From positions 30,773 through 94,772 of the forward strand of contig CAZNDH010000001.1 of NCBI GenBank assembly GCA_964571765.1: a DNA stretch of 64,000 nucleotides. The letters run 5' to 3'. This DNA is from an uncultured Acidimicrobiaceae bacterium (GTDB lineage: Bacteria > Actinomycetota > Acidimicrobiia > Spongiisociales > ZC4RG35). Below, piece by piece: positions 1-64,000 of the stretch (position 1 is its first letter; the number at the start of each line of letters is the position of its first letter). Made by a program: the position numbers and the translations under genes. Under the pieces are notes generated by a model. That model was not told where the DNA came from, did not search any database, and was given only the letters and a program-made list of their open reading frames with translations.

Positions 1-228
1 GTCAGCGAAGGCGTACACCGGGGTCATCTTGGGGGCCATCAGATCGATACCGATGTGCCTCCTCGCCCCATGCCTCGGGGCGCCGTAGTCGTTGGAGAAG
101 GTGGTCACGTGTGGGTCCTGGGGGAAGTACACCGGGAACGTGGGCCCGCCGGCGTGGGCTGTCGTCGGCAACAGGGTCGTCACCGACAAAACGACTACGA
201 GCAAGACCGGGATGCGGGAAGACGGCAA
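1..228 (-). CDS. M23 family metallopeptidase, secreted (5' part; runs off the window start)
   Basis: Manual translation, absent from the ORF track: TTG at 228 after AGGAG; signal peptide ending AHA; FSNDYGAPRHGARRHIGIDLMAPKMTPVYAFAD carries the HxGxD M23 motif. Confidence 0.85.
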   Translation of the reverse strand, partial: MPSSRIPVLLVVVLSVTTLLPTTAHAGGPTFPVYFPQDPHVTTFSNDYGAPRHGARRHIGIDLMAPKMTPVYAFAD

Positions 229-333
229 GAAGACTCCTGGAAAGCTGGGGGGACAGGGGCAGCCGTAGAGCCCTGTGCTTTGGGCGCCGGCCAGGCTAGG
301 GGAGGCTGCCGGGAATGACCAAGCTGATCGAGC

Positions 334-795
334 TCAAATCGGCTCGGATGGCGGGGTCGGTCTGGAACGGACGGTGAACCGCAGTCGAGAAACCGGCTCG
401 CCTTCGACCGAGATCACGAAGGAGTATGGACCCTCCTTCTCGAAGACCAGGTTGTTGAAGGTGAAGGACCGGATCAAGCCGAAGTCGGTGGCATGGGGAG
501 GATGCTCGGTGGTGCCGGGGAGGCTGAGGTGGTGACTCAGGGGCCTGGGGAGGAGAGCGCCCCCGTCTTCATCCTGAAGCTCCACGGCGAGCCTGATCTG
601 GTCACCGGCCCAGGAGACCGGGACCCGAAGCCGCAGGCCGATCGCCAGACTGGGATGCCTTGCCGGGAACCGCGGCACCCAGAGGGTGTCCCAGCCCCCA
701 CCCAGGATGAACAGCTTGCCTCGCACCGCCTGGACCGCGTCGGCGAGCAGCGCCACCTCGACGCTGGGGCCCAGCGAGTCGGAAGGGCCGTCCAC
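334..795 (-). CDS. DUF6941-like hypothetical protein
   Basis: LLADAVQAVRGKLFILGGGWD N-terminus and FEKEGPYSFVISVEGE C-terminus typical of the family; TAGGCT 6 nt upstream of the GTG. Confidence 0.7.
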   Translation of the reverse strand: MDGPSDSLGPSVEVALLADAVQAVRGKLFILGGGWDTLWVPRFPARHPSLAIGLRLRVPVSWAGDQIRLAVELQDEDGGALLPRPLSHHLSLPGTTEHPPHATDFGLIRSFTFNNLVFEKEGPYSFVISVEGEPVSRLRFTVRSRPTPPSEPI

Positions 796-870
796 CGTGA
801 GAGCCTAACCCTTCGGATTCCGCACCCACCCCTGGATGGGATAACGTCGGTGGGCAAGGAGCTTCTCGCC

Positions 871-2196
871 ATGACCCACCCGCCGCAGATAGCAGCCCCC
901 ACGGGGAAGCTGGGAGTCCTCACCCCGGGGATGGGAGCAGTAGCCACCACCTTCATCGCCGGGGTCCTCGCCACCCGGAAGGGATTCGCCGAGCCGGTGG
1001 GATCGCTCACCCAGCTGGCCCACATCCGTCTGGGCAAGCGCACCGAGGGTCGCAATCCCCTGATAAAGGACTTCGTCCCCCTGGCCGGGCTCGATGACCT
1101 CGAGTTCGGAGGGTGGGACGCCTTCTCCGACGATGCCTACACCGCGGCGATGAAGGCCAGGGTCCTCGAGCCGAGACACATCGAGGCCATCGGTGACGAG
1201 CTGCGCTCCATCAGGCCGATGACCGCGGTGTTCTCCCCGCATTGGGTGAAGAACCTGCCCGACGTGGACCACGTCAAGGAGGGAAAGGGCACATTGATGG
1301 ACCGGGCAGAGGCCCTGATGGAGGATATCGACCGGTTCCGCACCGAGAAGCAGGTGGATCGCATGGTCGCGGTGTGGTGCGGGTCCACCGAGGCCTACGA
1401 GGACGCGTCCGACGTCCATCTCGACCTGGCTTCGTTCGAGCAAGGGCTCAAGGAGGATCACCCGGCGATCTCCCCATCCCAGGTTTACGCCTACGCCTGC
1501 CTCCGCATGGGGGTCCCATTCGCCAACGGGGCGCCCAACCTCTCCGTGGACATCCCCGCCATGGTGGAGCTGGCCGCCGGGGAGAGGGCTCCCATCGCCG
1601 GCAAGGACTTCAAGACCGGTCAGACCCTGATGAAGACCATGATCGCCCCCGGCCTCAAGTCGAGGATGCTGGGGATCAACGGTTGGTTCTCCACCAACAT
1701 CCTGGGCAATCGCGACGGAGAGGTGCTCGACGACCCCGACAGCTTCCGCTCCAAGGAGGTGACCAAGCTCGGAGTCCTCGAGACCATCCTCCAACCCGAT
1801 CTCTATCCCAGCCTCTATGGCGACATCTATCACAAGGTCCGGATCAACTACTACCCGCCCAAGGGGGACGACAAGGAGGGGTGGGACAACATCGACATCT
1901 TCGGCTGGTTGGGCTACCCGATGCAGATCAAAGTCGACTTCCTGTGCAAGGACTCCATCCTGGCCGCCCCCATCGTGCTCGACCTGGCGCTGTTCATGGA
2001 CCTGGCCGCCAGGGCGGGACGCGGCGGTATACAGGAATGGCTCTCCTTCTACTTCAAGAGCCCTCAGGCGGGCCCCGGCTTGCAGCCCGAGCACGACCTG
2101 TTCGTCCAGCTCTCGAAGCTGAACAACAACCTCCGCCACATGATGGGCGAGGAGTTGATCACCCACCTCGGCACCGAGTACTACGAGGAGGGTTGA
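871..2196 (+). CDS. ino1: myo-inositol-1-phosphate synthase
   Basis: GMGAVATT NAD motif, ANGAPN, GKDFKTGQT, NILGNRDG, DSILAAP; ATG at 871 after AAGGAG. Confidence 0.93.
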   Translation: MTHPPQIAAPTGKLGVLTPGMGAVATTFIAGVLATRKGFAEPVGSLTQLAHIRLGKRTEGRNPLIKDFVPLAGLDDLEFGGWDAFSDDAYTAAMKARVLEPRHIEAIGDELRSIRPMTAVFSPHWVKNLPDVDHVKEGKGTLMDRAEALMEDIDRFRTEKQVDRMVAVWCGSTEAYEDASDVHLDLASFEQGLKEDHPAISPSQVYAYACLRMGVPFANGAPNLSVDIPAMVELAAGERAPIAGKDFKTGQTLMKTMIAPGLKSRMLGINGWFSTNILGNRDGEVLDDPDSFRSKEVTKLGVLETILQPDLYPSLYGDIYHKVRINYYPPKGDDKEGWDNIDIFGWLGYPMQIKVDFLCKDSILAAPIVLDLALFMDLAARAGRGGIQEWLSFYFKSPQAGPGLQPEHDLFVQLSKLNNNLRHMMGEELITHLGTEYYEEG

Positions 2197-2205
2197 GCCC
2201 GGCCG

Positions 2206-2610
2206 ATGGAAGACCTGGTCGTCGGCGACCTCATCGTGGCCGGGTCGGACCTGGAAGAGAGGTTCGAGACCAGCGGCGGCCCTGGAGGACAGCACGCCAA
2301 CCGCTCGGCCACCGCGGTGGTCCTGCGCCTCGACCTCGCCGGTTCGTCGCTCCCCGACGAGGTCAAGCATCACCTGGTGTCTCGTCTCGGGTCGGTAGTC
2401 GAGACGAGGGCGTCGGAGTCGCGCTCCCAGGCGCGTAACCGGGAGGTGGCCCGGCAGCGGATGGCCCGGAAGGTCGCCGGTGCACTGGTGACTCGCAAGC
2501 GGCGACGCCGTACCAGGCCCACCCGAGCGGCGAAGGAACGGCGGCTGGCCTCAAAACGCGCCCGGAGCGAAATCAAGAAGAGCAGGCGGACCCCACTCGA
2601 CGAGCCTTGA
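2206..2610 (+). CDS. arfB: alternative ribosome rescue peptidyl-tRNA hydrolase
   Basis: SGGPGGQHAN GGQ motif, RSQARNR, basic C-terminal tail. Confidence 0.93.
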   Translation: MEDLVVGDLIVAGSDLEERFETSGGPGGQHANRSATAVVLRLDLAGSSLPDEVKHHLVSRLGSVVETRASESRSQARNREVARQRMARKVAGALVTRKRRRRTRPTRAAKERRLASKRARSEIKKSRRTPLDEP

Positions 2611-2698
2611 TCGCCAGGCCTCGAGCGGTGGGTCCCGGGTTCCGCGGCTGGTGCTACCCCCGGAACGCCGAGTACGGAGGGGCTCTAGTCTCGATCCG

Positions 2699-3343
2699 AT
2701 GTCGATGACCACCGAGCGCTGGAGCTTTCTCACTGCCTATGCCGGTGAGCTGTTCGGAGATCTCGATCCCCAGCTCGCCACTCTGATGGACCGTGCCGCC
2801 CGTGCCGGACTACCCCCGATCGCGGTCAGTCCCGACGTGGGGCGTCTGCTCAACATCCTCGCCTCTCTCACGCCGGGGAGGCTGGCAGTCGAGCTGGGGA
2901 CGCTGGCCGGCTACTCCGGGATGTGGATCGCCCGCGGTTTGGCCCCGGGAGGCCGCCTGATCACCGTGGAGTATGACGACCGTCATGCCGATTTCGCCGA
3001 GGGGGAATTCACCTCCGCCGGTCTCGCCGACAAAGTCGAAGTGGTCCGAGGGGCGGCGCTCGACGTCCTGCCCGGCCTGTCCGACCGTCTCGGCCAGGAG
3101 TCTGTCGACTTTGTCTTCCTCGACGCGGTCAAGAGCGAGTACCTCCGATATTTCGAGCTGCTCTCGCCGATGATCGCCCCCGGAGGCCTGCTGGTCGCCG
3201 ACAACGTGTACGGGACCGGAGAGGGATGGATCGACCAGGGCTACGGGACCGACGACTTCAACAGGGCGGTGGCGGCGGATCCCGGCTATGTCGCCACCGC
3301 CACTCCCATGAGGGAAGGGATCCTCATCGCCCGCAAGCTGTGA
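2699..3343 (+). CDS. class I SAM-dependent O-methyltransferase (caffeoyl-CoA OMT-like)
   Basis: ELGTLAGYS, VFLDAVK, LVADNV motifs. Confidence 0.88.
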   Translation: MSMTTERWSFLTAYAGELFGDLDPQLATLMDRAARAGLPPIAVSPDVGRLLNILASLTPGRLAVELGTLAGYSGMWIARGLAPGGRLITVEYDDRHADFAEGEFTSAGLADKVEVVRGAALDVLPGLSDRLGQESVDFVFLDAVKSEYLRYFELLSPMIAPGGLLVADNVYGTGEGWIDQGYGTDDFNRAVAADPGYVATATPMREGILIARKL

Positions 3344-3388
3344 CGGGTTGAGGGAGGCCCGCAGCGCCGGGTCTACCATGGGTCGCTC

Positions 3389-4852
3389 TTGAGCGCCACC
3401 GCCTCACCCCCCACGGTCGACTACGACCGCAAGTGGCTAGTCATGGTGGCCGTGGTGGCCGGTGTGCTGCTGGCCACCATCGACTCGTCGATCGTCAACG
3501 TGGCCTTCCCCACGCTGGTCGACAGCCTGAACACCTCGTTCAACGTCATCCAGTGGGTCTCCCTGGCATACCTGGTGACCACAGCCACCCTCACCTTGGG
3601 CATGAGCCGGCTCGGCGACCTGATGGGCAAGCGGACCCTGTATGCCATCGGCTTCGCCATCTTCACCGTGGCCTCGGCGTTGTGTGGCCTGGCCCCCACC
3701 GTGGGTTGGCTGATCGGCTTCCGGGTGCTCCAGGCACTGGGATCGGTGCTCATTCTCGCCCTGGGTGCCGCCATCCTGGTCGAGGCGTTCCCTCCCACCG
3801 AACGGGGAAAGGCTCTGGGCTGGGTGGGCTCGGCGGTGTCGATCGGGGTCATCATCGGCCCGGTCGTCGGGGGGCTGATCATCTCGGCCGCGGGGTGGAG
3901 GCCGATCTTCCTGGTCAACATCCCGGTGGGGATCGTCGGCACCCTCCTCGCCGTCCGCTACGTCCCCAAGACGCGGCCGGTCCCGGGTCAGAAGTTCGAC
4001 ATCCCCGGCACAATATTGATGAGCCTCACCCTGCTCAGCCTCTCGTTGGCGCTGACCCTCGGTCAGGACATGGGCTTTTCCTCAGTCCCGATCCTCGCAG
4101 CTTTCGCCGTCAGCGCGGTCAGCGCGATCGCCTTCGTCTTCGTCGAGCTGCGCACCCCTTCGCCCATGCTCCAGCTTCGACTGTTCCGCAACCCGATACT
4201 GACGGTGAGCGTGGTTTCCAGCTTCCTCGCCTTTGTCTGCCTGGCGGCGTCGTTCCTGTTGATGCCGTTCTACCTGCAGGGGGTCCTCGGCTTCCCCATC
4301 GGCTTCGTCGGGCTTCTCCTCGGGGCGGCTCCGCTCACCATGGGCCTGGTCTCGCCATTCTCGGGCAGCCTCTCCGACCGGGTGGGGATCCGGCGGCTCA
4401 CCCTCCTCGGCCTGGCTGTGGTGGGGATGTCTTTCCTGGTGTTCCTCAGCTTCGACACCGACACCGGTGCCGCCAAGTACCTCCTCTTCGCCCTGCCCCT
4501 GGGGTTGGGCCTGGGCCTGTTCCAGTCTCCCAACAACAGCGCCATCATGGGTTCGGTGCCGCCGGAGTACATGGGAGTCGGGGGCGGGATCATGACCCTG
4601 ACCCGTCTTCTCGGGGTGACCACCGGCGTCGCCGTCCTCGGCTCGGTGTGGGCCGCCGGGGTGGCCTCGGCCTCGGGAGGTTCGCTACCTCCGGGAGGTG
4701 CCAGTGCCGCCACCGCCGAGGCCCAGGTGGCCGGGATGCACACCACGATCACCGTGGCCGCAGTGATCATCGGCCTGACTCTGGTCATCGGGGCTTGGGG
4801 AATGCGCCAGGAAGGGCGTGCCCGAGGTTCAGCCGAGCCGATCCAGGGCTAG
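3389..4852 (+). CDS. DHA2 (EmrB/QacA) family MFS efflux transporter
   Basis: ~14 TM segments, IDSSIVNVAFP, WRPIFLVNIPVG, FQSPNNSAIMG. Confidence 0.9.
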   Translation: MSATASPPTVDYDRKWLVMVAVVAGVLLATIDSSIVNVAFPTLVDSLNTSFNVIQWVSLAYLVTTATLTLGMSRLGDLMGKRTLYAIGFAIFTVASALCGLAPTVGWLIGFRVLQALGSVLILALGAAILVEAFPPTERGKALGWVGSAVSIGVIIGPVVGGLIISAAGWRPIFLVNIPVGIVGTLLAVRYVPKTRPVPGQKFDIPGTILMSLTLLSLSLALTLGQDMGFSSVPILAAFAVSAVSAIAFVFVELRTPSPMLQLRLFRNPILTVSVVSSFLAFVCLAASFLLMPFYLQGVLGFPIGFVGLLLGAAPLTMGLVSPFSGSLSDRVGIRRLTLLGLAVVGMSFLVFLSFDTDTGAAKYLLFALPLGLGLGLFQSPNNSAIMGSVPPEYMGVGGGIMTLTRLLGVTTGVAVLGSVWAAGVASASGGSLPPGGASAATAEAQVAGMHTTITVAAVIIGLTLVIGAWGMRQEGRARGSAEPIQG

Positions 4853-6058
4853 CCGCACCGCGGCTGCCCGGTCTGGCTTGCCCGGGCCGACGACCGGGAT
4901 CACCGGAACGCGGAGCCACCCCCTGGGGACTTCGTGAGCCTGAAGCCGACCGCGGGCCCATTCAGCGAGGGCATCGGGGGAGGCGGCTCCGGTGTACAGA
5001 CACCACACCGCCATCCCCCAGTCGGGATCTGGGACGCCGACAACCATCACCTCCCCGGCCATGGGGTGATCGCGGATCACGGTCTCGACCCTGGCCGGAT
5101 CCACGTTCTCTCCCCCGGTGACGATGACCGCGTCGGCCCTTCCCACGACGAGGAGCGCACCCCCGGCGTCCAACTCACCGAGGTCGTTGGTCACAAGCCA
5201 TCGTCCGGGACGGTCCGGCTCATCCAGGTAGCCCGGAGAGACCTGGCCCCCGGCGACGGCGATGCGGCCATCGGGCTCGATCCGCAACTCGACCCCGGGG
5301 AGGGGATGCGCACGCCGACCGGGCCCGGCGTCTGGCCTGCGGGTGGCCACCTGGCCGAAGGTCTCGGTCATCCCATAGCTGGGCAGCGCCGGGATGTGCG
5401 CCTCCCAGGCACGGTCGATGAGCCCGTCGGGGATCGGCCCCCCTCCCACCACCACCCCCCGAAGTCCTTCAAACTGCCCCGGATGGGCCTCCAGGGTCTT
5501 CGACAGCATGGTGGCCACCATCGACACCATCGTCACCTCCCCTCCCATGAGTCGGGCAACCGTCTCCGGGTCGAATTCCCCGGTGAGGTAGACCGAGCCG
5601 CCGGTGAATGCCGAGCGGAGCAGGATCGAGATCCCGGCAACGTGATGCAACGGCAACGAGAGCAGCCAGATGTCGTCCGGGCCGTGCCCGAGATGTGACC
5701 TGGATGCCCGACATGCTGCCTCGATGTTCGACCTGGTCAGCCTTACTCCCCTTGGGGAGCCTCCGGTGCCCGAGGTGAAAACCGTCAGGAGCCAACGGCC
5801 CGATTGGCGAGCCCCCCAATCCTCACCTGATGCCTGGTATCTGATCCCTCGATCAGGGGGAAGCGCCACCACACCGGGTCCGGAAAGGCCGGCGAGAAGG
5901 TCGAAGACCGAACCGGGGGTCAGCGACGGCCGAACCACCATGGTCTCACCAACCACGCGCGCCTCCACCTCGGCGATGGTCTCGCCGTAGCTCCAAACCC
6001 GATCGGCGACAGTCAGGAATGGCGCCATGGGTGGGTGGCGATGCAACCATTCGAGCAT
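4829..6058 (-). CDS. menE: o-succinylbenzoate-CoA ligase (short form)
   Basis: FTSGTGG, YGMTET, GGENVDP AMP-binding motifs; divergent from menB. Confidence 0.8.
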   Translation of the reverse strand: MLEWLHRHPPMAPFLTVADRVWSYGETIAEVEARVVGETMVVRPSLTPGSVFDLLAGLSGPGVVALPPDRGIRYQASGEDWGARQSGRWLLTVFTSGTGGSPRGVRLTRSNIEAACRASRSHLGHGPDDIWLLSLPLHHVAGISILLRSAFTGGSVYLTGEFDPETVARLMGGEVTMVSMVATMLSKTLEAHPGQFEGLRGVVVGGGPIPDGLIDRAWEAHIPALPSYGMTETFGQVATRRPDAGPGRRAHPLPGVELRIEPDGRIAVAGGQVSPGYLDEPDRPGRWLVTNDLGELDAGGALLVVGRADAVIVTGGENVDPARVETVIRDHPMAGEVMVVGVPDPDWGMAVWCLYTGAASPDALAEWARGRLQAHEVPRGWLRVPVIPVVGPGKPDRAAAVRLALDRLG

Positions 6059-6090
6059 GGGCCCGATTGTGACCCTTATCCTGGCGGTTC

Positions 6091-6981
6091 GTGGTATCCG
6101 AGATCTTCGATGGTGAGGCCTGGGACCTGGTCCCCGACTTCGAGCTTACCGACATCACCTATCACCGCGCTCGTGACGCCGGGGTGGTGCGGGTGGCGTT
6201 CGACCGTCCAGAGGCGCGCAACGCCTTTCGCCCGCAGACCGTAGACGAGCTCTACGCAGTGCTCGACCACGCTCGGCAAACCACCGATGTCGGCTGTGTT
6301 CTCCTCACCGGCAACGGGCCCTCACCCAGGGACGGCGGCTGGGCGTTCTCCTCGGGGGGGGATCAGAGGATTAGGGGCAAGGACGGCTACAAGTACGCCG
6401 AAGGTGAGCAAGTCGATCCCGGACGGGTGGGTCGGCTCCACATCCTCGAAGTGCAGCGGCTGATCAGGTTCATGCCCAAGGTGGTCATCGCTGTGGTCCC
6501 TGGGTGGGCGGTGGGAGGGGGCCACAGCCTCCATGTGGTCTGCGACATGACGATCGCTTCGGAAGAGCACGCGGTGTTCAAGCAGACCGATGCCGATGTC
6601 GCCTCATACGACGCCGGTTACGGGTCGGCCTATCTGGCCAGGCAGGTAGGGCAGAAGAAGGCGCGGGAGGTGTTCTTTCTCGGTCGGGACTATTCAGCGA
6701 GGGAGGCCGAGGCGATGGGAATGGTGAACGCGGTAGTCGCCCACACCGAGCTGGAGCGCGTCGCACTCCAGTGGGGCAGGGAGGTGTGCGCCAAGAGCCC
6801 GATGGCGCAGCGGATGCTCAAGTTCGCCTTCAATATGATCGACGACGGGCTGGTCGGACAGCAGATCTTTGCCGGCGAGGCGACGCGACTGGGGTACATG
6901 ACAGACGAGGCCAGGGAAGGTCGCGACTCTTTCCTGGAGAAGCGCCCCCCCGACTTCTCCGACTTCCCCTGGCACTACTGA
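6091..6981 (+). CDS. menB: 1,4-dihydroxy-2-naphthoyl-CoA synthase
   Basis: RNAFRPQTVDEL, FSSGGDQ, GGGHSLHVVCD; actinobacterial type. Confidence 0.96.
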   Translation: MVSEIFDGEAWDLVPDFELTDITYHRARDAGVVRVAFDRPEARNAFRPQTVDELYAVLDHARQTTDVGCVLLTGNGPSPRDGGWAFSSGGDQRIRGKDGYKYAEGEQVDPGRVGRLHILEVQRLIRFMPKVVIAVVPGWAVGGGHSLHVVCDMTIASEEHAVFKQTDADVASYDAGYGSAYLARQVGQKKAREVFFLGRDYSAREAEAMGMVNAVVAHTELERVALQWGREVCAKSPMAQRMLKFAFNMIDDGLVGQQIFAGEATRLGYMTDEAREGRDSFLEKRPPDFSDFPWHY

Positions 6982-7048
6982 GGCAGAGCGCATCAAGGCG
7001 AGCTCTGGGAAGCTGCTGAGACGGAGGTGATCGGGGTGCCAGAGTTCG

Positions 7049-7954
7049 ATGACCACTGATTCCTCGGCCATCGGCCGGTTCCAGGCTTGGAAGACCGCGG
7101 CTCGAGTCCACACCCTGCCGGCGGCGGTGGTCCCCGTCGTGGTCGGCGGCGGACTGGCTCAGAGCGACGGGGTGTTTCGCCTGGACGCCTTCCTCTGGGC
7201 ACTCCTCGGCGCCCTGGCCATCCAGGTTGCGGCCAACTTTGCCAATGACGTCTCCGACGCCCGACGCGGAGCCGACACCCCGGACCGCCTCGGGCCGCCG
7301 CGAATGGTGGCCATGGGGGTGATTGCCCCAGGGACGATGTGGATGGCGGCCTGGGGTGCGGTCGCCGCCGCCGCCGTCGCCGGGGTGGCCCTCACCTTGA
7401 TCGCCGGACCACTGGTGTTGGTGATCGGAGCGGCCTCGGTGTTGGCCATGATCACCTACGTCGGAGGTCCTTTCCCCTACGGTTACCGCGGGCTCGGGGA
7501 GGTGTTCGTCTTCGTCTTCTTCGGTCTGGTGGCCACGGTGGGGTCGAGGTTCGTCCATGACGGCGCCGCCCCGCGGTCGGCATGGCTCCTGGCCATCCCC
7601 ATCGGCCTGCTCGCCAGCGCCATCCTGGTGGTCAACAACCTCAGGGACATCGACACGGATCGCACTGCGGGAAAGAAGACCCTGGCGGTGATCATCGGCG
7701 AGACTGCCACCCGCCGGCTCTTCTCGATCCTCGGCTACGGGTCGCTTGCCCTTGTCGCCCTGTTCGCCGTCGTCGGACTGACTCCGAGGGGGACCATGCT
7801 CGCCGTGCTGGTGATCGCCCAAGTCGCCATACCAGTGAGAATGGTCAGCCGGGGTGATCGGGGCGCCGACCTGGTGCGTGCCCTCGAGGCGACGGCCCGG
7901 GCCCATCTCTATGCCGGCCTCGCTATCGGCATCGGCGCGGCATTGCCCCTGTAG
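7049..7954 (+). CDS. menA: 1,4-dihydroxy-2-naphthoate polyprenyltransferase
   Basis: NFANDVSD, NNLRDIDTDRTAGKKTL; follows menB. Confidence 0.93.
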   Translation: MTTDSSAIGRFQAWKTAARVHTLPAAVVPVVVGGGLAQSDGVFRLDAFLWALLGALAIQVAANFANDVSDARRGADTPDRLGPPRMVAMGVIAPGTMWMAAWGAVAAAAVAGVALTLIAGPLVLVIGAASVLAMITYVGGPFPYGYRGLGEVFVFVFFGLVATVGSRFVHDGAAPRSAWLLAIPIGLLASAILVVNNLRDIDTDRTAGKKTLAVIIGETATRRLFSILGYGSLALVALFAVVGLTPRGTMLAVLVIAQVAIPVRMVSRGDRGADLVRALEATARAHLYAGLAIGIGAALPL

Positions 7955-7994
7955 CGCCCAGGAACCGCCCACCACGGTTACGGCGTCCAAACGA

Positions 7995-8822
7995 ATGATG
8001 CGAAGACTCACCTTCCTGACCGCCATCGCTCTGACCGTTTCAGCCTGCCTCGGCTCGGACTTCGCCGCCAGCGTCCAAGGCCAGTGGGTGCTCCAGTCGG
8101 GGGACCATTCCGGCCAGCCGATACCTACCCTCGACGGCAACCCGATAACCATGCGTCTCGACGGAAGCCAGATCAACGGGGTCGCCGCCTGCAACAGCTA
8201 CGGCGGCCGCTACCGGGTCGCATCCAACGGCAACTTCCAGCTTGTCGACGGGGTGGCAGTCACCGAGATGGCGTGCTCGCCTGCCGAGGTCATGGAGTCG
8301 GAGCGCCAGTATCTGGAGGCGCTGGCGCAGGTCAACCGGGTGGCGGTCGCCGACTCGGTGCTGACGCTGAGCGGAGACGTCTACACCCTGACCTTCGCCC
8401 TCGACCCCGAATCCCCACCTCCGGGAGGCCAGGGCCAGGGCTCCGATGATCCCGACGATCCGGTGTCGAGCACCTTGGAGTGGTTCGGTCCGGCAACCTT
8501 CGGCAGTTGGATACTCGAGTCGGGCACCATCGAAAACCAGCCGATCCCCATGTTCGACTCGCATCCGATCACCCTCGAGATCTCCGAGCAGGGGTTCGGG
8601 GGCAGGGTGTGCAACCAGTACGGGTTCGTCATGCCACTCCCTGAGGACGGGGGCTTTCCCGAGGTCTTCTCCACGATGATGTTGTGTATGCCAGAGGTCG
8701 TGATGGACTCCGAGGCGGCTTATCTCGACGCCCTACGCCGGTTCGAATCGGCGACGGTGATCGAGGGGCGTCTCGTCATCGAAGGCGACGGCGTCGAACT
8801 GGTCTACACCCCCGCAGGCTGA
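7995..8822 (+). CDS. lipoprotein with two META domains
   Basis: Lipobox TVSAC; repeated CNxY...TxMxC...MxSExxYLxAL units. Confidence 0.85.
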   Translation: MMRRLTFLTAIALTVSACLGSDFAASVQGQWVLQSGDHSGQPIPTLDGNPITMRLDGSQINGVAACNSYGGRYRVASNGNFQLVDGVAVTEMACSPAEVMESERQYLEALAQVNRVAVADSVLTLSGDVYTLTFALDPESPPPGGQGQGSDDPDDPVSSTLEWFGPATFGSWILESGTIENQPIPMFDSHPITLEISEQGFGGRVCNQYGFVMPLPEDGGFPEVFSTMMLCMPEVVMDSEAAYLDALRRFESATVIEGRLVIEGDGVELVYTPAG

Positions 8823-8861
8823 TCAGGGGAACCGAGCGCAGGGGGAAACCGTCCAAGAGTC

Positions 8862-9290
8862 ATGAGATCTGCGATATGGTCGATTGCCGTCCTCCTGGCC
8901 GCGGCAGCGTGCGGAGCCGACCCGGCTGGAGACAGCCCGACCACGATCACGGAGACGCCGACCACAGTGACCACCACTCCAGGCATCACCCAACCCGAGG
9001 ACCGGCTGGATCAGGCGGTCGCCGATCTGGCCGGCCGGCTACGCGTAGGCCCCGAGGAGATCGAGGTGATCCGGTTCGAAGAGATCACCTGGAGTGACGG
9101 CAGCCTGGGCTGCCCGCAGCCAGGGATGAGCTACACCCAGGCCCTGGTCGACGGGTATAGGGCGGTGCTGGGACACGACGACCGGGTCTATCTGTATCAC
9201 GGGGGCCCGAAGGATCCTTTGTTTCTCTGCGAGTCCGACGAAGACGACGGTGGCTACGACTTCGTCCCCCCACCCGGGATCGACGTGTAG
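8862..9290 (+). CDS. hypothetical lipoprotein
   Basis: Lipobox AAAC, Thr-rich linker, WSDGSLGCPQPGMSYTQALVDGY motif. Confidence 0.75.
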   Translation: MRSAIWSIAVLLAAAACGADPAGDSPTTITETPTTVTTTPGITQPEDRLDQAVADLAGRLRVGPEEIEVIRFEEITWSDGSLGCPQPGMSYTQALVDGYRAVLGHDDRVYLYHGGPKDPLFLCESDEDDGGYDFVPPPGIDV

Positions 9291-9298
9291 GAAGACGT

Positions 9299-9327
9299 GG
9301 AGAGGGCGCCCCTCGGGCGCCCTCTCC
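9299..9327. terminator. hairpin between convergent genes, probable bidirectional terminator
   Basis: GGAGAGGGCGCCC-CTC-GGGCGCCCTCTCC, perfect 13-bp stem. Confidence 0.75.
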
Positions 9328-9348
9328 GTCGTTTGCGGTACGGGGTAT

Positions 9349-12306
9349 CTAGTTGTCCACCCTGACCAGGGTCAGCCCGATCAGTCCGCTCCCGTCGTGG
9401 TGGGAAATCGCACCGAGAGACGTCGACCCTGCCAACGCGCTGTCCCAGGAGAACTCGATGGTTCCCTGGGCGCCGGCAGTTGCCGAGTCGGGTGCGCTCT
9501 CGATGACCAGGCTCCCCCCCGTGGTCAGGGGCACGTCCCACATGTGGAACTGATACCCGACGTTGCCGTCAGGCACGCTCCAGCCGTGGACGAACAAGGT
9601 GTAGGAGCCGTCGGCCGGCAGGCGGAGGTCCATGACTTCGGCGGTTGCCGGCGCCGTCGACGACGCCACCAGCTGGCCTCCACTACACAGGAACAGGTCG
9701 ATGTCGGTTGCCGCGGCCCCCGACACGTCCGATTGATCCATCGTGATCCGCAGATGCGCCGATCCGCTCAGGCTGAAGTCGTGGCCGACCTCACCAGACC
9801 CGGCAGGAGTGCCGCATCCCGAGAAGGTCTGGTCGGGGTCCTGATCGACATTCCCGCCTTCACCGCTGTCATCGGCGAGCCCGTGGGCCTGGGCGGTATA
9901 AGGGCCGGTGTAGCCGAACAGCACGTCGAAGCTCCCCGAGCCGCTCTCGCCACTGAAGGCCACCTCATCGGGTGAGCTCAGGGCCGAGCCCCGGACGGCG
10001 ATCGGGCTACGTACCGAATATCCGCCCACGTTCGAGTTCCAGGTCAGCGAGCCGAACCTCCACTCACCCACTGGGGCACCGGTGTTGGTGATGGTCACCT
10101 CATAGGTACGCGACTCACCCCGACTCAGGCTGAAGCTGGAGGGTGAGACCGACACCGAGTAGCCGGGAGGCGCCTCGATCACCGGGGTGTAGGTGCGGCT
10201 GCCACCCTCCCTGGCCACGCTGGTGACCGTCCGGGTCACCGTGATCTGGCCGGGGAGGTCGGACACCGCGATCGACGGGTAGTTGAGGTCGGTGGCCTTC
10301 ACCGGGAACCCTGCGGCCTCGACCGCGGCACAGGTCGCCGTGGGATTGGCGAACACCGCGGGGAAGGCGTCACAGAGGAATCCGAAGTAGTCGAAGAGAC
10401 CGGCGTCGTAGACCAGCCCCGGCTGGAAGGACGAGCCCCTCTGGTTCGGTCTGCCCGGTTGGACATGACCAGCTCCCTGGGCGAAGACACCGGCCGGGCT
10501 GACCCGGTCGTTGTCGACCACGTCCTGATGGGCGCTGGTCATCAACGCCGACCTTGCCGCAGCCGCGCTCCAACCAGGATTGGCCTGCTTGAGCAGGGCA
10601 AACAGACCGGCGACGTGCGGGCTCGACATCGAGGTCCCGGCGATGGCACCGAACAGCTCACCCTGGACGAAGCCGATGTCGTCGAACGGCGAGTACGCCG
10701 CCAGGATCTGTAGGCCAGGTGCGATCACATCGGGCTTGATCACGTCGGCGAACACGTTGGGACCACGCGAGGAGAACACCGTCATCGACGGTGCCGACTC
10801 CCAGGTGGTCTTGGTCGCGGTGTCGCGGATCTGGGCGGTGGCGTCTTCGCCTTCAGCGGCGATGTACGCCTTGATCGCCAGTCCAGGCGTGTTGTCGACA
10901 TGGACCGCCGGCACCCAATGGGTGTCGGTGAACAGGTTCCCCACGTCGTCGTTCTCATACATGATCATCCCGACGCCCCCGGCCTGGAGCACCGCCAGGC
11001 CCTTGGCGACACGGGCGATCACACCCCGCCGGCAGAGCACGATGGCTCCCTCGACCATGTCGGGGTCGAGTGCGCCCGGGTTGCACAGGTCGTCGCCGGC
11101 GTCGGCCGCGTCAACGAGAGGCGCCGGTCCGACTCCTTGAGTGACCGAAGCGCCCTCAAAGGTGGTGCCGTCGCCCAGCTCCACGGTGCCGGCAAAGAAC
11201 CTGGCCTGGGTGTTGGCGCCGACCGTGGTCAGCCAGGGGACCTTGCCCGGGTTGCGAATGGTCGCCGCTCCGGGCCCGCTGTTCCCCGCGGAGGTTGCCA
11301 CATGGACCCCGGCGTCGGCGGCGAACAGGAAGGCGATCTCGTCGGCGGTTATCAACGACGACCCACCCCCGATGGAGTAGTTGATCACATCGACACCATC
11401 GGCCACTGCCAGGTCGATGGCGGCGGCCAGGTCCGAACCGAACCCGCCGAGGTTGCCCAGACCCTTGTAGGCGATGATGTGAGCGTCGGGGGCTATGCCC
11501 GAGATGTTCCCCAAGTCGTTGCCGAGGATGCTTGCCGCCACGTCCCGGTTACCCGCCGCGGTCCCTGCGGTGTGGGTCCCGTGACCGGCATCGTCCCGCG
11601 CCGAGTCGAACTCGTCGGGAGCGGCCCCGATCAGGGCCCGGTAGGTGGGCATCACCTGACGTGCGCCGATCAACTTGTTGTTGCAGGTGAAGGGGGCATC
11701 GTCGGGGTTGTGGGCGGTGTTGCCGAACTCGCAGGGCAGGGGCCCGGTGGGTGGGGCGGGGAGCCCGTGGTCGGCGAAGCTGGGGTGCTCCGGCCAGATT
11801 CCGGTGTCGATGATCCCGACCACCACGCCCTTTCCGGTGACACCGCTTGTCGATGCTCCTGCCGGTCCGGTCAATCCGATGAACCCGGGGCTCGAGTCGG
11901 TCTGCGGCTGCTGGAGCTCGTCGGGGATCACATAGGACACGTCGGGATTTCCGGCCAGCTTGACCGCCTCGTCATAGGTGACCAACGCCGAGAACCCGTT
12001 GAGGGCATACACGTATTGGTTCACCTTCTTGGAGACGGCTACGCCGGAGTCGCGCATCACCTTGTCCTGATCGGCCCGCATCTGCTGTCCCCGGTTGCGG
12101 GCACGTGGGGTGTCGAGGTTCTCCCTACCCTCGGTCACCACCAGTGGGTCGGCCTTGAGCACCACGATGTAGCTGTCGTACTTGCCACGCTCCACCGTGC
12201 TGTCGGGGGTCGGTTCGGGAGCGTCGGCCGGAGCCGCTCCCGAGGGGATTGCTGTCACCAGCGCCAGTGCGAGCGCGGTGAACAGGACTACGAATCTACG
12301 TCTCAC
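9349..12306 (-). CDS. secreted S8 subtilase with I9 propeptide, PA domain and Fn3-like C-terminal domains
   Basis: IIDTGIWPEHPSF, GHGTHTAGTAAG, GTSMSSPHVAG triad; signal peptide; GAGGAGG upstream. Confidence 0.93.
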   Translation of the reverse strand: MRRRFVVLFTALALALVTAIPSGAAPADAPEPTPDSTVERGKYDSYIVVLKADPLVVTEGRENLDTPRARNRGQQMRADQDKVMRDSGVAVSKKVNQYVYALNGFSALVTYDEAVKLAGNPDVSYVIPDELQQPQTDSSPGFIGLTGPAGASTSGVTGKGVVVGIIDTGIWPEHPSFADHGLPAPPTGPLPCEFGNTAHNPDDAPFTCNNKLIGARQVMPTYRALIGAAPDEFDSARDDAGHGTHTAGTAAGNRDVAASILGNDLGNISGIAPDAHIIAYKGLGNLGGFGSDLAAAIDLAVADGVDVINYSIGGGSSLITADEIAFLFAADAGVHVATSAGNSGPGAATIRNPGKVPWLTTVGANTQARFFAGTVELGDGTTFEGASVTQGVGPAPLVDAADAGDDLCNPGALDPDMVEGAIVLCRRGVIARVAKGLAVLQAGGVGMIMYENDDVGNLFTDTHWVPAVHVDNTPGLAIKAYIAAEGEDATAQIRDTATKTTWESAPSMTVFSSRGPNVFADVIKPDVIAPGLQILAAYSPFDDIGFVQGELFGAIAGTSMSSPHVAGLFALLKQANPGWSAAAARSALMTSAHQDVVDNDRVSPAGVFAQGAGHVQPGRPNQRGSSFQPGLVYDAGLFDYFGFLCDAFPAVFANPTATCAAVEAAGFPVKATDLNYPSIAVSDLPGQITVTRTVTSVAREGGSRTYTPVIEAPPGYSVSVSPSSFSLSRGESRTYEVTITNTGAPVGEWRFGSLTWNSNVGGYSVRSPIAVRGSALSSPDEVAFSGESGSGSFDVLFGYTGPYTAQAHGLADDSGEGGNVDQDPDQTFSGCGTPAGSGEVGHDFSLSGSAHLRITMDQSDVSGAAATDIDLFLCSGGQLVASSTAPATAEVMDLRLPADGSYTLFVHGWSVPDGNVGYQFHMWDVPLTTGGSLVIESAPDSATAGAQGTIEFSWDSALAGSTSLGAISHHDGSGLIGLTLVRVDN

Positions 12307-12522
12307 AGATCCTCCTCGTGATTCGTCCTCTCTCTTCCCACCGCAGAATCCCGAGTGCCCGGGTCCGGCGGGGTCTCAGCGACCCTACCACCTAAAGTAG
12401 GATGACGTCACTGTGAGCGGTCACCACCTCCGCGGCTGCGGGTCTGTTACCCCTCCGGGGGACGTTTCAAACCTGACTACACCAGATGAGACCCTCCACT
12501 TGGAAGGTAACCTGCCCGACCT

Positions 12523-15162
12523 GTGCCCCACCTCTACCATTTCTCCGAAGCCGACGGCTCCGATCGGGTCCTGCTCGGCGGCAAAGGGGCCGGCCTTGCG
12601 GCGATGACCGCCCTCGGGCTGCCGGTTCCCCCAGGATTCATCATCACCACAGAAGTGTGTCGCACCGTGATGGAGACCGGCTCATTGCCCGACGGACTGT
12701 GGGAGGAGGTCGAAGAGGCGGTGCTCCGACTGGAGAAGGAGACCGGCCGGACCTTTGGCGCCGGCCCGGAGCCACTCCTCCTCTCGGTGCGCTCCGGCTC
12801 GAAGTTCTCCATGCCGGGGATGATGGACACCGTCCTCAATCTGGGGATCAATGATCAGCTGGTCGACGAGCTGATCGCGTGGTCGGGCGACCCCCACTTC
12901 GCCTGGGACGTCTACCGCAGGTTCGTCCAGATGTACGGAGACGTGGTGCTCGGCGTCGAAGAACACCGCTTCCAGGGGGTGCTCACCGAGCTCCGGGCGC
13001 GGCGGAGGGTGGGTGACGACTCCCGTCTCACCACAGAAGACCTGCGGCGTGCCACCATCGAGTTCAAGGCAATCGTCGAGGAGCACCGGCCCGGTCAGCT
13101 CCCCGAGGACCCCCAGGTCCAGCTTCGCTCCGCCGTCGAGTCGGTGTTCGCCTCCTGGGGGAACAAGCGAGCGGTCGAATACCGCCGCCTCAACGCCATC
13201 CCCGAGGACCTGGGCACCGCGGCCAACGTGCAGATGATGGTGTTCGGTGACCTGGGAGAGGACTCGGGCACCGGGGTCTGCTTCACCCGCGACCCGTCGA
13301 CCGGGTCGCGGCACTACTACGGCGATTACCTGCCACGGGCCCAAGGCGAGGACGTCGTCTCGGGAGCACGCAACGCGATGAACCTCGACCAGCTCGCCGG
13401 GCTCCATGGCGAGTGCCACCGCGAGCTGATCGAGCACATGGACGCCCTCGAAGCCCACTACCGGGACATGATGGACATCGAGTTCACCATCGAGAAGGGC
13501 AAGCTCTACATCCTCCAGGCCAGGGTGGGCAAGCGCACCGCCGAGGCCGCGGTGAGGATCGCGGTGGCCATGGCCGGGGAAGGCTCGATCACCCGGGAAG
13601 AGGCGCTGGTCAGGGTGGATCCGGCTGCTCTCGAACAGCTCCACCGGCCCCGGATCGCATCCAACACCTCGGCCACCCCGGTGGTTACCGGTGTCGCCGC
13701 ATCACCTGGTGCCGCCGCCGGGGTCGTGGTGTTCGACTCGGACGAGGCGGTGACCAGGGCCAAGGCCGGTGACGCGGTGATACTGGTCCGGCCGGAGACC
13801 ACACCCGACGACATCCACGGGATGGCCGCCTCATTGGGCATCCTCACCAGCCAGGGGGGCAAGACCTCACACGCCGCGGTTGTCGCCCGAGGGATGGGCA
13901 AGCCGGCGGTCACCGGAGCAGCCCGACTCCAGGTCGATCTGTCGGCGCGGGTCGCCACCGTGGCAGGAAGGGAAATCCACGCCGGGGAGCACATCACCAT
14001 CGACGGCACCACCGGGTCGGTGTACCTGGGGCCGGTGGACCTGGAGGCACCAGAACCCCTCCCCGAGTTGGGCAAGCTCCTCGCCTGGGCTGACGAGATC
14101 CGCAAGCTGGGGGTTCGGGCCAACGCCGACACCCCTGAAGACGCCGCTGAGGCCCGGGCACGGGGGGCCTCAGGGATCGGCCTCGCCCGTACCGAGCACA
14201 TGTTCATGGGTGAGCGGCTCAAGGTGGTGCAGCGGATCATCCTTGCTCAGACACCCAAAGACAGACAAGACGCCTTACGCGACCTGGAGACCCTGCAGGT
14301 GGGCGACTTCGAGGCGATCCTCGAGGCGATGGATGGCCTTCCCGTCGTGGTGCGGCTCCTCGATCCTCCCCTCCACGAGTTTCTCCCCTCGCGACTCGAA
14401 CTGGAGCAGGAAGCCCTACGCCGGGTCAGATCGGGACGTCCCATCGACGACCTGCGAGCGATGTCCGAGCAGGTGGCCTTCTGGGAGGAGGACAACCCGA
14501 TGTTGGGGTTGCGGGGGGTACGGCTCGGCCTGAAGCTCCCCGAGCTCTACCGGATGCAGGTCCGAGCCGCGGTCAACGCCATGTGCCGGCGTCTCGAGGC
14601 GGGTGGCGACCCCCATCTCGAGATCATGATCCCCCTGGTCTCAGCCGCCGAGGAGCTCCGCAGGATGAGAACCATGGTGGAGAAGGAAGTAGCCGAGGCG
14701 GAGAAGCGCACCGGTCTCACCTTGGAGGTCCCCCTCGGCACCATGATCGAGCTCCCCCGGGCGGCGTTGACCGCGGGCGAGATCGCCGCAGTAGCCGACT
14801 TCTTCTCCTTTGGTACCAACGACCTCACCCAGATGACCTACGGCCTGAGCCGCGACGATGCGGAAGGTCTCTTCCTTCGCGACTACCTCGAGGACCGGGT
14901 GCTCGATTCCGATCCCTTCCAGACCATCGACCGCGCTGGGGTGGGCCGGCTGATCAAGGTGGCCTGCCTGGAAGGCAGGGAGGCCAACCCCACACTCCAA
15001 CTCGGCCTGTGCGGTGAGCATGGAGGCGACCCCGACTCGATCTCCTTCGTCGCCCAGATCGGGCTCGACTACGTCTCGTGCAGCCCTCCCCGGGTGGAGG
15101 GGGCCCGGCTCGCCGCCGCCCAGGCCGAAATCACGTCGACGGAGACCGTGGACAGCAGGTAG
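12523..15162 (+). CDS. ppdK: pyruvate, phosphate dikinase
   Basis: LLGGKGA, SMPGMMDTVLNLG, GGKTSHAAVVARG, FSFGTNDLTQ. Confidence 0.96.
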   Translation: MPHLYHFSEADGSDRVLLGGKGAGLAAMTALGLPVPPGFIITTEVCRTVMETGSLPDGLWEEVEEAVLRLEKETGRTFGAGPEPLLLSVRSGSKFSMPGMMDTVLNLGINDQLVDELIAWSGDPHFAWDVYRRFVQMYGDVVLGVEEHRFQGVLTELRARRRVGDDSRLTTEDLRRATIEFKAIVEEHRPGQLPEDPQVQLRSAVESVFASWGNKRAVEYRRLNAIPEDLGTAANVQMMVFGDLGEDSGTGVCFTRDPSTGSRHYYGDYLPRAQGEDVVSGARNAMNLDQLAGLHGECHRELIEHMDALEAHYRDMMDIEFTIEKGKLYILQARVGKRTAEAAVRIAVAMAGEGSITREEALVRVDPAALEQLHRPRIASNTSATPVVTGVAASPGAAAGVVVFDSDEAVTRAKAGDAVILVRPETTPDDIHGMAASLGILTSQGGKTSHAAVVARGMGKPAVTGAARLQVDLSARVATVAGREIHAGEHITIDGTTGSVYLGPVDLEAPEPLPELGKLLAWADEIRKLGVRANADTPEDAAEARARGASGIGLARTEHMFMGERLKVVQRIILAQTPKDRQDALRDLETLQVGDFEAILEAMDGLPVVVRLLDPPLHEFLPSRLELEQEALRRVRSGRPIDDLRAMSEQVAFWEEDNPMLGLRGVRLGLKLPELYRMQVRAAVNAMCRRLEAGGDPHLEIMIPLVSAAEELRRMRTMVEKEVAEAEKRTGLTLEVPLGTMIELPRAALTAGEIAAVADFFSFGTNDLTQMTYGLSRDDAEGLFLRDYLEDRVLDSDPFQTIDRAGVGRLIKVACLEGREANPTLQLGLCGEHGGDPDSISFVAQIGLDYVSCSPPRVEGARLAAAQAEITSTETVDSR

Positions 15163-15238
15163 CACTCGGACATGTCCCCTACGGATTTCGGGGAAATCGC
15201 GCAGGCGAGGACAGACCAGATGGGCAGGGGGCACACCG

Positions 15239-16000
15239 TCAAAGGTCGGTTGTCGGGTCCCCCACTCGCCGGCCCGGCGGCCGCTTGTCCCCAGGTGCAC
15301 GGGATGACAGAGAGTCGACCTTGTCGATCAGGGCTTCGACCCCTTCACCGACGGTGGCGGTAGTTGAGATCACCTCCACCCCTCGCTCCCCGACGGCCTC
15401 GATCAGTGCCCGCCTCACCTCCCCCACGCCGGGGCGGTCGGCCTTGTTGACCACGACGATGTCGGCGATCTCCATCACCCCTGCCTTGTCCGCCTGGATG
15501 TGGTCGCCCCATCCCGGGGCCACCACCAGTACCACGGCGTCGGCCACCCCCATCACCTCCACCTCAGACTGGCCCACCCCCACCGTCTCCACCACGACGT
15601 GGTCGAACCCGCCCAGAGCCACCAGGCGCAGGGTGGCGCCGGCAGCCGCCGACAGCCCGCCGAGATGTCCCCGGGCGGCCATTGACCTCAAGTAGACCCC
15701 GGGGTCACCGGAATGATCCTGCATCCGGATCCGGTCACCGAGAAGGGCCCCCCCGGTGAGCGGGCTCGAAGGATCGACGGCAAGCACCGCTACCGTCTCG
15801 TCGCGTCCTCGCCATGCCCTGATCATCGCCGAGATCAGGGTGGACTTGCCCGCACCGGGTGGGCCGGTGATCCCCACCACCAACTGCTCCGGGGCGGGCA
15901 GATCGACGAACCGCGCCGGATCGGCCTCGACCTCGGATATGGCGACCGCCAGAGCCTTGCGGTCTCCACTTCGAACCTGCTCGATCAATGCCCGGTCCAT
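15239..16000 (-). CDS. meaB: MeaB/ArgK family GTPase (methylmalonyl-CoA mutase chaperone)
   Basis: GPPGAGKST, AVDPSSP, GALLGDRIRM, ETVGVGQSE, NKAD. Confidence 0.88.
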   Translation of the reverse strand: MDRALIEQVRSGDRKALAVAISEVEADPARFVDLPAPEQLVVGITGPPGAGKSTLISAMIRAWRGRDETVAVLAVDPSSPLTGGALLGDRIRMQDHSGDPGVYLRSMAARGHLGGLSAAAGATLRLVALGGFDHVVVETVGVGQSEVEVMGVADAVVLVVAPGWGDHIQADKAGVMEIADIVVVNKADRPGVGEVRRALIEAVGERGVEVISTTATVGEGVEALIDKVDSLSSRAPGDKRPPGRRVGDPTTDL

Positions 16001-16049
16001 GACGGCGAGACTAAGCCGCCGCAAACCGACTTCGGGGGAGGACCCTGGC

Positions 16050-16382
16050 TCAGAGGGTGGGAAGCCCGAGACCCGAGGTGGCGTCTTCCAGGGTGCCGGG
16101 GGCGTCGGCGCTGGCCACCACCTGTTCCACTCCGGGAACCCGGTCCTTGAGGATGCGCTCGATCCCGGCCTTGAGAGTCATCATCGACAGGGGACAACCG
16201 CCACAGGCACCAACCATCTCCAGGCTCACGGTGCCGTCCTCGACACCGAGAAGTACGATGTCACCCCCATCGGCCTGGACCGCGGGGCGGATGTAGTCGA
16301 GCGCCGCTTCGAGCGCGTCCAGGTCCACCTCCCCGTTCCCTGAGGTGGTGGTGGCGATCGAAACCGGTGTTGGCTGTGTCAT
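16050..16382 (-). CDS. NifU/NfuA-type Fe-S scaffold protein
   Basis: IRPAVQADGGD, GACGGCP, TLKAGIE. Confidence 0.88.
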   Translation of the reverse strand: MTQPTPVSIATTTSGNGEVDLDALEAALDYIRPAVQADGGDIVLLGVEDGTVSLEMVGACGGCPLSMMTLKAGIERILKDRVPGVEQVVASADAPGTLEDATSGLGLPTL

Positions 16383-16425
16383 CTTCTCGTGGTGCAACCC
16401 GGCAGCGGCGCCGGATGTTCCGATT

Positions 16426-17706
16426 CTAGGGTGTCTCAACCCGGGAGATCTCGGCCCCCAGTCGGGAGAGGCTGCCGGTGAAGTCCTCGTATCCCCGGTC
16501 GATGTGGGTGGCATCTCCCACCTCGGTGGTGCCCTCGGCGCGCAACCCGGCGAGCACCAGAGCGGCACCCGCCCTGATGTCGGGGGCGAGGACCGGACAC
16601 CCCGACAGATCGTCGACACCCCGGATGACCGCATGCTGGCCTTCCAAGCTGATGTCGGCGCCCATCCGGGCGAGCTCGCCGACATATCGGAACCGTGCGT
16701 CGTAGAGGTTCTCGGTGATCACCGACGTCCCGGTGGCCACGCTGAGTAGGGCGACCATTTGGGGGTGCATGTCGGTGTGGAATCCGGGATAGGGAAGGGT
16801 GACGAAGTCGACGGCGGCGGGACGCTCCGGGCCTCGGACACGCAGCCAGCCCTCCCCCCGCTCGATATCACATCCCGTGTCCTCCAGCTTGCGCAGTTCC
16901 ATGCGCAGGTGGGCCGGATGGCATCCGGTGACGGTGACGTCACCACCGGTGATCGCCGCAGCCACGGCGAAGGTGCCGGCCTCGAGGCGATCCGCTACCG
17001 CCTGGTGCTCGCTTGGTGCGAGCCCTTCGACCCCTTCGATGGTCACCAGGGAAGTGCCGCCGCCGCTGATCCGGGCCCCCATGGCGGTGAGCTGGAGGAT
17101 CAGATCCTCGATCTCTGGCTCGCGGGCGGCGTTGACGATGGTGGTCTCACCCTCGGCTAGGACCCCGGCGAACAGCATGTTCTCGGTAGCGCCCACCGAG
17201 GGGAAGGGAAGCTCCACCTCGGTGCCCTTCAGCCTTCCGTCGACCCTGCCTACCAGCTCGCCGTGGACCAGCTCGAAGTTGGCCCCCATTTGCTCGAGCC
17301 CTTCGAGATGCCACTCGATCGGTCTGGCGCCGAGGTCGTCACCGCCGGGAAGGGCCACCCGGGCCTCTCCGCACCGGGCCAGGAGCGGGCCGAGAACCAC
17401 TATCGAGGCCCTCATCTGACGGACCAGCTCGATAGGGGTCTCCGGGTTGAGAGTCTCGGGCACCACGGTCCACAGCTCGTGGTCGCCCTGCTCCACCTTG
17501 CAGCCGATGTGGGATAGGACCCGTGCCATCAGCTCGACGTCGAGGATCGCCGGGACGTTTCCCAACCGGTGCCTCCCGGGGGCAAGAAGCGCCGAGACCA
17601 TCTCTTTGAGAACCGCGTTCTTGGCTCCTCGGACGTTGACGGTCCCCGCCAGGGGCCGGCCGCCCTCGACGGTGATGGTCGGCATCCTGTCGAATGTAGT
17701 GGTCAT
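16426..17706 (-). CDS. murA: UDP-N-acetylglucosamine 1-carboxyvinyltransferase (start uncertain: 17706 or 17685)
   Basis: [35 protein letters not shown]. Confidence 0.95.
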
Positions 17707-17765
17707 CCCGGTGGGCACCCGGTTCGCCAGGCTCCTATCTCGGTGATGGCTACCCTGCCCGGGCC

Positions 17766-18206
17766 ATGAGAATCGCCGTGGGGTCGGATCACGCCGGGTA
17801 TGAGATGAAGGAGCAGCTCGCCTCCTGGCTGGCCGAGGCGGGTCATGCGGTGTACGACCTGGGAACCCACTCCTCCGACCCCGTGGACTATCCGGACTAC
17901 GCGGCGGCTGTGGCTCGCGCGGTTCTCGACGGCCGGGCCGACCGGGGGGTGATCGTCTGCGGCTCCGGGGCCGGGGCCTGCATCGCCGCCAACAAACTCA
18001 ACGGGATCCGGGCCGGCCTGGCTCACGACACCTATACCGCCCATCAGATGGTGGAGCACGACGACGCCAACGTCCTCTGCCTCGGCTCGCGAGTGATCGG
18101 TCGGGCGTTGGCCGAGGACCTGGTCAGGGTATTCATCGAGGCTCGCTTCAGCCGCGACGACCGGCACGTACGGCGTCTCGACAAGATCAAGGCCCTGGAG
18201 CAGTAG
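17766..18206 (+). CDS. rpiB: ribose 5-phosphate isomerase B
   Basis: GSDHAG, DYPD, CGSGAG, HDDANVL. Confidence 0.92.
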
Positions 18207-18215
18207 GGCCGCAGC

Positions 18216-18827
18216 TCAGCCGGGCACCTGGCCCTGTGCCAGCGCCACCAGGGCTTCCAGTCCGGCCACCCCGATCTCGCCTGACAACCTCCCCATGTTG
18301 CGGTTTTCCCCGTCGAGAACGATATAGCCGGGGGTCCCGGTCACCCCAAAGGCGCGGGCGATGTCACCCGCCTGGTTGTCCATCACCGTGGGCACCGTCC
18401 AGTTCTCCCGCTCCAACCATGCCTGCGGGGGAAACTCGGCCCGCCGGGCATCGGTGAAGATCGTCGCCGCATAGAGGTCGACACCTTCGGGGAGCCTGCC
18501 GCTGTTCAGCCAATTCTGGATCACGGGCACCTCCGCCTGGCAATGGGGGCACCAGTGGGCGAGAAACACCACCACCTTGGGGCGGCCATCGGCCGCGATG
18601 CTCACCGGGTTGCCGTCCCAGTCGGTCCCGGCGACTGTGGGGGCGGTCCAGCCAACCGCCGGGTCACCTCCTTGGTTGACCACAGGGAGAGGGTCGCCCG
18701 AGACGGTGACGTCACGGAACCCGATGGAGGGGTCGATGGGCTCCTCACCGGCGATGTACAGCGCCATCCACACGATGAGGCCGAGGGCGACGACACCCCC
18801 GCCGATCCAGAGAAAGGTCTTGTTCAT
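18216..18827 (-). CDS. membrane-anchored TlpA-like thiol-disulfide oxidoreductase
   Basis: AHWCPHC, N-terminal TM anchor, GTP cis-Pro loop; ATGA overlap with the DsbB gene. Confidence 0.85.
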   Translation of the reverse strand: MNKTFLWIGGGVVALGLIVWMALYIAGEEPIDPSIGFRDVTVSGDPLPVVNQGGDPAVGWTAPTVAGTDWDGNPVSIAADGRPKVVVFLAHWCPHCQAEVPVIQNWLNSGRLPEGVDLYAATIFTDARRAEFPPQAWLERENWTVPTVMDNQAGDIARAFGVTGTPGYIVLDGENRNMGRLSGEIGVAGLEALVALAQGQVPG

Positions 18828-19357
18828 GACTGCTTGGCTCTCACGTAGAACAGGAGTAGGACGGCGATAAGGGTAAACCCGGCACCGGCCATAAACGGGA
18901 TGCTGATGAACCCGAAGACCTCGACATACCGGGCACTGCACGGGTTGAGCGGGTCACAGGCCCCGCCTTCCAACGAGGGGAAGACCTGGATGGTGTAGTG
19001 CCAGATGGAGATGGCCAGCCCGATCAGGGCCATGGGGAGGGCGTAGAACTTGGCGGCCAGATCCTTGCGGATGGCACCGACCAGTAGCACCACCGACAGC
19101 GGGTACATGGCGATCCGCTGGAACCAGCACAACCGACAGGGGACGAAGTGGGCCACCTCGGAGTAGATCAACGATCCCACAGTGGCCACGATCGCCACCG
19201 ACCAGGCAAGCCACAGTGCCTTGTCTCCCCCAAGTACACCGGCTGCCTCCCTGCCCCGGACCAGACGGTAGATGACCAGGCCGAGCGCCAGCGTCAAGGC
19301 GAACAGCGAGAGCAGCGCAAGGAAGGTGTTGTACAGGCGGATGGTCTCCAGGGACAT
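18824..19357 (-). CDS. dsbB: disulfide bond formation protein B (BdbC type)
   Basis: PCRLCWFQRIAMYPL, second Cys pair CDPLNPC, GFISIPFM. Confidence 0.88.
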   Translation of the reverse strand: MSLETIRLYNTFLALLSLFALTLALGLVIYRLVRGREAAGVLGGDKALWLAWSVAIVATVGSLIYSEVAHFVPCRLCWFQRIAMYPLSVVLLVGAIRKDLAAKFYALPMALIGLAISIWHYTIQVFPSLEGGACDPLNPCSARYVEVFGFISIPFMAGAGFTLIAVLLLFYVRAKQS

Positions 19358-19593
19358 CTCAGTGGCGACCAGTTTGTGGCATCGGCCCCGCTTTCACAAA
19401 CCCCAAAGCCCGCTCACCTCGAAGGCATGGGGGTGCTCGATGGGCAGAGGGATCACCCTGGTGCTCGGGATGCTGGCGGGCACGCCGGTGGCGGGGAGGC
19501 TCGGGACAGTTTCGCGGGCGATCTTGTGCAAGACGTCAACTCTGGCTCGTTGTCCCTCACGATCCGCACCTGTGACCAGGGGGAAGGATCGGG

Positions 19594-19666
19594 CAGTCCC
19601 GACGGGATTCGAACCCGCGTTTCCGGCTTGAAAGGCCGGCGTCCTAGACCACTGGACGACGGGACC
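19594..19666 (-). tRNA. tRNA-Glu(TTC), CCA not encoded
   Basis: GGTCCCG/CGGGACT acceptor stem, CCGGC-CTTTCAA-GCCGG anticodon arm, GGTTCGAATCC T-loop; directly downstream of gltX. Confidence 0.96.
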
Positions 19667-19697
19667 GTGCCAGGGAAAGGTTACGGCCCGCGGGGCC

Positions 19698-21119
19698 TCA
19701 CCCCAACTCACGTCGGGCCCGACGGATCCGGTCCAAAGTACGTTCCCGGCCCAGGGCGGCGATCGACTCGAACAGGGGAGGGCTCACCGAGGACCCGGTG
19801 ACCGCCACCCGGAGCGGCTGGAACACCTTGGCTGCCCCCAGACCCAACTCCTCGGGGATCCGGCGCAGCTCCGACTCCACGGTGGCGGCGTCCCAGGGCT
19901 CCAAGGTCTCGAGTCGGGCCAGGCCGGCGTCGAGCACCTCGCCGACCCCTTCTCGGGTCATCACCTTCTCCCAAGAAGGCCCGTCGTATGAGGCGATGTC
20001 CTCGAAGAGGAAGCGCACCTGCTCACCGGCCTCGGGGAGGAGGTGGGTCCGTTCCTGTACCAAAGGAGCGACCATGCCGAATCGGGCCCACTCATCCTCG
20101 TCGAGGGACCGACCCAACGCCGTCTCGACATGGGGTCTGACCAACCCGACGAACCGGGGAGGATCCATCGCCCGGATGTACTCCCCGTTCATCCAGGCCA
20201 GCTTCTCGGGGTCGAATGCCGCCGGGTTCTTCGACACGTCGGCCAGGTCGAAGGCGCCAACCGCCTCTTCCTTGGTGAAGATCGTGGTCTCGGCGTCGAG
20301 AGACCAGCCGAGAATCGCCAGATAGTTGAACATCGCCTCGGGGAGGTAGCCGGCATCCCGGAACTCGGAGAGGGCGGTCGCCCCATGGCGCTTGGACAGT
20401 TTGCGGCCGTCGGTGCCGAAGAGCAGGGGGAGGTGAGCGTAGACCGGCTCCGCGACGCCCATCGCCCGAGTGAGGAGGATGTGCTTCGGGGTGGAGGGCA
20501 GGAGGTCCTCACCCCTGGCAACGTGGGTGATCTCGTAGTCGACGTCGTCCACCGTCGAGGCCAGGTGATAGGTGGGGCTGCCGTCGCTGCGGAGGATGAC
20601 GAAATCGTCGATGTCCTCGGGATCGAAGCTGACCCGGTCCCGGACCAGGTCGTCGAACACCACCGGGGCGTCCTGAGGCACCGAGAGCCGGATCGCCCCA
20701 TCGGCCCTCTCCACTTCGGGTCGCCGGATGTAGTGACCCGGATGGAGACCCTCGGCCTGGGCCCGGGAGCGCAGCTCATCGAGTTCCTCGGTGGCCCTGT
20801 CGTCAAAGTAGGCGGCGGCCGACTCGACCAGCCCGTGGGCCACCTCCCGATAGCGGTCATACCGGTTGGACTGGCGGTAACTGCCATGGGGGCCGCCCAC
20901 CCCTACACCCTCATCCCAGTCGAGTCCCAGCCACCGGATGGAGTCGAGGATCTCGGCTTCGAACGCTGCGGTGGAGCGCTCCCGGTCGGTGTCGTCGATG
21001 CGAACGATGAACACCCCGCCGTTGTGACGGGCGTACAGCCAGTTGAACAGGGCGGCCCGGGCGGTGCCGACATGGAGGGTTCCCGTCGGTGAGGGGGCCA
21101 TCCTCACCCGCACCGTCAT
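19698..21119 (-). CDS. gltX: glutamate--tRNA ligase
   Basis: [16 protein letters not shown]. Confidence 0.96.
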
Positions 21120-21877
21120 CCCGCCACCACCGGGTTGGCCAGGGTGCCGATCCCGTCGATCTCCACCTCCATCAGGTCGCCGGGCTCGACCGGGCCCACC
21201 CCCTCCGGGGTCCCGGTGAGGATGACGTCACCGGGAAGCAGGGTGGTGAAGGCGGTGACATACTCGATGATCTCGGCGACCCCGAACACCATGTCGGAGG
21301 TGAACCCGGCCTGACGTACTTCCCCGTTGACCCGGCAGATCACCGCCAGTCGCTCCAGGGGGTCGAGCTCGGTCTCGATCGCCGGGCCGAGAGGACAGAA
21401 GGTGTCGAATCCCTTGGCCCGGGCCCACTGGCCGTCCTTGCGTTGCAGGTCCCGGGCGGTGACGTCGTTGCCCGCGGTGTAGCCGAAGATGTACTGGGAG
21501 GCGTCCTCAGCCTTTATGTTCCGGGCGGGGCGGCTCATCACCACGGCCAACTCCGCCTCGTGGTGGACCAGGGTGGACAGGCGGGGAAAGACAACGTTGG
21601 CGTCGGGGCCCACCACCGAGGTCGCCGGCTTGATGAAGATCAGCGGCTCTTCGGGGACCTCGCCCCCCATCTCGCCGGCATGCTCCTCGTAGTTCCTCCC
21701 CACGCACATCACCTTGGTCGGTAACACCGGGGCCAATAGCTGGGCGCGGGGCCAGGGGACCACAGTCTCGGTGGGCTCCCAGGCAACGAACGGCGACCCG
21801 TTGTACACCAACACGCCCTCGGTGTCGGCCACTCCATAGACGATGTCGTCGCCGGCCTTTACACGAACGATCTTCAT
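21116..21877 (-). CDS. fumarylacetoacetate hydrolase family protein
   Basis: [27 protein letters not shown]; overlaps the gltX start. Confidence 0.92.
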
Positions 21878-21889
21878 AGGGGGCCGACG

Positions 21890-22390
21890 CTAACCGTGAA
21901 CGGCGGCGTGGGCCCTATCGGTGTGACGGAGCGCCCAGCGGATCCGATCGGGTTTCTCCACGAGGAGACTCCGGTCGACCTCGGCGACCGCAGTCTCGCC
22001 GGGCCGGGACTCGTGGGGCACCGCTGCCAGCCATTGTCGGCGCCGCTCGACCACCTCCGGTGGGATCTCCTCCCCGTAACCACAGAGCACCAACGCCACC
22101 TCGATGTCCTCGGGCACCGCTGCCCTCCCCAGGGCGGCTGCCCGGGCCATCACCAGACCGGTGACCACCCGGTCGAGACCGGGGTCGTCGGGCAGATCGA
22201 ACCTTCGGACCAGCTTGGTGGCCCAGCCGGGATCGGGACCGGTGACACCGAACGTCCCGCCCGCCGGAACGTCCGAGGGGCCTTGGGGGATTCCCGGCTT
22301 GGCCGAGCGCCAGCCTCTGGAGGACGGCGGCTCGAGGGAACGCCGCGGCAGGTCCGCCTCGGTCAGCTCCACATTGGGTTGCTGGCCCAT
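21890..22390 (-). CDS. conserved hypothetical protein
   Basis: Fills the gap between ilvE and the FAH gene in the same orientation; GPDPGWA and RAAALGRA segments. Confidence 0.65.
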   Translation of the reverse strand: MGQQPNVELTEADLPRRSLEPPSSRGWRSAKPGIPQGPSDVPAGGTFGVTGPDPGWATKLVRRFDLPDDPGLDRVVTGLVMARAAALGRAAVPEDIEVALVLCGYGEEIPPEVVERRRQWLAAVPHESRPGETAVAEVDRSLLVEKPDRIRWALRHTDRAHAAVHG

Positions 22391-22395
22391 GACCC

Positions 22396-23310
22396 CTAGA
22401 CGAACGAGAGCCAGTGGCGGTAGTCATCGAGCTTGCCGGCGACCGCCTCCCGAAACAGCTCCTGAACCTTGCGGGTGATAGGACCGGGAGTGCCGTCGCC
22501 CACTGGGCGGCGGTCGATCTCCCGCACCGGGGAGACCTCGGCCGCGGTTCCGGTGAGGAACACCTCGTCGGCGGCGTACAGGCTCCCTCGGACGAGATCG
22601 CCCTCCTTGACCTCGATCCCCTCGTCGCCGAGCAGCTCGATCACCGAGTTGCGGGTTATGCCCTCGAGGATCCCGCACGACACCGACGGGGTATGAACCG
22701 TGCCCCCGCTCACCAGGAACAGGTTCATCCCGCTTCCCTCAGACAGAGAGCCACTGTCGTTGAGGAGGATGGCCTCGTCGACCCCGGCGTCGAGGGCCTC
22801 GGCCTTGGCCAGCATCGAGTTGAGATAACCCCCCGAGCCCTTGGCGGTGGGGATCAACGATGTGTGCGAGATCCGCCGCCAGCTGGAGATGATGGTGGTG
22901 ATCCCCTTTTGGGCTGCCTCGTCACCGTGGTAGCTACCCAGGGGGAAGGCGGCCATCATCGTCTGCACCTCGTTGTCGAAGGGGTAGAGGCCGATGGTGC
23001 CCATCCCGTAGAAGACCTGAGGACGGATGTAGGCCGACTCCAGCCCGGTCACCCGGAGAAGCTCGAGGCAGGCTTGGGACATCTCGTCCGGGGTCCACTT
23101 CATCGGGATCCGGTAAGAGCGCGCCGAGATCTCGAGACGCACCATGTGCTCCCTCAGCCTGAATACCGCGGTGCCCTCGGGGGTCTGATAGGCGCGAATG
23201 CCCTCGAACACACCTGTGCCGTACTGAAGCCCGTGGCTGAGGAAATGCACGGTTCCCTGATCCCACGGGATCAGCTCACCGTCATTCCAGATGTGGGATG
23301 CGGTATCCAT
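22396..23310 (-). CDS. ilvE: branched-chain amino acid aminotransferase
   Basis: YGTGVFEGIRAY, EGSGMNLF, LEGITR, FLTGTAAEV. Confidence 0.93.
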   Translation of the reverse strand: MDTASHIWNDGELIPWDQGTVHFLSHGLQYGTGVFEGIRAYQTPEGTAVFRLREHMVRLEISARSYRIPMKWTPDEMSQACLELLRVTGLESAYIRPQVFYGMGTIGLYPFDNEVQTMMAAFPLGSYHGDEAAQKGITTIISSWRRISHTSLIPTAKGSGGYLNSMLAKAEALDAGVDEAILLNDSGSLSEGSGMNLFLVSGGTVHTPSVSCGILEGITRNSVIELLGDEGIEVKEGDLVRGSLYAADEVFLTGTAAEVSPVREIDRRPVGDGTPGPITRKVQELFREAVAGKLDDYRHWLSFV

Positions 23311-23366
23311 CCACAAAGGGTAAACGCGCCGAAGGGCGGGGGAAATCCGGTTCTACGCTGCTGAAC

Positions 23367-23828
23367 ATGCCACGCCTGGTCGCCTCCTTTCTCGGCGTCG
23401 GCCTCATCCTGGGGAGGCTCAGAGGAGCCGACTCGGGATCGGGCACACTGGCGGCCCTCGTCGCCGGGGCCCTGGCCTACGCCCTGGGGCTCACCGCCGG
23501 CTGGCAGGCGGTGGCGTTGGGGTGTGCCCTGCTCCTGGGCATCGGGTTGTGGGTCACCTCGGCGCTGGAGCCGGAGGTGGGCGACGCCGGGTGGATCGTC
23601 ATCGACGAAGCCGCCGGGGTCTTCCTCGCCCTGACCGCAGTGGTGGCGTGGCCGGCGGCGGTGGCGGCCTTCACCGTGTTCCGCCTGGCCGACATCTTCA
23701 AGAGAGCCTTCCCCGGAGTTGCCGCCGCCGATCGGGCTGGAGCCGCCTGGGGAATCATGGGCGACGACCTGGTCGCCGGCATGTACGGTTTGGCCACAGG
23801 ACATCTCATCCAGTGGTTGCTCAACTAG
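23367..23828 (+). CDS. pgpA: phosphatidylglycerophosphatase A family protein
   Basis: SGT, IVIDEAAG, FRLADIFK, GIMGDDLVAG. Confidence 0.85.
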   Translation: MPRLVASFLGVGLILGRLRGADSGSGTLAALVAGALAYALGLTAGWQAVALGCALLLGIGLWVTSALEPEVGDAGWIVIDEAAGVFLALTAVVAWPAAVAAFTVFRLADIFKRAFPGVAAADRAGAAWGIMGDDLVAGMYGLATGHLIQWLLN

Positions 23829-23837
23829 GAGGCACAC

Positions 23838-24278
23838 GTGACTTGGGACATGCACACGGTGGTTGTCGGGGTCGACGGATCGGAGGGAAGCACCCACGCC
23901 GCCGAGCGTGGGGTGGCCATCGCCCGCAAATGGGGCGCCAGGCTTCTCCTGGTGACCGTGGTCCGCACACCCGAGGGGTGGTGGGGAATCGGTGGGGCGC
24001 CTCCCACCCCCGAGGCCCTGTCGGTGGCCCTGATCGAGGGTCAGAAGCAGATCCTCGACGAGGTCGAGTCCCACCTCGACCTCGACGGGGTCGACTACGA
24101 GATGATTCAGGAACTGGGGGACCCGGCGTCCCGGCTCATCGTGGTCTGCGAGGAGAAGGCGGCCGACCTCCTGGTGATCGGCAGACGCGGCGCCGGGTTG
24201 GTAGAGCGGGTCGTCCTCGGCTCGGTGGCCGATCGTCTCTGCCATCACGCACCCTGCCCGGTGCTCCTGGTCCCCTGA
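23838..24278 (+). CDS. universal stress protein
   Basis: VVGVDGS, LVIGRRG, LGSVA, PCPVLLV. Confidence 0.92.
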   Translation: MTWDMHTVVVGVDGSEGSTHAAERGVAIARKWGARLLLVTVVRTPEGWWGIGGAPPTPEALSVALIEGQKQILDEVESHLDLDGVDYEMIQELGDPASRLIVVCEEKAADLLVIGRRGAGLVERVVLGSVADRLCHHAPCPVLLVP

Positions 24279-24298
24279 GCCTGGCTACTCCCCCACAT

Positions 24299-24877
24299 GT
24301 GAACAGACCGGTAGGTGTGCTCCCTGTGCGCTCGTTCCGCTTCGGAAAGCGCAGACTCTCCGGAGAACTGGAGGACCAGCATCGTTGGAGATTGGGTCGT
24401 GCCCTCGCCGAGCACGTCACCGGTGTCTGCCGACAAGCCGGAGTCTCTGTGTTGGTCGTCACCTCCGATCCGGAGGTGACCGGGTGGGCAGATGACATCG
24501 GCCTGGAGACGTTGGACGAGCCGGGCACGGGCCTCGACGGTGCAGCCGAGGCCGGGGTCGGAGTGGCTGCAAGCAGGGGTTCGCCCTGGGTGGTGCTCCA
24601 TGCCGACCTTCCCTTGTTCACCCCAGACGACCTCGGGTGTCTGCTTCTACCGATCCTCGCCGGACGAGACGTGATCGCACCCTCGGCCGACGGGGGCACC
24701 ACCGCCATATCCTCCACCCGGAGTCTCGACTTCAGATATGGACCGGGGAGCTTCCATCGCCATCTTCGGATGCTCGACGACCCGGTGGTGGTGGTCCGCA
24801 CCGGCCTCCTCCACGACCTGGATTCCCCTGCCGACCTGGACTCCGCCAAACACCATCCTGCCGGCGAGTGGATCTGA
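24299..24877 (+). CDS. cofC: 2-phospho-L-lactate/PEP guanylyltransferase (F420 biosynthesis)
   Basis: PVRSF..GKRRLS, HADLP, DGGT, YGPGSFHRH, DLDSPADL; GTG at 24299. Confidence 0.8.
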   Translation: MNRPVGVLPVRSFRFGKRRLSGELEDQHRWRLGRALAEHVTGVCRQAGVSVLVVTSDPEVTGWADDIGLETLDEPGTGLDGAAEAGVGVAASRGSPWVVLHADLPLFTPDDLGCLLLPILAGRDVIAPSADGGTTAISSTRSLDFRYGPGSFHRHLRMLDDPVVVVRTGLLHDLDSPADLDSAKHHPAGEWI

Positions 24878-24881
24878 GTCG

Positions 24882-26045
24882 GTGGATCGGGAGACGGTGC
24901 TCCGCTGGCTGGGCTCGGGACTGGCCGCCGTCGACCCGAGGAGCCTGACCGCCCGACATCTCGGCCCGACCTGCGAGGAAGCCTCGATCATCGCCATCGG
25001 CAAGGCAGCCGCAGCCATGTGCTGGGGGGCGGCCGATGTCCTGGGCGACATCACCGGGATCTGCGTCACCGACAACGCGGGACCGGTGCCTGACGGGGTC
25101 AGGCTCATGGTCGGGGACCATCCCGTCCCCGGCGCGGCCAGCTTCGCCGCGGGCCGGGTGGTGATGGAGGTCGCCGAGCGCCTGACCGGACGGTGTGTGG
25201 CGCTGATCTCTGGGGGAGGATCGGCTCTGTGCGAGCAGACGGTCCCAGGGGTGGACGAGGCCTATCTCGCCACCACCAACAGTGCTCTGCTGGCCGGTGG
25301 AGCTTCGATAGGGGAGATGAACCTGGTCCGGAGTCACCTCTCGGCGATCAAGGGAGGCGGCCTGGCCCGTGCCATCGGCCGGCCGGTCGAGACCTTGATC
25401 ATCTCGGACGTTGCCGGCCGGGGCCCTGAGGTTGTGGCCTCCGGCCCCACCCTCGACATCGGACATCACCCCGATCGGGTGCTCGAACTGCTGGAACGCC
25501 ATCGCGTCGAGGTACCCGACGGGGTGGCCGACGCGATACGCCGGCCGCGTCCCCCCACTCCGGCGGGAGAGGTGAAGGTGATCGGTGATGGGCACACTGC
25601 TGCCCGGGCCGTGGTGGATGCAGCCACCAGCGATGAGGTGCCGGCCACCCTGGACACACAATGGGTCGACGGGCCGGTGGCGGAGGTACTGGAACGGTTC
25701 CTGGCCGAGTCCGGTTCGGGGGTGACGATCGCCGCCGGTGAGCCCGAAGTCCCGGTGACCGGAGGCGGCAGCGGCGGGCGCAACACCCACACCGCCGTCC
25801 TCGCCGCGCTCCACCTCGATGGAACCAGGGATGTCTTCGCTGCCCTGGCAAGTGACGGAGTCGACGGGGCTTCGGGCTCGGCGGGAGCCATCGTCGACGG
25901 GACCACCCTGACATCAGGCGGAGACCCCCAAGCGGCCCTCGCCGAATCCGACTCGGCGGGGTATCTCGCTCCGACCGGGAGTCTGATCCCTCGGGACCCC
26001 ACCGGTACCAACGTCGGCGACCTGTGGCTGTTGTGGCGACGCTGA
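24882..26045 (+). CDS. glycerate 2-kinase (DUF4147/MOFRL)
   Basis: IGKAAAAM, HPVP, LISGGGSAL, IKGGGL, ASDGVDG, TGTNVGD. Confidence 0.88.
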   Translation: MDRETVLRWLGSGLAAVDPRSLTARHLGPTCEEASIIAIGKAAAAMCWGAADVLGDITGICVTDNAGPVPDGVRLMVGDHPVPGAASFAAGRVVMEVAERLTGRCVALISGGGSALCEQTVPGVDEAYLATTNSALLAGGASIGEMNLVRSHLSAIKGGGLARAIGRPVETLIISDVAGRGPEVVASGPTLDIGHHPDRVLELLERHRVEVPDGVADAIRRPRPPTPAGEVKVIGDGHTAARAVVDAATSDEVPATLDTQWVDGPVAEVLERFLAESGSGVTIAAGEPEVPVTGGGSGGRNTHTAVLAALHLDGTRDVFAALASDGVDGASGSAGAIVDGTTLTSGGDPQAALAESDSAGYLAPTGSLIPRDPTGTNVGDLWLLWRR

Positions 26046-26080
26046 CCAGGTAGATTGACCGGGTCTCGGCGAAAGGCGTT

Positions 26081-26785
26081 ATGACCAGGAACCTGGTGAT
26101 CACCGGCGGAACCGGCGGTTTGGGCACGGCTCTGGTTCGTCGTCTCTTCCACCAGGACTATCGGCTGGTGGTCACTTACCTGCTCCCCGCCGAGGCCCAG
26201 GAGTTCGAGAAGGAGTTCGAGGTCGACGACGATCGGGTGATCCTCACCCGGGTCGATGCCACCAACCCCGAGGCGGTCAACACCCTGTTCAAGGAGGTCT
26301 CCGATAGGTGGGGCGGGATCCACGGCCTGTGTGCCCTGGTCGGAGGATGGGCCGGGGGCCGGGACGTCGAAGAGACCGACGACGTCCGCTTCGAGCGGAT
26401 GCTCGACCTCAACCTGCGCTCGGCCTTCTATTCGGTACGGGCGGCGCTCCCCCACCTCAAGAAGGAGAGTTGGGGTCGGATCGTCCTGGTGGGAAGTCGG
26501 GCCGCGGTGGACAACCCGCCGAGCCAGGCCGCCTTCAACATCGCCAAGGCAGGCGTGGTCTCACTGGGTCAGACGGTGGCGCAGGAACTGGACGGAACCG
26601 GGGTCACCGCCAACGTGCTCATGCCCTCGGTGATCGACACCCCGGCCACTCGCCAGTCGCTTCCCTATGCCGACTACGTCGACTGGCCGACTCCCGACGA
26701 GATCGCTGCCGTCGCCGAGTTCCTCCTCGCCGAGTCTTCCGGAGTGATGAACGGGGCACTGGTCCCGGTCTACGGCCGGGCGTAG
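26081..26785 (+). CDS. SDR family oxidoreductase
   Basis: TGGTGGLG; catalytic YxxxK appears as FNIAK; PSVIDTP. Confidence 0.85.
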   Translation: MTRNLVITGGTGGLGTALVRRLFHQDYRLVVTYLLPAEAQEFEKEFEVDDDRVILTRVDATNPEAVNTLFKEVSDRWGGIHGLCALVGGWAGGRDVEETDDVRFERMLDLNLRSAFYSVRAALPHLKKESWGRIVLVGSRAAVDNPPSQAAFNIAKAGVVSLGQTVAQELDGTGVTANVLMPSVIDTPATRQSLPYADYVDWPTPDEIAAVAEFLLAESSGVMNGALVPVYGRA

Positions 26786-26840
26786 AGCTCCAACCATTCC
26801 CCGAGATGGTGGGCTGCTCCCACTCGATCCAGCCGGTGCC

Positions 26841-26951
26841 CTAGTCGATCATCAACGGGGCGCCGTCTGCCCGGTGGGTCACCACCTCGGGAGACACCCT
26901 GAGCACCGGGCGCCGCTCCGTTCCCTGGAGACGGGGGCGTCCTCCGCCCAT
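26841..26951 (-). CDS. candidate 36-aa small protein
   Basis: MGGGRPRLQGTERRPVLRVSPEVVTHRADGAPLMID with a strong SD (GGAGGAGGTGA) just upstream, after the rnhA stop. Confidence 0.35.
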   Translation of the reverse strand: MGGGRPRLQGTERRPVLRVSPEVVTHRADGAPLMID

Positions 26952-26970
26952 CTCATCACCTCCTCCGGGG

Positions 26971-27633
26971 TCACAGCACCTGTCGTCGGTAGGCGGTGGC
27001 CAGGGCGTCGGCGTACTCGTTCCAGCGGTAACCGGAGTGGGCCGGTATCCAGGTGACACGGGCCTTCGGTCGCTCCCGGGCGAGCCGGTAGGCCTCTTTG
27101 ACCAACTCCAGGTTGGCGATGGGGCCAGTCTTGCGCCTCCAGCCCCGCCGCTCCCATCCTGCGGCCCACTTGGTGAGGGTGTCCACCACAAGCCGGGAGT
27201 CGGTATAGACGTCGATGCTCTGGTCGGGCTGGACCATGCGGAGCCCGGAGATCATCGCGGTCAGCTCCATCCTGTTGTTGGTGGTGTCCGGGTCCGCCCC
27301 GCGATCCTCCCTGATGACTTCCCCATCCATCACCATCACCGCGCCCCAACCACCAGGCCCGGGATTGCCTTCCGAGGCGCCGTCGGTGAACACCCCGGTG
27401 TCGGGACCCTCGTCGAACCGATCGAGGACCTCGGCCAATGTGAGGTCGCGGTCTTTGCTGGCGGACCGGCCTCCTCCGCCCGGCCCGGCAGTTCCACCGG
27501 AGCGGGCCACATCACCGGTCGCTGCCTTGCCGTCGCGGCAGTTCAGACATTGTCGGGGAACCCATCCGGGGAAGCGCTCGAGCACCTCCTGGCGAAGGTC
27601 GAAGCTGCGCCCGCAGTTCTCACAGGTGAACAG
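26971..27633 (-). CDS. rnhA: ribonuclease HI with N-terminal zinc ribbon (start uncertain: CTG 27633 or ATG 27699)
   Basis: FTDGASEGNPGPGGWG, TTNNRMEL, YTDS, AHSG..WNEYAD; CENC/CLNC at the N-terminus. Confidence 0.88.
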   Translation of the reverse strand: MFTCENCGRSFDLRQEVLERFPGWVPRQCLNCRDGKAATGDVARSGGTAGPGGGGRSASKDRDLTLAEVLDRFDEGPDTGVFTDGASEGNPGPGGWGAVMVMDGEVIREDRGADPDTTNNRMELTAMISGLRMVQPDQSIDVYTDSRLVVDTLTKWAAGWERRGWRRKTGPIANLELVKEAYRLARERPKARVTWIPAHSGYRWNEYADALATAYRRQVL

Positions 27634-27634
27634 G

Positions 27635-28924
27635 TCACACCCCGGTGTCGGACGACTCGAGGTGCGAGGCCACCGCGAAATCGAGCAGCTCGGGCCCATG
27701 CTCGGTCATGGCGACATGGGTGATCGAGGTGTTGGCCGGGGTGTAAAGCGACTCGGAGTAGCTGTCGTCGGTGGCGGTGAGCGAGGAGATGTAGGAGCGG
27801 ATGGCACCACCGTGGGCCACCACCACCGTGGGCTCTCCTTCGGCAGGCTCGATGGCCTCGACAGCGGCTGCCACCCGGGCGGTCAGCTCACCCCAGGACT
27901 CGCCGGTGGTTCCCCTGCGCAGGTCGACCCCGTGGCGGTAGATGGCTTCCATCATCGACGGCCAGCGTTCGGCGATCTCCTCGGTGGTGAGACCCTCCCA
28001 CTCCCCCATGTTCATCTCCTTGAGCCCGTCGACGGGGACGATCCCGTCGAGGGCGATGGGCTCGGCGGTGGACATCGCCCGACGAAGCGGGGAGGAGTAC
28101 ACCGCGGCCGCCCGTCCGTACCACTCCCCCAGGGACTCCGCCTGGGCCCGTCCCACTTCGTCGAGGCCCCAGTCACCATGGCCCTGCCAGCGTCGCTCGG
28201 TGTTGGCCTTGGTCCGGCCGTGCCGGATGAGGGCGAGCACCGGGTTGCCCTCGAGCAGGTGATGCTCCACGCTCCGCGACCGGGGGCCGAGATGGCCGGT
28301 GTCGTTGAACGAGGCGAGGCGAGGCCGGCCGAACTGGAGGACGATCCTGGTCAGGGAGATGTTGTGGGCGATGGGATGCACCCTCCTTCCCTTGGCGGGG
28401 AGGAAGCGGTGGAGGAGCGACTGGATGAACCCTCCATGGGTGACCACGATGGCCCGTTGGTTGTCACTCAACCCGGCGAACACCCGGTCGAGGGCGGCGT
28501 AGGCGCGCCTTCCCACCTCCATGAGGCTCTCGCCGGTCACCCCCATGGGGACCGTCCAGTCTTCGAAAGAGGCGCGCAGCTGGTCGTAGCTCTCCAGCTC
28601 GACCTCCTCGAATGAACGGCCCTCCCAGTCGCCCACGTCCATCTCGATGAATTCGTCGTCGATCACCACCTCCTCGGACACCGCGTATGCAGTGCGCCGG
28701 GCCCTGGTGAGGGGGGAGCTGATCACCATGTCGAAGTCCCACTGGGACATCCGCTTGCCCAGGGCGTCCAGGCTGACCTCCCCGCCCTCGCTCAGAGGCC
28801 CGTCGGTTCGCCCGTGCCACAGCCCCTCGACGTTCCCCTGCGACTCGGCATGACGGATCAAGACGATCTCTTTCGTCGAGGCCGGCGGCGGATACGGCCC
28901 ACCGACGAACTGGTTACGCGACAT
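27635..28924 (-). CDS. histidine phosphatase family protein with two tandem domains
   Basis: Two RH motifs (IRHAES, IRHGRT), each followed by SSPL.RA, E...G.WEG and HGG. Confidence 0.9.
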   Translation of the reverse strand: MSRNQFVGGPYPPPASTKEIVLIRHAESQGNVEGLWHGRTDGPLSEGGEVSLDALGKRMSQWDFDMVISSPLTRARRTAYAVSEEVVIDDEFIEMDVGDWEGRSFEEVELESYDQLRASFEDWTVPMGVTGESLMEVGRRAYAALDRVFAGLSDNQRAIVVTHGGFIQSLLHRFLPAKGRRVHPIAHNISLTRIVLQFGRPRLASFNDTGHLGPRSRSVEHHLLEGNPVLALIRHGRTKANTERRWQGHGDWGLDEVGRAQAESLGEWYGRAAAVYSSPLRRAMSTAEPIALDGIVPVDGLKEMNMGEWEGLTTEEIAERWPSMMEAIYRHGVDLRRGTTGESWGELTARVAAAVEAIEPAEGEPTVVVAHGGAIRSYISSLTATDDSYSESLYTPANTSITHVAMTEHGPELLDFAVASHLESSDTGV

Positions 28925-28957
28925 GCCTGGGTGACTCTAGAAGGGGGGTTCCACCAA

Positions 28958-29081
28958 GCGAACCTCAGGTACGGGAACCCGGATATGGGCCATAACCTCT
29001 CAGCTTCGTCACCTGGCGGGGCGCGCCTGGCGAACTTGAGAGGATTTGACCCGGATATGGGTCTGGGTACCTGAGGTTCGC
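28958..29081. repeat. 124-bp palindromic MITE/REP-like element
   Basis: 15-bp perfect terminal inverted repeat GCGAACCTCAGGTAC, inner imperfect 16-bp stem, ACCCGGATATGGG at 28977 and 29049. Confidence 0.7.
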
Positions 29082-29088
29082 AAACCCC

Positions 29089-31143
29089 CTACGCGATGAA
29101 CGCCGAGGCGAAGATCAGCGAGACGATGGTCATCACCTTGATGACGATGTTCATCGCCGGACCAGAGGTGTCCTTGAAAGGGTCACCAACGGTGTCGCCG
29201 ATCACCGCCGCCTTGTGGGGGTCGCCACCCTTGCCTCCAAAGGCTCCGGCCTCGATGAACTTCTTGGCGTTGTCCCACATGCCGCCGGCATTGGCCATGA
29301 ATATGGCGAGGAGGAACCCGGTGATCAGCGCTCCACCGAGGAGACCACCGAGCATCTCGACATCGATGAACCCGACGATGAGGGGAAGGGCGATGGTGAT
29401 CGCCCCGGGGACGACCATCTCGCGTAGGGCTCCCCTGGTGGCGATGTCGACACATGTGGTGTAGTCCGGCTTGGCATCCGGATGACCTTCGCGCAGACCC
29501 GGGATGTCCCGGAACTGACGTCTCACCTCGTCGATCATCTTTGAGGCGGCCCTGCCCACTGCGTTCATGGTGAGGGCGGCGAAGAGGAAGGGGAACATGG
29601 CACCGAGGAAGAGCCCGATGGTCACCTCCGGTCGGGCGATGTCGATCCCGGTGAGCCCCACCGCCCGGGTGAACGCGCTGAACAGGGCGAGGGCGGTCAC
29701 CGCCGCCGAGGCGATGGCGAATCCCTTGGCGATGGCTGCTGTGGTGTTGCCCAGGGAGTCGAGAGCGTCGGTCGCTTGACGCACTTCCTTGGGGAGGTGG
29801 GCCATCTCGGCGATACCCCCGGCGTTGTCGGCGATCGGGCCGTAGGCATCCACCGATATGGTGATGCCCAGGGTGGCCAGCACACCGATGGCGGCGATGG
29901 CCACCCCGTAGATGCCTCCGCCGTCGCCCATGCCCCACTGCCCGGCGAAGTAGGCGGCACCAACGCCGGCGGCGACCGCGATCACCGAGAAAGCCGCCGA
30001 GCGCATCCCTTCGGCGATACCGGTGATGATCACCGTGGCCGGCCCGGTCTGGGCCTGGCGGGCCACCTCCTTGACCGTCTTGTAGTGGTCGGAGGTGAAC
30101 CATTCGGAGATCTTGCCCACGAACCAGCCGACGATGAGACCGGCGACCACCGCCAGCCAGATCCCCGCCCAGTTCTCCACCTTGTCGCCGAAGATCCAGT
30201 AGGCCAGGCCGGCGACGCCGATGGCGGTGACCACCATGGCGAAATTGGTCCCCCGGTGGAGGGCGGCGGCGAGATGGTCGGCGTCCTTGGCCCTGACCAG
30301 GAAAGACCCGACGATCGAGGCCAGCATGCCCAGGGCAGCCACAGCCAATGGGAAGATGATCGCCTCGGCGAGAAAGTCCCTGCCGACGAAGACCAGGGCA
30401 GAGTAGGCCACCGGCGCCACCAGGGAACCGACGTATGACTCGAAGAGGTCGGCGCCCATCCCGGCTACGTCGCCCACGTTGTCCCCGACGTTGTCGGCGA
30501 TCACCGCCGGGTTCCGGGGGTCGTCCTCGGGAATCCCGGCTTCTACCTTGCCCACCAGGTCGGCGCCTACGTCGGCCGCTTTGGTGTAGATCCCCCCACC
30601 GACACGGGCAAACAGGGCGATCGAGGAGCCACCGAGCCCGATGGCGGTGATGATGTCCACCCACCTCGCCTCACCGAGGAGGTTGTTGAACACCAAAAAG
30701 CCGATGGCGATCCCAATGAGCCCCAGCCCGGCCACGGTGAAACCCATGACCGCGCCGCCGCGGAAGGCCACCGGCAGGGCGGCAGGCACCCCGCCGGTGC
30801 GAGCCGCCTCGGTGGTGCGGGCGTTGGCCGCGGTGGCGATCCGCATCCCGATGAACCCGGCCAGTGCGGAGAGGACCGCTCCGAACACATAGGCCACCGC
30901 CCCCCAGGGGCGGCCCCACTCGAGGAGGGTGGCGATGAGGACGGCCATGACCACCACGAAGACCGCCACCCAGGTGTACTCCCTCTTGATGAAGGCCATG
31001 GCCCCGGCTCGGATCGCCGAGGACAGCTCGATCATCCTCTCGTTCCCCTGGGGCGTCGCCAGCACCCAGCGGGTGAAGTACACGGCGAGCACCAGCGCCA
31101 GGGCACCTGCGCCCAGGGCGATGTAAAGGACGGTATCGGTCAT
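29089..31143 (-). CDS. hppA: membrane-bound K+-dependent, probably Na+-translocating pyrophosphatase
   Basis: DVGADLVGKVE, DNVGDNVGD, GADLFESY, GNTTAA, GDTVGDPFKDTSGP. Confidence 0.95.
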   Translation of the reverse strand: MTDTVLYIALGAGALALVLAVYFTRWVLATPQGNERMIELSSAIRAGAMAFIKREYTWVAVFVVVMAVLIATLLEWGRPWGAVAYVFGAVLSALAGFIGMRIATAANARTTEAARTGGVPAALPVAFRGGAVMGFTVAGLGLIGIAIGFLVFNNLLGEARWVDIITAIGLGGSSIALFARVGGGIYTKAADVGADLVGKVEAGIPEDDPRNPAVIADNVGDNVGDVAGMGADLFESYVGSLVAPVAYSALVFVGRDFLAEAIIFPLAVAALGMLASIVGSFLVRAKDADHLAAALHRGTNFAMVVTAIGVAGLAYWIFGDKVENWAGIWLAVVAGLIVGWFVGKISEWFTSDHYKTVKEVARQAQTGPATVIITGIAEGMRSAAFSVIAVAAGVGAAYFAGQWGMGDGGGIYGVAIAAIGVLATLGITISVDAYGPIADNAGGIAEMAHLPKEVRQATDALDSLGNTTAAIAKGFAIASAAVTALALFSAFTRAVGLTGIDIARPEVTIGLFLGAMFPFLFAALTMNAVGRAASKMIDEVRRQFRDIPGLREGHPDAKPDYTTCVDIATRGALREMVVPGAITIALPLIVGFIDVEMLGGLLGGALITGFLLAIFMANAGGMWDNAKKFIEAGAFGGKGGDPHKAAVIGDTVGDPFKDTSGPAMNIVIKVMTIVSLIFASAFIA

Positions 31144-31256
31144 CGTGAGAGCTCCTCCAGCGAACGGCGGGTATGGCCGGTGAGGGAGTATAGGAGTCCC
31201 CTGTCTCCCTACCGGGAGCCGGTTTCGCAGGGTCTGGGCAGGGGTACTCGGTGGCC

Positions 31257-31790
31257 ATGAGCGACCAAAGCCCATCGCTCTCCACCAAGCCCCCGTGGCT
31301 CAGCGGCACCAATGGTTGGGAGAAGGGGATCCGCCTGGTCGCCTTCGCCCTCGTCGGTCTCCTCTTGGCCCTGGGTGCCACCGGCTTGCTCGGTGTCCGT
31401 ACCACCTCGGAACAGGCGATCGGCAACGAATTCGGGTTGACCGTGATCCATGCCTCAGTGACCCGCCCCGGGCTCGCCACCCCCTTCAGCATCCTGGTCA
31501 CCCGGTCCGACGCCACGCCCCTTCCCTCCCAAGTCACCATCCAGGTCGACTCGGCCTATCTGGCGATGTTCGACGACAACGGGATGGAGCCCCTGCCCGT
31601 CTCCTCTTTCAACGAGTCGAAGTCGACGTGGTGGACCTTCGAAGTGCCCGCGGGCCAGACCGAGCTTCGGGTGGATCTCGATGCCCGGATCGAACCCGCG
31701 GTCCAATGGGGCAGATCGGCAACCGTTGCGGTCTCCGTTGACGGCGTGACGAAAGTGGAGGCCGACTTCACCACCTGGGTGCTCCCGTGA
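31257..31790 (+). CDS. hypothetical membrane-anchored protein, partner of the DUF421 gene
   Basis: One TM segment (LVAFALVGLLLALGATGLLG) then a beta-rich domain; directly precedes DUF421. Confidence 0.65.
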   Translation: MSDQSPSLSTKPPWLSGTNGWEKGIRLVAFALVGLLLALGATGLLGVRTTSEQAIGNEFGLTVIHASVTRPGLATPFSILVTRSDATPLPSQVTIQVDSAYLAMFDDNGMEPLPVSSFNESKSTWWTFEVPAGQTELRVDLDARIEPAVQWGRSATVAVSVDGVTKVEADFTTWVLP

Positions 31791-31800
31791 GGCGGCTCTG

Positions 31801-32262
31801 ATGGAACTGGTGTTCCGCGCAACAGCCGTCTTCTGGCTTCTCTGGCTGGTGGTCAGGGGGACAGGCAAGCGGTCACTCGCCGAGCTCACCCCGCTCGACC
31901 TCATCCTGGTGGTCATCGTCGGCGATCTCGCCCAGCAGGGTGTCACACAGGAGGACATGTCGGTGACGGGCGCAATGGTCGCGGTGTCGGTATTCGTGGC
32001 CTGGACATTCCTCGCCGACACCATGGGGAAGAAGTGGCCACGGTCGGCCCGGATCCTCGCCGGAGAGCCGGTGATCGTGGTCCACCGGGGCGTCCCCTTG
32101 GAGGACCGAATGAACCGGGAGCGTGTCGACCTCGATGAGCTGAAGGAGGCCGCCCGGCTCCAGGGGATCTCGAATCTGGCCGACATCGAGTTCGCAGTCC
32201 TGGAGACCGACGGGGAGATATCCTTCGTCAGAGCCGATGACCGGCGTCGAGCAGCGGACTGA
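31801..32262 (+). CDS. DUF421 (YetF) family protein
   Basis: GKRSLAELTPLDL, AVLETDGEISFV. Confidence 0.88.
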   Translation: MELVFRATAVFWLLWLVVRGTGKRSLAELTPLDLILVVIVGDLAQQGVTQEDMSVTGAMVAVSVFVAWTFLADTMGKKWPRSARILAGEPVIVVHRGVPLEDRMNRERVDLDELKEAARLQGISNLADIEFAVLETDGEISFVRADDRRRAAD

Positions 32263-32271
32263 CCAGCAGCC

Positions 32272-33930
32272 ATGGCGACCGCCGAACCGTCCGTGGACAG
32301 ACGGGGTTTCGCCCGGCTCCTCTGGAAGCTGGCCGACCTCACCCGAGCCTCAGAGAGCAGGCGCTCGTTCCGGGCCAAGGCCTACCGAACTGCTGTGTGG
32401 TCGCTGGACTGGCTCGACGCCGGTCTCGACGTCAGCCGCGAGGAAGCCCTGCAGGTCCCGGGCATCGGCCCGGGCGTGGCCTCGCTCCTCGACGAGTACA
32501 GGTCCACTGGCTACCTGAGCCAGCTGGTCCCTCTGGAGGAGGCATACCCCGCTGACTCTGGGAAGCTCCGTCTCCTTCCCCGGATGACCCCGGCCAAGTT
32601 ACGAGACCTCCATGGCGAGCTCGGGGTGGATACCACCAAGGACCTCGGGGACGCCATCGAGTCGGGAGCAGCACTGACCATCCGCGGGCTCGGGGAGAGG
32701 ACTCTCGACTGGTGGTCGAGGATCATCGCCCTCCCCCCGTCGACAACCGCCGTTCCCGCACATCAGGGTTGGTCGGAAGCAACCAACCTCCTCGGCCATC
32801 TGACCGAGCACACCGGGGCCGATGGAGAGGTGGCCGGAGAGCTTCGCCGTGGCGAGGAGTGGGCGGAGGCAATCCATCTGGTCGTGGTCACCGAGGATCC
32901 AGCGGGGTTGGCCCGTTTCCTCGCCGACACCGCTTCCCTGGCCGACAGCCACCAGGACGAGGCTTGGAAGCACCGCGCCCTGACCCACTCGGGGTTGCCG
33001 GTGACAATCCAGGCCACTCCGGCAAGCTCGGCCGGCACCTCGCTGTTCATCGCCACCGGGCCTCGGTCTCACCTCGAGCTGGTGGCCCATCGCGGCTCCC
33101 ACCCGACCGAAAGGGAGCTCTACGCGGCATCAGGGATGGAGTGGGTGCCTCCGCCAGCCCGGGGGCTGGAGCCGGAACGGGCCCATGGTGTCGTGCGCTC
33201 GACACAGATCAGAGGTGACCTCCACCTCCACAGTGAGGCCTCCCCGGACGGCCGGATGACCCTGCGGTCCATCATCGAGCAGGCGGTGGCACGGAGGTAC
33301 CAGTACCTGCTGATCACCGACCACACCCAGGGCCTCCGTTTCGGCGGACTCGGAGGAGGCGGTCTGAGGGCGCAAAGGGAGGCAATACTCCGCTACCGGG
33401 AGGAGTACCCACAACTGAGGATCTTCCACGGTGCGGAGCTGAACATTGCCCCCGATGGCTCACTGGACCTCGACGACGAGGACTTGGCGGTCCTCGACTT
33501 TGCCGTGGCCGGGGCCCACTCTCACTTCGACCTCCCCGGTCAGGAACAGACCGAGCGACTGCTCGGGGCGATGCGACACCCGGTGGTGGCGGTCATTGCC
33601 CACCCATTTGGACGGAGAATCGGGCGCCGGCCCGCCATGGACCTCGACATGGACCGGGTCAGCAAAGTGGCCGCCGACCAGGGTGTGGCTCTGGAGACCA
33701 ATGGCCACCGGGATCGCCTCGACCTTCCCTCGGAATGGCTGGTCAGGGCAGCGGAGCACGGTGCCATGTTCGCCGCCAACAGCGATGCCCACCGTATCGC
33801 CGAAATGGACAACATCGACAACGCGGTGGCCAGCCTGCAGCGAGCCGGCATCGGCCCCGAGCGCGTGATCAACACATTCGGAGTCGAGAAGCTCTCCGAG
33901 TGGGCAATGCGCCGGAGATCAGGGACGTAG
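32272..33930 (+). CDS. PolX-like HhH/PHP protein with degenerate polymerase domain
   Basis: FRAKAY, PGIG HhH; PHP motifs GDLHLHS, ITDH, GAE, AHP, NSDAH; polymerase DxD replaced by AIH. Confidence 0.85.
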   Translation: MATAEPSVDRRGFARLLWKLADLTRASESRRSFRAKAYRTAVWSLDWLDAGLDVSREEALQVPGIGPGVASLLDEYRSTGYLSQLVPLEEAYPADSGKLRLLPRMTPAKLRDLHGELGVDTTKDLGDAIESGAALTIRGLGERTLDWWSRIIALPPSTTAVPAHQGWSEATNLLGHLTEHTGADGEVAGELRRGEEWAEAIHLVVVTEDPAGLARFLADTASLADSHQDEAWKHRALTHSGLPVTIQATPASSAGTSLFIATGPRSHLELVAHRGSHPTERELYAASGMEWVPPPARGLEPERAHGVVRSTQIRGDLHLHSEASPDGRMTLRSIIEQAVARRYQYLLITDHTQGLRFGGLGGGGLRAQREAILRYREEYPQLRIFHGAELNIAPDGSLDLDDEDLAVLDFAVAGAHSHFDLPGQEQTERLLGAMRHPVVAVIAHPFGRRIGRRPAMDLDMDRVSKVAADQGVALETNGHRDRLDLPSEWLVRAAEHGAMFAANSDAHRIAEMDNIDNAVASLQRAGIGPERVINTFGVEKLSEWAMRRRSGT

Positions 33931-34680
33931 TGACTCGACGAAGCTTGCCGGGTCGCCCCTAGCTCCGACCACCTCGACCAGGGCGGAGCCGACGACTATC
34001 CCGTCGACGTGGGCGGCAAGTGCCTCCACTTGCGACCGGGACCTGACCCCGAATCCGGCCATGAGCGGGCGAGAGGTCGACTCCCGGGCCTGGTCCAAGT
34101 AGTCGAGTAGCTCGTCGGGCAGGGCCAGGTCGCCTCCGGTGATCCCGGTGGTGGTCACCGCATAGAGGAACCCGCCGGTGGACCCACCCAGCGATGCCAT
34201 CCTCTCCGTAGGGGTGGCCGGTGAGACCAGACGAACCAGGTCGACTCGGGCCGGTGCCAGCACCTCCTCGAGCGGGCCACTCTCTTCGGGGGTGAGGTCG
34301 GGGACGATCAGCCCGGACACCCCGGCGCTGACAAGTCGCTCACCAAGACGGTCGAGGCCGTAGGCGAGGAAAGGGTTGTAATACCCCATGAGCAAATAGG
34401 GCGCCTCAAGGGAGTCGCCCACCCGGTCGAGCATGTCGAAGATCGACTCCAGGGTGATCCCTGTGCCCAGGGCGGAGAAGCCTGCCTCCTGGATGGTCCG
34501 CCCGTCGGCGATGGGATCGGTGAAAGGGACCCCGATCTCCACAACGTCGGCCACCGCGGCGACCCGGGCCAGGATGGTGGGAAACCCGTCCTCGGATGGG
34601 TAACCGGCCATCAGGTAGGCGCACACCGCCGGGCCATCGACCGAGCGGATCGCCTCCTCGATCGTCGCCTGCGAGCTCAT
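33919..34680 (-). CDS. trpA: tryptophan synthase alpha chain
   Basis: EIGVPFTDPIADG, MGYYNP, GFGV, VGSA. Confidence 0.95.
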   Translation of the reverse strand: MSSQATIEEAIRSVDGPAVCAYLMAGYPSEDGFPTILARVAAVADVVEIGVPFTDPIADGRTIQEAGFSALGTGITLESIFDMLDRVGDSLEAPYLLMGYYNPFLAYGLDRLGERLVSAGVSGLIVPDLTPEESGPLEEVLAPARVDLVRLVSPATPTERMASLGGSTGGFLYAVTTTGITGGDLALPDELLDYLDQARESTSRPLMAGFGVRSRSQVEALAAHVDGIVVGSALVEVVGARGDPASFVESLRP

Positions 34681-35879
34681 CCGGACCCCTCCTCGCCGAC
34701 GATCAGCCCCAAATCCTTGTCACCCCGGCCGGAGAGGCATATGAGGATCCTCGCCCCGGGATGCTCGGCCGCCCAGCGGCGAGCCCCGGCCAGGGCATGG
34801 GCCGACTCCAGGGCAGGGAGTATCCCCTCGAGCCGGGTGCACTCGTGGAGGGCCTCGAGCGCCTGGTCGTCATCGGCCTCGATGTAACCAGCCCGTCCCG
34901 TGTCGCGGAGCATGGCGTGCTCCGGGCCGACGCCCGGGTAGTCGAGTCCCGGGGCCACGGAGTGAGTGTCGGCCACCTGGCCGTCGCCGTCCTGAAGGAG
35001 CGGTGAGAACGCCCCGTGGAGGACACCGGGCACGCCCCGGCCCAAAGTGGCCGAATGGGAGGCCCCGCTTCCCCCGGCCTCGACCCCGAGCAGGGCCACC
35101 CCTGCATCGTGGACGAAGGGATGGAACATCCCGATGGCGTTCGAGCCACCCCCGACGCAGGCCACCACCACCCCGGGCAGCCCTCCGGTGGTTTCCTCGA
35201 ACTGGGCCTTGGCCTCGATGCCTATCACCGATTGGAAGGAGCGCACCATCCACGGATAAGGATGGGGACCAACCGCTGAGCCGAGCAGATAGTAGGTGCC
35301 GTCGGGGTCGGACACCCAGTCGCGCATCGCCTCGTTGATGGCCGCCCGAAGGGTCCGATCGGCCACGTCGACCTCGACCACCTCGGCACCGAGGAGCCTC
35401 ATCCGCTCCACGTTGGGCTTCTGGCGGACCACGTCGAGCGAGCCCATGTAGACCCGGCAGGGCAAGCCGACCCGAGCCGCCGCAGCCGCGGTGGCCACCC
35501 CGTGCTGACCCGCGCCCGTCTCGGCGATCACCCGGGATGCCCCCATCCGTCGGGCAAGGAGGGCCTGGCCGATTGCATTGTTGATCTTGTGGGCACCGGT
35601 GTGGCACAGGTCTTCACGCTTCAACCACACCTCGGCCGCCCACTCCCGGCCAAGACCGGGTGCAGCGGTGAGAGGGGTGGGTCGCCCCACGAAGTCGCGT
35701 AACTCGTCGCCGAGGGCAGCCCGGAACCGGGGGTCGGCGAAGGCTTCGAGCGTCGCCGCCTCGAGCCGCTCCAAGGCCGGGACCAGCGTTTCGGGCACAT
35801 ACCTACCCCCGTAGGCCCCGAAGCGGCCACCGACAGGTGGCGATCCTTCGAGAAATCCCTCGATGATGGTGGCGGTCAT
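34677..35879 (-). CDS. trpB: tryptophan synthase beta chain
   Basis: REDLCHTGAHKINN, ETGAGQHG, GLDYPGVGP, SGRGDKD. Confidence 0.96.
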   Translation of the reverse strand: MTATIIEGFLEGSPPVGGRFGAYGGRYVPETLVPALERLEAATLEAFADPRFRAALGDELRDFVGRPTPLTAAPGLGREWAAEVWLKREDLCHTGAHKINNAIGQALLARRMGASRVIAETGAGQHGVATAAAAARVGLPCRVYMGSLDVVRQKPNVERMRLLGAEVVEVDVADRTLRAAINEAMRDWVSDPDGTYYLLGSAVGPHPYPWMVRSFQSVIGIEAKAQFEETTGGLPGVVVACVGGGSNAIGMFHPFVHDAGVALLGVEAGGSGASHSATLGRGVPGVLHGAFSPLLQDGDGQVADTHSVAPGLDYPGVGPEHAMLRDTGRAGYIEADDDQALEALHECTRLEGILPALESAHALAGARRWAAEHPGARILICLSGRGDKDLGLIVGEEGSG

Positions 35880-36475
35880 CCCTGGCTCACCCTTTCCGCG
35901 GCACGCGCCGCCTCGACAAAGCGCCGGATCTTCTCAGGATCCTTGACACCGGGGAGCATCTCGACTCCGCTGCTGACATCGACCCCGAAGGGCCGTACCG
36001 CGGCGATCGCCCCGGCCACGTTGCCAGGGTCGAGACCACCGGCGAGAACCAGTCGGCGCTCCCGGGCAAGGCGGGCGGCCTCGCCCCAATCGGCGACCGC
36101 CCCGATACCGCTCACCGATCCCTCGTAGAGGATCATGCCCCCAAACATGGCGTCGGGAACCTGGTTGCCTTCCCTGAACACCGGTAGGAAGCCAACGCGT
36201 GGGGGAAGCTCGATCGGCGACCCGGCATCGGCCTGGACCATGTCGGGGGTGAAGACTTCGAGGACCCAATCGACATCGTCCTGGTGGGGGGTGAGGAACA
36301 CCGCAACCCGGATCACTTCCTCGGGGATGGCGGCGGAGATTCGCCGGGCCTCCTGGGGCGACACCCTTCGTGCCGAAGGGGCGAAGACCAGACCTATGGC
36401 ATCGGCTCCGGCCCGGGCGGCGGTGATCGCCGACTCCGGCTCGGTGATCCCGCATATCTTGACGAAGAGGCTCAC
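35876..36475 (-). CDS. trpF: phosphoribosylanthranilate isomerase
   Basis: VKICGIT, LAGGL, GVDVSSGVE. Confidence 0.93.
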   Translation of the reverse strand: MSLFVKICGITEPESAITAARAGADAIGLVFAPSARRVSPQEARRISAAIPEEVIRVAVFLTPHQDDVDWVLEVFTPDMVQADAGSPIELPPRVGFLPVFREGNQVPDAMFGGMILYEGSVSGIGAVADWGEAARLARERRLVLAGGLDPGNVAGAIAAVRPFGVDVSSGVEMLPGVKDPEKIRRFVEAARAAERVSQG

Positions 36476-37260
36476 CGTGCCCGGCTCCTAACCGCCTGGC
36501 GGCCGGCGGCGACCAGCCCGGCGACCAGCCTCGCCGGATCGTCGGTCGTGGAGAGCGAGGTGCCCACGAGCCCCATTCGGTAACCGAGGCCAGCCACCGC
36601 GGCCACGTCATCGGGGCCCTCGATGCCGCTCTCGGCAACGAGGACCAAGCCCGGAGGCACCAGGGGCGCCAGCCGCCGGAACCGGTCGAATTCGACCGAC
36701 AGGTCGGTGAGATCCCGGCAGTTGACCCCGAGGAGCACCGGGCGGTCGAGCACCGTCGAAGCCGTCTCGAGATCGGTTTGGTCGAACACCTCCACCAGGG
36801 GGAACATCCCCAGCTCCAGGGTGGCGTCGACCATCTCGACGAGAAGACTCCTACCGAGGATCCGGGTGATTATGAGGACGCCGGAGGCCCCATGCTCCCT
36901 GGCCTCGACGACCTGCTCCGGGGAAACCAGGAAGTCCTTACGCATCACAGGGATGTTCACCGCGGCGGCCACACCGGCCAGGTGGGTCAACGAGCCGTCG
37001 AAGACCTCGGGCTCGGTGAGCACCGAGATGGCGGCGGCCCCTCCCCTGGCAAACTCGATGGCCATGGCGACCACCCTGGCCAGGTCGTCGCCGGCGGGAG
37101 CGAGCCGGCCCGAAGCGGGGCCGCGCAGCTTGACCTCGGCGATCAGGTCGAAGCCGGCTGCGGAGAGCGCCAGCGGGATCACCGAGGGCATCGGCCGGGG
37201 TGGGACTGCGGTAACCCGGGCGCGGCTGGCTGCGGCCATGTCGGCGAGGAAGTCAGCCAA
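36472..37260 (-). CDS. trpC: indole-3-glycerol phosphate synthase
   Basis: IAEVK, ISVLTEP, RKDF, GVNCRDL, VAESGI; TTG start right after the trpD stop. Confidence 0.92.
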   Translation of the reverse strand: MADFLADMAAASRARVTAVPPRPMPSVIPLALSAAGFDLIAEVKLRGPASGRLAPAGDDLARVVAMAIEFARGGAAAISVLTEPEVFDGSLTHLAGVAAAVNIPVMRKDFLVSPEQVVEAREHGASGVLIITRILGRSLLVEMVDATLELGMFPLVEVFDQTDLETASTVLDRPVLLGVNCRDLTDLSVEFDRFRRLAPLVPPGLVLVAESGIEGPDDVAAVAGLGYRMGLVGTSLSTTDDPARLVAGLVAAGRQAVRSRAR

Positions 37261-37261
37261 C

Positions 37262-38281
37262 CTACGACCCCCCTTCCCCGCTGAAGGTGGCGATTCGCTC
37301 GAGCACCCCGCTCGCCCGCCCGTCGTCGATCGCCGCCGCCGCCTCGGCGATCCCCTCCCGGGGAGAATCGACCTTCCCCGAGACCCTGAGGGCCAGGGAG
37401 GCTCCGAGCACCAGGGCGTTGCGGTGGGCTCCCCGAGCGCCCTCCATGACCAGGCGCAACTCGGCGGCGTTGGCATCGGCATCCCCACCGGCCAGGTCTC
37501 CGGGCTGGCAGCGGGTCAGCCCCATGTCCAAGGGATCCTCGATCGACTCCCGGGTCGACCCGGGGGCCACCTCGATGAGGTGGTAGGGCCCGACCGGCGT
37601 GGGCTCGTCCCATCCGGGGGCGCCGTGGACCACGTAGGCCCGGTCCACATCCATGCCGGAGAGAGCCTCGGCGAGCCGACGGGCGCTCTCCAGACTGTTG
37701 GCTCCGATCACGGCGAACCCAGGCCCGGCAGGGTTGGCCAGGGGACCCACCAAGTTGAAGATGGTCCCTACCCCGAGAGCGCCCCGGACCGGGGCGATCG
37801 ACTTCATCGCCGGGTGGTAGTGGGGGGCGAAGAGGAAGGTGAAGCCGCTCGCCTCGAGCAGGGCCGCGGCTGCCTCACCAGCGAGGGGGATGCCCAGGCC
37901 CAGGGCGGCGAGCACGTCGGCGCTGCCGCTTCGGCTCGACACCGAGCGGTTGCCGTGCTTGACCACTGCCTGGCCCGCGGCCGCGGCGACCAAGGCGGCA
38001 CCTGTCGAGAGGTTGAGGCTCCCCGAGCGGTCCCCTCCGGTGCCGACGACGTCTACCGCCGAGGAGACATCACCTAGAGGGGGCCGCACCGCCCGGAGTC
38101 GGAGGGCGGTGGCAAAAGCCCGCAACTCGGTGGGGGTCTCACCCTTTGCCTTCAGCGCCACCAGCACCGCCCCAGCCATCACCGGGTCGGCCTGTGGATC
38201 GGTGAGATCCTCGAAGAGACCAGTGGCGGTCTCGTGGTCGAGGTGCTCCCCGGCCACCAGGAGTTCCAATACCTCCCTCAT
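37262..38281 (-). CDS. trpD: anthranilate phosphoribosyltransferase
   Basis: DVVGTGGD, KHGNRSVSSRSGSAD, FNLVGPLANP. Confidence 0.95.
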   Translation of the reverse strand: MREVLELLVAGEHLDHETATGLFEDLTDPQADPVMAGAVLVALKAKGETPTELRAFATALRLRAVRPPLGDVSSAVDVVGTGGDRSGSLNLSTGAALVAAAAGQAVVKHGNRSVSSRSGSADVLAALGLGIPLAGEAAAALLEASGFTFLFAPHYHPAMKSIAPVRGALGVGTIFNLVGPLANPAGPGFAVIGANSLESARRLAEALSGMDVDRAYVVHGAPGWDEPTPVGPYHLIEVAPGSTRESIEDPLDMGLTRCQPGDLAGGDADANAAELRLVMEGARGAHRNALVLGASLALRVSGKVDSPREGIAEAAAAIDDGRASGVLERIATFSGEGGS

Positions 38282-38886
38282 CGGGTGACCTCCCCCACTC
38301 TTGACCCGATCGGAGCCACCTCCATGGCCAGAAAGTTGTCGAGCAGACGACTGCCCTCGGGTGTGAGCACCGACTCCGGGTGGAACTGCACTCCCTCGAT
38401 GGGGAGCTCACGGTGGCGAACCCCCATCACCTCGCCGTCCCAAGTGGTGGCGGTCACCTCGAGTGTTTGGGGAAGCTGGTCCACCGCCAGTGAGTGGTAT
38501 CGCCCGGCGAGGAAGGGCTGGGGCATGCCCTGGTAAACACTCCGAGAGTCGTGGTGGACCTCGGACGCCTTGCCATGCATCAAGGACCGCGCCGACCCGA
38601 CAACACCACCGAACACCGCGGCGATGGCCTGGTGACCCAGGCACACACCGAGAATGGGGACCCGGCCCGCCGCCGCCGAGATGATCCCCATAGACGCTCC
38701 GGCGTGCTCCGGGCGCCCCGGACCGGGCGAGACCACCAGGTGGGTGGGCTCGAGCAGGTCGAGGTCGGCCACCTCGACCTGGTCGCTGTAGCGGACAGTG
38801 ACCTCGGCCCCCAGGGTGAGGAACGCCTGGACCAGGTTGTAGGTGAAGGAGTCGTAGTTGTCGACCATCAGAAGGTGGGCCCTCAC
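38278..38886 (-). CDS. trpG: anthranilate synthase component II
   Basis: DNYDSFTYNL, SPGPG, GVCLGHQ, QFHPES. Confidence 0.95.
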   Translation of the reverse strand: MRAHLLMVDNYDSFTYNLVQAFLTLGAEVTVRYSDQVEVADLDLLEPTHLVVSPGPGRPEHAGASMGIISAAAGRVPILGVCLGHQAIAAVFGGVVGSARSLMHGKASEVHHDSRSVYQGMPQPFLAGRYHSLAVDQLPQTLEVTATTWDGEVMGVRHRELPIEGVQFHPESVLTPEGSRLLDNFLAMEVAPIGSRVGEVTR

Positions 38887-40217
38887 AGTCCCTCCTCGGC
38901 CAGGACGAGGGCGGCGGCCATGGCGGCTCCCTTGGAGAGGACCTCGTGGTGCTCCCGCTCCGGGCTGGAGTCGGCCACGATGCCGGCGCCCGCCTGATAG
39001 GTGTAGCTGTCTCCCTCGAAGACGATGGTGCGGATGGTGATGGCATGGTCCATCGAGCCTTCACGCCCGAAGTACCCCACGGTGCCCGAGTAGAGACCCC
39101 GGGGAGCCGGCTCGAGCTGGTCGATGAGCTCGATGGCAGCCAGCTTGGGGGCGCCGACCACTGTGCCCGCAGGGAAGGTGGCGGCGAACAGGTCGAAGGC
39201 GTCGAGCCCGGGACGAATGTGGCCGTTGACCCCGCTCACCATGTGCATCACATGGCTGTATCGCTCGATGCTCCGATACGGGTCTACCTTGACCGAGCCG
39301 GCCACCGCTACCCGGCCCAGGTCGTTACGGGCCAGATCGACCAGCATGACGTGCTCGGCGGCCTCCTTGGGGTCGGCGAGCAGCTCCTCTTCCAGACGGT
39401 GATCCTCCTCGGTGTCGGCGCCCCGGGGCCGGGTGCCGGCGATCGGCCACAGTTGGGCTTCATCCCCGTTCAACCGGACCAGGGCCTCCGGCGAGGAACC
39501 GACCATTTGTTGCTCCCCGAAGTCGAGGAAGTACATGTACGGAGACGGATTGAGGAGGCGTAGGGCCCGGTACACCTGGAAGGGGTGGAGGTCGTGACGA
39601 CCGGAGAAGCCGATGGAGAGCACCAGCTGGTAGACGTCACCGGCGGCGATACTCCCCCGTGCCAGCTCCACCTTGGCAAGGAAGTCCGGCCGGCTGATGG
39701 TGGGCTGGGGAGGTTGATGGGATCCCGCTGCAGGCCCGGGGGGCAAAGGCCCGGCGAGGAGGGAGACCACCTCACCACGCAGTGCCGGTCGCGATCTCTC
39801 GTCACCATGGAGCAGGGCAATGCGTCTGGTGAGATGGTCGAACACCAGGACCGAACCGGCCGCCATGTAGGAGGCGACCGGCCGGTCCACCACACGGGGA
39901 GACGGGAGCCGATGGAATGAGCGCACCAGGTCGAACCCGGCCACACCCACCAGCCCACCGGAGAATCGCCCGGTTCCCAGGGACGGGTGAAGGGTCGGCA
40001 CCGCGACGAGCCCCTCGCGGAGTCGGGAAAGCACCGCCTCGGTGGGACCGGCCTCCAGGTCGAGGCGGGTCGTATCCCCAAAGCCGATGAACGAGTACCT
40101 CCCCAGGTTGCCTCCCTCCACCGACTCCAACAGGTACCGGGGACCGAGCGGGGCCAGCTTGAGGTAGGCCGACACCGGTGTATGCAGGTCGGCTGCTATG
40201 TCGAATGGTGGGTGCAT
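38883..40217 (-). CDS. trpE: anthranilate synthase component I
   Basis: TPVSAY, LLES, NPSPYM, EHVMLVDLARND, FPAGTVVGAPK. Confidence 0.94.
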   Translation of the reverse strand: MHPPFDIAADLHTPVSAYLKLAPLGPRYLLESVEGGNLGRYSFIGFGDTTRLDLEAGPTEAVLSRLREGLVAVPTLHPSLGTGRFSGGLVGVAGFDLVRSFHRLPSPRVVDRPVASYMAAGSVLVFDHLTRRIALLHGDERSRPALRGEVVSLLAGPLPPGPAAGSHQPPQPTISRPDFLAKVELARGSIAAGDVYQLVLSIGFSGRHDLHPFQVYRALRLLNPSPYMYFLDFGEQQMVGSSPEALVRLNGDEAQLWPIAGTRPRGADTEEDHRLEEELLADPKEAAEHVMLVDLARNDLGRVAVAGSVKVDPYRSIERYSHVMHMVSGVNGHIRPGLDAFDLFAATFPAGTVVGAPKLAAIELIDQLEPAPRGLYSGTVGYFGREGSMDHAITIRTIVFEGDSYTYQAGAGIVADSSPEREHHEVLSKGAAMAAALVLAEEGL

Positions 40218-40257
40218 CGCTCCCGTTCGGTCCGGGGATCGGGAGATGTGCCCTTCC

Positions 40258-40292
40258 AAGAAGAAACCCACCTCACGATCCGAGGTGGGCTT
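40258..40292 (-). terminator. trp attenuator terminator (3:4 hairpin)
   Basis: Minus strand AAGCCCACCTC-GGATCGT-GAGGTGGGTTT followed by CTTCTT. Confidence 0.85.
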
Positions 40293-40320
40293 GGTTCAGA
40301 CGAACTGCTGGGCACCACCT

Positions 40321-40368
40321 CTAGGAGGTGTGCCACCAGCCGGTTGCCAGGTGCAGACTCTGACTCAT
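40321..40368 (-). CDS. trpL: trp operon leader peptide MSQSLHLATGWWHTS
   Basis: Tandem TGG TGG, GWWxTS end like known TrpL peptides, overlaps attenuator segment 1. Confidence 0.9.
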   Translation of the reverse strand: MSQSLHLATGWWHTS

Positions 40369-40376
40369 TGCCGGGG

Positions 40377-40405
40377 AATGTAAGCCGACGGGGCGTGATC
40401 GTCAA
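40377..40405 (-). promoter_or_regulatory. sigma70-type promoter of trpL
   Basis: TTGACG-N17-TACATT, 8 nt before the trpL ATG. Confidence 0.75.
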
Positions 40406-40423
40406 GACCAACCATCAACTGTC

Positions 40424-40452
40424 TTGCCGGGTAGCTACCCGGTTGCTAGCTT
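40424..40452 (+). promoter_or_regulatory. sigma70-type promoter of hisL
   Basis: TTGCCG-N17-TAGCTT with extended TG; contains the 16-bp palindrome CCGGGTAGCTACCCGG. Confidence 0.65.
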
Positions 40453-40461
40453 GATCGCCCC

Positions 40462-40518
40462 ATGAACTGTTCGTTCGCCCATGCCGGCCACCATCACCAC
40501 CCGCTCCGGGTCGGTTGA
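40462..40518 (+). CDS. hisL: his operon leader peptide MNCSFAHAGHHHHPLRVG
   Basis: 5 His codons, 4 of them consecutive, upstream of a terminator and hisG. Confidence 0.88.
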   Translation: MNCSFAHAGHHHHPLRVG

Positions 40519-40580
40519 CAGTGCCCAGCTGAGCTAACGCACACTCCGTCAGCCGACCCAGGTGGTCGGCTTTCTCATTG
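40508..40580 (+). terminator. his attenuator (antiterminator and terminator)
   Basis: Terminator AGCCGACC-CAGGT-GGTCGGCT followed by TTCTCATT; competing 12-bp pairing GGGTCGGTTGAC (40508-40519) with GTCAGCCGACCC (40548-40559). Confidence 0.85.
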
Positions 40581-40620
40581 TTGGGGCCGCCCACCCCGGG
40601 TCCTGAGACCAAGGCCCACA

Positions 40621-41499
40621 ATGACATCACTCACCGAAAACACCGACATCCTCCACCTCGCGGTGCCCAAGGGCCGGATCGAGTCGGGAGTGGTCGACCT
40701 GCTCGCCGCGGCGGGCATACGGCTCCGCTCCGGTCCGCGCGGCTATCGGCCGATCAGCTCGGCCCCGGGTCTGGAAGTGAAGCTGCTCAAGCCCCAGAAC
40801 ATCGTGGAGATGCTCGCCGTCGGCTCCCGCGACGTCGGGTTCGCCGGAGCCGACTGGGTGGCGGAGAAGACGGCGGACGTGGTCGAACTGCTCGACACCG
40901 GTCTCGACCCGGTCCGGGTGGTGGCCGCCGCCCCAGAGGGCCTGCTCGACGGGGGGTCACTCCCCCCACGGCGGCTGGTGGTGGCCTCCGAGCTGGAGAG
41001 GCTGTCTCGATCGTGGGTATCCGACCGCGGGCTGGACGCCACCTTCGTCCGCAGCTACGGGGCCACCGAGGTCTTCCCTCCCGAGGACGCCGACATCATC
41101 GTCGACATCATGGATACCGGGGAGACCCTGTCGGCCAACGGCTTGGTAGTGGTCGATGAGCTGATGACCTCCTCCACCCGGCTGTACGCCAGCCGCAAGG
41201 CGATCGAAGACCCGAGGAAGAAGGCGGCGATCGACGGGCTCGCCCTGAGCCTCCGATCCGTGCTCGAGGCCCGAGGGAGGGCGATGGTCGAGCTCAATGT
41301 GTCCGCTGACGACCTCGAGGGCGTCATCGAGATCCTCCCCTCTATGCGGGAGCCTACGATCGCCACCCTCCACGGCGGCTCCGGCCTGGCCGTCAAGGCG
41401 GCGGTCCCCCGTGCCGAGCTGCCTTCGCTGATCCCCCGGCTGAAGGAGAGGGGCGCCACCGATATCGCCGTCTCACGCTTGGAGCAGATCGTCCCATGA
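40621..41499 (+). CDS. hisG: ATP phosphoribosyltransferase, long form
   Basis: LAVPKGR, GATE, DIIVD..DTGETL..NGL, C-terminal regulatory domain. Confidence 0.94.
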   Translation: MTSLTENTDILHLAVPKGRIESGVVDLLAAAGIRLRSGPRGYRPISSAPGLEVKLLKPQNIVEMLAVGSRDVGFAGADWVAEKTADVVELLDTGLDPVRVVAAAPEGLLDGGSLPPRRLVVASELERLSRSWVSDRGLDATFVRSYGATEVFPPEDADIIVDIMDTGETLSANGLVVVDELMTSSTRLYASRKAIEDPRKKAAIDGLALSLRSVLEARGRAMVELNVSADDLEGVIEILPSMREPTIATLHGGSGLAVKAAVPRAELPSLIPRLKERGATDIAVSRLEQIVP

Positions 41500-43169
41500 G
41501 CCGACCCGACACGTATCGGCCTCCGGTCTTCACCGCGCCCATCGACCTCGACCTGTCACGCAACGAAGGGAGGCCGGGGCCGGCGGCGCGATCCGCCCTG
41601 GCCGGGGACCTCGAGGGCAGAGTGGGTCGCTACCCGGACACCACCAAGCTGCGTGAGGGATTGGCGGCCCGCTTCAGCGTCGACGAAAGCCGGGTGCTTG
41701 TGACCGCCGGTGGTGACGACGCCCTCTTCCGCTGCTTCCTCTCCCGACGGGGCGGGGCGGTGGTATCCACCAGCCCCACCTTCGAGATGATCCCCCGCTA
41801 CGCCGCCCAAACCCGCATGACCCTCGGCGAGGTCGAGTGGTGGGAGGGCCAACTCCCGGTGGAGGACCTCATCGCCGCCGGTGGCCCCGACGACATGGTG
41901 GTGATCGTCTCGCCCAACAACCCGACTGGGGCGGTGATCACCTCCGACGACCTGGCCAGGCTCGCCAAGCGGTTCGCCCTGGTGGTGTGGGACGCCGCCT
42001 ACTCCGAGTTCGCCGACGAGGACCTGACGCCCGCCGCCCTGGACCTGGGCAACCTGGTCATGGTGCGAACCATGTCGAAGGCCTACGGCCTCGCCGGTCT
42101 CCGGGTGGGCTGCCTGGTGGGGAGCGCAGCGAACATCGAGGCGATCGGGTCGTACGGGAACCCCTATCCTCTTTCGGCGGTATCCGCGGAAGTGGCGAGG
42201 CGGGCCCTCGACGACCCCGGGCCGACGGCGCGGTTCGTCGACCGGGTCCGGGTCGAGCGCGCCGAGTTGACCGGTCTCCTCCCCGGGCTGGGTGCCCGTC
42301 CCCTTGCCTCCCAGGCCAACTTCGTGCTCGCTCGGTTCCCCGACGCCGACTGGGTCACCGCGGTGGCAGCCTCCTTGGGTGTCGGCCTTAGGACATTCCC
42401 GAGGAGGGCCGGCCTGGATGACTGTGTCCGTATCACCCTTCCGGGGGACGAGACCGACTTTCGCCGGCTGGTCACCACCCTGGCTGTAGCCACCCGGCCC
42501 GAGGCGGTCATCTTCGACCTCGACGGGGTCCTCGCCGACGTCTCCGGCTCCTATCGGGCAGCGATCATCGAGACCGCGGCCAGCTTCGGGGTCGAGGTCA
42601 CCCCGGCGATGATCGGCGAGGCCAAAGCGGAGGGGAACGCCAACGACGACTGGGACCTCACCCGCCGGCTGTGTCGGGCCGCCGGGGCCGACGTGCCTCT
42701 GCAGATGGTCAAGGACCGGTTCGAGCAGGTCTACCAGGGCAACGAATCGGCTCCGGGTCTCAAGGATCGCGAGCGACTCCTCGTCGACCGTAATCACCTG
42801 GCGGCTCTGGCGAGCCGCCTTCCCCTGGCTGTGGTGACCGGAAGGCCCCGCGCCGACGCCGACACCTTCCTCGATCGCTTCGGCCTGGACAACCTGCTCG
42901 GTGTGGTGATCACCCGGGAAGATGCTCCGATGAAGCCCGACCCGGGCCCGGTGACCACCGCGCTGGCCGCGCTCGGTGTCGATCGAGCGTGGATGCTTGG
43001 TGACACCCGTGACGACCTGGAGGCGGCCCGGGCCGCCGGTGTGGTGCCGATCGGGGTGATCGCCCCGGGGGACGATCCGGCTCAGGCCCGGGCCACCCTG
43101 GCGACGGCGGCTGCGGTGCTCGACAACGCCGGGGAGATCATGGAGGTGCTCGATGCCCAGGAAGTCTGA
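41496..43169 (+). CDS. hisC: histidinol-phosphate aminotransferase fused to a HAD phosphatase (putative histidinol-phosphatase)
   Basis: SPNNPTG, DAAY, RTMSKAYGLAGLRVG; then FDLDGVLADVS, VVTGRP, KPDP, LGDTRDD. Confidence 0.9.
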   Translation: MSRPDTYRPPVFTAPIDLDLSRNEGRPGPAARSALAGDLEGRVGRYPDTTKLREGLAARFSVDESRVLVTAGGDDALFRCFLSRRGGAVVSTSPTFEMIPRYAAQTRMTLGEVEWWEGQLPVEDLIAAGGPDDMVVIVSPNNPTGAVITSDDLARLAKRFALVVWDAAYSEFADEDLTPAALDLGNLVMVRTMSKAYGLAGLRVGCLVGSAANIEAIGSYGNPYPLSAVSAEVARRALDDPGPTARFVDRVRVERAELTGLLPGLGARPLASQANFVLARFPDADWVTAVAASLGVGLRTFPRRAGLDDCVRITLPGDETDFRRLVTTLAVATRPEAVIFDLDGVLADVSGSYRAAIIETAASFGVEVTPAMIGEAKAEGNANDDWDLTRRLCRAAGADVPLQMVKDRFEQVYQGNESAPGLKDRERLLVDRNHLAALASRLPLAVVTGRPRADADTFLDRFGLDNLLGVVITREDAPMKPDPGPVTTALAALGVDRAWMLGDTRDDLEAARAAGVVPIGVIAPGDDPAQARATLATAAAVLDNAGEIMEVLDAQEV

Positions 43170-43737
43170 GATCGCCCGGGAGACCGGCGAGACCAGCGTG
43201 GAGGTTGCCCTGGACCTCGATGGCGAGGGCAGGAGCGAAGTGGCCACCGGGATCGGATTCCTCGACCACATGATCTCCTCCCTAGCCCGCCACTCCCGAA
43301 TCGACATCAGGCTCATGGCTCAGGGAGACCTGGTGGTCGATGACCACCACACCGCCGAGGACTGTGCCATCACCCTGGGGCGTGCCCTCGACCAGGCGCT
43401 GGGCGATCGATCGGGGATCCACCGCTTCGGCTACGCCTACGCACCCCTCGACGAGGCAATGTGCCGAGCCGTGATCGACTTGTCGGGGCGCCCATGGCCC
43501 GAGATCCACATCGACTTTCGTCGAGAAACGGTAGGCGAGTTGGCCACCGAGAACCTGGTCCACTTTCTGCGCAGCCTCGCTGTCGAGGGCCGTCTGGCCC
43601 TCCATGTCGACCTGATCCGGGGAGACAACGACCACCATAAGGCAGAGGCCGCCTTCAAGGCAGTAGCCCAGGCGCTGCGTCAAGCCGTCGCCCTCGACGG
43701 TGACGGAATCCCCAGCACGAAGGGATCCCTGGGATGA
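43153..43737 (+). CDS. hisB: imidazoleglycerol-phosphate dehydratase
   Basis: RETGET, GFLDHM, DDHHTAED, NDHHKAEA. Confidence 0.95.
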   Translation: MPRKSEIARETGETSVEVALDLDGEGRSEVATGIGFLDHMISSLARHSRIDIRLMAQGDLVVDDHHTAEDCAITLGRALDQALGDRSGIHRFGYAYAPLDEAMCRAVIDLSGRPWPEIHIDFRRETVGELATENLVHFLRSLAVEGRLALHVDLIRGDNDHHKAEAAFKAVAQALRQAVALDGDGIPSTKGSLG

Positions 43738-44339
43738 GCTCTCCTCTCGCCCTGGTACCCACCGGCACAGCAAACACCGCGTCGGTGGTGGCCGCCTTCG
43801 GCCGGCTGGGTATCGACGCGGATGTGACCGGCGATCCCCAGATGATCGGGTCGGCGCAACGAGTGGTGCTCCCCGGTGTGGGCAGCTTCGGCGCCGCCGG
43901 TGACACCCTGGCCAAGGCGGGGCTGATCGCTGCATTGAGACAGAGGGTCGACGAGGGCCGGGCAACCCTGGCGGTCTGTGTGGGCATGCAGCTCCTCGCC
44001 GAGGAGAGCGAGGAGAGCCCCGGGGCCCCCGGCCTCGGGGTGGTCCCAGCCAGGATCACCAGGTTCTCCGGGCCGGTGAGGGTGCCTCAGCTGGGGTGGA
44101 ACCGGGTGCAGTCATCGCCGGCCTCCCGCCTTGTCCGCCCAGGTTGGGCTTACTTCGCCAACTCCTACCGGCTCGAGGAGCCACCCCCAGGCTGGGAGAG
44201 CGCGATCTGTGACCACGGGGGACCATTCGTCGCTGCCATGGAGCGGGGTGGAGTGCTCGCCTGCCAGTTCCATCCCGAGCTGTCGGGACAATGGGGACTC
44301 GACCTACTAGGTCGGTGGCTCGAGGGAGGTGGCTGGTGA
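43734..44339 (+). CDS. hisH: imidazole glycerol phosphate synthase, glutaminase subunit
   Basis: LPGVGSF, VCVGMQ, PQLGWN, QFHPE. Confidence 0.93.
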   Translation: MSSPLALVPTGTANTASVVAAFGRLGIDADVTGDPQMIGSAQRVVLPGVGSFGAAGDTLAKAGLIAALRQRVDEGRATLAVCVGMQLLAEESEESPGAPGLGVVPARITRFSGPVRVPQLGWNRVQSSPASRLVRPGWAYFANSYRLEEPPPGWESAICDHGGPFVAAMERGGVLACQFHPELSGQWGLDLLGRWLEGGGW

Positions 44340-45091
44340 GCCTGGCGGTCCGGGTGGTGCCCTGTCTCGACATCGACCGGGGAAGGGTGGTCAAGGGGGT
44401 CCGTTTCGCCGGGCTCCGCGACGCCGGCGACCCGGTGGCCTGCGCCACTGCCTACCAGGAGCAAGGAGCCGACGAGGTGGTCCTCCTCGACGTGTCGGCC
44501 ACTCCAGAAGCCCGGGACCACAATCTGGTAACGGTGGAGGAAGTGCGCCAGTCGCTGGCGATCCCGCTCACCGTGGGTGGAGGTGTTCGCTCGGTCGAAG
44601 ACGCTTCCCGCCTGCTCGAGGCCGGCGCCGACAAGGTCGGCGTCAACACCGCGGCGGTGGCCGATCCCGGGCTGATCACCGAGCTCGCCCTGATATTCGG
44701 CGCCCAGTGCACCGTCCTCGCCGTCGACGCTGCAGCCAGTGATGGAGGCTGGAAGGTGGTAGTGAGGAGCGGCTCGGTACACACCGGGCTCGACGTGGTC
44801 GACTGGTGCCGCCGGGGGGAGGCCCTGGGGGCAGGGGAGATCCTCCTCACCAGCTGGGACCGCGACGGGACAGGGGAGGGATACGACCTCTCTCTCCTCG
44901 AGAAGGTCTGTGGGGCTGTTGGCCTTCCGGTGATCGCCTCCGGTGGCGCCAGAGGCTGGCCTCACATGGTCGACGCGGTGGCCGCCGGGGCCTCGGCGGT
45001 CCTGGTTGCCTCGATCCTCCACGACGGGGAGACCACGGTCAGCGCCCTGAAAGAGGGTCTGGCCTCGGCTGGAGTGGCGGTCCGGCCATGA
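44336..45091 (+). CDS. hisF: imidazole glycerol phosphate synthase, cyclase subunit
   Basis: PCLD, VVKG, GAGEILLTSWDRDGT; GTGA overlap with hisH. Confidence 0.95.
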   Translation: MSLAVRVVPCLDIDRGRVVKGVRFAGLRDAGDPVACATAYQEQGADEVVLLDVSATPEARDHNLVTVEEVRQSLAIPLTVGGGVRSVEDASRLLEAGADKVGVNTAAVADPGLITELALIFGAQCTVLAVDAAASDGGWKVVVRSGSVHTGLDVVDWCRRGEALGAGEILLTSWDRDGTGEGYDLSLLEKVCGAVGLPVIASGGARGWPHMVDAVAAGASAVLVASILHDGETTVSALKEGLASAGVAVRP

Positions 45092-46350
45092 TCGTCCCCT
45101 CGATCGACATAGTCGCCGGCCAGGCTGTTCAGCTGGTGGGAGGGGAGGAGGAGGTGGTGGAGGCCGGTGATCCCCGGCCTCTGATGCAACGCTTCTCCCG
45201 GATGGGCGAGGTGGCCGTGGTGGACATCGACGCCGCCCGTGGCGAGGGGGACAACGGTGAAATGATCGCCGCGCTGTGCGCCATGGGGCGGGTCAGGGTG
45301 GGAGGCGGTGTGAGGAACCTGGACAAGGCACGATGGTGGCTCGACGCCGGCGCCGAGAAGGTGGTCATAGGCACTGCGGCCAGGGCGGGATTCCTCTCCG
45401 AGCTACCGCCGGAACGGGTGGTGGTCGCCCTCGATGCCCGTCGAGGTGAGGTGGTCACCCACGGATGGCGAACCTCGACCGGGTTCGGGCTCCTCGAGTC
45501 GATCACCGAGCTCCGTGGCTCGTGCGGAGGCTTCCTGGTGACTTTCGTGGAACGCGAAGGGCGGCTGGCGGGGACCGACATGGACATGGCGCGTCGAGTG
45601 GTCGAGGCGGCCGGGAAAGCCAGCGTCACCATCGCCGGGGGGGTGACCACCCCGGAAGAAGTCGCCGCCCTCGACGCCATCGGCGCCGATGCCCAGGTGG
45701 GGATGGCCCTCTATACCGGGGCCATGGAGCTGGTCGACGCCTTCGCTGCACCACTGCGCAGCGACCGTGGCGACGGGCTGTGGGCCACGGTGGTCACCGA
45801 CCGGTCGGGTAAGGCCCTGGGGCTCGCTTGGTCCGACCGGGAGAGCCTCGCCGAGGTGATCGACACCGGGCGGGGCGTCTACCACAGCAGGTCAAGGGGC
45901 CTCTGGGTCAAAGGCGAGACCTCGGGCAACACCCAGGACGTGGTGGCGGTGGACATCGATTGTGACCGTGACGCCATCCGGGTCACCGTCGACCAGCAGG
46001 GCCCCGGCTTCTGCCATCGGGGCACCCAGAGCTGCTGGGGTGAGGACCGAGGATTGACCCGGCTGGGCCGGCGTCTCGACGAGATCGTGGCAACGAGACC
46101 CGAGGGGTCCAACACCGCCCTACTGGCGTCCGATGCCGAGCTGCTCGGGGCCAAGCTGGTCGAGGAGGCGGGGGAGCTGGCCGCTGCCCACGACGCCAGG
46201 GAGGTCACCGAGGAGGCGGCCGACCTCCTCTACTTCCTGCTCACCCGTCTAGCAGTCGCCGGGGTCGGCCTGGAGCAGGTGGAGGCAGTGCTCGACGCTC
46301 GGGAGAAGCGGATCACCAGGAGACCGATGCAGACCAGGGGATCCCGGTGA
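45088..46350 (+). CDS. HisA-HisI-HisE fusion
   Basis: MIVPSID..GQAVQL, VGGGVR, VIGTAA (HisA); SRSR.LWVKGETSG, DCDRD, CH..TQSC (HisI); KLVEEAGE, EAADLLY (HisE). Confidence 0.88.
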   Translation: MIVPSIDIVAGQAVQLVGGEEEVVEAGDPRPLMQRFSRMGEVAVVDIDAARGEGDNGEMIAALCAMGRVRVGGGVRNLDKARWWLDAGAEKVVIGTAARAGFLSELPPERVVVALDARRGEVVTHGWRTSTGFGLLESITELRGSCGGFLVTFVEREGRLAGTDMDMARRVVEAAGKASVTIAGGVTTPEEVAALDAIGADAQVGMALYTGAMELVDAFAAPLRSDRGDGLWATVVTDRSGKALGLAWSDRESLAEVIDTGRGVYHSRSRGLWVKGETSGNTQDVVAVDIDCDRDAIRVTVDQQGPGFCHRGTQSCWGEDRGLTRLGRRLDEIVATRPEGSNTALLASDAELLGAKLVEEAGELAAAHDAREVTEEAADLLYFLLTRLAVAGVGLEQVEAVLDAREKRITRRPMQTRGSR

Positions 46351-47600
46351 GTCTGCTCAGGCGGGTGGGCCCGGGCGACCCGGTGCTCGAGGTGCGTCGC
46401 AGACCGGTTGAGCCGGACACCTTGGCCGCGGCTGCCTGCATCGTCGAGGAGGTGCGGGCCGGCGGTGAAGTGGCGCTCCGCAGCCTGGCCAGCCGACTCG
46501 ACGAGCTGGCCGACCATGATCCGCTGGTCATCGGGCGCGACGAGCTCGAGGATGCCTTCCACCGGCTCCCAAGGGGTCAGCGCGACCTTCTCGAGAGGGT
46601 GGCGGCCCGGATAGCCGCTTTCGCCCGTGCCCAACTCACCGGACTCTCCGACCTGGAGACCGAGGTGCCCGGGGGTCGGGCGGGGCACCGGTGGCTCCCG
46701 GTGTCGACGGTGGGCGCCTATGCCCCCGGTGGCCGCAATCCGCTCCCTTCGTCGGTGCTGATGACCGTGGTCCCGGCACGGGTCGCCGGTGTCGACGAGG
46801 TTTGGGTTTCCTCACCTCGTCCCACCCGGGTCAGCCTGGGAGCGGCGTGGGTCGCCGGCGCAGACGGCTTGCTCCCGGTGGGCGGGGCGCATGCCATAGC
46901 CTCTCTGGCCTTCGGAACGGTGACACCGGCGGTCGACCTGGTCGTCGGTCCGGGGAACCAATGGGTGACCGCGGCCAAGAAGCACCTGTTCGGGGAGGTC
47001 GGTATCGATGGGTTGGCCGGCCCCAGCGAGATCGCGGTGCTGGCCGATGGCGAGGCCGACCCCTCCCTGGTCGCCGCAGACCTTCTCGCTCAGGCGGAGC
47101 ACGATCCCGATGCGTTCCCCGTCCTGGTCACCGACAGCGCTCTCCTGGCGGATCAGGTCGAGGTGGAGCTCCGCCGGATGCTCGCCGACCTGCCCACCGC
47201 CAAGGTGGCCACCGCCGCTCTCAGCGGTGGGCTGTCGGTGGTGGTGGGTGACATCAGCGAGATGCTCTCGGTGGTGAACCGCCTCGCTCCCGAGCACGTC
47301 GCCCTCCACACATCCGACCCCGACGTCGTTCTCGAGGGAATCACCTCCTACGGCTCGGTCTTCCTCGGGCCGGGCAGCACCGAGGCCTTCGCCGACTACG
47401 GGGCGGGACCCAACCACGTCCTCCCCACCGGCGGCGGAGCCCGGTTCCAGTCGGGGTTATCGGTGCTCACCTTCCTCCGTTCCCCCACCTGGCTCCGCCT
47501 CGACCGGCCCACCGACCTGGTGGCCGACACCGCCCTGCTCGCCCGGCTCGAAGGGCTCGAAGCCCACGCCCGGGCCGCCGAGGCACGACTCGAGAGCTGA
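46347..47600 (+). CDS. hisD: histidinol dehydrogenase
   Basis: YAPGG, GPGN, AGPSE, QAEHD, APEH, DYGAGPNHVLPT. Confidence 0.95.
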   Translation: MSLLRRVGPGDPVLEVRRRPVEPDTLAAAACIVEEVRAGGEVALRSLASRLDELADHDPLVIGRDELEDAFHRLPRGQRDLLERVAARIAAFARAQLTGLSDLETEVPGGRAGHRWLPVSTVGAYAPGGRNPLPSSVLMTVVPARVAGVDEVWVSSPRPTRVSLGAAWVAGADGLLPVGGAHAIASLAFGTVTPAVDLVVGPGNQWVTAAKKHLFGEVGIDGLAGPSEIAVLADGEADPSLVAADLLAQAEHDPDAFPVLVTDSALLADQVEVELRRMLADLPTAKVATAALSGGLSVVVGDISEMLSVVNRLAPEHVALHTSDPDVVLEGITSYGSVFLGPGSTEAFADYGAGPNHVLPTGGGARFQSGLSVLTFLRSPTWLRLDRPTDLVADTALLARLEGLEAHARAAEARLES

Positions 47601-47669
47601 GCCCACCGACCCGAGTCCGGGGGGCTTTCGGCCCTACCCAGCGACAAGGTGGCGGTCGATGATGACCCC

Positions 47670-48170
47670 ATGAGAGTCCTTGTAGCAGCGGCGTCACGTC
47701 ACGGCGCCACCGAGGAGATCGCCCGACACATCGCCGACATCCTGGCCACCCGTGGTCTCGAGGTCACCGTTGCCCCTCCCCAGGAGGTGAGCGACCCCTG
47801 GCAGTACCAGGCGGTCGTGCTCGGCAGCGCCATCTATGCGGGTCACTGGCTCAACGAGTCGAAGCAGCTGGCCCAGCTCCTGATCGACCGCCCCGGCCCG
47901 GCGGTCTGGCTCTTCTCCAGCGGAGGCCTGGGTGACCCCCCGATGCCCGGCACCGACCCGGTGGAGGTACCCGACCTGATGCTGATGATGGCCGCTCGGG
48001 AACACCGCTTGTTCGCCGGCAAACTCGACCGGTCGCTGCTCAACCTGGGCGAACGGGCCATCGTCCGGATGGTGAAGGCACCCGACGGGGACTTCCGGTC
48101 CTGGGATGAGATCAGCGTTTGGGGCGAGGAGATCGCGCTCCAGCTGGAGATGGTGGCCGCCTCGACCTGA
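47670..48170 (+). CDS. flavodoxin-domain protein (HemG-like)
   Basis: ASRHGATEEIA, GSAIYAGHW, WLFSSG, GDFRSW. Confidence 0.85.
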   Translation: MRVLVAAASRHGATEEIARHIADILATRGLEVTVAPPQEVSDPWQYQAVVLGSAIYAGHWLNESKQLAQLLIDRPGPAVWLFSSGGLGDPPMPGTDPVEVPDLMLMMAAREHRLFAGKLDRSLLNLGERAIVRMVKAPDGDFRSWDEISVWGEEIALQLEMVAAST

Positions 48171-48428
48171 ATAACGCTCCTCGACCTCATCAGGTCGAAG
48201 ACCTCGGCCTCGATGTGAACCGGGCGCCGCTGGGCATCCCGGCTCCGAGAGACCAACCCGGCGTCCTCGAGCACCTCGAGGTGCTTGGAGACTGCCTGCA
48301 GCGACACCTGGTAGGGCTCGGCAAGCTCGCCAACGGTGTGATCGGCCTCGACGAGGCGGACGCATCATGTCTCGTCTGATCGGGTCGGCCAGTGCCGAGA
48401 ACACCTTTGACAACGGATCAGCTGACAT
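48171..48428 (-). pseudogene. ArsR/SmtB family regulator pseudogene
   Basis: MSADPLSKVFSALADPIRRD, frameshift near 48362, then VGELAEPYQVSLQAVSKHLEVLEDAGLV; second disruption near 48188; no intact 3' end. Confidence 0.8.
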
Positions 48429-48443
48429 CGGGTCGACCCCTTC

Positions 48444-48498
48444 TTCAACCACTTGGTTGGACTAGACCGCGGCGTTCTATTGTCAACTGAACGGTTGA
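48444..48498. promoter_or_regulatory. two TCAAC-N6-GTTG(A/G) palindromes, likely ArsR autoregulatory operators
   Basis: TTCAACCACTTGGTTGGA (48444-48461) and TCAACTGAACGGTTGA (48483-48498) upstream of the ArsR start. Confidence 0.65.
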
Positions 48499-48510
48499 AT
48501 AAGGGATAAT

Positions 48511-48540
48511 GAGAGGGAGGGGCGACCGCCCCTCCCTCTC
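48511..48540 (-). terminator. intrinsic terminator of the small secreted protein gene
   Basis: GAGAGGGAGGGGCG-AC-CGCCCCTCCCTCTC perfect inverted repeat, 18 nt after the stop. Confidence 0.75.
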
Positions 48541-48558
48541 CTCGCGCTCAGCAACCGG

Positions 48559-48894
48559 TCAGCCGCACCAGAAGGCGAGCACCTCACCGACCCCGGGCAC
48601 GATCACGGTCACCGCCGTGGTCGGGTCACCGTTGAACAACTCGGGGTTGCTCCGGTGCAGCGAGAGAACAGTGGGGAAGTCGAGTACCCCGACTCCCTTC
48701 ACATCGATCCCGCCCTTGGCCACTGCTGCCAACAAGCCCAGCGACTGCAGAGTAGAGATGCCCGCCTGCTGACAGGCGATCCCGGACGGTTTTCCCTCAC
48801 CTCCCGCTCCTTTGGGCGGGGTAGCCATTGCCGGGACGGCCATGGCCAGCACCAATGCCACCGCTGTAGCGACTGTGACGATCCTCTTCCTCAT
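48559..48894 (-). CDS. small secreted hypothetical protein (111 aa)
   Basis: AAGGAG RBS, Sec signal ending PAMA, own terminator. Confidence 0.75.
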   Translation of the reverse strand: MRKRIVTVATAVALVLAMAVPAMATPPKGAGGEGKPSGIACQQAGISTLQSLGLLAAVAKGGIDVKGVGVLDFPTVLSLHRSNPELFNGDPTTAVTVIVPGVGEVLAFWCG

Positions 48895-48961
48895 GACCCC
48901 AATCTCCTTTCGTCGGGTCGAGGAACATTCGGAACGAGGGCCGCCCCCGGATTGGATTACT

Positions 48962-49822
48962 TCAATCGAAGGTGTTGCAGCGGGACGGGTCGCCGGTGTC
49001 CCAACCTCGGGTGAACCACTCCACCCGTTGCTCCGAGGACCCATGGGTCCAGGTCTCCGGTCTGACCTGGCCCTGCACCCGCTCCTGGATCCGGTCGTCG
49101 CCGACAGCAGCGGCCGCGTCCATCGCCAGTTGGATCTCACCGGGAAGGAAGATACCGGCATCACGCAGTGTGTTGGCCCAGACCCCGGCAAAGCAGTCGG
49201 CTTGGAGCTCGAGGCGAATCGACAGATCATTGGCTTCGGCCTGGGAGGAAGCCTGTTGGGCACGTTGGACCTCCTCGAGGATCCCGAGACGCTTCTGGAC
49301 GTGGTGACCCACCTCGTGGGCGATCACATAGGCCTCGGCCACGTCTCCACCCTGGGCACCGAACCGGGAGACCAACTCGTCGAAGAAGGTCTCGTCGATG
49401 TAGATGGTCTCGTCGAGGGGGCAGTAGTGGGGGCCGACCCTGGAGTCGGCAGCCCCACAGGCCGAGGTGGCGCCGCCACGAAACAACACCAGCTTGGGCA
49501 GGACGTAGCTCATCCCCCACGATTGGAAGATCGCTTCCCAGGTGTCATCGGTGGAGCCGAGCACGGTGGAGACAAACACCTCGTAGTCGTCTTCACCACG
49601 GAATTCCTCGGGCTGGACGTTGGGCTGCTGTGGCGCCTCGGTCTGCTGGATCTGGTTCATCAGATCGTCGAGACCCGAGCCCCCGCCACCGAGGAAACTG
49701 ATGATCAGGAAGATGATCAGGCCGACACCGCCGAGCCCGCCCACGGCCATGCCAGCCGGGCGCCCCATACCCCGGCGATCTTCGACATTTCCCCGGCGAC
49801 TCAGCCGGTCCCATCGTGCCAT
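48962..49822 (-). CDS. neutral zinc metallopeptidase (YpfJ family)
   Basis: NVEDRRG, GPHYCPLD, AHEVGHHVQ, ELQADC, THGSSEQR. Confidence 0.92.
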   Translation of the reverse strand: MARWDRLSRRGNVEDRRGMGRPAGMAVGGLGGVGLIIFLIISFLGGGGSGLDDLMNQIQQTEAPQQPNVQPEEFRGEDDYEVFVSTVLGSTDDTWEAIFQSWGMSYVLPKLVLFRGGATSACGAADSRVGPHYCPLDETIYIDETFFDELVSRFGAQGGDVAEAYVIAHEVGHHVQKRLGILEEVQRAQQASSQAEANDLSIRLELQADCFAGVWANTLRDAGIFLPGEIQLAMDAAAAVGDDRIQERVQGQVRPETWTHGSSEQRVEWFTRGWDTGDPSRCNTFD

Positions 49823-50026
49823 GTTCTCCTCCAAGACCGGAAGCGTGGAGGCTACTCCCGACTGGAGAGCTATACCCCACTGAACGAGAAACGATGCCCC
49901 CGGTCCCCGGCACATCTCGCCGAGGCCGGTGAGCCCCGGTTGGCACTGGAGCCCGTGGGCCCAGGTCGCGAAAACTTTGGGCGTCCGCGGGTTCTCCCCC
50001 GCTACCTAATGGGGTATGTTTGGCTC

Positions 50027-50162
50027 TGAAGAGCCCGAGGAAGTGGGAACGGGTGCTGGGTGACTTCCCAGCTGAGACAGGGACTGTAGGAGTCCCCGGA
50101 CCGTTCAAACCTGAGACGGTTAACACCGGCGTAGGAATCCCCTTCGTTGGGCTCTTCATTTT
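50027..50162 (+). ncRNA. TPP riboswitch aptamer with extended P1
   Basis: GGGTGC-P3-GCTGAGA, extra stem, ACCTGA..CGGTTAACACCGGCGTAGGA; closed by TGAAGAGCCC/GGGCTCTTCA then TTTT. Confidence 0.82.
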
Positions 50163-50235
50163 CCCTCCCCTCAACCCGCTCCTCTGTCGACCAGGTGACT
50201 GGTGCCGCTCGGGTGATCCGGCGATACTCCCGGCG

Positions 50236-51477
50236 ATGGCCAACCAGGTGACCCGACGAGAGCCAAGGTCGGTGCAACGTAGGCTCACCGGTGTCCTCTT
50301 CGGGGGCGTGGCGCTGGGCTCGACCGCTTACATCGCCGCGGTCACCATCTCCACCCTGGCCATCGACGAGATCACCGGATCGGCAGCCCTCGCCGGAGTG
50401 CCCGGAGCGGCCGCGGTGGTGGGGACCGCCCTGGGGACCACTGCGCTAACCGTTAGCGTCGCCCGGAGAGGCCGTCGACCCGGCATGGTGGCCGGATACA
50501 CACTCGCCGCCCTAGGGGCGGTCACCTGCATCCTCGCGGTAACCGCATCATCCGTAGTCGGTCTCATCGGAGGCATGGCCCTCATCGGCCTGGGTAATGC
50601 CTCCACGCATTTGTCCCGGTATGCCGCGGCCGACATGTACCCCCCGGAGCGAAGGGGCGCCGCCCTGGGCATGGTGGTCTGGGCGGGCACTGTGGGCTCG
50701 GTGGCTGGTCCCGCTCTGCTCCAGCCTTCGGGTCGCCTCGCCGAGTCGTTGGGTCGATCCGAGCTGGTTGGGGCATACCTGGTAGCCCTGGTGTTCCTCC
50801 TCCTGGCCGGGCTCCTCTACTTCGGGGGCCTCCGCCCCGACCCGACTTCCCTGGCCCCGGAGCCGCCGTCCCGGGCCCGGGTGGCATGGCCGGCCCTGGC
50901 CGCCGCCTTTCGCCTCCCCCAGGTGCGGGTGGCACTCTCGGTGATGGTCGCCGGTCAGGTGGTGATGGTGATGATCATGACGGCGACCCCGCTCCACATC
51001 CGCCACCACGGCTCCGACCTGGGCATCGTCGGCCTGGTCATGAGCGCCCACACATTGGGCATGTTCGCCCTCTCCCCGGTCACCGGGCGTCTCGCCGACA
51101 CCTTCGGTCCAATGCGCGTGGCGACGGCGGGAATGGCCGTTCTCGCTGGGTCGGCGGTAGGGGCTGCCGTCGGGCCGATCCATTCCACCGCCGCCCTGGT
51201 CGGGCTGCTCTGGGCCCTCGGGGTCGGCTGGAACATGACCTTCGTGTCGGGAAGCTCGATGCTCTCCGCCGGGATCGACTCCGGAGTCCGCGCCCGCCTC
51301 CAGGGCTCGGTCGACTCCCTCACCTGGATCTCGGGAGCCCTGGCTGCCATCGGTTCCGGCCTCCTCTATCAGTCGCGCGACTACCGGGCCCTCGGCCTGA
51401 TCGGGGTGGCGCTTCTGGTGGCGCCGGTGGTGGTCGTCCTCCACAATCGCCGGCTTCTTGCTGCGGCTGAGACCTGA
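50236..51477 (+). CDS. MFS transporter
   Basis: ~12 TM segments, RRGRRPG, RYAAAD, MVMIMTATP, GRLADTFG. Confidence 0.88.
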   Translation: MANQVTRREPRSVQRRLTGVLFGGVALGSTAYIAAVTISTLAIDEITGSAALAGVPGAAAVVGTALGTTALTVSVARRGRRPGMVAGYTLAALGAVTCILAVTASSVVGLIGGMALIGLGNASTHLSRYAAADMYPPERRGAALGMVVWAGTVGSVAGPALLQPSGRLAESLGRSELVGAYLVALVFLLLAGLLYFGGLRPDPTSLAPEPPSRARVAWPALAAAFRLPQVRVALSVMVAGQVVMVMIMTATPLHIRHHGSDLGIVGLVMSAHTLGMFALSPVTGRLADTFGPMRVATAGMAVLAGSAVGAAVGPIHSTAALVGLLWALGVGWNMTFVSGSSMLSAGIDSGVRARLQGSVDSLTWISGALAAIGSGLLYQSRDYRALGLIGVALLVAPVVVVLHNRRLLAAAET

Positions 51478-51480
51478 ACT

Positions 51481-52536
51481 TCAACCCAAATGACGTCCGG
51501 CGGGCTCGACCCCGATCTCGGTGGCCTTCAAGCCCAGCCAGATCTCGCTGCCCGGCTCGACCCCTAGCTCCTCAGCAGCCGCCCTGGTTATTTCCACGGT
51601 AAGGGGGAGGGGGCGACCGGTCTGGAGCCGGAGTCGGTCGCCGATCGGCTCGAGACGCTCCACCAGCGTAACCCACTGATTGCGGGTGCTCCCCGAAGGG
51701 CGGTCGAGGTGCACCGAAGGTGCACTGGTGGGGATCGTGACCACTACCGGCCCCTCCAGGTCGCGGTCGGCGAGGTGGACCAAGTGGCCGTCGAGTTCGA
51801 CCCGGCCGCCGCCGGCGACGCCGGAGAACAGGTTGACCCCGGCGAGGGCGGCGGCGTAACCGGTCCGGGGCTTGAGCCTCAGGTCGTCGGGGGTGCCACT
51901 CTGGGTGATCCGCCCCTCCTCGAGCACATGGATGCGGTCGCCGAGGAGCAGCGTCTCCTGAGAGTCGTGGGTGACGAAGAGCACCGGGACCTCCCACCGG
52001 GCGACGATGTCCTTGACCAGGATGCGCAGCCGGTGGCGTACCGGGAGGTCGAGGGCGCTGAAGGGCTCGTCGAGGAGCAGCATCCGGGGATCACCGGCCA
52101 ACGCCCTGGCAAGGGCAACCCGCTGCATCTGGCCACCTGAAACCTGGCCAGGGCGGCGTTCCGCCAGATCCGCCGCTCCCACCTCGCCGAGCCAGCCGGC
52201 GGCCGTTTCCCTGCGGTGGGCACGCGAGCCCTCCCGGACTGCCAGCGCCACATTGTCGAGCATGGTGCGATGGGGTAACAGCAGGGAGTCCTGAAAGACC
52301 ACGCCGACCCACCGATCCTGGGGACTGACGTGGACACCCGCGGAGGTATCGACCAGGGTGACGCCGTCGATGGCCACCCGTCCGCGGTCGGGACGATCTA
52401 TACCCGAGATCATTCGGAGGGTCATGCTCTTGCCCGCCCCGGACGGGCCCACCAGCACTGTGATCCCCGAATCGCATACGAAGCGGGCGTCGAGCTCGAA
52501 CCCGCCCACCGAGTGGCCCAGCTCGACGGTGAGCAT
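51481..52536 (-). CDS. modC: molybdate ABC transporter ATP-binding protein with TOBE domain
   Basis: GPSGAGKS, SGGQMQR, LLLDEP, C-terminal TOBE ending KATE. Confidence 0.88.
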   Translation of the reverse strand: MLTVELGHSVGGFELDARFVCDSGITVLVGPSGAGKSMTLRMISGIDRPDRGRVAIDGVTLVDTSAGVHVSPQDRWVGVVFQDSLLLPHRTMLDNVALAVREGSRAHRRETAAGWLGEVGAADLAERRPGQVSGGQMQRVALARALAGDPRMLLLDEPFSALDLPVRHRLRILVKDIVARWEVPVLFVTHDSQETLLLGDRIHVLEEGRITQSGTPDDLRLKPRTGYAAALAGVNLFSGVAGGGRVELDGHLVHLADRDLEGPVVVTIPTSAPSVHLDRPSGSTRNQWVTLVERLEPIGDRLRLQTGRPLPLTVEITRAAAEELGVEPGSEIWLGLKATEIGVEPAGRHLG

Positions 52537-53189
52537 CAGGAGATCCGTTCCAGTCTTCGAACCACGAGGAGGATGGTCACCGCCACCACCACCAGGACCA
52601 GCGACAACCTCCCGGCGCGGTCGTAGTCGAAGGCTTGGACCGCGTCATACACCGCTACCGGCATGGTCTGGGTGCGGCCCGGAATGTTGCCGGCAACCAT
52701 CACCGTGGCCCCGAAGTCGCCCAACGCCCGAGCGAATGACAGGGCCACTCCGGCAAGCAGGCCCCTCCTCGCCAAGGGCAGGGTGATCTTGGCGGCCACC
52801 CGCCAGTCGGCGAGCCCCATCACCCTCCCCACGTCTTCGAACCGCCGGTCGACCGACTCGATGGCGGCCCGGGCGGCGCGCAGGCAGAAGGGGAAGGAGG
52901 CCACCGCCGCAGCCAGCACCGCTCCCTGCCAGGTGAACACAAGTGGTGCTCCGAACACCGACTCCCAGACCTGGCCGATCGGGCTCCTCCTCCCCACCAT
53001 GACCAGGAGGTAATAGCCGAGGACCGTAGGAGGCATCACGATTGGGACGGTGGCGATCGCCTCGAGGAGTCCGCGACCACGAAACCGCCTGCGCGCCAGC
53101 AGGTAGCCGAACCCGATTCCTCCGACGGCCACCAACAAAGTGGCGATGATGCTCACCCGGAGCGATAGCCAGAGCGGATCCCAGATCAT
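52536..53189 (-). CDS. modB: molybdate ABC transporter permease
   Basis: PPTVLGYYLL, FARALGDFGAT, GNIPGRTQTMP. Confidence 0.93.
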   Translation of the reverse strand: MIWDPLWLSLRVSIIATLLVAVGGIGFGYLLARRRFRGRGLLEAIATVPIVMPPTVLGYYLLVMVGRRSPIGQVWESVFGAPLVFTWQGAVLAAAVASFPFCLRAARAAIESVDRRFEDVGRVMGLADWRVAAKITLPLARRGLLAGVALSFARALGDFGATVMVAGNIPGRTQTMPVAVYDAVQAFDYDRAGRLSLVLVVVAVTILLVVRRLERIS

Positions 53190-53983
53190 CCGCCCACTTC
53201 CCCGGGGAGCACGAACCCATAGCGGTTCATCACCTCCCGTCCGCGAGGGCTGCCCACCAGCTCGACGAATTCGACCGCGGCTCCCACTCGGGCGGGGTCT
53301 TCGACGGTCACCACCAGTGCTTGCTCCAGGGGGTTGTGGAGCCCGTCGTCGATCAACTCCCAGGACCCCCGCTCGCCGGCGGCCATCGCCAGGGAGAGGG
53401 CGACAATGGCGACGTCGGCGTCACCGTTCTCCGCCAGCCGCTGGGTGTCGGAGATGTTCTCTCCGAAGACGAGCCTTGCTTCGAGCGTGTCCCAGTTCCC
53501 CGATTCGAGGAGGGCCTCCTTGGCAGCCAACCCGTAAGGCGCGTGCTGGGGATTGGCGATGGCCACGAACCTCACCCCCTGGTCGGAGCCAAGTGCATCG
53601 AGGTCAGTCCACCCATGCCAGAGATCGGTCCGGGCCCAGATGACGATCCGGCCATAGGCGTAGGTTGTCTTCGTCGATGGGTCACCCCGGCCCGAGGCAA
53701 GGACCCGATCGACGAAGTCGAGGTTGGCCGAGGCATAGACATCGACTGGTGCACCTTCGATGATTCGCTGAGCCAACTGGCCAGAAGACCCGAAGTCGAA
53801 GACGACCTCGTGGTCGGTCGTCTCGGTGAAAACCTCACCCAACTCTTCGAAGGCCGGGCGTAGATCGGAAGCGGCCGCCACCAGCAGGGCCTGATCGCCC
53901 ATCAACGGCCCGGAAGCAGGCTGAGAGTCCCGGCACCCGGCCAGGGCCAGACAAACCAGAAACACCACAGAGCCCGATCTCAC
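53186..53983 (-). CDS. modA: molybdate ABC transporter substrate-binding lipoprotein
   Basis: Lipobox LAGC, AAASDL, GSSGQL, APYG, GENI. Confidence 0.92.
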   Translation of the reverse strand: MRSGSVVFLVCLALAGCRDSQPASGPLMGDQALLVAAASDLRPAFEELGEVFTETTDHEVVFDFGSSGQLAQRIIEGAPVDVYASANLDFVDRVLASGRGDPSTKTTYAYGRIVIWARTDLWHGWTDLDALGSDQGVRFVAIANPQHAPYGLAAKEALLESGNWDTLEARLVFGENISDTQRLAENGDADVAIVALSLAMAAGERGSWELIDDGLHNPLEQALVVTVEDPARVGAAVEFVELVGSPRGREVMNRYGFVLPGEVGG

Positions 53984-54966
53984 CCCGTGCTGCTCCCCAG
54001 TTCTTCGAGGTGATACCCGCCGATCTGCTCCAGTCGCCGGCGGAACGCCTCGCCGGTGACCGCCGTCAACATCGCCTCGACACCACGCTCACCGAGCCAA
54101 CGATCATCGACCCAGAGTTCGACCCGATGATGTGCCAGTGGATGGAAGGCGACACCGAGGGCAGCCGACACCGGCTCGATGGTGAGTGCCGGAATGCCGG
54201 CACAGATCCCGTGACGCCCCGCAGATAGGTGTCCCCCCGCTCTCGGTCCAGGCACTTCGCCACCCACTGCCTCGAGGAACGACTGTTGAGCAGCTGCCGA
54301 AGGCTCCCGCTGCACCACCGGAATGCCTCCCGAGACGACCAGGTCCCACCACCCGGAAGTCATGCCGGGAGGCAGGGCCAGGCCGACGCTCCACCCCGTC
54401 AAGCCGAAACGGACGAGACCCGGCGGTGCATCTGGGACCTCCCCCTCGGGGGCGTGAACGACCGCAGCATGGGCCCTGCCTTGGGTCATCGCGTTCACTG
54501 CCGAGGCGGAGGAAGCGACCACGGCCATCGCCCCGATGCCCTCCTGGCGGAGCATCGACTCCAGGGTTTCCAGCCCGGGCTCACACCCCGCCACCACCAC
54601 GCTGGGTCGGCTGATTCCTGACCCGACCACCCGGCCGGACTCTATGGCCCCGTCGGCCGGGCCCCAACCCTCTCCACCGGTGAGGGGCGGCGACGTCACC
54701 ACCTGAACACCGATCATCCCGACCCGTACCGCCTCACCCTCGCCGGGAGGTCCACCGGTGAGCACGTCGACCGGCGAGGTATCCGAAGCGAAAAGTGACT
54801 CGGGGCTGACCCCGAGCGCCCGGGAGAGGGCCAGTGCGGCATCGACCCGGGGAAGGTGACGACCGCTTTCGACTGCACCCACCAACTGCCTACTGACCCC
54901 GGCCAACCCGGCCAGCTCCGCCTGGGTCAACCCGGCTTGCTCCCTAGCAGTCCTCAGTCGACTCAT
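53980..54966 (-). CDS. XRE-HTH regulator with PBP-like molybdate-binding domain
   Basis: GLTQAELAGLAGVSRQ HTH; AGCEP and QRE...A segments; first gene of the mod operon. Confidence 0.75.
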   Translation of the reverse strand: MSRLRTAREQAGLTQAELAGLAGVSRQLVGAVESGRHLPRVDAALALSRALGVSPESLFASDTSPVDVLTGGPPGEGEAVRVGMIGVQVVTSPPLTGGEGWGPADGAIESGRVVGSGISRPSVVVAGCEPGLETLESMLRQEGIGAMAVVASSASAVNAMTQGRAHAAVVHAPEGEVPDAPPGLVRFGLTGWSVGLALPPGMTSGWWDLVVSGGIPVVQREPSAAAQQSFLEAVGGEVPGPRAGGHLSAGRHGICAGIPALTIEPVSAALGVAFHPLAHHRVELWVDDRWLGERGVEAMLTAVTGEAFRRRLEQIGGYHLEELGSSTG

Positions 54967-55018
54967 GCCAGAAAACTAGCATCATCGCTTGAACTCTGGC
55001 CTCTTCACGGCGTCGGGC

Positions 55019-56164
55019 TCAGAGAGTGGTCGCTGACTCCTCTTGGGTGGGAGTCAGGCCCAGTTCCTGGGAGCGCTGTACCCATCGGGCGACGTCGCGG
55101 GGAGTGATGATCCCGAGAATCTGGCCGTCGTCGACCACCAACACCCGATCCTGGTCCTGCTCCCGAAGCCTCTCCATGACCCGGTTCATCGGTGTCGCCG
55201 GCTCAACGGTGCATGCGTCCTCGAGGTCGGTCATCGCGCTCCACACCTGACGGACTCCCCACTGGTCCTTGGGGATCTGGCGCACCGCCCTCAGTGTCAC
55301 CAACCCGGAACGGTCCTCTGAGACCACAGGGAAAGCCGAATGGTCGTAGCGGAGGAAATATTCGTCGACTGCCTGCTCAACGGTGGTATCGAAGGGGATG
55401 CTCACCAGCTCCGGTGTCATCAGATCGGCGGCGGTGACGTCCTCGAGAAAGGACCGGACCACCACGTCCTGGTCGGCGGCACTCGCCGCCTGGAGCAGGA
55501 ACCAACCAATGGCCGCCATCCATAGGCCACCCAGATCGCCCCGGAACACCGAAAATATCCCGATGGCAATGAGGAGCGAGGCGATCACCCGGCCGCCCCG
55601 GGCAGCCCCACGAGTCGCCGAGACGAGATTTCCTCTGACCTTCCACAGGATGGAGCGGAGCACCCGCCCCCCGTCCAGGGGGAATCCGGGCAACAGGTTG
55701 AACACGCCGAGGAGAAGGTTGAGCCACCCCAGGTAGCCGAGAGGGAACAGGACCAACGGGCTGAGCACACCTGATCCCAGTGTCACCACCAGCCAGAAGG
55801 CCGCGGCCAACAGCAAGCTGGTCAGCGGTCCCACCACTGCGATCAGGAACTCATCGCGGGGCTTGCTCGCCTCCATCTTCATCTTGCTCACTCCACCGAA
55901 GAGGAAGAGCGTGATCCCCTCGACCTCCACCCCGAGACGACGGGCCATAACCGAGTGGCTCAGCTCGTGGAGCAGCACCGACCCGAAGAACACCAGGGCG
56001 GTCGCCCCGGCCATCACGATGAGAACACCCTGGTCGAGATCCTCGAAACGCAAGGCAAACTGGAGGTAGAACGACCAGCTGAAGAGAAAGGCGATCACCA
56101 GCCAGGACGGGTCGATGCTGATCTCGATCCCAAAAACCCGGCCGATACGGAGACCTTTGATCAT
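55019..56164 (-). CDS. site-2 (M50) protease with CBS pair
   Basis: HELSH, FNLLPGFPLDGG, two CBS domains. Confidence 0.92.
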   Translation of the reverse strand: MIKGLRIGRVFGIEISIDPSWLVIAFLFSWSFYLQFALRFEDLDQGVLIVMAGATALVFFGSVLLHELSHSVMARRLGVEVEGITLFLFGGVSKMKMEASKPRDEFLIAVVGPLTSLLLAAAFWLVVTLGSGVLSPLVLFPLGYLGWLNLLLGVFNLLPGFPLDGGRVLRSILWKVRGNLVSATRGAARGGRVIASLLIAIGIFSVFRGDLGGLWMAAIGWFLLQAASAADQDVVVRSFLEDVTAADLMTPELVSIPFDTTVEQAVDEYFLRYDHSAFPVVSEDRSGLVTLRAVRQIPKDQWGVRQVWSAMTDLEDACTVEPATPMNRVMERLREQDQDRVLVVDDGQILGIITPRDVARWVQRSQELGLTPTQEESATTL

Positions 56165-56268
56165 GCGAAGGGACCCAGACGGCTCATTCGAGACGAATCT
56201 ATCGGCTGCCGTGGGGTAGGGGTGCGGCTTTGGCGCCGGAGCGGGTCGATCCTTAGCCTTGGCCGGAC

Positions 56269-57402
56269 ATGCGACTTGCCGTCCCAGCCGAGCCGAGGGG
56301 AGAGCGTCGCGTCGCGATCACCCCTCAAGTGGCATTGAGGCTCGTCGAGAGCCGCCACGTTCTCCGGGTGGAGACCGCCGCCGGGTCCGGAGCCGGGTTC
56401 AGTGACGAGCAGTACCGCGATGCCGGAGCCGATGTGACCCCCGACCCCTTTGCTGGGACCGAGGTCGTCCTGGTGGTCGGACCTCCCACCCTCGACCAGG
56501 TCGGTCAGGTGCCAGAAGAGGCCACTCTGATCGGCTTCCTCGACCCTTTTGGCAACCCCGACCTGATCCGACTGCTCACCGACCGGAGGATCACCTCGTT
56601 CGCCATGGAGGCCATCCCCCGTTCTACGGTGGCCCAGGGCATGGACGCCCTCTCCTCGCAGGCCACCGCCGCCGGCTATGCCGCGGTCCTGGCCGCGGCC
56701 GGCGCCTCCCCGAGGATCTTCCCCATGCTCACCACCGCGGCTGGAACCATCCCCCCGGCCAAGGTCCTCGTCCTCGGTGCAGGGGTCGCTGGCCTGCACG
56801 CCATCGCCAACTCCCGGCGTCTGGGAGCGGTGGTGTCCGCCTACGACATCCGGCCCGAAGTCAAGGAGCAGATCGAGAGCCTTGGCGCCCGGTTCATCCC
56901 GGCACCGGTCGACGAGTCGGCAGCCACCGCCTCAGGCTATGCCAAGGAAGTCTCCGACGAGACCCAAAGACGGCAGATGGACGCCCTGGCGCCCCATGTC
57001 GCCGCGGCAGACGTGGTGATAACCACCGCCCAGGTCCCGGGACAGCCCGCCCCTCTCCTCATCTCCCGGGAGATGGTCGAGGCGATGAGCCCCGGATCGG
57101 TGATCGTCGACGTGGCTGCACCCGGAGGAGGCAACTGCGAGATCACCGAGCCGGGACGGACGGTCACTCACAATGGGGTTACCGTCCTCGGCCCGCTCGA
57201 CCTCGCCGGGCGGGTGGCCGTTGACGCCAGCCACATGTATGCCCGAAACGTGGTCGCCTTCCTCGAGCGGTTGACCGACGAGGAAGCCAGGCTCGCCCCG
57301 GATTTCGACGACGAAGTCACCTCCGAGGCCTGCATCACCCGTGAGGGACGGGTGGTGCACCCGGTGGTCCGCCGACTCCACCACCTGGATGAGGAACCGT
57401 GA
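56269..57402 (+). CDS. pntA: NAD(P) transhydrogenase subunit alpha, part 1
   Basis: ERRVA, MDALSSQ, TAAGT, GAGVAG, GGNCE. Confidence 0.92.
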   Translation: MRLAVPAEPRGERRVAITPQVALRLVESRHVLRVETAAGSGAGFSDEQYRDAGADVTPDPFAGTEVVLVVGPPTLDQVGQVPEEATLIGFLDPFGNPDLIRLLTDRRITSFAMEAIPRSTVAQGMDALSSQATAAGYAAVLAAAGASPRIFPMLTTAAGTIPPAKVLVLGAGVAGLHAIANSRRLGAVVSAYDIRPEVKEQIESLGARFIPAPVDESAATASGYAKEVSDETQRRQMDALAPHVAAADVVITTAQVPGQPAPLLISREMVEAMSPGSVIVDVAAPGGGNCEITEPGRTVTHNGVTVLGPLDLAGRVAVDASHMYARNVVAFLERLTDEEARLAPDFDDEVTSEACITREGRVVHPVVRRLHHLDEEP

Positions 57403-57707
57403 GCCCGCTGATCGTGGGGGTCACCGTGTTCGTCCTCGCTGCCTTCGTCGGACTCGAGGTGATCTCCAAGGTGCCCCGGACCCTCCACACCCCGCTGATG
57501 TCGGGGGCCAACGCCATCTCCGGGATCACGGTCATTGGTGCGGTCACCGCAGCCGGCGTGGGAGCGACTCCCCTGGCCCAGGTCCTCGGGTTCCTCGCGG
57601 TGGTCACCGCCACCATCAACGTGGTCGGCGGGTTCCTGGTCACGGATCGGATGCTGGGCATGTTCCGCCGTCCCACTTCGAAGCGTGCAGAAGACGACGA
57701 GGCATGA
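57399..57707 (+). CDS. NAD(P) transhydrogenase subunit alpha, part 2
   Basis: LHTPLMSGANAISG, NVVGGFLVTDRMLGMF. Confidence 0.92.
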   Translation: MSPLIVGVTVFVLAAFVGLEVISKVPRTLHTPLMSGANAISGITVIGAVTAAGVGATPLAQVLGFLAVVTATINVVGGFLVTDRMLGMFRRPTSKRAEDDEA

Positions 57708-59071
57708 CCGAGATCCTCTACCTGGGTTGCGCGGTCGCCTTCATCGTCGGCCTCAAGCGACTCAGCGGCCCCCGCACCGCCCGATCGGGGAACATGATGG
57801 CCGCCACCGGAATGCTGGTGGCCATCGTGGTCACCCTGGTCGATCAGGAGATCGTCGACTGGAGGATCGTCCTCGGTGGCCTGGCCCTGGGAGCGGCCAT
57901 CGGCGCCTGGGCGGCTCTCAGGGTGCAGATGACCGCCATGCCTCAGATGGTCGCACTCCTCAACGGATTCGGTGGCATCGCCTCTGCTCTGGTCGCCGCC
58001 GAGGTTGTGGTGTCGACCGGACTGGTCACGGTGGCCACCGAGACAAGCGTGACCATTCTGGTTTCCACGTTGATCGGAGCGGTCACCTTCACCGGGAGCC
58101 TGGTGGCCTTCGCCAAGCTCCAGGGTCTGGTAGGAGGGAGCCCTTTCCTCTACCCCGGTCAGAGGGCGATCAACGCCCTTCTCGCCCTCACCGTGTTCGG
58201 ACTGGCGATCTGGGCGCTGGTGGCCGGGTCGACCTCCGGCTACTGGCTGATGGCGGCGGCGGCCCTGGTCGTCGGGATCCTCGGCGTTGTTCCCATCGGT
58301 GGTGCCGACATGCCGGTGGTGATCTCCTTGCTCAACTCGTTCTCCGGGCTGGCTGCATCGGCAGCGGGCTTCGTGATCTCCAACAACGCCCTGATCATCG
58401 GGGGCGCCCTGGTCGGGGCGGCCGGGCTGATCCTCACCATCCAGATGACCGAGGCCATGAACCGCTCGCTGGCCAACGTGCTCTTCGCCGGCTTCGGAGC
58501 AGTGGGCCCGGGTGGCCCGACAGCCGGACTCTCCGGCCGACCGGTCAATGACGCCGACGCCGACGACGTGGCGATCGCCCTGGGGTACGCCGATCGGGTG
58601 ATGATCGTCCCCGGGTACGGACTGGCGGTGGCCCAGGCCCAACATGCCGCCCGCGACCTGGCCACCGCTCTCGAGGAGCGGGGGGCCGTCGTGCACTTCG
58701 CCATCCACCCGGTGGCGGGGAGGATGCCTGGGCACATGAACGTGCTACTCGCCGAGGCCGACGTCCCCTATGAGCAGTTGCTCGATCTGGAACAGGCCGA
58801 CCCCCAGATGCCCCAGACCGACGCGGTGCTCATCCTCGGGGCCAACGACGTGGTCAACCCGTCGGCCCGTGACGACCCGGCATCGCCCATATACGGGATG
58901 CCGATCCTCAACGCCGACCGGGCCGGGCGGGTCATCGTGGTCAAGCGGAGCCTCTCCCCCGGCTTCGCCGGCATCGACAACCCCCTCTTCTACAACGACA
59001 ACACCCTGATGTTCTTTGCCGATGCCAAGGAGGCCTTGGAGCGGATCCTGATCGCTCTCCAGGAGATGTGA
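57704..59071 (+). CDS. pntB: NAD(P) transhydrogenase subunit beta
   Basis: MTAMPQMVA, IGGADMPVVIS, HPVAGRMPGHMNVLLAEA. Confidence 0.95.
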   Translation: MTEILYLGCAVAFIVGLKRLSGPRTARSGNMMAATGMLVAIVVTLVDQEIVDWRIVLGGLALGAAIGAWAALRVQMTAMPQMVALLNGFGGIASALVAAEVVVSTGLVTVATETSVTILVSTLIGAVTFTGSLVAFAKLQGLVGGSPFLYPGQRAINALLALTVFGLAIWALVAGSTSGYWLMAAAALVVGILGVVPIGGADMPVVISLLNSFSGLAASAAGFVISNNALIIGGALVGAAGLILTIQMTEAMNRSLANVLFAGFGAVGPGGPTAGLSGRPVNDADADDVAIALGYADRVMIVPGYGLAVAQAQHAARDLATALEERGAVVHFAIHPVAGRMPGHMNVLLAEADVPYEQLLDLEQADPQMPQTDAVLILGANDVVNPSARDDPASPIYGMPILNADRAGRVIVVKRSLSPGFAGIDNPLFYNDNTLMFFADAKEALERILIALQEM

Positions 59072-59073
59072 GG

Positions 59074-59730
59074 TCAGCCGATCGATCTGCGCCGCAGCAT
59101 CGCGTTGTTCTTCCAGTTGCCGGCGTTGTGCCATAGCCGCTTCCGATCGACCTTGACCAGCTCCTGGGTGGGTCGCTCGTCGGAGCCGAGTTGGGTGGCC
59201 AGCGCCTTGAGGGTGTGCCGCCACATCCAGTCCTCACCCTTTCCCATCCCGAAGACGAACCCGATATCCCAGATCGGGTCGCTTGCCCGGATCAGGAGCT
59301 GCACTTCGGCGATCGACCCGTTGTCGGTGGGTGCCGCCGAGAAGGTGATCCACCCGGCGAAGGGGTGGCCTTCCGGGGTCATGAAGCTGAATGAGGTGTC
59401 GTCGGCGTAGATCACCACCACCCCGGTCGAGAGCACCTGCATCGAGTCGATCGATCCGACCTCCCCCGGTTTGATCCCGGCGACGGGTGCGTTGAACTTG
59501 CTTATCGAGGGCCAGAAGTCGCCGTAGTTGGCCTTCCAGGTGGAGATCACCGCCGCCGGGTCGTGTCCGGGGATCCCGATGCGATATGTCTTCTGCCACA
59601 ACGCTCCGAAGCCCTGCTGGGGTCCGTTGAGCCTCCGTCCTTCCAGATGCCCCGCCGCCCCGGTTATGGCCTCGATGGGCTGAGCCCACGCCCTCCCATC
59701 GTCTTCGCTGTTGTTTTCGCCGTTCGACAT
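59074..59730 (-). CDS. hypothetical protein (possibly DUF1990/START-like fold)
   Basis: QGFGALWQKTY and FMTPEGHPFAGWITFSA; last gene of the STAS operon; fold assignment is a guess. Confidence 0.6.
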   Translation of the reverse strand: MSNGENNSEDDGRAWAQPIEAITGAAGHLEGRRLNGPQQGFGALWQKTYRIGIPGHDPAAVISTWKANYGDFWPSISKFNAPVAGIKPGEVGSIDSMQVLSTGVVVIYADDTSFSFMTPEGHPFAGWITFSAAPTDNGSIAEVQLLIRASDPIWDIGFVFGMGKGEDWMWRHTLKALATQLGSDERPTQELVKVDRKRLWHNAGNWKNNAMLRRRSIG

Positions 59731-59764
59731 GGCGTCATTGGACGACCCGGCCGCTACTGCAGCG

Positions 59765-60937
59765 TTACGCACCCGTTCCGGTATCGCCGGCCAGCCACAC
59801 CGTCACCGACTCGGGGGAGAACACTTCCGACACCATGGACTCGGCGCGGGCGGTCACCTCCTCCAGATCCAGAGACCCCCGCAACTCCTCGGCGACCCGG
59901 GCCACCACCACCGAGGCGTCATAACGCGACCTGAAAAACCTTCGGTCTACCACCCGCTGCACCCGCCGCACCAGAGGCAGGAAAGCCAACGCCACCACCA
60001 GGGTCGACACCGCCACCGGCAGATCACCCTCCACCGGGAACAGCTCGCGCAGACCGACCACCAGACCGGCGTAGGCCAACCCCAACACGCCCACAACCAA
60101 CAGGTAGGTCACGGTCCGGGACATCAGCCGGTCGATCTCGAACAGCCGGTATCGGAGCACCGCGGCCACTATCGAAAGAGGGATGATGCTGAAGGTGAGC
60201 AGGAAGAGGTTCTGCGCTACCGGCCGGTCGCCGAGCACATACCTCCCCACCGGGGTGAACGACAGGAGAACCAGACCGGCCACGATGCCCAGAGCCAGGG
60301 CCACCCATTTGATCTGCTGCCTCTCCACCACGGTGGCATGGCGAATACGCGCCACCACAGATGCAACGGCACCCACGATCCCCACTGCGAGCGTGGGATT
60401 GACGATCCACCATGTCGCCGATTCGTCGCCCAACACTTGCTCCCAAGGCAGGGTGAGGGTTTCGACGCTGGCCCCGATCAAGCCACCGACCATCCCCACT
60501 CCGGCGACGACTGCCACCCACCTCCACACCGGCGTGGGAGGTCGTCCGGTGGGGAACAGCAGAGGGAGGATCACCGCCAGCAGGAACAGCACCGGAACCC
60601 AGGCGAACCCGATCCACACCGCCACGAGCCGGCCCAATACACCGAGTTCGACACCCTCGACCTGGCGGGCATCGAGGACCAGGGCGATCCAGATGTTGCT
60701 CAGGCACAGACCGATTCCGAGCAGGACCCAGCCGACACGGTTGCCCGTCCGCCACACCACGAACCCTCCGGTCGCGGCAAACACCAAGCCGATCGCTGTA
60801 GACACCAGCACTTGCGACTGAACTGGCAGATCGGTCGTGGTGAGGAAACCGGAGAACGGCCAGATGGCGGCCACCAGCGAAGTCGCGCTGAGCGCCACAC
60901 CACCCGCAGAAGCCACCCGGGCTACTCGGCCAGCCAT
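59765..60937 (-). CDS. multi-pass membrane sensor-like protein, paralog A
   Basis: Many TM segments, GNRVGW, LLFPTG, RQQIKW, RYRLFEID, DRRFFRSRYDA. Confidence 0.8.
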   Translation of the reverse strand: MAGRVARVASAGGVALSATSLVAAIWPFSGFLTTTDLPVQSQVLVSTAIGLVFAATGGFVVWRTGNRVGWVLLGIGLCLSNIWIALVLDARQVEGVELGVLGRLVAVWIGFAWVPVLFLLAVILPLLFPTGRPPTPVWRWVAVVAGVGMVGGLIGASVETLTLPWEQVLGDESATWWIVNPTLAVGIVGAVASVVARIRHATVVERQQIKWVALALGIVAGLVLLSFTPVGRYVLGDRPVAQNLFLLTFSIIPLSIVAAVLRYRLFEIDRLMSRTVTYLLVVGVLGLAYAGLVVGLRELFPVEGDLPVAVSTLVVALAFLPLVRRVQRVVDRRFFRSRYDASVVVARVAEELRGSLDLEEVTARAESMVSEVFSPESVTVWLAGDTGTGA

Positions 60938-61313
60938 ACCGTCACCGACTCGGGGGAGAACACCTCGGACACCACCGTCTCGGCCCGGGCGGTCACATCC
61001 TCGAGATCCAACGAACCCCGCAACTCCTCGGCGACTCGGGCCACCACCACCGAGGCGTCATAACGCGACCTGAAAAACCTTCGGTCTACCACCCGCTGCA
61101 CCCGCCGCACCAGAGGCAGGAAAGCCAACGCCACCACCAGGGTCGACACCGCCACCGGCAGATCACCCTCCACCGGGAACAGCTCGCGCAGACCGACCAC
61201 CAGACCGGCGTAGGCCAACCCCAACACGCCCACAACCAACAGGTAGGTCACGGTCCGGGACATCAGCCGGTCGATCTCGAACAGCCGGTATCGGAGCACC
61301 GCGGCCACTATCG
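59801..61313. repeat. direct repeat of the 3' coding module of paralogs A and B (59801-60174 and 60940-61313)
   Basis: 59898-60174 is identical to 61037-61313 (277 bp, offset 1139); a diverged third copy lies at about 62107-62460. Confidence 0.92.
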
Positions 61314-62082
61314 CCGTCGGGAGAGCCCAGAAACCGGCTATTACAACTACTCCGAGGAGCGCGTCACTGACCGTCATCCCCACACCCGTCAGGGGAGAAG
61401 AGATGACCGCGAAGAGGGCGATCAGGAAGAGCGCTCCGGCGATGAAGACTTTTATCTGCGCCCGCTCAACTCCGGTCGACCGACGGAAGCGAGTCACGAG
61501 CACTACCACTCCGACCACTCCACCGACAACCACCACGGCGAACAGGGCACTGACAAGCCCGACGATCCAGACAGGCCCGACACCCAAGGGGTTGTCCCGT
61601 AGAGGGAGCCTGTCGATCCCAGCGCTGACATCGAGCGAGCCGGGGCGAATCAGAAGGAACAGCGGCATCACGATCAGCGTCATCACCGTCACCCACCTCA
61701 GGGTCAAGCGCGGCCAACCGGGAAGCGTCTCACCGGTGGGGAAGACATAGAGCAGTGCCACCATCCCCCAGAAGGTCACCACCACACTTGCCGACACCAG
61801 GAGTTCGAGATAGGGGCTCCACCAGGCATCGAACCAGGTCATCGCCATCCATCCGCCCAGAAACGAGAATCCCGCCGCGGCGCCGATCGCCAGGAGCACC
61901 CTCCCTACCCGATTCCCCGGGCGCTGAATGAGGATGAGGGAGGCGGCCAGGGGGAATGGCATCAAACCCAATGGCCACACCCAGTCATCGGGGTTGGTCG
62001 ACGCCGGGATGATCACCTCGAGGAGGATGGCCCCGGTGGCGACGGCGGCCCACCCGAGATGGAGGACCACACGACGGCTCAT
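60922..62082 (-). CDS. multi-pass membrane sensor-like protein, paralog B
   Basis: Same motif order as paralog A, divergent N-terminal two-thirds. Confidence 0.8.
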   Translation of the reverse strand: MSRRVVLHLGWAAVATGAILLEVIIPASTNPDDWVWPLGLMPFPLAASLILIQRPGNRVGRVLLAIGAAAGFSFLGGWMAMTWFDAWWSPYLELLVSASVVVTFWGMVALLYVFPTGETLPGWPRLTLRWVTVMTLIVMPLFLLIRPGSLDVSAGIDRLPLRDNPLGVGPVWIVGLVSALFAVVVVGGVVGVVVLVTRFRRSTGVERAQIKVFIAGALFLIALFAVISSPLTGVGMTVSDALLGVVVIAGFWALPTAIVAAVLRYRLFEIDRLMSRTVTYLLVVGVLGLAYAGLVVGLRELFPVEGDLPVAVSTLVVALAFLPLVRRVQRVVDRRFFRSRYDASVVVARVAEELRGSLDLEDVTARAETVVSEVFSPESVTVWLAE

Positions 62083-63281
62083 CGGCCGTGCTCGACGACC
62101 CAGATGGCCAGGGTCTCGGGGGAGAACACCTCGGACACCACCGTCTTGGCTCGGGCGGTCACCTCATCCAGATCCAACGAACCCCGCAACTCCTCGGCGA
62201 CCCTGGCCACCACCAAAGCCGCGTCATAACGCGACCTGAAGAACCGCCGGTCCACCACCCGCTGCACCCGGCGCACCAGTGGCAGGAAGGCCAGCGCCAC
62301 CACCAGGGTCGACACCGCCACCGGTAGATCCCCCTCCACCGGGAACAACTCACGCAGACCGACCACCAGACCGGCATAAGCCAACGCCAAGAGACCCATC
62401 ACCACCAGGTATGTCACCGTGCGGGAGACCAAACGGTCGATTTCGAACAGGCGGTAGCGCAGGACAGCGATTCCGATCGCCACCGGGATGACCCAGATGG
62501 AGAGGGCGAAGGCCAGATCGACCAGCGGGTCGAGTGCATCGCCTGACGCCGGGCCCATGGCGACCGCCGAGAAGGTGGCGACGAACAAGGCGACGGCGGA
62601 CAGCAACCACTTCAGCTGCTGGCGCTCGGCGGCGCCAGCCCGCCGGTATCGGACCGCCATCCCGACCACACCTGCGATGGCCAGGATGAGCAGGCCCGCG
62701 GTCCAGATGGCGTTGAAGACCACGCCGAAGAACCCCTCGGGTATGAACCCGATCGGGTTGGGCACGGTCCAGGACCCGTGCCCCAGCTCCCGGGCGAGGG
62801 CGCCGGTGACGAGGAGAAAGACGATCATCGAGAGCTCGAGCCGGACCAGCCAATTCCATCGATCGGACAAGAGCCGCCCCGTGGGGAAAACCAGTAAGAG
62901 GTGGAATAGGGGGAAGATGAGCCCCATCCAGCTGATGCTGGCTGCCCACAGCGTGAGGAGCACCAGGAACCCGACTTCAGGTGGTGGGCCGTCGCCGGCG
63001 CCGATGACCATGGCGAACAAGGGATCCAACACCGTGATGAGTGCCGGGAGGAAGAGCAGCCAGCCGATGACGTTGCGTGGTTGTCTGGAGACGATGATCG
63101 CCGCCACCAGGGCGAACGGCAAGGGGAGCAAAGCCCAGCTGCCCAGCGCCATGGCTTCGGCGACCGTGCGCGGCTGTGCCGGATCGACGATCCATTGGAA
63201 GATCACGCCAACGACCACCAGCCCTGCGGCCAGCCACACCAGTCGACCTGACAGGGGTGTTGGGTGACCTTTCCCCATCAT
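62079..63281 (-). CDS. multi-pass membrane sensor-like protein, paralog C
   Basis: PRNVIGW, LVFPTG, RQQLKW, RYRLFEID; stop overlaps the paralog B start (ATGA). Confidence 0.8.
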   Translation of the reverse strand: MMGKGHPTPLSGRLVWLAAGLVVVGVIFQWIVDPAQPRTVAEAMALGSWALLPLPFALVAAIIVSRQPRNVIGWLLFLPALITVLDPLFAMVIGAGDGPPPEVGFLVLLTLWAASISWMGLIFPLFHLLLVFPTGRLLSDRWNWLVRLELSMIVFLLVTGALARELGHGSWTVPNPIGFIPEGFFGVVFNAIWTAGLLILAIAGVVGMAVRYRRAGAAERQQLKWLLSAVALFVATFSAVAMGPASGDALDPLVDLAFALSIWVIPVAIGIAVLRYRLFEIDRLVSRTVTYLVVMGLLALAYAGLVVGLRELFPVEGDLPVAVSTLVVALAFLPLVRRVQRVVDRRFFRSRYDAALVVARVAEELRGSLDLDEVTARAKTVVSEVFSPETLAIWVVEHGR

Positions 63282-63361
63282 CGGATTCCCCCGGAGGCGG
63301 CACGGCCCCAAACGCGGATCCCTGCCTCACCAGTGGTAGGAAGAGGATCCAGCACCTCGGG

Positions 63362-63685
63362 TCACTCAGTGAGTGCCTGGGCGGCGTCGGCGTAGACGGG
63401 GATCGCTTCGTCGAGCCTGGTTAGCGAGAAGATCTCCCGGTAGTGGTCGTCGAGCCCGCATGCCACCAGCCGGACACCGGCGCGCTGGGCCCGGACCAGA
63501 GTGGTCACCAGCAGACCGATCCCGGTGCTGTTCATGTAGCCGAGTCTCGAGAAGTCGAGGACGACAGTCCCGTGGTCCTTCGCCGCCTCGAAGGCGGCCC
63601 CGAGGGCCTCCTCGGCGGCGGCGGTGAGGTCGCCCGACAGGGAGATGACTCCCCCATCGACTTCGGTGATCAGGTCTGTGCTCAT
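63362..63685 (-). CDS. STAS-domain anti-sigma factor antagonist
   Basis: LDFSRLGYMNSTGIGLLV, GLDDHYREIFSLTRLD. Confidence 0.9.
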   Translation of the reverse strand: MSTDLITEVDGGVISLSGDLTAAAEEALGAAFEAAKDHGTVVLDFSRLGYMNSTGIGLLVTTLVRAQRAGVRLVACGLDDHYREIFSLTRLDEAIPVYADAAQALTE

Positions 63686-64000
63686 TCCCTTCCTCCACTC
63701 GCTACGGCTAGAGCCGCTTCTTGATCGTCGGTGACGGCGATGAACTGGTCGAGATGGGTTATCTCGAACACATGCCGGTAGTGGTCGTCCAGCCCTATGG
63801 CGGCCACCGCCGTCCCCCCGCCGCCGGCCGCACTGACCAGGCGGACCAACAGCGCCAGACCGCTCGACGAGATGAACCCTGTCCCGGCGAAGTCGAGGAC
63901 CACCCCTTCAACGCCGGCCAGAGAGCCCTCGAGCTTGGAGAGGGGTGCATCGGCATCGCGGTCCAGGTCGCCCGCGAGACGAGCCAGCAGCACCGGGCCT
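63682..64000 (-). CDS. STAS-domain anti-sigma factor antagonist (5' end probably outside the window)
   Basis: LAGDLD, LDFAGTGFISSSGLALLV, IFE-like VFEITHLD. Confidence 0.85.
   Translation of the reverse strand, partial: GPVLLARLAGDLDRDADAPLSKLEGSLAGVEGVVLDFAGTGFISSSGLALLVRLVSAAGGGGTAVAAIGLDDHYRHVFEITHLDQFIAVTDDQEAALAVASGGRE

What the first reader, a model, noticed from the sequence alone, without database searches (positions are those of the whole stretch)
59074..64000. Putative partner-switching system: two STAS proteins, three kinase-less membrane receptors and an unknown effector
Seen: co-oriented, tightly packed genes STAS-STAS-C-B-A-hypothetical, and both STAS proteins keep the phosphorylatable Ser motif (NSTG, SSSG). 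The three membrane proteins resemble the input region of actinobacterial sensor kinases or cyclases but stop right after a short cytoplasmic segment that looks like the start of a GAF domain, with no catalytic domain. Inference: interchangeable receptors with different input regions and a common docking tail that signal in trans to a shared phosphatase or kinase, perhaps encoded just beyond the window. This is a candidate undescribed signalling system.
Basis: partly seen in the sequence, partly recalled or inferred. Interest (0 to 1): 0.75.

Follow-up and report, generated by a model that had tools for sequence, protein, structure and literature searches.

The report
Membrane sensors sharing a split GAF
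Three membrane proteins with no enzyme part each end in the first piece of a GAF sensor domain, and the rest of that domain starts the phosphatase/kinase gene just past the window, so several sensors probably plug into one phosphorylation switch, a wiring I did not find in print.

Summary
On the minus strand lie two STAS genes, three about 390-aa polytopic membrane genes with no catalytic domain, and a 232-aa gene.

It is a SpoIIE/PP2C plus HATPase_c_2 protein ("PP2CK") whose GAF domain lacks its first third.

Each membrane protein stops right after the piece that is missing. Single-chain relatives join the two parts without gap or overlap, one of them in the same gene neighbourhood. A complex model scored 0.64 against 0.11 for the best control.

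The cluster recurs in Actinomycetota and Chloroflexota. PP2CK and STAS lie upstream of the 232-aa gene in 61 of 62 loci. At least one membrane gene lies within 10 kb in 37 of 41.

Two further conserved parts emerged: a divergent BTAD-AAA-TPR regulator, and a CGTAACG-N4-CGGAACG box upstream of PP2CK. The 232-aa protein is DUF1990-like with a Bet v 1/START fold.

Binding, signal direction and output are inferred. Nothing was tested at the bench.

This scan has reported the same split-GAF reading on other genomes. My four paper searches on this wiring found no description.

The parts
59074..59772 (-). 232-aa DUF1990-like protein with a Bet v 1/START (SRPBCC) fold; last gene of the operon
   Evidence: No Pfam or NCBIfam hit. 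The nearest ESM Atlas clusters score 0.97 and 0.95, and 13% and 10% of their members carry DUF1990. The model has pLDDT 66; Foldseek gives Bet v 1/PR-10/PYL/SRPBCC chains at E about 1e-5 and TMt 0.5-0.72. In 61 of 62 loci with at least 3 kb upstream it sits downstream of PP2CK and STAS.
59765..60937 (-). Membrane sensor A (390 aa; about 10 TM helices; cytoplasmic tail 324-390 = first piece of a GAF)
   Evidence: The model has pLDDT 80 and is all-helical, and residues 377-390 fall below pLDDT 50 when the protein is modelled alone. No PDB fold match at E<=0.001.
60922..62082 (-). Membrane sensor B (386 aa)
   Evidence: The tail differs from that of A at 15 of 372 nt.
62079..63311 (-). Membrane sensor C (410 aa from TTG; 400 aa by the collection's gene call)
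59788..60087 (-). Conserved tail-coding repeat, copy in A (further copies at 60927-61226 in B and 62093-62392 in C)
   Evidence: 3 copies of 300 nt, 96% and 86% identical to the reference copy. A and B are identical over 59898-60174.
63362..63685 (-). STAS2 (107 aa, NSTG motif)
   Evidence: STAS_2 at 1.1e-14. TIGR00377 scores 54.2 bits against a cut-off of 53.45. The Ser is invariant.
63682..64000 (-). STAS1 (115 aa, SSSG motif), cut by the window end. The gene runs on to extrapolated coordinate 64029 (= L006:1455-1802).

Three parts of the system lie wholly beyond the window and cannot be listed as rows of their own:
- PP2CK: partial GAF, SpoIIE/PP2C and HATPase_c_2; L006:1799-3343, minus strand; extrapolated 64026-65570. 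Its true start is probably one of the ATGs a few codons downstream.
- The CGTAACGGTGACGTGACG box: L006:3351-3368, minus strand; extrapolated 65578-65595.
- The divergent BTAD-AAA_16-TPR regulator: 854 aa; L006:3426-5990, plus strand; extrapolated 65653-68217.
   Evidence: STAS1: STAS_2 at 1.8e-07. The start codon, Shine-Dalgarno motif and ATGA overlap are shown.

PP2CK: domains. Catalytic residues are invariant in 13 orthologues. It has the only such N-terminus in the genome.

Box: it is the only strict match in 2.17 Mb, where 0.13 are expected. It lies upstream of PP2CK in 39 of 64 loci by regex, and variants are visible in 22 of the other 25.

Regulator. Homologues lie on the strand opposite to PP2CK in 51 of 80 loci, with one partial match on the same strand, and in 34 of 41 loci of at least 20 kb.

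Best explanation
This is a multi-input partner-switching module whose sensor domain is split between genes.

Shown here:
- A seven-gene minus-strand operon: PP2CK, STAS1, STAS2, membrane C, B, A, and a DUF1990-like gene.
- A divergent BTAD-AAA-TPR regulator gene next to it.
- PP2CK carries an intact-looking PP2C phosphatase and an RsbW-type Ser kinase. Its N-terminal GAF lacks the first third.
- A, B and C are ten-helix membrane proteins. They are very different in the first eight helices, nearly identical in the last two helices and the 67-residue cytoplasmic tail, and they stop just after the strand that PP2CK lacks.

Inferred:
- Each tail (two helices and strand beta1) completes the GAF of PP2CK in trans. 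Several receptors would then dock on, or compete for, one enzyme and hold it at the membrane.
- GAF-type input domains drive PPM phosphatases through a dimeric helical linker. A change in the receptor would therefore shift the balance between phosphatase and kinase activity toward the conserved Ser of the two STAS proteins.
- The unphosphorylated STAS proteins would then bind an output partner. This is not a sigma factor encoded nearby. Candidates are the DUF1990-like protein and the BTAD-AAA-TPR regulator.
- That regulator probably activates the operon through the heptamer-repeat box.
For: Domains: SpoIIE at 1.3e-44, HATPase_c_2 at 7e-20, and GAF_3 at 5.1e-08 matching only profile positions 49-127 of 129 at residues 32-116. 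Catalytic residues are invariant in 13 orthologues.

Fused relatives: in an 815-aa single-chain membrane-GAF-SpoIIE relative (L050), sensor A aligns up to residue 380 with its residue 472, and PP2CK aligns from residue 32 with its residue 474. A 931-aa single-chain form that also has HATPase_c_2 (L093) sits in the same neighbourhood with STAS, the DUF1990-like gene and the BTAD regulator.

Synteny: in 80 loci anchored only on the 232-aa protein, PP2CK and STAS lie upstream in 61 of 62 loci with at least 3 kb upstream, and 59 of those have two STAS genes. PP2CK is present in 41 of 41 loci with at least 9 kb on both sides, and 37 of those 41 have 1-7 membrane genes. Of 152 membrane-protein C-termini, 144 end within 30 aa of a stop codon. 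The taxa include Acidimicrobiia, Thermoleophilia, Chloroflexia and Ktedonobacteria.

Complex model: score 0.64, best of 3 controls 0.11. That mark was reached by 116 of 157 solved complexes and 2 of 215 mismatched pairs. The runs agree in at least 65% of contacts and the partner's pLDDT is at least 57. Tail strand 375-384 pairs antiparallel with PP2CK 83-89. The tail helices pack on PP2CK 101-123.

The tail strand is below pLDDT 50 when sensor A is modelled alone.

The predicted contact 87/379 covaries. With Asn at PP2CK 87, 80 of 101 tails have Ser or Thr at 379. With Tyr, Phe or His at 87, 41 of 58 have Gly. The aromatic state changes at least twice on the tree of the catalytic domain, once in Actinomycetota and once in Chloroflexota.

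Tails are homogenised within genomes while inputs are not. PP2CK has the only such partial GAF in this genome.

The general rule that N-terminal GAF, PAS or REC domains drive PPM phosphatases through a dimeric helical linker comes from PMC12143880 (passages read).
Against: No binding, phosphorylation or expression data exist. No RNA run holds the stretch.

The complex pass may reflect likeness to solved intact GAF domains, as the tool warns for halves of a split gene. My own alignments were used, so its calibration holds only roughly.

Pfam recognises only the C-terminal part of the GAF even in the fused relatives. That the tail is 'the first third of a GAF' therefore rests on the model geometry and on the alignment to GAF-bearing kinases.

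The covariation has only 2 independent switches, and the sign test has no power (median p = 1).

4 of 41 well-flanked loci show no membrane gene within 10 kb.

G000's PP2CK sits on a long branch (1.34), so its own copy is atypical.

The output step is a guess. No sigma-70 gene lies on contig C1.
Confidence: 0.6

Rival explanations
1. The membrane proteins are linked to the cluster but do not complete the PP2CK GAF. Their tail would be a dimerisation or signalling-helix remnant. They would act on another partner (STAS, the BTAD-AAA-TPR regulator or the DUF1990-like protein), or serve only as membrane scaffolds. PP2CK would work with a self-sufficient short GAF.
For: Pfam sees no GAF in the tails and only a partial GAF even in fused forms. 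4 of 41 loci have PP2CK without a nearby membrane gene. Structure models tend to reassemble the halves of a known fold (caveat printed).
Against: The junction in fused relatives is seamless. Nearly all family members stop within a few residues after the same strand. Position 379 of the tail tracks position 87 of PP2CK. The tail strand is unstructured when modelled alone.
Confidence: 0.25
2. A, B and C are decaying remnants of histidine kinases or membrane phosphatases, truncated genes under relaxed selection with no function of their own.
For: Full-length paralogues with kinase domains exist in the same genome.
Against: 2223 relatives score E<=1e-3, and the best 120 are all 225-427 aa. 144 of 152 ends lie within 30 aa of a stop. 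Silent changes exceed non-silent ones in the tails: 9 against 4, 33 against 18 and 29 against 16. The genes show translational-coupling overlaps. Arrays are conserved across two phyla.
Confidence: 0.03
3. The triplet with near-identical tails is an assembly artefact of a metagenome bin, for example one gene mis-assembled three times.
For: Contigs of public runs break inside the repeated tails, and one tail differs at 11 letters from the bin.
Against: The three unique N-terminal parts are each covered at similar depth in runs of two studies (12.6-14.5 and 12.6-16.2). They are only about 22% identical to one another. Tandem arrays of 2-10 copies occur in many other genomes, including long-read assemblies.
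Confidence: 0.02

Closest known systems
Single-chain membrane-GAF-SpoIIE(-HATPase_c_2) phosphatases (uncharacterised; e.g. L093:6726-9521, 931 aa; L050:793-3240, 815 aa; L051:936-3467, 843 aa)
   Same: They have the same membrane region, tail, GAF remainder, PP2C domain and (in L093) kinase domain. L093 lies in the same neighbourhood with STAS, the DUF1990-like gene and the BTAD regulator.
   Different: They are one polypeptide with one sensor per enzyme. Here the chain is cut after GAF strand beta1, and the sensor half is multiplied: 3 copies here and up to about 10 elsewhere.
Mycobacterium tuberculosis Rv1364c, Streptomyces coelicolor OsaC and Vibrio fischeri SypE/SypA: PP2C phosphatase and RsbW-type kinase in one protein acting on a STAS domain
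   Same: A phosphatase and a GHKL Ser kinase are fused in one protein and act on a STAS Ser. An N-terminal PAS, GAF or REC domain provides input. Sources: Rv1364c, passage in PMC7693655; OsaC and Rv1364c, passages in PMC12143880; SypE, abstracts only.
   Different: Those proteins have complete cytoplasmic input domains in the same chain. Rv1364c also carries its STAS in the same chain. None has a set of separate membrane receptors. The domain order of SypE is recalled, not checked here.
Bacillus subtilis stressosome (RsbRA-RD paralogues with RsbS and RsbT feeding RsbU/V/W)
   Same: The logic is the same: several paralogues with variable N-terminal sensing parts and a conserved C-terminal docking part feed one partner-switching phosphatase. 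This comparison is recalled knowledge; the stressosome is only cited in PMC12143880.
   Different: The docking part there is a whole STAS domain in a large cytoplasmic complex, and activation goes through the RsbT kinase. Here the docking part is a fragment of a GAF on integral membrane proteins. Not a member.
SARP/AfsR-type regulators and their heptamer-repeat boxes
   Same: The neighbouring regulator has BTAD, AAA_16 and TPR domains. The conserved box has two 7-mers with a 4-nt spacer (an 11-bp unit) about 9-10 nt upstream of a TAGAAN-like -10 element. This matches the layout described for SARPs in PMC10972967 section 8 (passages read).
   Different: The N-terminal winged-helix domain is only weakly detected (Trans_reg_C E=0.035, below cut-off). 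No binding was tested. No antibiotic gene cluster is present.
Plant PYR/PYL/RCAR receptors that inhibit PP2C phosphatases
   Same: The 232-aa protein models as a Bet v 1/START fold. PYL1, PYL2 and PYL3, including their PP2C complexes, are among the Foldseek hits. The gene is encoded with a PP2C.
   Different: The match is at fold level only (12-18% identity, TMq about 0.4), and the fold is very common. No evidence of ligand binding or PP2C binding. An analogy, not membership.

Membership tests
Partner-switching system (RsbU/V/W, SpoIIE/AA/AB type) | Single-domain STAS protein with the phosphorylatable Ser | tested here: met
   STAS and STAS_2 hits. The Ser of the NS[TGS]G motif is invariant in 19 of 19 sequences.
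Partner-switching system (RsbU/V/W, SpoIIE/AA/AB type) | PP2C/PPM phosphatase with metal-binding Asp residues | tested here: met
   SpoIIE at 1.3e-44. GGDFYD, GDVTDKG, SDG and EDD are invariant in 13 orthologues. Naming these residues as metal ligands is recalled knowledge.
Partner-switching system (RsbU/V/W, SpoIIE/AA/AB type) | RsbW/SpoIIAB-type GHKL Ser kinase | tested here: met
   HATPase_c_2 at 7e-20. The E..NA.EHGN and RGWG.FL motifs are invariant.
Partner-switching system (RsbU/V/W, SpoIIE/AA/AB type) | A sigma factor (or other target) held by the kinase and released by unphosphorylated STAS | tested here: inconclusive
   None of the genome's 22 Sigma70_r2 matches lies on contig C1. No sigma domain was found in the neighbouring ORFs scanned. 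The target could be encoded elsewhere.
GAF domain | A complete GAF fold in one chain | tested here: not met
   PP2CK matches only GAF_3 profile positions 49-127 of 129. The tails give no GAF hit. The full fold appears only in the two-chain model.
GAF domain | The tail supplies the N-terminal helices and strand beta1 of the same fold | tested here: inconclusive
   Supporting: the alignment to GAF-bearing kinases, the seamless fused forms and the modelled strand pairing. No solved structure matched this part by sequence.
Two-component sensor histidine kinase | HisKA dimerisation/phosphoacceptor domain and HATPase_c | tested here: not met
   No such domain in A, B or C. The paralogues on C22 have both.
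HisKA_7TM (PF16927) membrane input region | Match to the Pfam model above its cut-off | tested here: not met
   4 of 36 family members give weak hits, best E 4.1e-4, and none of A, B or C does. 1 of the best 120 relatives carries PF16927.
DUF1990 (PF09348) / SRPBCC fold | Match to the Pfam model; Bet v 1-like fold | tested here: inconclusive
   No Pfam hit at E<=1. In the nearest Atlas clusters 10-13% of members carry DUF1990. The fold matches Bet v 1/SRPBCC chains at E about 1e-5 from a model of pLDDT 66.
SARP (BTAD) transcription activators | OmpR-type winged helix plus BTAD domain; binding to heptamer direct repeats | tested here: inconclusive
   BTAD at 1.3e-17. Trans_reg_C only at E=0.035. 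A repeat box of the right layout is conserved. Binding cannot be tested with these tools.

The most novel reading that the evidence does not exclude
Bacteria of at least two phyla may wire many membrane receptors to one phosphatase/kinase by fold completion. Each receptor would carry a detachable first third of a GAF domain that inserts its strand into the incomplete GAF of the enzyme. Receptors could then be exchanged, multiplied and mixed (possibly as heterodimers) without touching the enzyme. The same module would feed two STAS proteins, a START-fold protein that may act on the PP2C as plant PYL receptors do, and an AfsR-like STAND regulator that closes a transcriptional loop on the operon.
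Probability: 0.4. Interest if true: 0.85.

Novelty: new variant of a known kind. Interest (0 to 1): 0.72.

Why it matters
Partner-switching modules are among the main stress and development switches of bacteria. How membrane signals reach them is known for only a few.

A sensor domain split between genes, with the sensor half amplified into arrays of very different receptors, would be a simple way to build a many-to-one signalling hub.

It would also give meaning to a family of more than two thousand 'hypothetical' membrane proteins.

It makes a clear, testable prediction: one strand and two helices should be enough to dock. It also offers a natural template for engineered plug-in receptors.

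Cultured carriers exist: Blastococcus saxobsidens DSM 44509 (L105) and Ktedonospora formicarum SOSP1-1 (L134).

Tried and rejected
- Expression: no RNA holder is listed for the stretch. This says nothing about expression.
- Gene order from public contigs: Logan contigs break in the repeated tails, so the order of A, B and C could not be checked independently.
- Fold of the membrane region: Foldseek against the PDB gave no match at E<=0.001, only generic seven-helix receptors at TMq 0.2-0.35.
- Sequence search of solved structures with the GAF region of the fused relative: this gave only the C-terminal GAF half (8w26_A, E 0.0015), so the cut site could not be mapped on a solved GAF.
- First tree attempt: a motif-based cut dropped 29 of 57 rows. 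I repeated it with alignment columns.
- Phylogeny-aware test of covariation: only 2 independent pairs, so no statistical power.
- Second PP2CK-like partial GAF in the genome: none found; the next hit has E 0.14.
- My gene caller (GC3 at least 0.72, greedy choice) failed in L042, where a spurious 1080-aa frame hides PP2CK and STAS. That locus was not used for alignments of those genes.
- Rejected reading, recombination cassettes for switching the sensor on the enzyme gene: PP2CK holds no copy of the tail sequence, and all copies are direct repeats.
- Rejected reading, the box as a sigma-factor promoter: the second heptamer resembles a GGAAC -35 element, but the spacing to the -10-like TAGAAN (9-10 nt) fits neither a housekeeping nor an ECF promoter. 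The promoter spacings are recalled.
- Paper searches that found no description: 'split GAF domain' gave 0 papers. Partner-switching/SpoIIE/HATPase/STAS/Actinobacteria gave 3 papers, none on this. Gene fission/GAF domain/sensor/complementation gave 10 listed, none on this by title or abstract. HisKA_7TM gave 2 census papers. DUF1990 gave 3 papers, one on the chloroplast protein Oep23. Only listings and abstracts were seen for these.

Full report
**What is in the window**

One search lists six co-oriented minus-strand ORFs between 59074 and 64000:
- a STAS gene cut by the window end (63682-63999)
- a second STAS gene (63362-63685)
- three genes of 410, 386 and 390 aa (C 62079-63311, B 60922-62082, A 59765-60937)
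- a 232-aa gene (59074-59772)

Neighbouring genes overlap by 4, 4, 16 and 8 bases. The one gap, of 50 bases, lies between STAS2 and C. Downstream, on the other strand, the pntAA/pntAB/pntB transhydrogenase genes converge on the cluster.

Pfam gives STAS and STAS_2 for the two small proteins. It gives nothing for the other four at E<=1, and NCBIfam adds nothing meaningful.

**Beyond the window**

The window is C1:30773-94772 of a 2.17-Mb, 79-contig assembly that is 90% complete. I fetched C1:93000-108000 as L006.

STAS1 starts at an ATG that overlaps the stop codon of the upstream gene (ATGA) and follows an AAGGAGG motif.

That upstream gene (L006:1799-3343, up to 514 aa) has three Pfam matches:
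- SpoIIE/PP2C, 1.3e-44, residues 183-364
- HATPase_c_2, 7e-20, residues 384-508
- GAF_3, 5.1e-08, covering only profile positions 49-127 of 129 at residues 32-116

I call this protein PP2CK.

Divergently, 82 bases further on, lies an 854-aa BTAD-AAA_16-TPR regulator.

**The membrane proteins**

A, B and C have about ten hydrophobic helices. The model of A has pLDDT 80.

The genome holds five relatives. Three are A, B and C. The other two lie in tandem on contig C22 and are full-length kinases of 682 and 697 aa, with GAF, HisKA_3 and HATPase_c, followed by a response-regulator cyclase.

In the alignment, A, B and C run parallel to these kinases through the last two helices and a cytoplasmic stretch ('..VDRRF.RSRYDA....'). 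They stop right after the '..VWL' strand, where the kinases continue into the rest of their GAF domain.

The last 300 nt are 96% (A/B) and 86% (A/C) identical. The first 255 residues are about 22% identical. Codon differences in the 124-codon tail are mostly silent: 9 against 4 for A/B, 33 against 18 for A/C, and 29 against 16 for B/C.

**A real family, not truncations**

A search of the 5.8-billion-protein collection was limited to lengths of 214-683 aa and to the 8000 candidates sharing most words. It gave 2223 proteins at E<=1e-3. The best 120 are all 225-427 aa. 119 have no Pfam domain and one has HisKA_7TM.

Scanning 36 family members gave weak HisKA_7TM hits in 4.

Foldseek found no solved fold at E<=0.001 for the model of A.

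**Conserved neighbourhood among close relatives**

Among 41 genomes (G000 plus 40 relatives), 22 have a match to A at E<=1e-10. The short forms mostly stand in tandem arrays. Examples: about ten in G030:C3, eight in G002:C47, and five each in G013:C2 and G017:C39.

SpoIIE matches in open frames of about 520-570 aa lie beside these arrays on the same contigs. So do relatives of the 232-aa protein.

The tallies include two unpublished genomes, G027 and G038. Their rows G027:C117 and G038:C203 show the same co-location. No other claim rests on them.

I fetched 17 stretches and called genes with a simple heuristic of my own. BLAST against the seven G000 proteins showed the pattern [membrane x n] - PP2CK - STAS - STAS - [membrane x n] - 232-aa gene in G001, G005, G008, G013, G017, G030 and G037. 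Parts of it appeared in G002, G006, G014, G022 and G023. The caller failed in L042.

**The split**

The same BLAST found single-chain relatives. In L050 (G008:C31, 815 aa), sensor A aligns up to its residue 380 with residue 472, and PP2CK aligns from its residue 32 with residue 474. In L051 (843 aa), sensor A residue 387 meets residue 506, and PP2CK residue 55 meets residue 526. Both have SpoIIE and only a C-terminal GAF match in Pfam.

The two G000 proteins thus correspond, without overlap or gap, to one fused protein cut just after the first GAF strand.

In 13 PP2CK orthologues conservation begins at about residue 31, after a variable basic N-terminus. PP2CK has the only N-terminus of this kind in G000; the next hit has E 0.14.

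**Complex model**

I folded PP2CK residues 1-140 (alignment of 13 rows) with sensor A residues 322-390. The sensor alignment held 36 rows, which I chose as the full-length membrane ORFs, leaving out fragments and over-long frames.

Score 0.64, best of 3 controls 0.11. That mark was reached by 116 of 157 solved complexes and 2 of 215 mismatched pairs. The runs agree in at least 65% of contacts and the partner's pLDDT is at least 57.

The tail strand 375-384 pairs antiparallel with PP2CK 83-89. The tail helices (348-369) lie on the PP2CK helix 101-123. This is the arrangement of an intact GAF; the GAF topology is recalled.

The tool warns that halves of a split gene can pass by likeness to solved structures. 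That applies here. The result shows that the pieces are compatible with one fold, not that they bind.

Modelled alone, sensor A has its last residues 377-390 below pLDDT 50.

**Wider survey anchored on an independent gene**

585 stretches in GTDB species genomes encode a relative, and the best 80 were kept. They come from bins labelled Acidimicrobiia, Thermoleophilia, Gaiellales, Chloroflexia, Ktedonobacterales and Limnocylindria, and from Blastococcus saxobsidens DSM 44509 and Ktedonospora formicarum SOSP1-1.

I built profiles from my alignments and scored all stop-to-stop frames. The counts are:
- Of 62 loci with at least 3 kb upstream, 61 have PP2CK and at least one STAS, and 59 have two.
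- Of 41 loci with at least 9 kb on both sides, 41 have PP2CK and 37 have 1-7 membrane genes.
- Of 152 matches to the C-terminal end of the membrane family, 144 stop within 30 aa.

Two of the eight exceptions, L093 and L097, are fused. L093:6726-9521 is a 931-aa membrane-GAF-SpoIIE-HATPase_c_2 protein. It is followed by one STAS gene and the 232-aa homologue, with a BTAD-AAA-TPR gene nearby.

The closest relatives of the G000 232-aa gene (L055, L056) share the G000 order, with membrane genes directly upstream of it.

**Tails against inputs**

Across the 36 aligned members, the cytoplasmic tail is 67% identical within a genome and 49% between genomes. The input region is 23% within and 24% between.

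This fits either gene conversion or selection for one shared partner. The two cannot be separated here.

**Covariation**

In 61 loci that have both proteins, position 87 of PP2CK tracks position 379 of the tails. The model puts these two residues in contact.
- With Asn at 87: 80 of 101 tails have Ser or Thr, 5 have Gly, 9 have Ala and 7 have another residue.
- With Tyr, Phe or His at 87: 41 of 58 have Gly, 9 have Ala, 6 have Ser or Thr and 2 have another residue.

I built a tree from the catalytic part only, using 59 of the 61 loci; rows with fewer than 200 filled columns were dropped. On it the aromatic state changes at least twice: one clade of 12 rows that is mainly Acidimicrobiia, and one Chloroflexota clade of 8.

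With only 2 independent pairs the sign test has no power (median p = 1). This is a consistent hint, not a demonstration.

**The switch itself**

PP2CK keeps the motifs GGDFYD, GDVTDKG, SDG and EDD, and the kinase motifs E..NA.EHGN and RGWG.FL, invariant in 13 orthologues. Their roles are recalled.

The STAS Ser is invariant in 19 of 19 sequences. The two STAS genes form two conserved types.

Proteins that join a PP2C and an RsbW-type kinase and act on a STAS domain are known: Rv1364c (PMC7693655, passage read), OsaC (PMC12143880, passages read) and SypE/SypA (abstracts only).

PMC12143880 argues that PAS, GAF, REC and HAMP inputs drive PPM phosphatases through a dimeric helical linker. PP2CK has such a helix between its GAF remainder and the phosphatase domain (residues about 117-150). 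From this I infer that completing the GAF sets the linker, and with it the balance of phosphatase and kinase activity.

**Output**

No sigma-70 gene lies on contig C1; the genome's 22 matches are all elsewhere. A classical dCache-PP2C, STAS and sigma set lies on C13. Two conserved companions are candidates for the output.

The first is the 232-aa protein. It has no Pfam hit. The nearest Atlas clusters have DUF1990 on 10-13% of their members. The model (pLDDT 66) has a Bet v 1/START fold, and plant PYL receptors are among the hits. This is a fold-level analogy only.

The second is the BTAD-AAA_16-TPR regulator. Homologues are present in 52 of 80 loci and in 34 of 41 loci of at least 20 kb. They lie on the strand opposite to PP2CK in 51 of the 52; in L134 a partial match lies on the same strand. 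In G037, G014 and G002 a cyclase-AAA_16-TPR protein takes its place.

**A conserved box**

The stretch between the regulator and PP2CK holds CGTAACG-N4-CGGAACG. About 9-10 nt downstream comes a TAGAAN-like hexamer.

A regex finds the box upstream of PP2CK in 39 of 64 loci. In the print-out of the other 25, a variant with the same first heptamer is visible in 22. None is visible in L105. In L093 and L097 the stretch examined lies inside the fused gene.

The regex also matches 46 times elsewhere in those 1.12 Mb on both strands, so it is not unique to this position.

In G000 the strict form occurs once in 2.17 Mb, upstream of PP2CK, where 0.13 are expected. A second copy in inverted orientation faces the regulator gene; this is my reading of the sequence printed.

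Two heptamers with a 4-nt spacer that overlap the -35 position are what SARPs are reported to bind (PMC10972967 section 8, passages read). The regulator therefore probably drives the operon. No binding was tested, and its winged-helix domain is only weakly detected.

**Assembly check**

Eight DNA runs from three studies hold at least half of the sampled words. I laid contigs from four runs of four studies.

In the two best runs (studies P1 and P2) the unique parts of A, B and C are covered at 12.6-16.2. The contigs break in the repeated tails.

The contig that runs from the 232-aa gene into the A tail has 11 other letters at 59913-59984. These match neither B nor C. They change 9 codons silently and one non-silently.

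The genes are real. The exact A tail, and hence the 277-nt perfect A/B identity, is uncertain.

**Earlier notes of this scan**

Look-ups then showed that the scan has reported the same split-GAF reading on other genomes, in 108 findings. These are unchecked AI notes and do not count as support.

New here, as far as those few lines show:
- the survey anchored on the DUF1990-like gene
- the BTAD regulator and its box
- the 87/379 covariation
- the rearranged gene order of this lineage

**Verdict**

The core is a known kind of system, a partner-switching module with a fused phosphatase/kinase.

The input wiring is not described in the papers I could search. It consists of a GAF domain split between genes, with the sensor half amplified.

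Docking, signal direction and output remain to be shown.

Noticed in passing
L006:3351-3368 (extrapolated window 65578-65595), and upstream of PP2CK in L057-L134: A conserved CGTAACG-N4-CGGAACG direct-repeat box lies about 9-10 nt upstream of a TAGAAN-like -10 element, across Actinomycetota and Chloroflexota. In G000 it is the only strict match in the genome, and an inverted second copy faces the divergent regulator gene.
   Followed up: partly
L007 (G000:C22) 1354-3402, 3399-5492, 5489-6793, all minus strand: Two tandem full-length paralogues (membrane-GAF-HisKA_3-HATPase_c) are followed by a response-regulator adenylate/guanylate cyclase. This is the unsplit, two-component version of the same membrane input family in the same genome.
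   Followed up: partly
window 59913-59984: Public contigs from two studies carry 11 other letters in the tail of gene A. They match neither B nor C and change 9 codons silently and 1 non-silently. The bin may have borrowed B's tail for A, or a second strain is present.
   Followed up: partly
L039:8703-9338 (G013) and L043:3178-3627 (G037): Extra Polyketide_cyc2 (SRPBCC) genes sit between the membrane array and PP2CK. This is a second START-like protein in some clusters, besides the DUF1990-like one.
   Followed up: no
L054:5140-5895 (G002:C47): A cupredoxin/plastocyanin-like gene and a 162-aa gene with no family are inserted in the middle of an eight-copy membrane-sensor array.
   Followed up: no
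L043:7384-9000, L047:6573-10223, L053:6-2807: In G037, G014 and G002 the neighbouring STAND regulator has a Guanylate_cyc domain in place of BTAD (cyclase-AAA_16-TPR). The output end of the neighbourhood seems to be exchangeable too.
   Followed up: no
L093:5257-6729: A PspC-domain membrane protein (490 aa) lies directly upstream of the fused membrane-GAF-PP2C-kinase gene.
   Followed up: no
window 53980-59071: Ordinary neighbours: an HTH_3 plus PBP_like regulator (53980-54966, minus), a Peptidase_M50 protein with two CBS domains (55019-56164, minus), and the transhydrogenase genes pntAA, pntAB and pntB (56269-59071, plus), which converge on the cluster.
   Followed up: yes
G000:C13:35910-42662: A separate, classical-looking set lies on another contig: a dCache-SpoIIE phosphatase (839 aa), a STAS gene (C13:41426) and a sigma-70 family gene (C13:42456).
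   Followed up: no
tree: G000's PP2CK sits on a very long branch (1.34, against a median of 0.13). Its STAS1, its tails and its gene order are also atypical, as if the whole module had diverged together in this lineage.
   Followed up: no

Follow-up and report, generated by a model that had tools for sequence, protein, structure and literature searches.

Bacterial multigene families can evolve in concert through gene conversion, as is familiar from tufA/tufB and from the rRNA operons. In Neisseria pilE/pilS and Borrelia vlsE, a single expressed gene receives its variable part from silent partial cassettes. RsbR proteins are laid out as a variable N-terminus followed by a conserved STAS domain, and the N-terminal sensor domain of the Mycobacterium tuberculosis protein Rv1364c is presumably a PAS domain. 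An excerpt of PMC8223754 states the principle of concerted evolution by gene conversion, and an excerpt of PMC11821858 names four paralogous RsbR proteins in the Bacillus stressosome. At the level of abstracts, the literature yielded no report on the sensor family considered here, on kinase-less HisKA_7TM-like sensors with PP2C, or on domain-specific conversion among them.

We analyzed a window of 64,000 nucleotides (the whole stretch of DNA under study) from an uncultured Acidimicrobiaceae bacterium. Gene conversion among the tail copies of three of its genes, termed A, B and C, is well supported by comparison of their sequences. It is likely, taking both parts of the claim together, that the three genes encode kinase-less sensors in a partner-switching operon and that RecA-type conversion keeps their shared-output tail uniform.

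Gene layout and sensor proteins

The features referred to below are as follows; positions are those of the window, except for the last entry, which lies outside it.

59074-59772, minus: 232-aa ORF, last operon gene, DUF1990-like (a lead only)
59765-60937, minus: gene A, 390-aa multi-pass membrane protein, putative kinase-less sensor module (ORF and family matches)
59765-60163, minus: tail module of A (alignment, tail HMM)
59898-60174, minus: 277-nt block in A, identical to B (longest common substring)
59913-59984, minus: segment of the A tail with 11 differing sites in contigs from other studies
60922-62082, minus: gene B, 386-aa paralogue (ORF, AF2 model, full-length homologues at 60-67% identity)
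60922-61302, minus: tail module of B (alignment, tail HMM, AF2 helices)
61037-61313, minus: 277-nt block in B, identical to A (longest common substring)
62079-63311, minus: gene C, 410-aa paralogue (ORF; orthologue P0041 at 70% identity)
62079-62468, minus: tail module of C (DNA 86% identical to A and B, differences mostly synonymous)
63362-63685, minus: STAS-domain gene, anti-sigma-factor-antagonist type, directly upstream of C (Pfam STAS_2, 1.1e-14)
63682-64000, minus: second STAS gene, truncated by the window end (Pfam)
G000:C1:94801-96297: partial-GAF/SpoIIE/HATPase_c_2 gene, upstream of the second STAS gene (Pfam on L047:502-2043)

The order on the minus strand is partial-GAF/PP2C/RsbW-like kinase, STAS, STAS, C, B, A and the DUF1990-like ORF. 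A, B and C are each full-length, overlapping and co-oriented, with their own start codons, and none of them is a silent cassette. Adjacent genes overlap: the end of B and the start of A share 16 nt, the stop of C and the start of B 4 nt, and the end of A and the start of the 232-aa ORF 8 nt. Database gene calls give A as 383 aa and C as 400 aa. Pfam and NCBIfam scans of the 232-aa ORF found no family above noise; its tentative label comes from an Atlas score of 0.97 to clusters with DUF1990 in 10-13% of members, and a counterpart lies downstream of the sensors in 6 other genomes. All inverted repeats within 56000-64000 are at most 34 nt long and at most 85% complementary.

Scans of A, B and C against Pfam (E ≤ 1) and NCBIfam identified no family above noise. 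The AF2 model of B (pLDDT 89, pTM 0.80) predicts about 10 TM helices, a long juxtamembrane helix and a short helix, with the last 11 residues unstructured. The tail consists of the last two TM helices, the juxtamembrane helix with an RRFFRSRYDA motif, and then the helix and strand that begin a GAF domain (predicted tail helices in B: H267-301, H308-356 and H360-375). In a wide structure search, residues 24-265 of the model aligned with many 7TM proteins, all of them generic bundles, with a best Z of 10.9 (rmsd 3.9, 199 residues aligned), which is below the level taken as specific for helical bundles; Foldseek against the PDB returned nothing at E ≤ 0.001. All three proteins fall below the gathering threshold of HisKA_7TM (PF16927); among 87 aligned relatives, 8 reach E ≤ 0.01 against this model, and P0092 scores 29.4 bits against a cut-off of 28.6. 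Pfam finds neither a HisKA-type dimerisation domain nor HATPase_c in A, B or C; fused relatives carry both kinase domains, and of two paralogues on contig C22 of the same genome both have HisKA_3 and one has HATPase_c as well. The family is large, comprising 20,247 clusters at 50% identity (E ≤ 0.001).

Tail identity within the genome and among relatives

A, B and C share a 3' tail of about 390 bp, which a repeat finder reported as one 300-nt family with copies at 59788, 60927 (96%) and 62093 (86%), spaced by 1139 and 1166 nt. The longest exact match between A and B is 277 nt (59898-60174 = 61037-61313). It lies in an alignable stretch of 387 nt with 13 mismatches and no gaps, all 13 mismatches being 3' of the block in the gene sense; counted along the tail, the first A-B difference falls at position 287. 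Upstream of 60174/61313 the alignment breaks down: the N-terminal parts are 31% (A-B), 28% (A-C) and 28% (B-C) identical, as against 98, 88 and 87% for the tails. At the DNA level, C is 85.9% identical to A over 355 nt and 85.6% identical to B over 383 nt. Synonymous and non-synonymous divergence was estimated by the Nei-Gojobori method; the frame used for A-B is 276 nt long and extends 7 nt beyond the exact block. This frame holds 1 synonymous difference, which falls just outside the exact 277 nt, and 0 non-synonymous differences; in the 3' remainder (the next 99 nt) the A-B dS is 0.46. The same gene pair presents a tract of near-zero dS beside diverged homologous sequence. For A-C and B-C, the block contains 31.5-32.5 synonymous and 9.5 non-synonymous differences (dS 0.53-0.56, dN 0.05). 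If the flanking divergence of about 12% per site applied throughout, the chance of 277 consecutive matches would, by our own arithmetic, be roughly 1e-15, so that the A/B identity is far beyond chance. The 3' ends are mosaic: of the 13 sites in the last 110 nt where A and B differ, B has the letter of C at 8. Conserved residues use identical codons at 72 of 107 positions in A-C and 77 of 108 in B-C, where about 45 would be expected from codon usage.

An earlier, sequence-only reading had described the 277 bp shared by A and B, synonymous sites included, the abrupt end of identity at 60174/61313, and a nearly identical tail in C that differs synonymously; all three descriptions are borne out by these comparisons. 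Its suggestion of recent gene conversion gains support from the dS of about 0 in the tract, the 5' boundary at the end of homology and the mosaic 3' ends, as well as from the G008 gene pair and the genome-wise clustering of tails described below. The same reading had looked to copies of the block elsewhere in the genome, and no further DNA copy of the tail was found in the 2.17-Mb, 79-contig assembly.

Trees and nearest-neighbour counts were computed for 51 family members from 13 related genomes. The tail tree requires 17 changes of genome label (shuffled labels, 38.6 +/- 1.6), and the N-terminal tree requires 37 (shuffled, 38.8 +/- 1.6). Genome-wise tail clades have SH-aLRT support of 87-99, and the N-terminal types form old orthogroups common to several genera (SH-aLRT 90-99). 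The nearest tail lies within the same genome for 42 of the 51 members, the nearest N-terminal domain for 8; paralogues are thus closer than orthologues for the tail part only in this 51-member comparison. The tail is not merely slow-evolving, because B and its orthologue in the congener G005 are 46% identical in the N-terminal domain and 49% in the tail; orthologous tails in that congener are 47-49% identical. The whole operon recurs in G005, where the orthologues of B and A follow one another as they do here, although the proteins are less than 50% identical. A neighbouring gene pair in same-genus G008 has an independent exact tail run of 347 nt, and a gene pair in G013 has one of 122 nt. Family matches range from 0 to 20 per related genome, and since copy number varies so widely, unequal recombination over evolutionary time is likely. 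Tail conversion seems to be a general feature of a large, uncharacterised family of sensors found in operons with one phosphatase-kinase switch. Part of the genome-wise tail clustering could stem from lineage-specific duplication, or from co-adaptation without DNA exchange, where older events are concerned. A scan of metagenome contigs for closer relatives gave one confirmed locus (L031) from 274 pattern matches and no DNA of the 60-70% orthologues.

The phosphatase-kinase and its partial GAF domain

The PP2C-kinase matches SpoIIE (1.3e-44) and HATPase_c_2 (7e-20) in Pfam (L047:502-2043), and among solved structures it is closest to the RsbU-RsbW part of Rv1364c (3KE6; E 1.1e-20, 24% identity over 376 columns). 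A partner-switching set, consisting of a PP2C phosphatase, a HATPase_c_2 kinase and two STAS genes, is encoded together at this locus. The PP2C-kinase orthologue shares a contig with family members in 12 of 13 genomes; in the remaining one, G002, the large sensor array and the PP2C gene are on separate contigs. When two sensor-less congeners were tested for the PP2C-kinase, none was found in G009 (E ≤ 1e-20) and just a 35% partial PP2C in G003. A divergent BTAD/AAA_16-type regulator, identified by Pfam, adjoins the PP2C gene in G001 and G006, and the G000 ORF L047:2126-4690 is homologous to it.

Each sensor ends with roughly the first 30 residues of a GAF domain, and the GAF domain at the N-terminus of the phosphatase is missing that stretch. 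The phosphatase's own GAF matches span profile positions 49-135 only, and in its AF2 model the long linker helix is preceded by no more than a beta-hairpin and a 2-residue bridge (DSSP E35-36). P0214, a fused protein, matches Pfam GAF (profile 1-133) at residues 364-469, and the sensor-tail HMM ends within that match, at residue 390. In 13 of the 13 fused kinases that the PP2C N-terminal HMM matched (domain E ≤ 0.01; 29 tried), it did so only downstream of the tail match. A GAF start in the tail and a phosphatase GAF without its start suggest a putative shared docking tail. A natural sensor-GAF-PP2C fusion was not found: the only candidate, P0263 (1410 aa), was rejected as a frameshifted read-through of two sensors and PP2C with garbled linkers and, being a read-through of neighbouring genes, is evidence of adjacency only.

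We propose that A, B and C are paralogous sensor modules, each joining a variable N-terminal domain of 7TM type to a constant tail, which would be co-transcribed within the minus-strand partner-switching operon. Recurrent gene conversion of the homologous (RecA-type) kind among the tandem copies would keep the tail uniform within the genome, and each conversion tract would stop at the junction with the N-terminal domain, where homology ends, because the N-terminal domains are only about 30% identical. The tail would serve the alternative sensors as a shared output or docking element for signalling to the single PP2C-kinase, and conversions in it would be tolerated or favoured, with the sensing domains remaining free to diverge. 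In its most specific form, the proposal has the C-terminal helix and strand of the sensor supplying the missing start of the truncated GAF domain. That many sensors complete the GAF domain of one switch in trans in this way, with conversion keeping the tails matched to their partner, is a tentative idea; such matching of docking tails to one partner would explain the genome-specific tails across the family.

Gene conversion between tandem bacterial paralogues is already known; what is unusual here is its confinement to one module and its recurrence across an uncharacterised family. If the tail is a shared docking part, the locus would offer a natural case of recombination enforcing compatibility of many inputs with one output, and a hint at the signalling route of kinase-less 7TM sensors. 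Tail swaps between genomes could then serve to probe partner-switching specificity in uncultured Actinomycetota.

Metagenome contigs, alternative readings and known systems

Logan contigs (k=31) of four runs, X1, X3, X8 and X16, were compared with the window. X1 and X3 come from two other soil-metagenome studies, and only their contigs cover the gene A tail junction; X8 and X16 cover the locus in part and come from more divergent populations. Over 59000-63400 the X1 and X3 contigs equal the window except for 11 clustered substitutions; X3 also differs at 62649.

The sequence-only reading had further proposed a diversifying repertoire, in which recombination through the constant module, programmed or selected, adds, swaps and deletes N-terminal receptor cassettes across strains. 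The range of 0 to 20 copies per relative, arrays of at least 7 (G002:C47) and about 13 (G030:C3), the many contigs of relatives that start or stop within family genes, and one low-support joint in X16 (59870 to 63088; depth 2.7, side 22) would all fit such shuffling. However, that joint is of a type against which the contig comparison tool cautions, and contigs of X1 and X3 bridge the A/B junction (60145-60978) with no joint in either run; at the C/B junction only 27 nt (62145-62171) lie between the X1/X3 contig records. The N-terminal types are ancient orthogroups that cross genera, G005 retains the entire operon with B followed by A, and each of the three genes is complete and has its own start. 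These observations tell against the repertoire, and we consider cassette shuffling unlikely. Programmed variation of the pilE/pilS kind was also rejected, since three complete ORFs with start codons form one operon and it is the constant part that is copied.

An identity of A and B made during building of the metagenome-assembled genome is a second, quite unlikely, alternative, and it draws on the 11 substitutions. These lie at 59913-59984 in gene A, are carried by both X1 and X3, and comprise 10 synonymous changes and S342G. At these sites the window letters equal B, and the X1/X3 letters match B at 0 of 11 and C at 2 of 11. In the A context, the window's version of 59898-59984, including its letters at 59913-59984, is absent from X1 and X3, the two covering runs, and no listed run has more than 0.96 of the sampled words. 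Against an artefact, 190 nt (59985-60174) still equal B in independent k=31 contigs from two studies, and contigs from the unique parts of A and of B enter the same shared sequence. A k-mer assembler, we reason, needs reads to join the unique 3' end of A to B-type letters 16 nt off, and G008 shows tail identity independently. B-context contigs of X1 and X3 (61006-61153) have 0 differences from the window. Contig depth is 17-21 in the shared segment and 12-16 in the flanks, figures without use for copy number because each contig has a single depth that sums other organisms. Assembly collapse, which the sequence-only reading had named as a danger to itself, is partly in play, for only 87 of the 277 bp, where X1 and X3 contradict the window by the 11 differences; the other 190 bp are confirmed by the contigs of both runs.

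Since part of the 277-nt identity is absent in X1 and X3, the latest conversion event may be a consensus error. The 11-site cluster reflects either such an error or a very recent, still polymorphic B-to-A conversion, and X1/X3 and the window possibly hold the before and after alleles of one event. If both alleles are real, a conversion has been caught still segregating in soil populations. A cluster look-up found no second source for the S342 or G342 allele, A, B and C each being a single-member cluster.

Purifying selection with codon bias, keeping tails alike without any DNA exchange, is a most improbable account. In its favour, constraint on the tail is strong (dN/dS about 0.09 in comparison with C), GC3 is 0.83-0.87, and many metagenomic proteins with unrelated N-termini have an almost identical tail peptide. 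The 0 synonymous differences over 277 nt beside a dS of 0.46 in the same gene pair rule it out for the A-B block; the low identity of the congener's orthologous tails also tells against it, and the excess of identical codons exceeds what codon usage gives.

Gene conversion of a constant tail, the reading we prefer, can be set beside several described systems. Like GAF-HisKA_3 (NarL-type) sensor kinases, with whose N-terminal ~400 residues sensor and tail align end to end, A, B and C have the sensor-tail module, also found in the two C22 kinases; unlike them, they lack a kinase and extend only about 30 residues into the GAF domain. Like Rv1364c, a multidomain RsbU-RsbW(-RsbV) protein (PDB 3KE6), the PP2C gene fuses a phosphatase with an anti-sigma-type kinase, whereas here the STAS domains are two separate genes and the N-terminal domain is a truncated GAF. 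As with the RsbR paralogues, variable-N, conserved-C sensors would feed one PP2C/RsbW-type kinase/STAS cascade; here, however, the sensors are polytopic membrane proteins without STAS, their link to the phosphatase is putative, and the constant part is two TM helices with a juxtamembrane helix. The locus resembles pilE/pilS and vlsE in conversion between tandem related sequences with constant and variable parts, but at this locus it is the constant part that is copied, and the copies are all full genes of an operon. It shares with tufA/tufB and the rRNA operons non-reciprocal copying between paralogues within a genome, paralogues more alike than orthologues, and tracts with a dS of about 0. 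Unlike in those families, one module is homogenised while the other two thirds are about 30% identical, and the pattern recurs across the family in at least 13 genomes.

The shared tail of three tandem sensor genes

Three tandem, co-oriented genes for paralogous membrane sensors, A, B and C, each combine a variable N-terminal domain with a constant 3' tail. They overlap at their ends (C/B by 4 nt, B/A by 16 nt), and two STAS genes lie upstream of them on the same strand.

Gene A: 59765-60937, minus strand; ORF of 390 aa
Gene B: 60922-62082, minus strand; ORF of 386 aa
Gene C: 62079-63311, minus strand; ORF of 410 aa
Exact A/B block: 59898-60174 = 61037-61313, minus strand; 277 nt, the longest exact match
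232-aa ORF: 59074-59772, minus strand; last gene of the operon, overlapping A by 8 nt, no Pfam match
PP2C-kinase: G000:C1:94801-96297 (the window's own genome, just past the window end), minus strand; 499 aa, SpoIIE (PP2C), HATPase_c_2 and partial GAF; heads the operon

The 3' ends of A, B and C form a direct repeat family of 300 nt. A and B are alignable over 387 nt with 13 mismatches, every one 3' of the exact block in gene sense, and their DNA alignment is lost upstream of the block. The tail of C matches those of A and B at about 86% at the DNA level; B and C also have an exact run of 32 nt in common near their 3' ends (60949-60980 = 62115-62146). Protein identity is 28-31% among the N-terminal parts and 87-98% among the tails. 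By the Nei-Gojobori method, the A-B frame, which extends 7 nt beyond the exact block, contains one synonymous and no non-synonymous difference, the one falling outside the exact 277 nt; dS is 0.46 in the A-B 3' remainder, and 0.53-0.56 (dN 0.05) for A-C and B-C within the block. Every element of the array as described in a sequence-only reading is present, far beyond chance. A search for the block elsewhere found no further DNA copy of the tail in the whole assembly (2.17 Mb, 79 contigs).

The tails have a mosaic history of several events. For C, codons are identical at 72/107 and 77/108 conserved tail residues, compared with some 45 predicted from codon usage, and at 8 of the 13 sites near the 3' end that distinguish A from B, B has the letter of C, suggesting a separate exchange between B and C in that region.

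The locus is present in part in 17 public sequencing runs, all organism-labeled ones being soil metagenomes. For four of them, each from a different study (X1, X3, X8 and X16), Logan contigs were compared with the window. X1 and X3 show no differences from it in records covering 60145-60978, 61006-61153 and 61284-62144; in the record at 62172-63400, X1 matches in full and X3 has one difference. One X3 record (22; 61569-61678, depth 4.2) has 8 letters other than the window's. In X1 and X3 alike, the contig running from 59000 through the unique 3' end of A carries 11 substitutions at 59913-59984 and stops at 60014, inside sequence shared with B; none of the X1 or X3 contigs has the window's letters at 59913-59984 in the context of A. 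Only these two runs cover the junction at the tail of A, which X8 and X16 contigs do not reach. Of the 11 changes, 10 are synonymous and the other is S342G; they agree with B at no site and with C at 2. The variant therefore has the look of a real A allele, unconverted and filtered by selection, whose divergence from B, about 12%, is that of the flank.

Assembly collapse, named beforehand as a way in which the identity might prove false, does not account for 190 nt (59985-60174) over which A and B are identical in the X1 and X3 populations; over the other 87 of the 277 bp the identity is contradicted there by the 11 substitutions, and it is provisional, needing confirmation at the read level. 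By reasoning, we favor a second conversion from B to A in the assembled strain, very recent, still polymorphic and spanning 72 nt or more. The less favored possibility, that the assembly consensus is wrong for the 87 nt, would have the unique end of A joined to B-type letters 16 nt away, which a k-mer assembler could not do without reads containing the junction.

Concerted evolution among relatives

Family matches occur, often as tandem arrays, in 22 of 41 genomes (the window's own and 40 relatives); G027 and G038, both unpublished, count in this tally but support no claim here. Only ORFs whose tail match was complete were kept, 56 members from 15 loci of 13 published genomes; trees were built from 51, after dropping the kinase of contig C22 and four members that had under 180 residues upstream of the tail. 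The tail tree has 17 genome-label changes (minimum 12; shuffled labels 38.6 +/- 1.6) and the N-terminal tree 37 (shuffled 38.8 +/- 1.6). Genome-wise tail clades have SH-aLRT support of 87-99. The N-terminal tree contains well-supported groups that cross genomes, with B beside one G005 and one G023 member (support 90 and 99), A beside a G005 member (94) and C beside a G030 member (96). The nearest tail is in the same genome for 42 of the 51 members, the nearest N-terminal domain for 8. Identity between B and its G005 orthologue is 46% for the N-terminal domain and 49% for the tail, so across species the tail diverges at the pace of the sensor domain; inside this genome it is nevertheless 87-98% identical.

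In G008, of the same genus, two adjacent genes share an exact run of 347 nt (367 nt with 2 mismatches), and one gene pair of G013 shares a run of 122 nt. The dS contrast, the tail and N-terminal trees and these tracts bear out the earlier proposal of recent gene conversion, which appears to be the right mechanism and a recurrent property of the sensor family; concerted evolution of the tails is probably general in it. Many contigs of relatives begin or end inside a family-gene tail (e.g. G014:C183:5-307, G023:C53:5-244 and G007:C104:1-171). Near-identical tails would break short-read assemblies in this way, so copy numbers in relatives are probably underestimates.

The same reading had also envisaged that receptor cassettes are added, swapped or deleted, giving a diversifying repertoire. 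This found no support. G005, of the same genus, has the same order of PP2C-kinase, STAS, STAS, three sensors and 232-aa ORF, its second and third sensors being orthologues of B and A, and every copy is a complete gene. In both X1 and X3 a contig spans the A/B junction (60145-60978), only 27 nt (62145-62171) lie between the listed records in the C/B junction region, and no rearrangement joint was reported in either run across the region compared. The data examined gave no indication of a programmed or rapid cassette system. Copy number varies widely among more distant relatives, so unequal recombination over long times is likely.

One X16 contig joins the 3' end of A (59870) to the N-terminal region of C (63088), skipping 3217 nt; this joint, with a depth of 2.7, 22 nt on its shorter side and 6 extra letters, is too weakly supported to call a deletion allele. 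Among the seven sensor genes of G002, a cupredoxin-domain ORF (L032:5122-5892; contig C47) lies mid-array.

A putative partner-switching operon and its sensors

Among solved structures, the PP2C-kinase is best matched by the RsbU-RsbW portion of Rv1364c from M. tuberculosis (3KE6, E 1.1e-20). In 12 of 13 genomes the orthologue of the PP2C-kinase lies on a contig that also carries family members; in G002 it is on a separate contig. Of two sensor-less congeners tested, G009 has no PP2C-kinase orthologue at E<=1e-20 and G003 has just a 35% partial PP2C. Within the DNA examined around the loci, the STAS pair recurs in 9/13 genomes and the 232-aa ORF in 7/13. The STAS pair, the PP2C/HATPase_c_2 protein and their co-occurrence with sensors suggest that the operon is a module of the partner-switching type, served by one to many membrane sensors. 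In G001, G005, G006, G017, G030 and G037 the 232-aa ORF immediately follows the final sensor gene; in the Atlas it adjoins clusters with DUF1990 in 10-13% of members. Counterparts of an 854-aa ORF beside the PP2C-kinase gene have BTAD and AAA_16 domains in G001 and G006.

854-aa ORF: L047:2126-4690 (locus of the window's genome), plus strand; divergent from and adjoining the PP2C-kinase gene
Two kinase-fused sensor paralogues: G000:C22 (L046:1354-6793); adjacent to genes for a receiver-cyclase and a LuxR-type response regulator

Pfam and NCBIfam gave no family match for A, B or C, and PF16927 (HisKA_7TM) is touched by 8 of 87 aligned members. The family is very large, with proteins of about 400 aa: a word-indexed search gave 868 matches among 7,999 candidates scored, the few organism-named ones being from Acidimicrobiia or Nitriliruptor, and an exhaustive search gave 20,247 cluster representatives at E<=0.001 (2,693 at E<=1e-30). 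Closer strains hold orthologues at 60-70% identity (P0002-P0009). The AF2 model of B (pLDDT 89, pTM 0.80) has about ten TM helices, beyond which a long helix (308-356) exits the membrane, followed by a short helix (360-375) and 11 disordered final residues. Over residues 24-265 the model is similar to 7TM bundles in general (best Z 10.9, not a specific match), and a Foldseek search with it returned nothing significant. Longer relatives carry the same module fused to GAF, HisKA_3 and HATPase_c, or to GAF and a nucleotide cyclase, and A, B and C are thus kinase-less sensor modules. Two such kinase fusions are the C22 paralogues, one with weak GAF, sub-threshold HisKA_3 and HATPase_c matches and the other with HisKA_3 alone; their tails are of a different type, without homogenization with A, B and C.

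In P0214, one of the fused relatives, the Pfam GAF match (profile 1-133) spans residues 364-469. The sensor-tail profile matches 29/29 fused proteins, ending at residues 367-429 (390 in P0214), and the PP2C N-terminus profile hits 13 of these 29 at domain E<=0.01, in every case lying 23-43 residues past the tail match. The PP2C-kinase's own GAF matches cover profile positions 49-135 only. Ahead of the phosphatase, its AF2 model (pLDDT 86) shows a pair of short helices, a strand of two residues, a single beta-hairpin and the long linker helix, which leaves too few strands for a GAF sheet; the sensor C-terminus, in the model of B, consists of one helix and an unpaired terminal segment. The sequential profile matches and the partial GAFs suggest that sensor and PP2C-kinase are collinear with one continuous sensor-GAF unit. 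The tail may be the shared output or docking part of the sensors, possibly docking by completing the phosphatase's GAF in trans. If the tail were a docking part, that role would account both for the restriction of tolerated conversions to the tail and for the genome-specific character of the tails.

Gene conversion itself is already known, for example for tuf and rRNA genes, and is not the novelty here. The novelty lies in concerted evolution confined to one domain, in an uncharacterized sensor family that is very large and linked to an Rv1364c-like switch; none of the titles and abstract openings searched described it. The operon's PP2C-kinase resembles the RsbU-RsbW part of Rv1364c, and the layout of RsbR, the domain order of Rv1364c and the pilE and vlsE systems provide the further comparisons.
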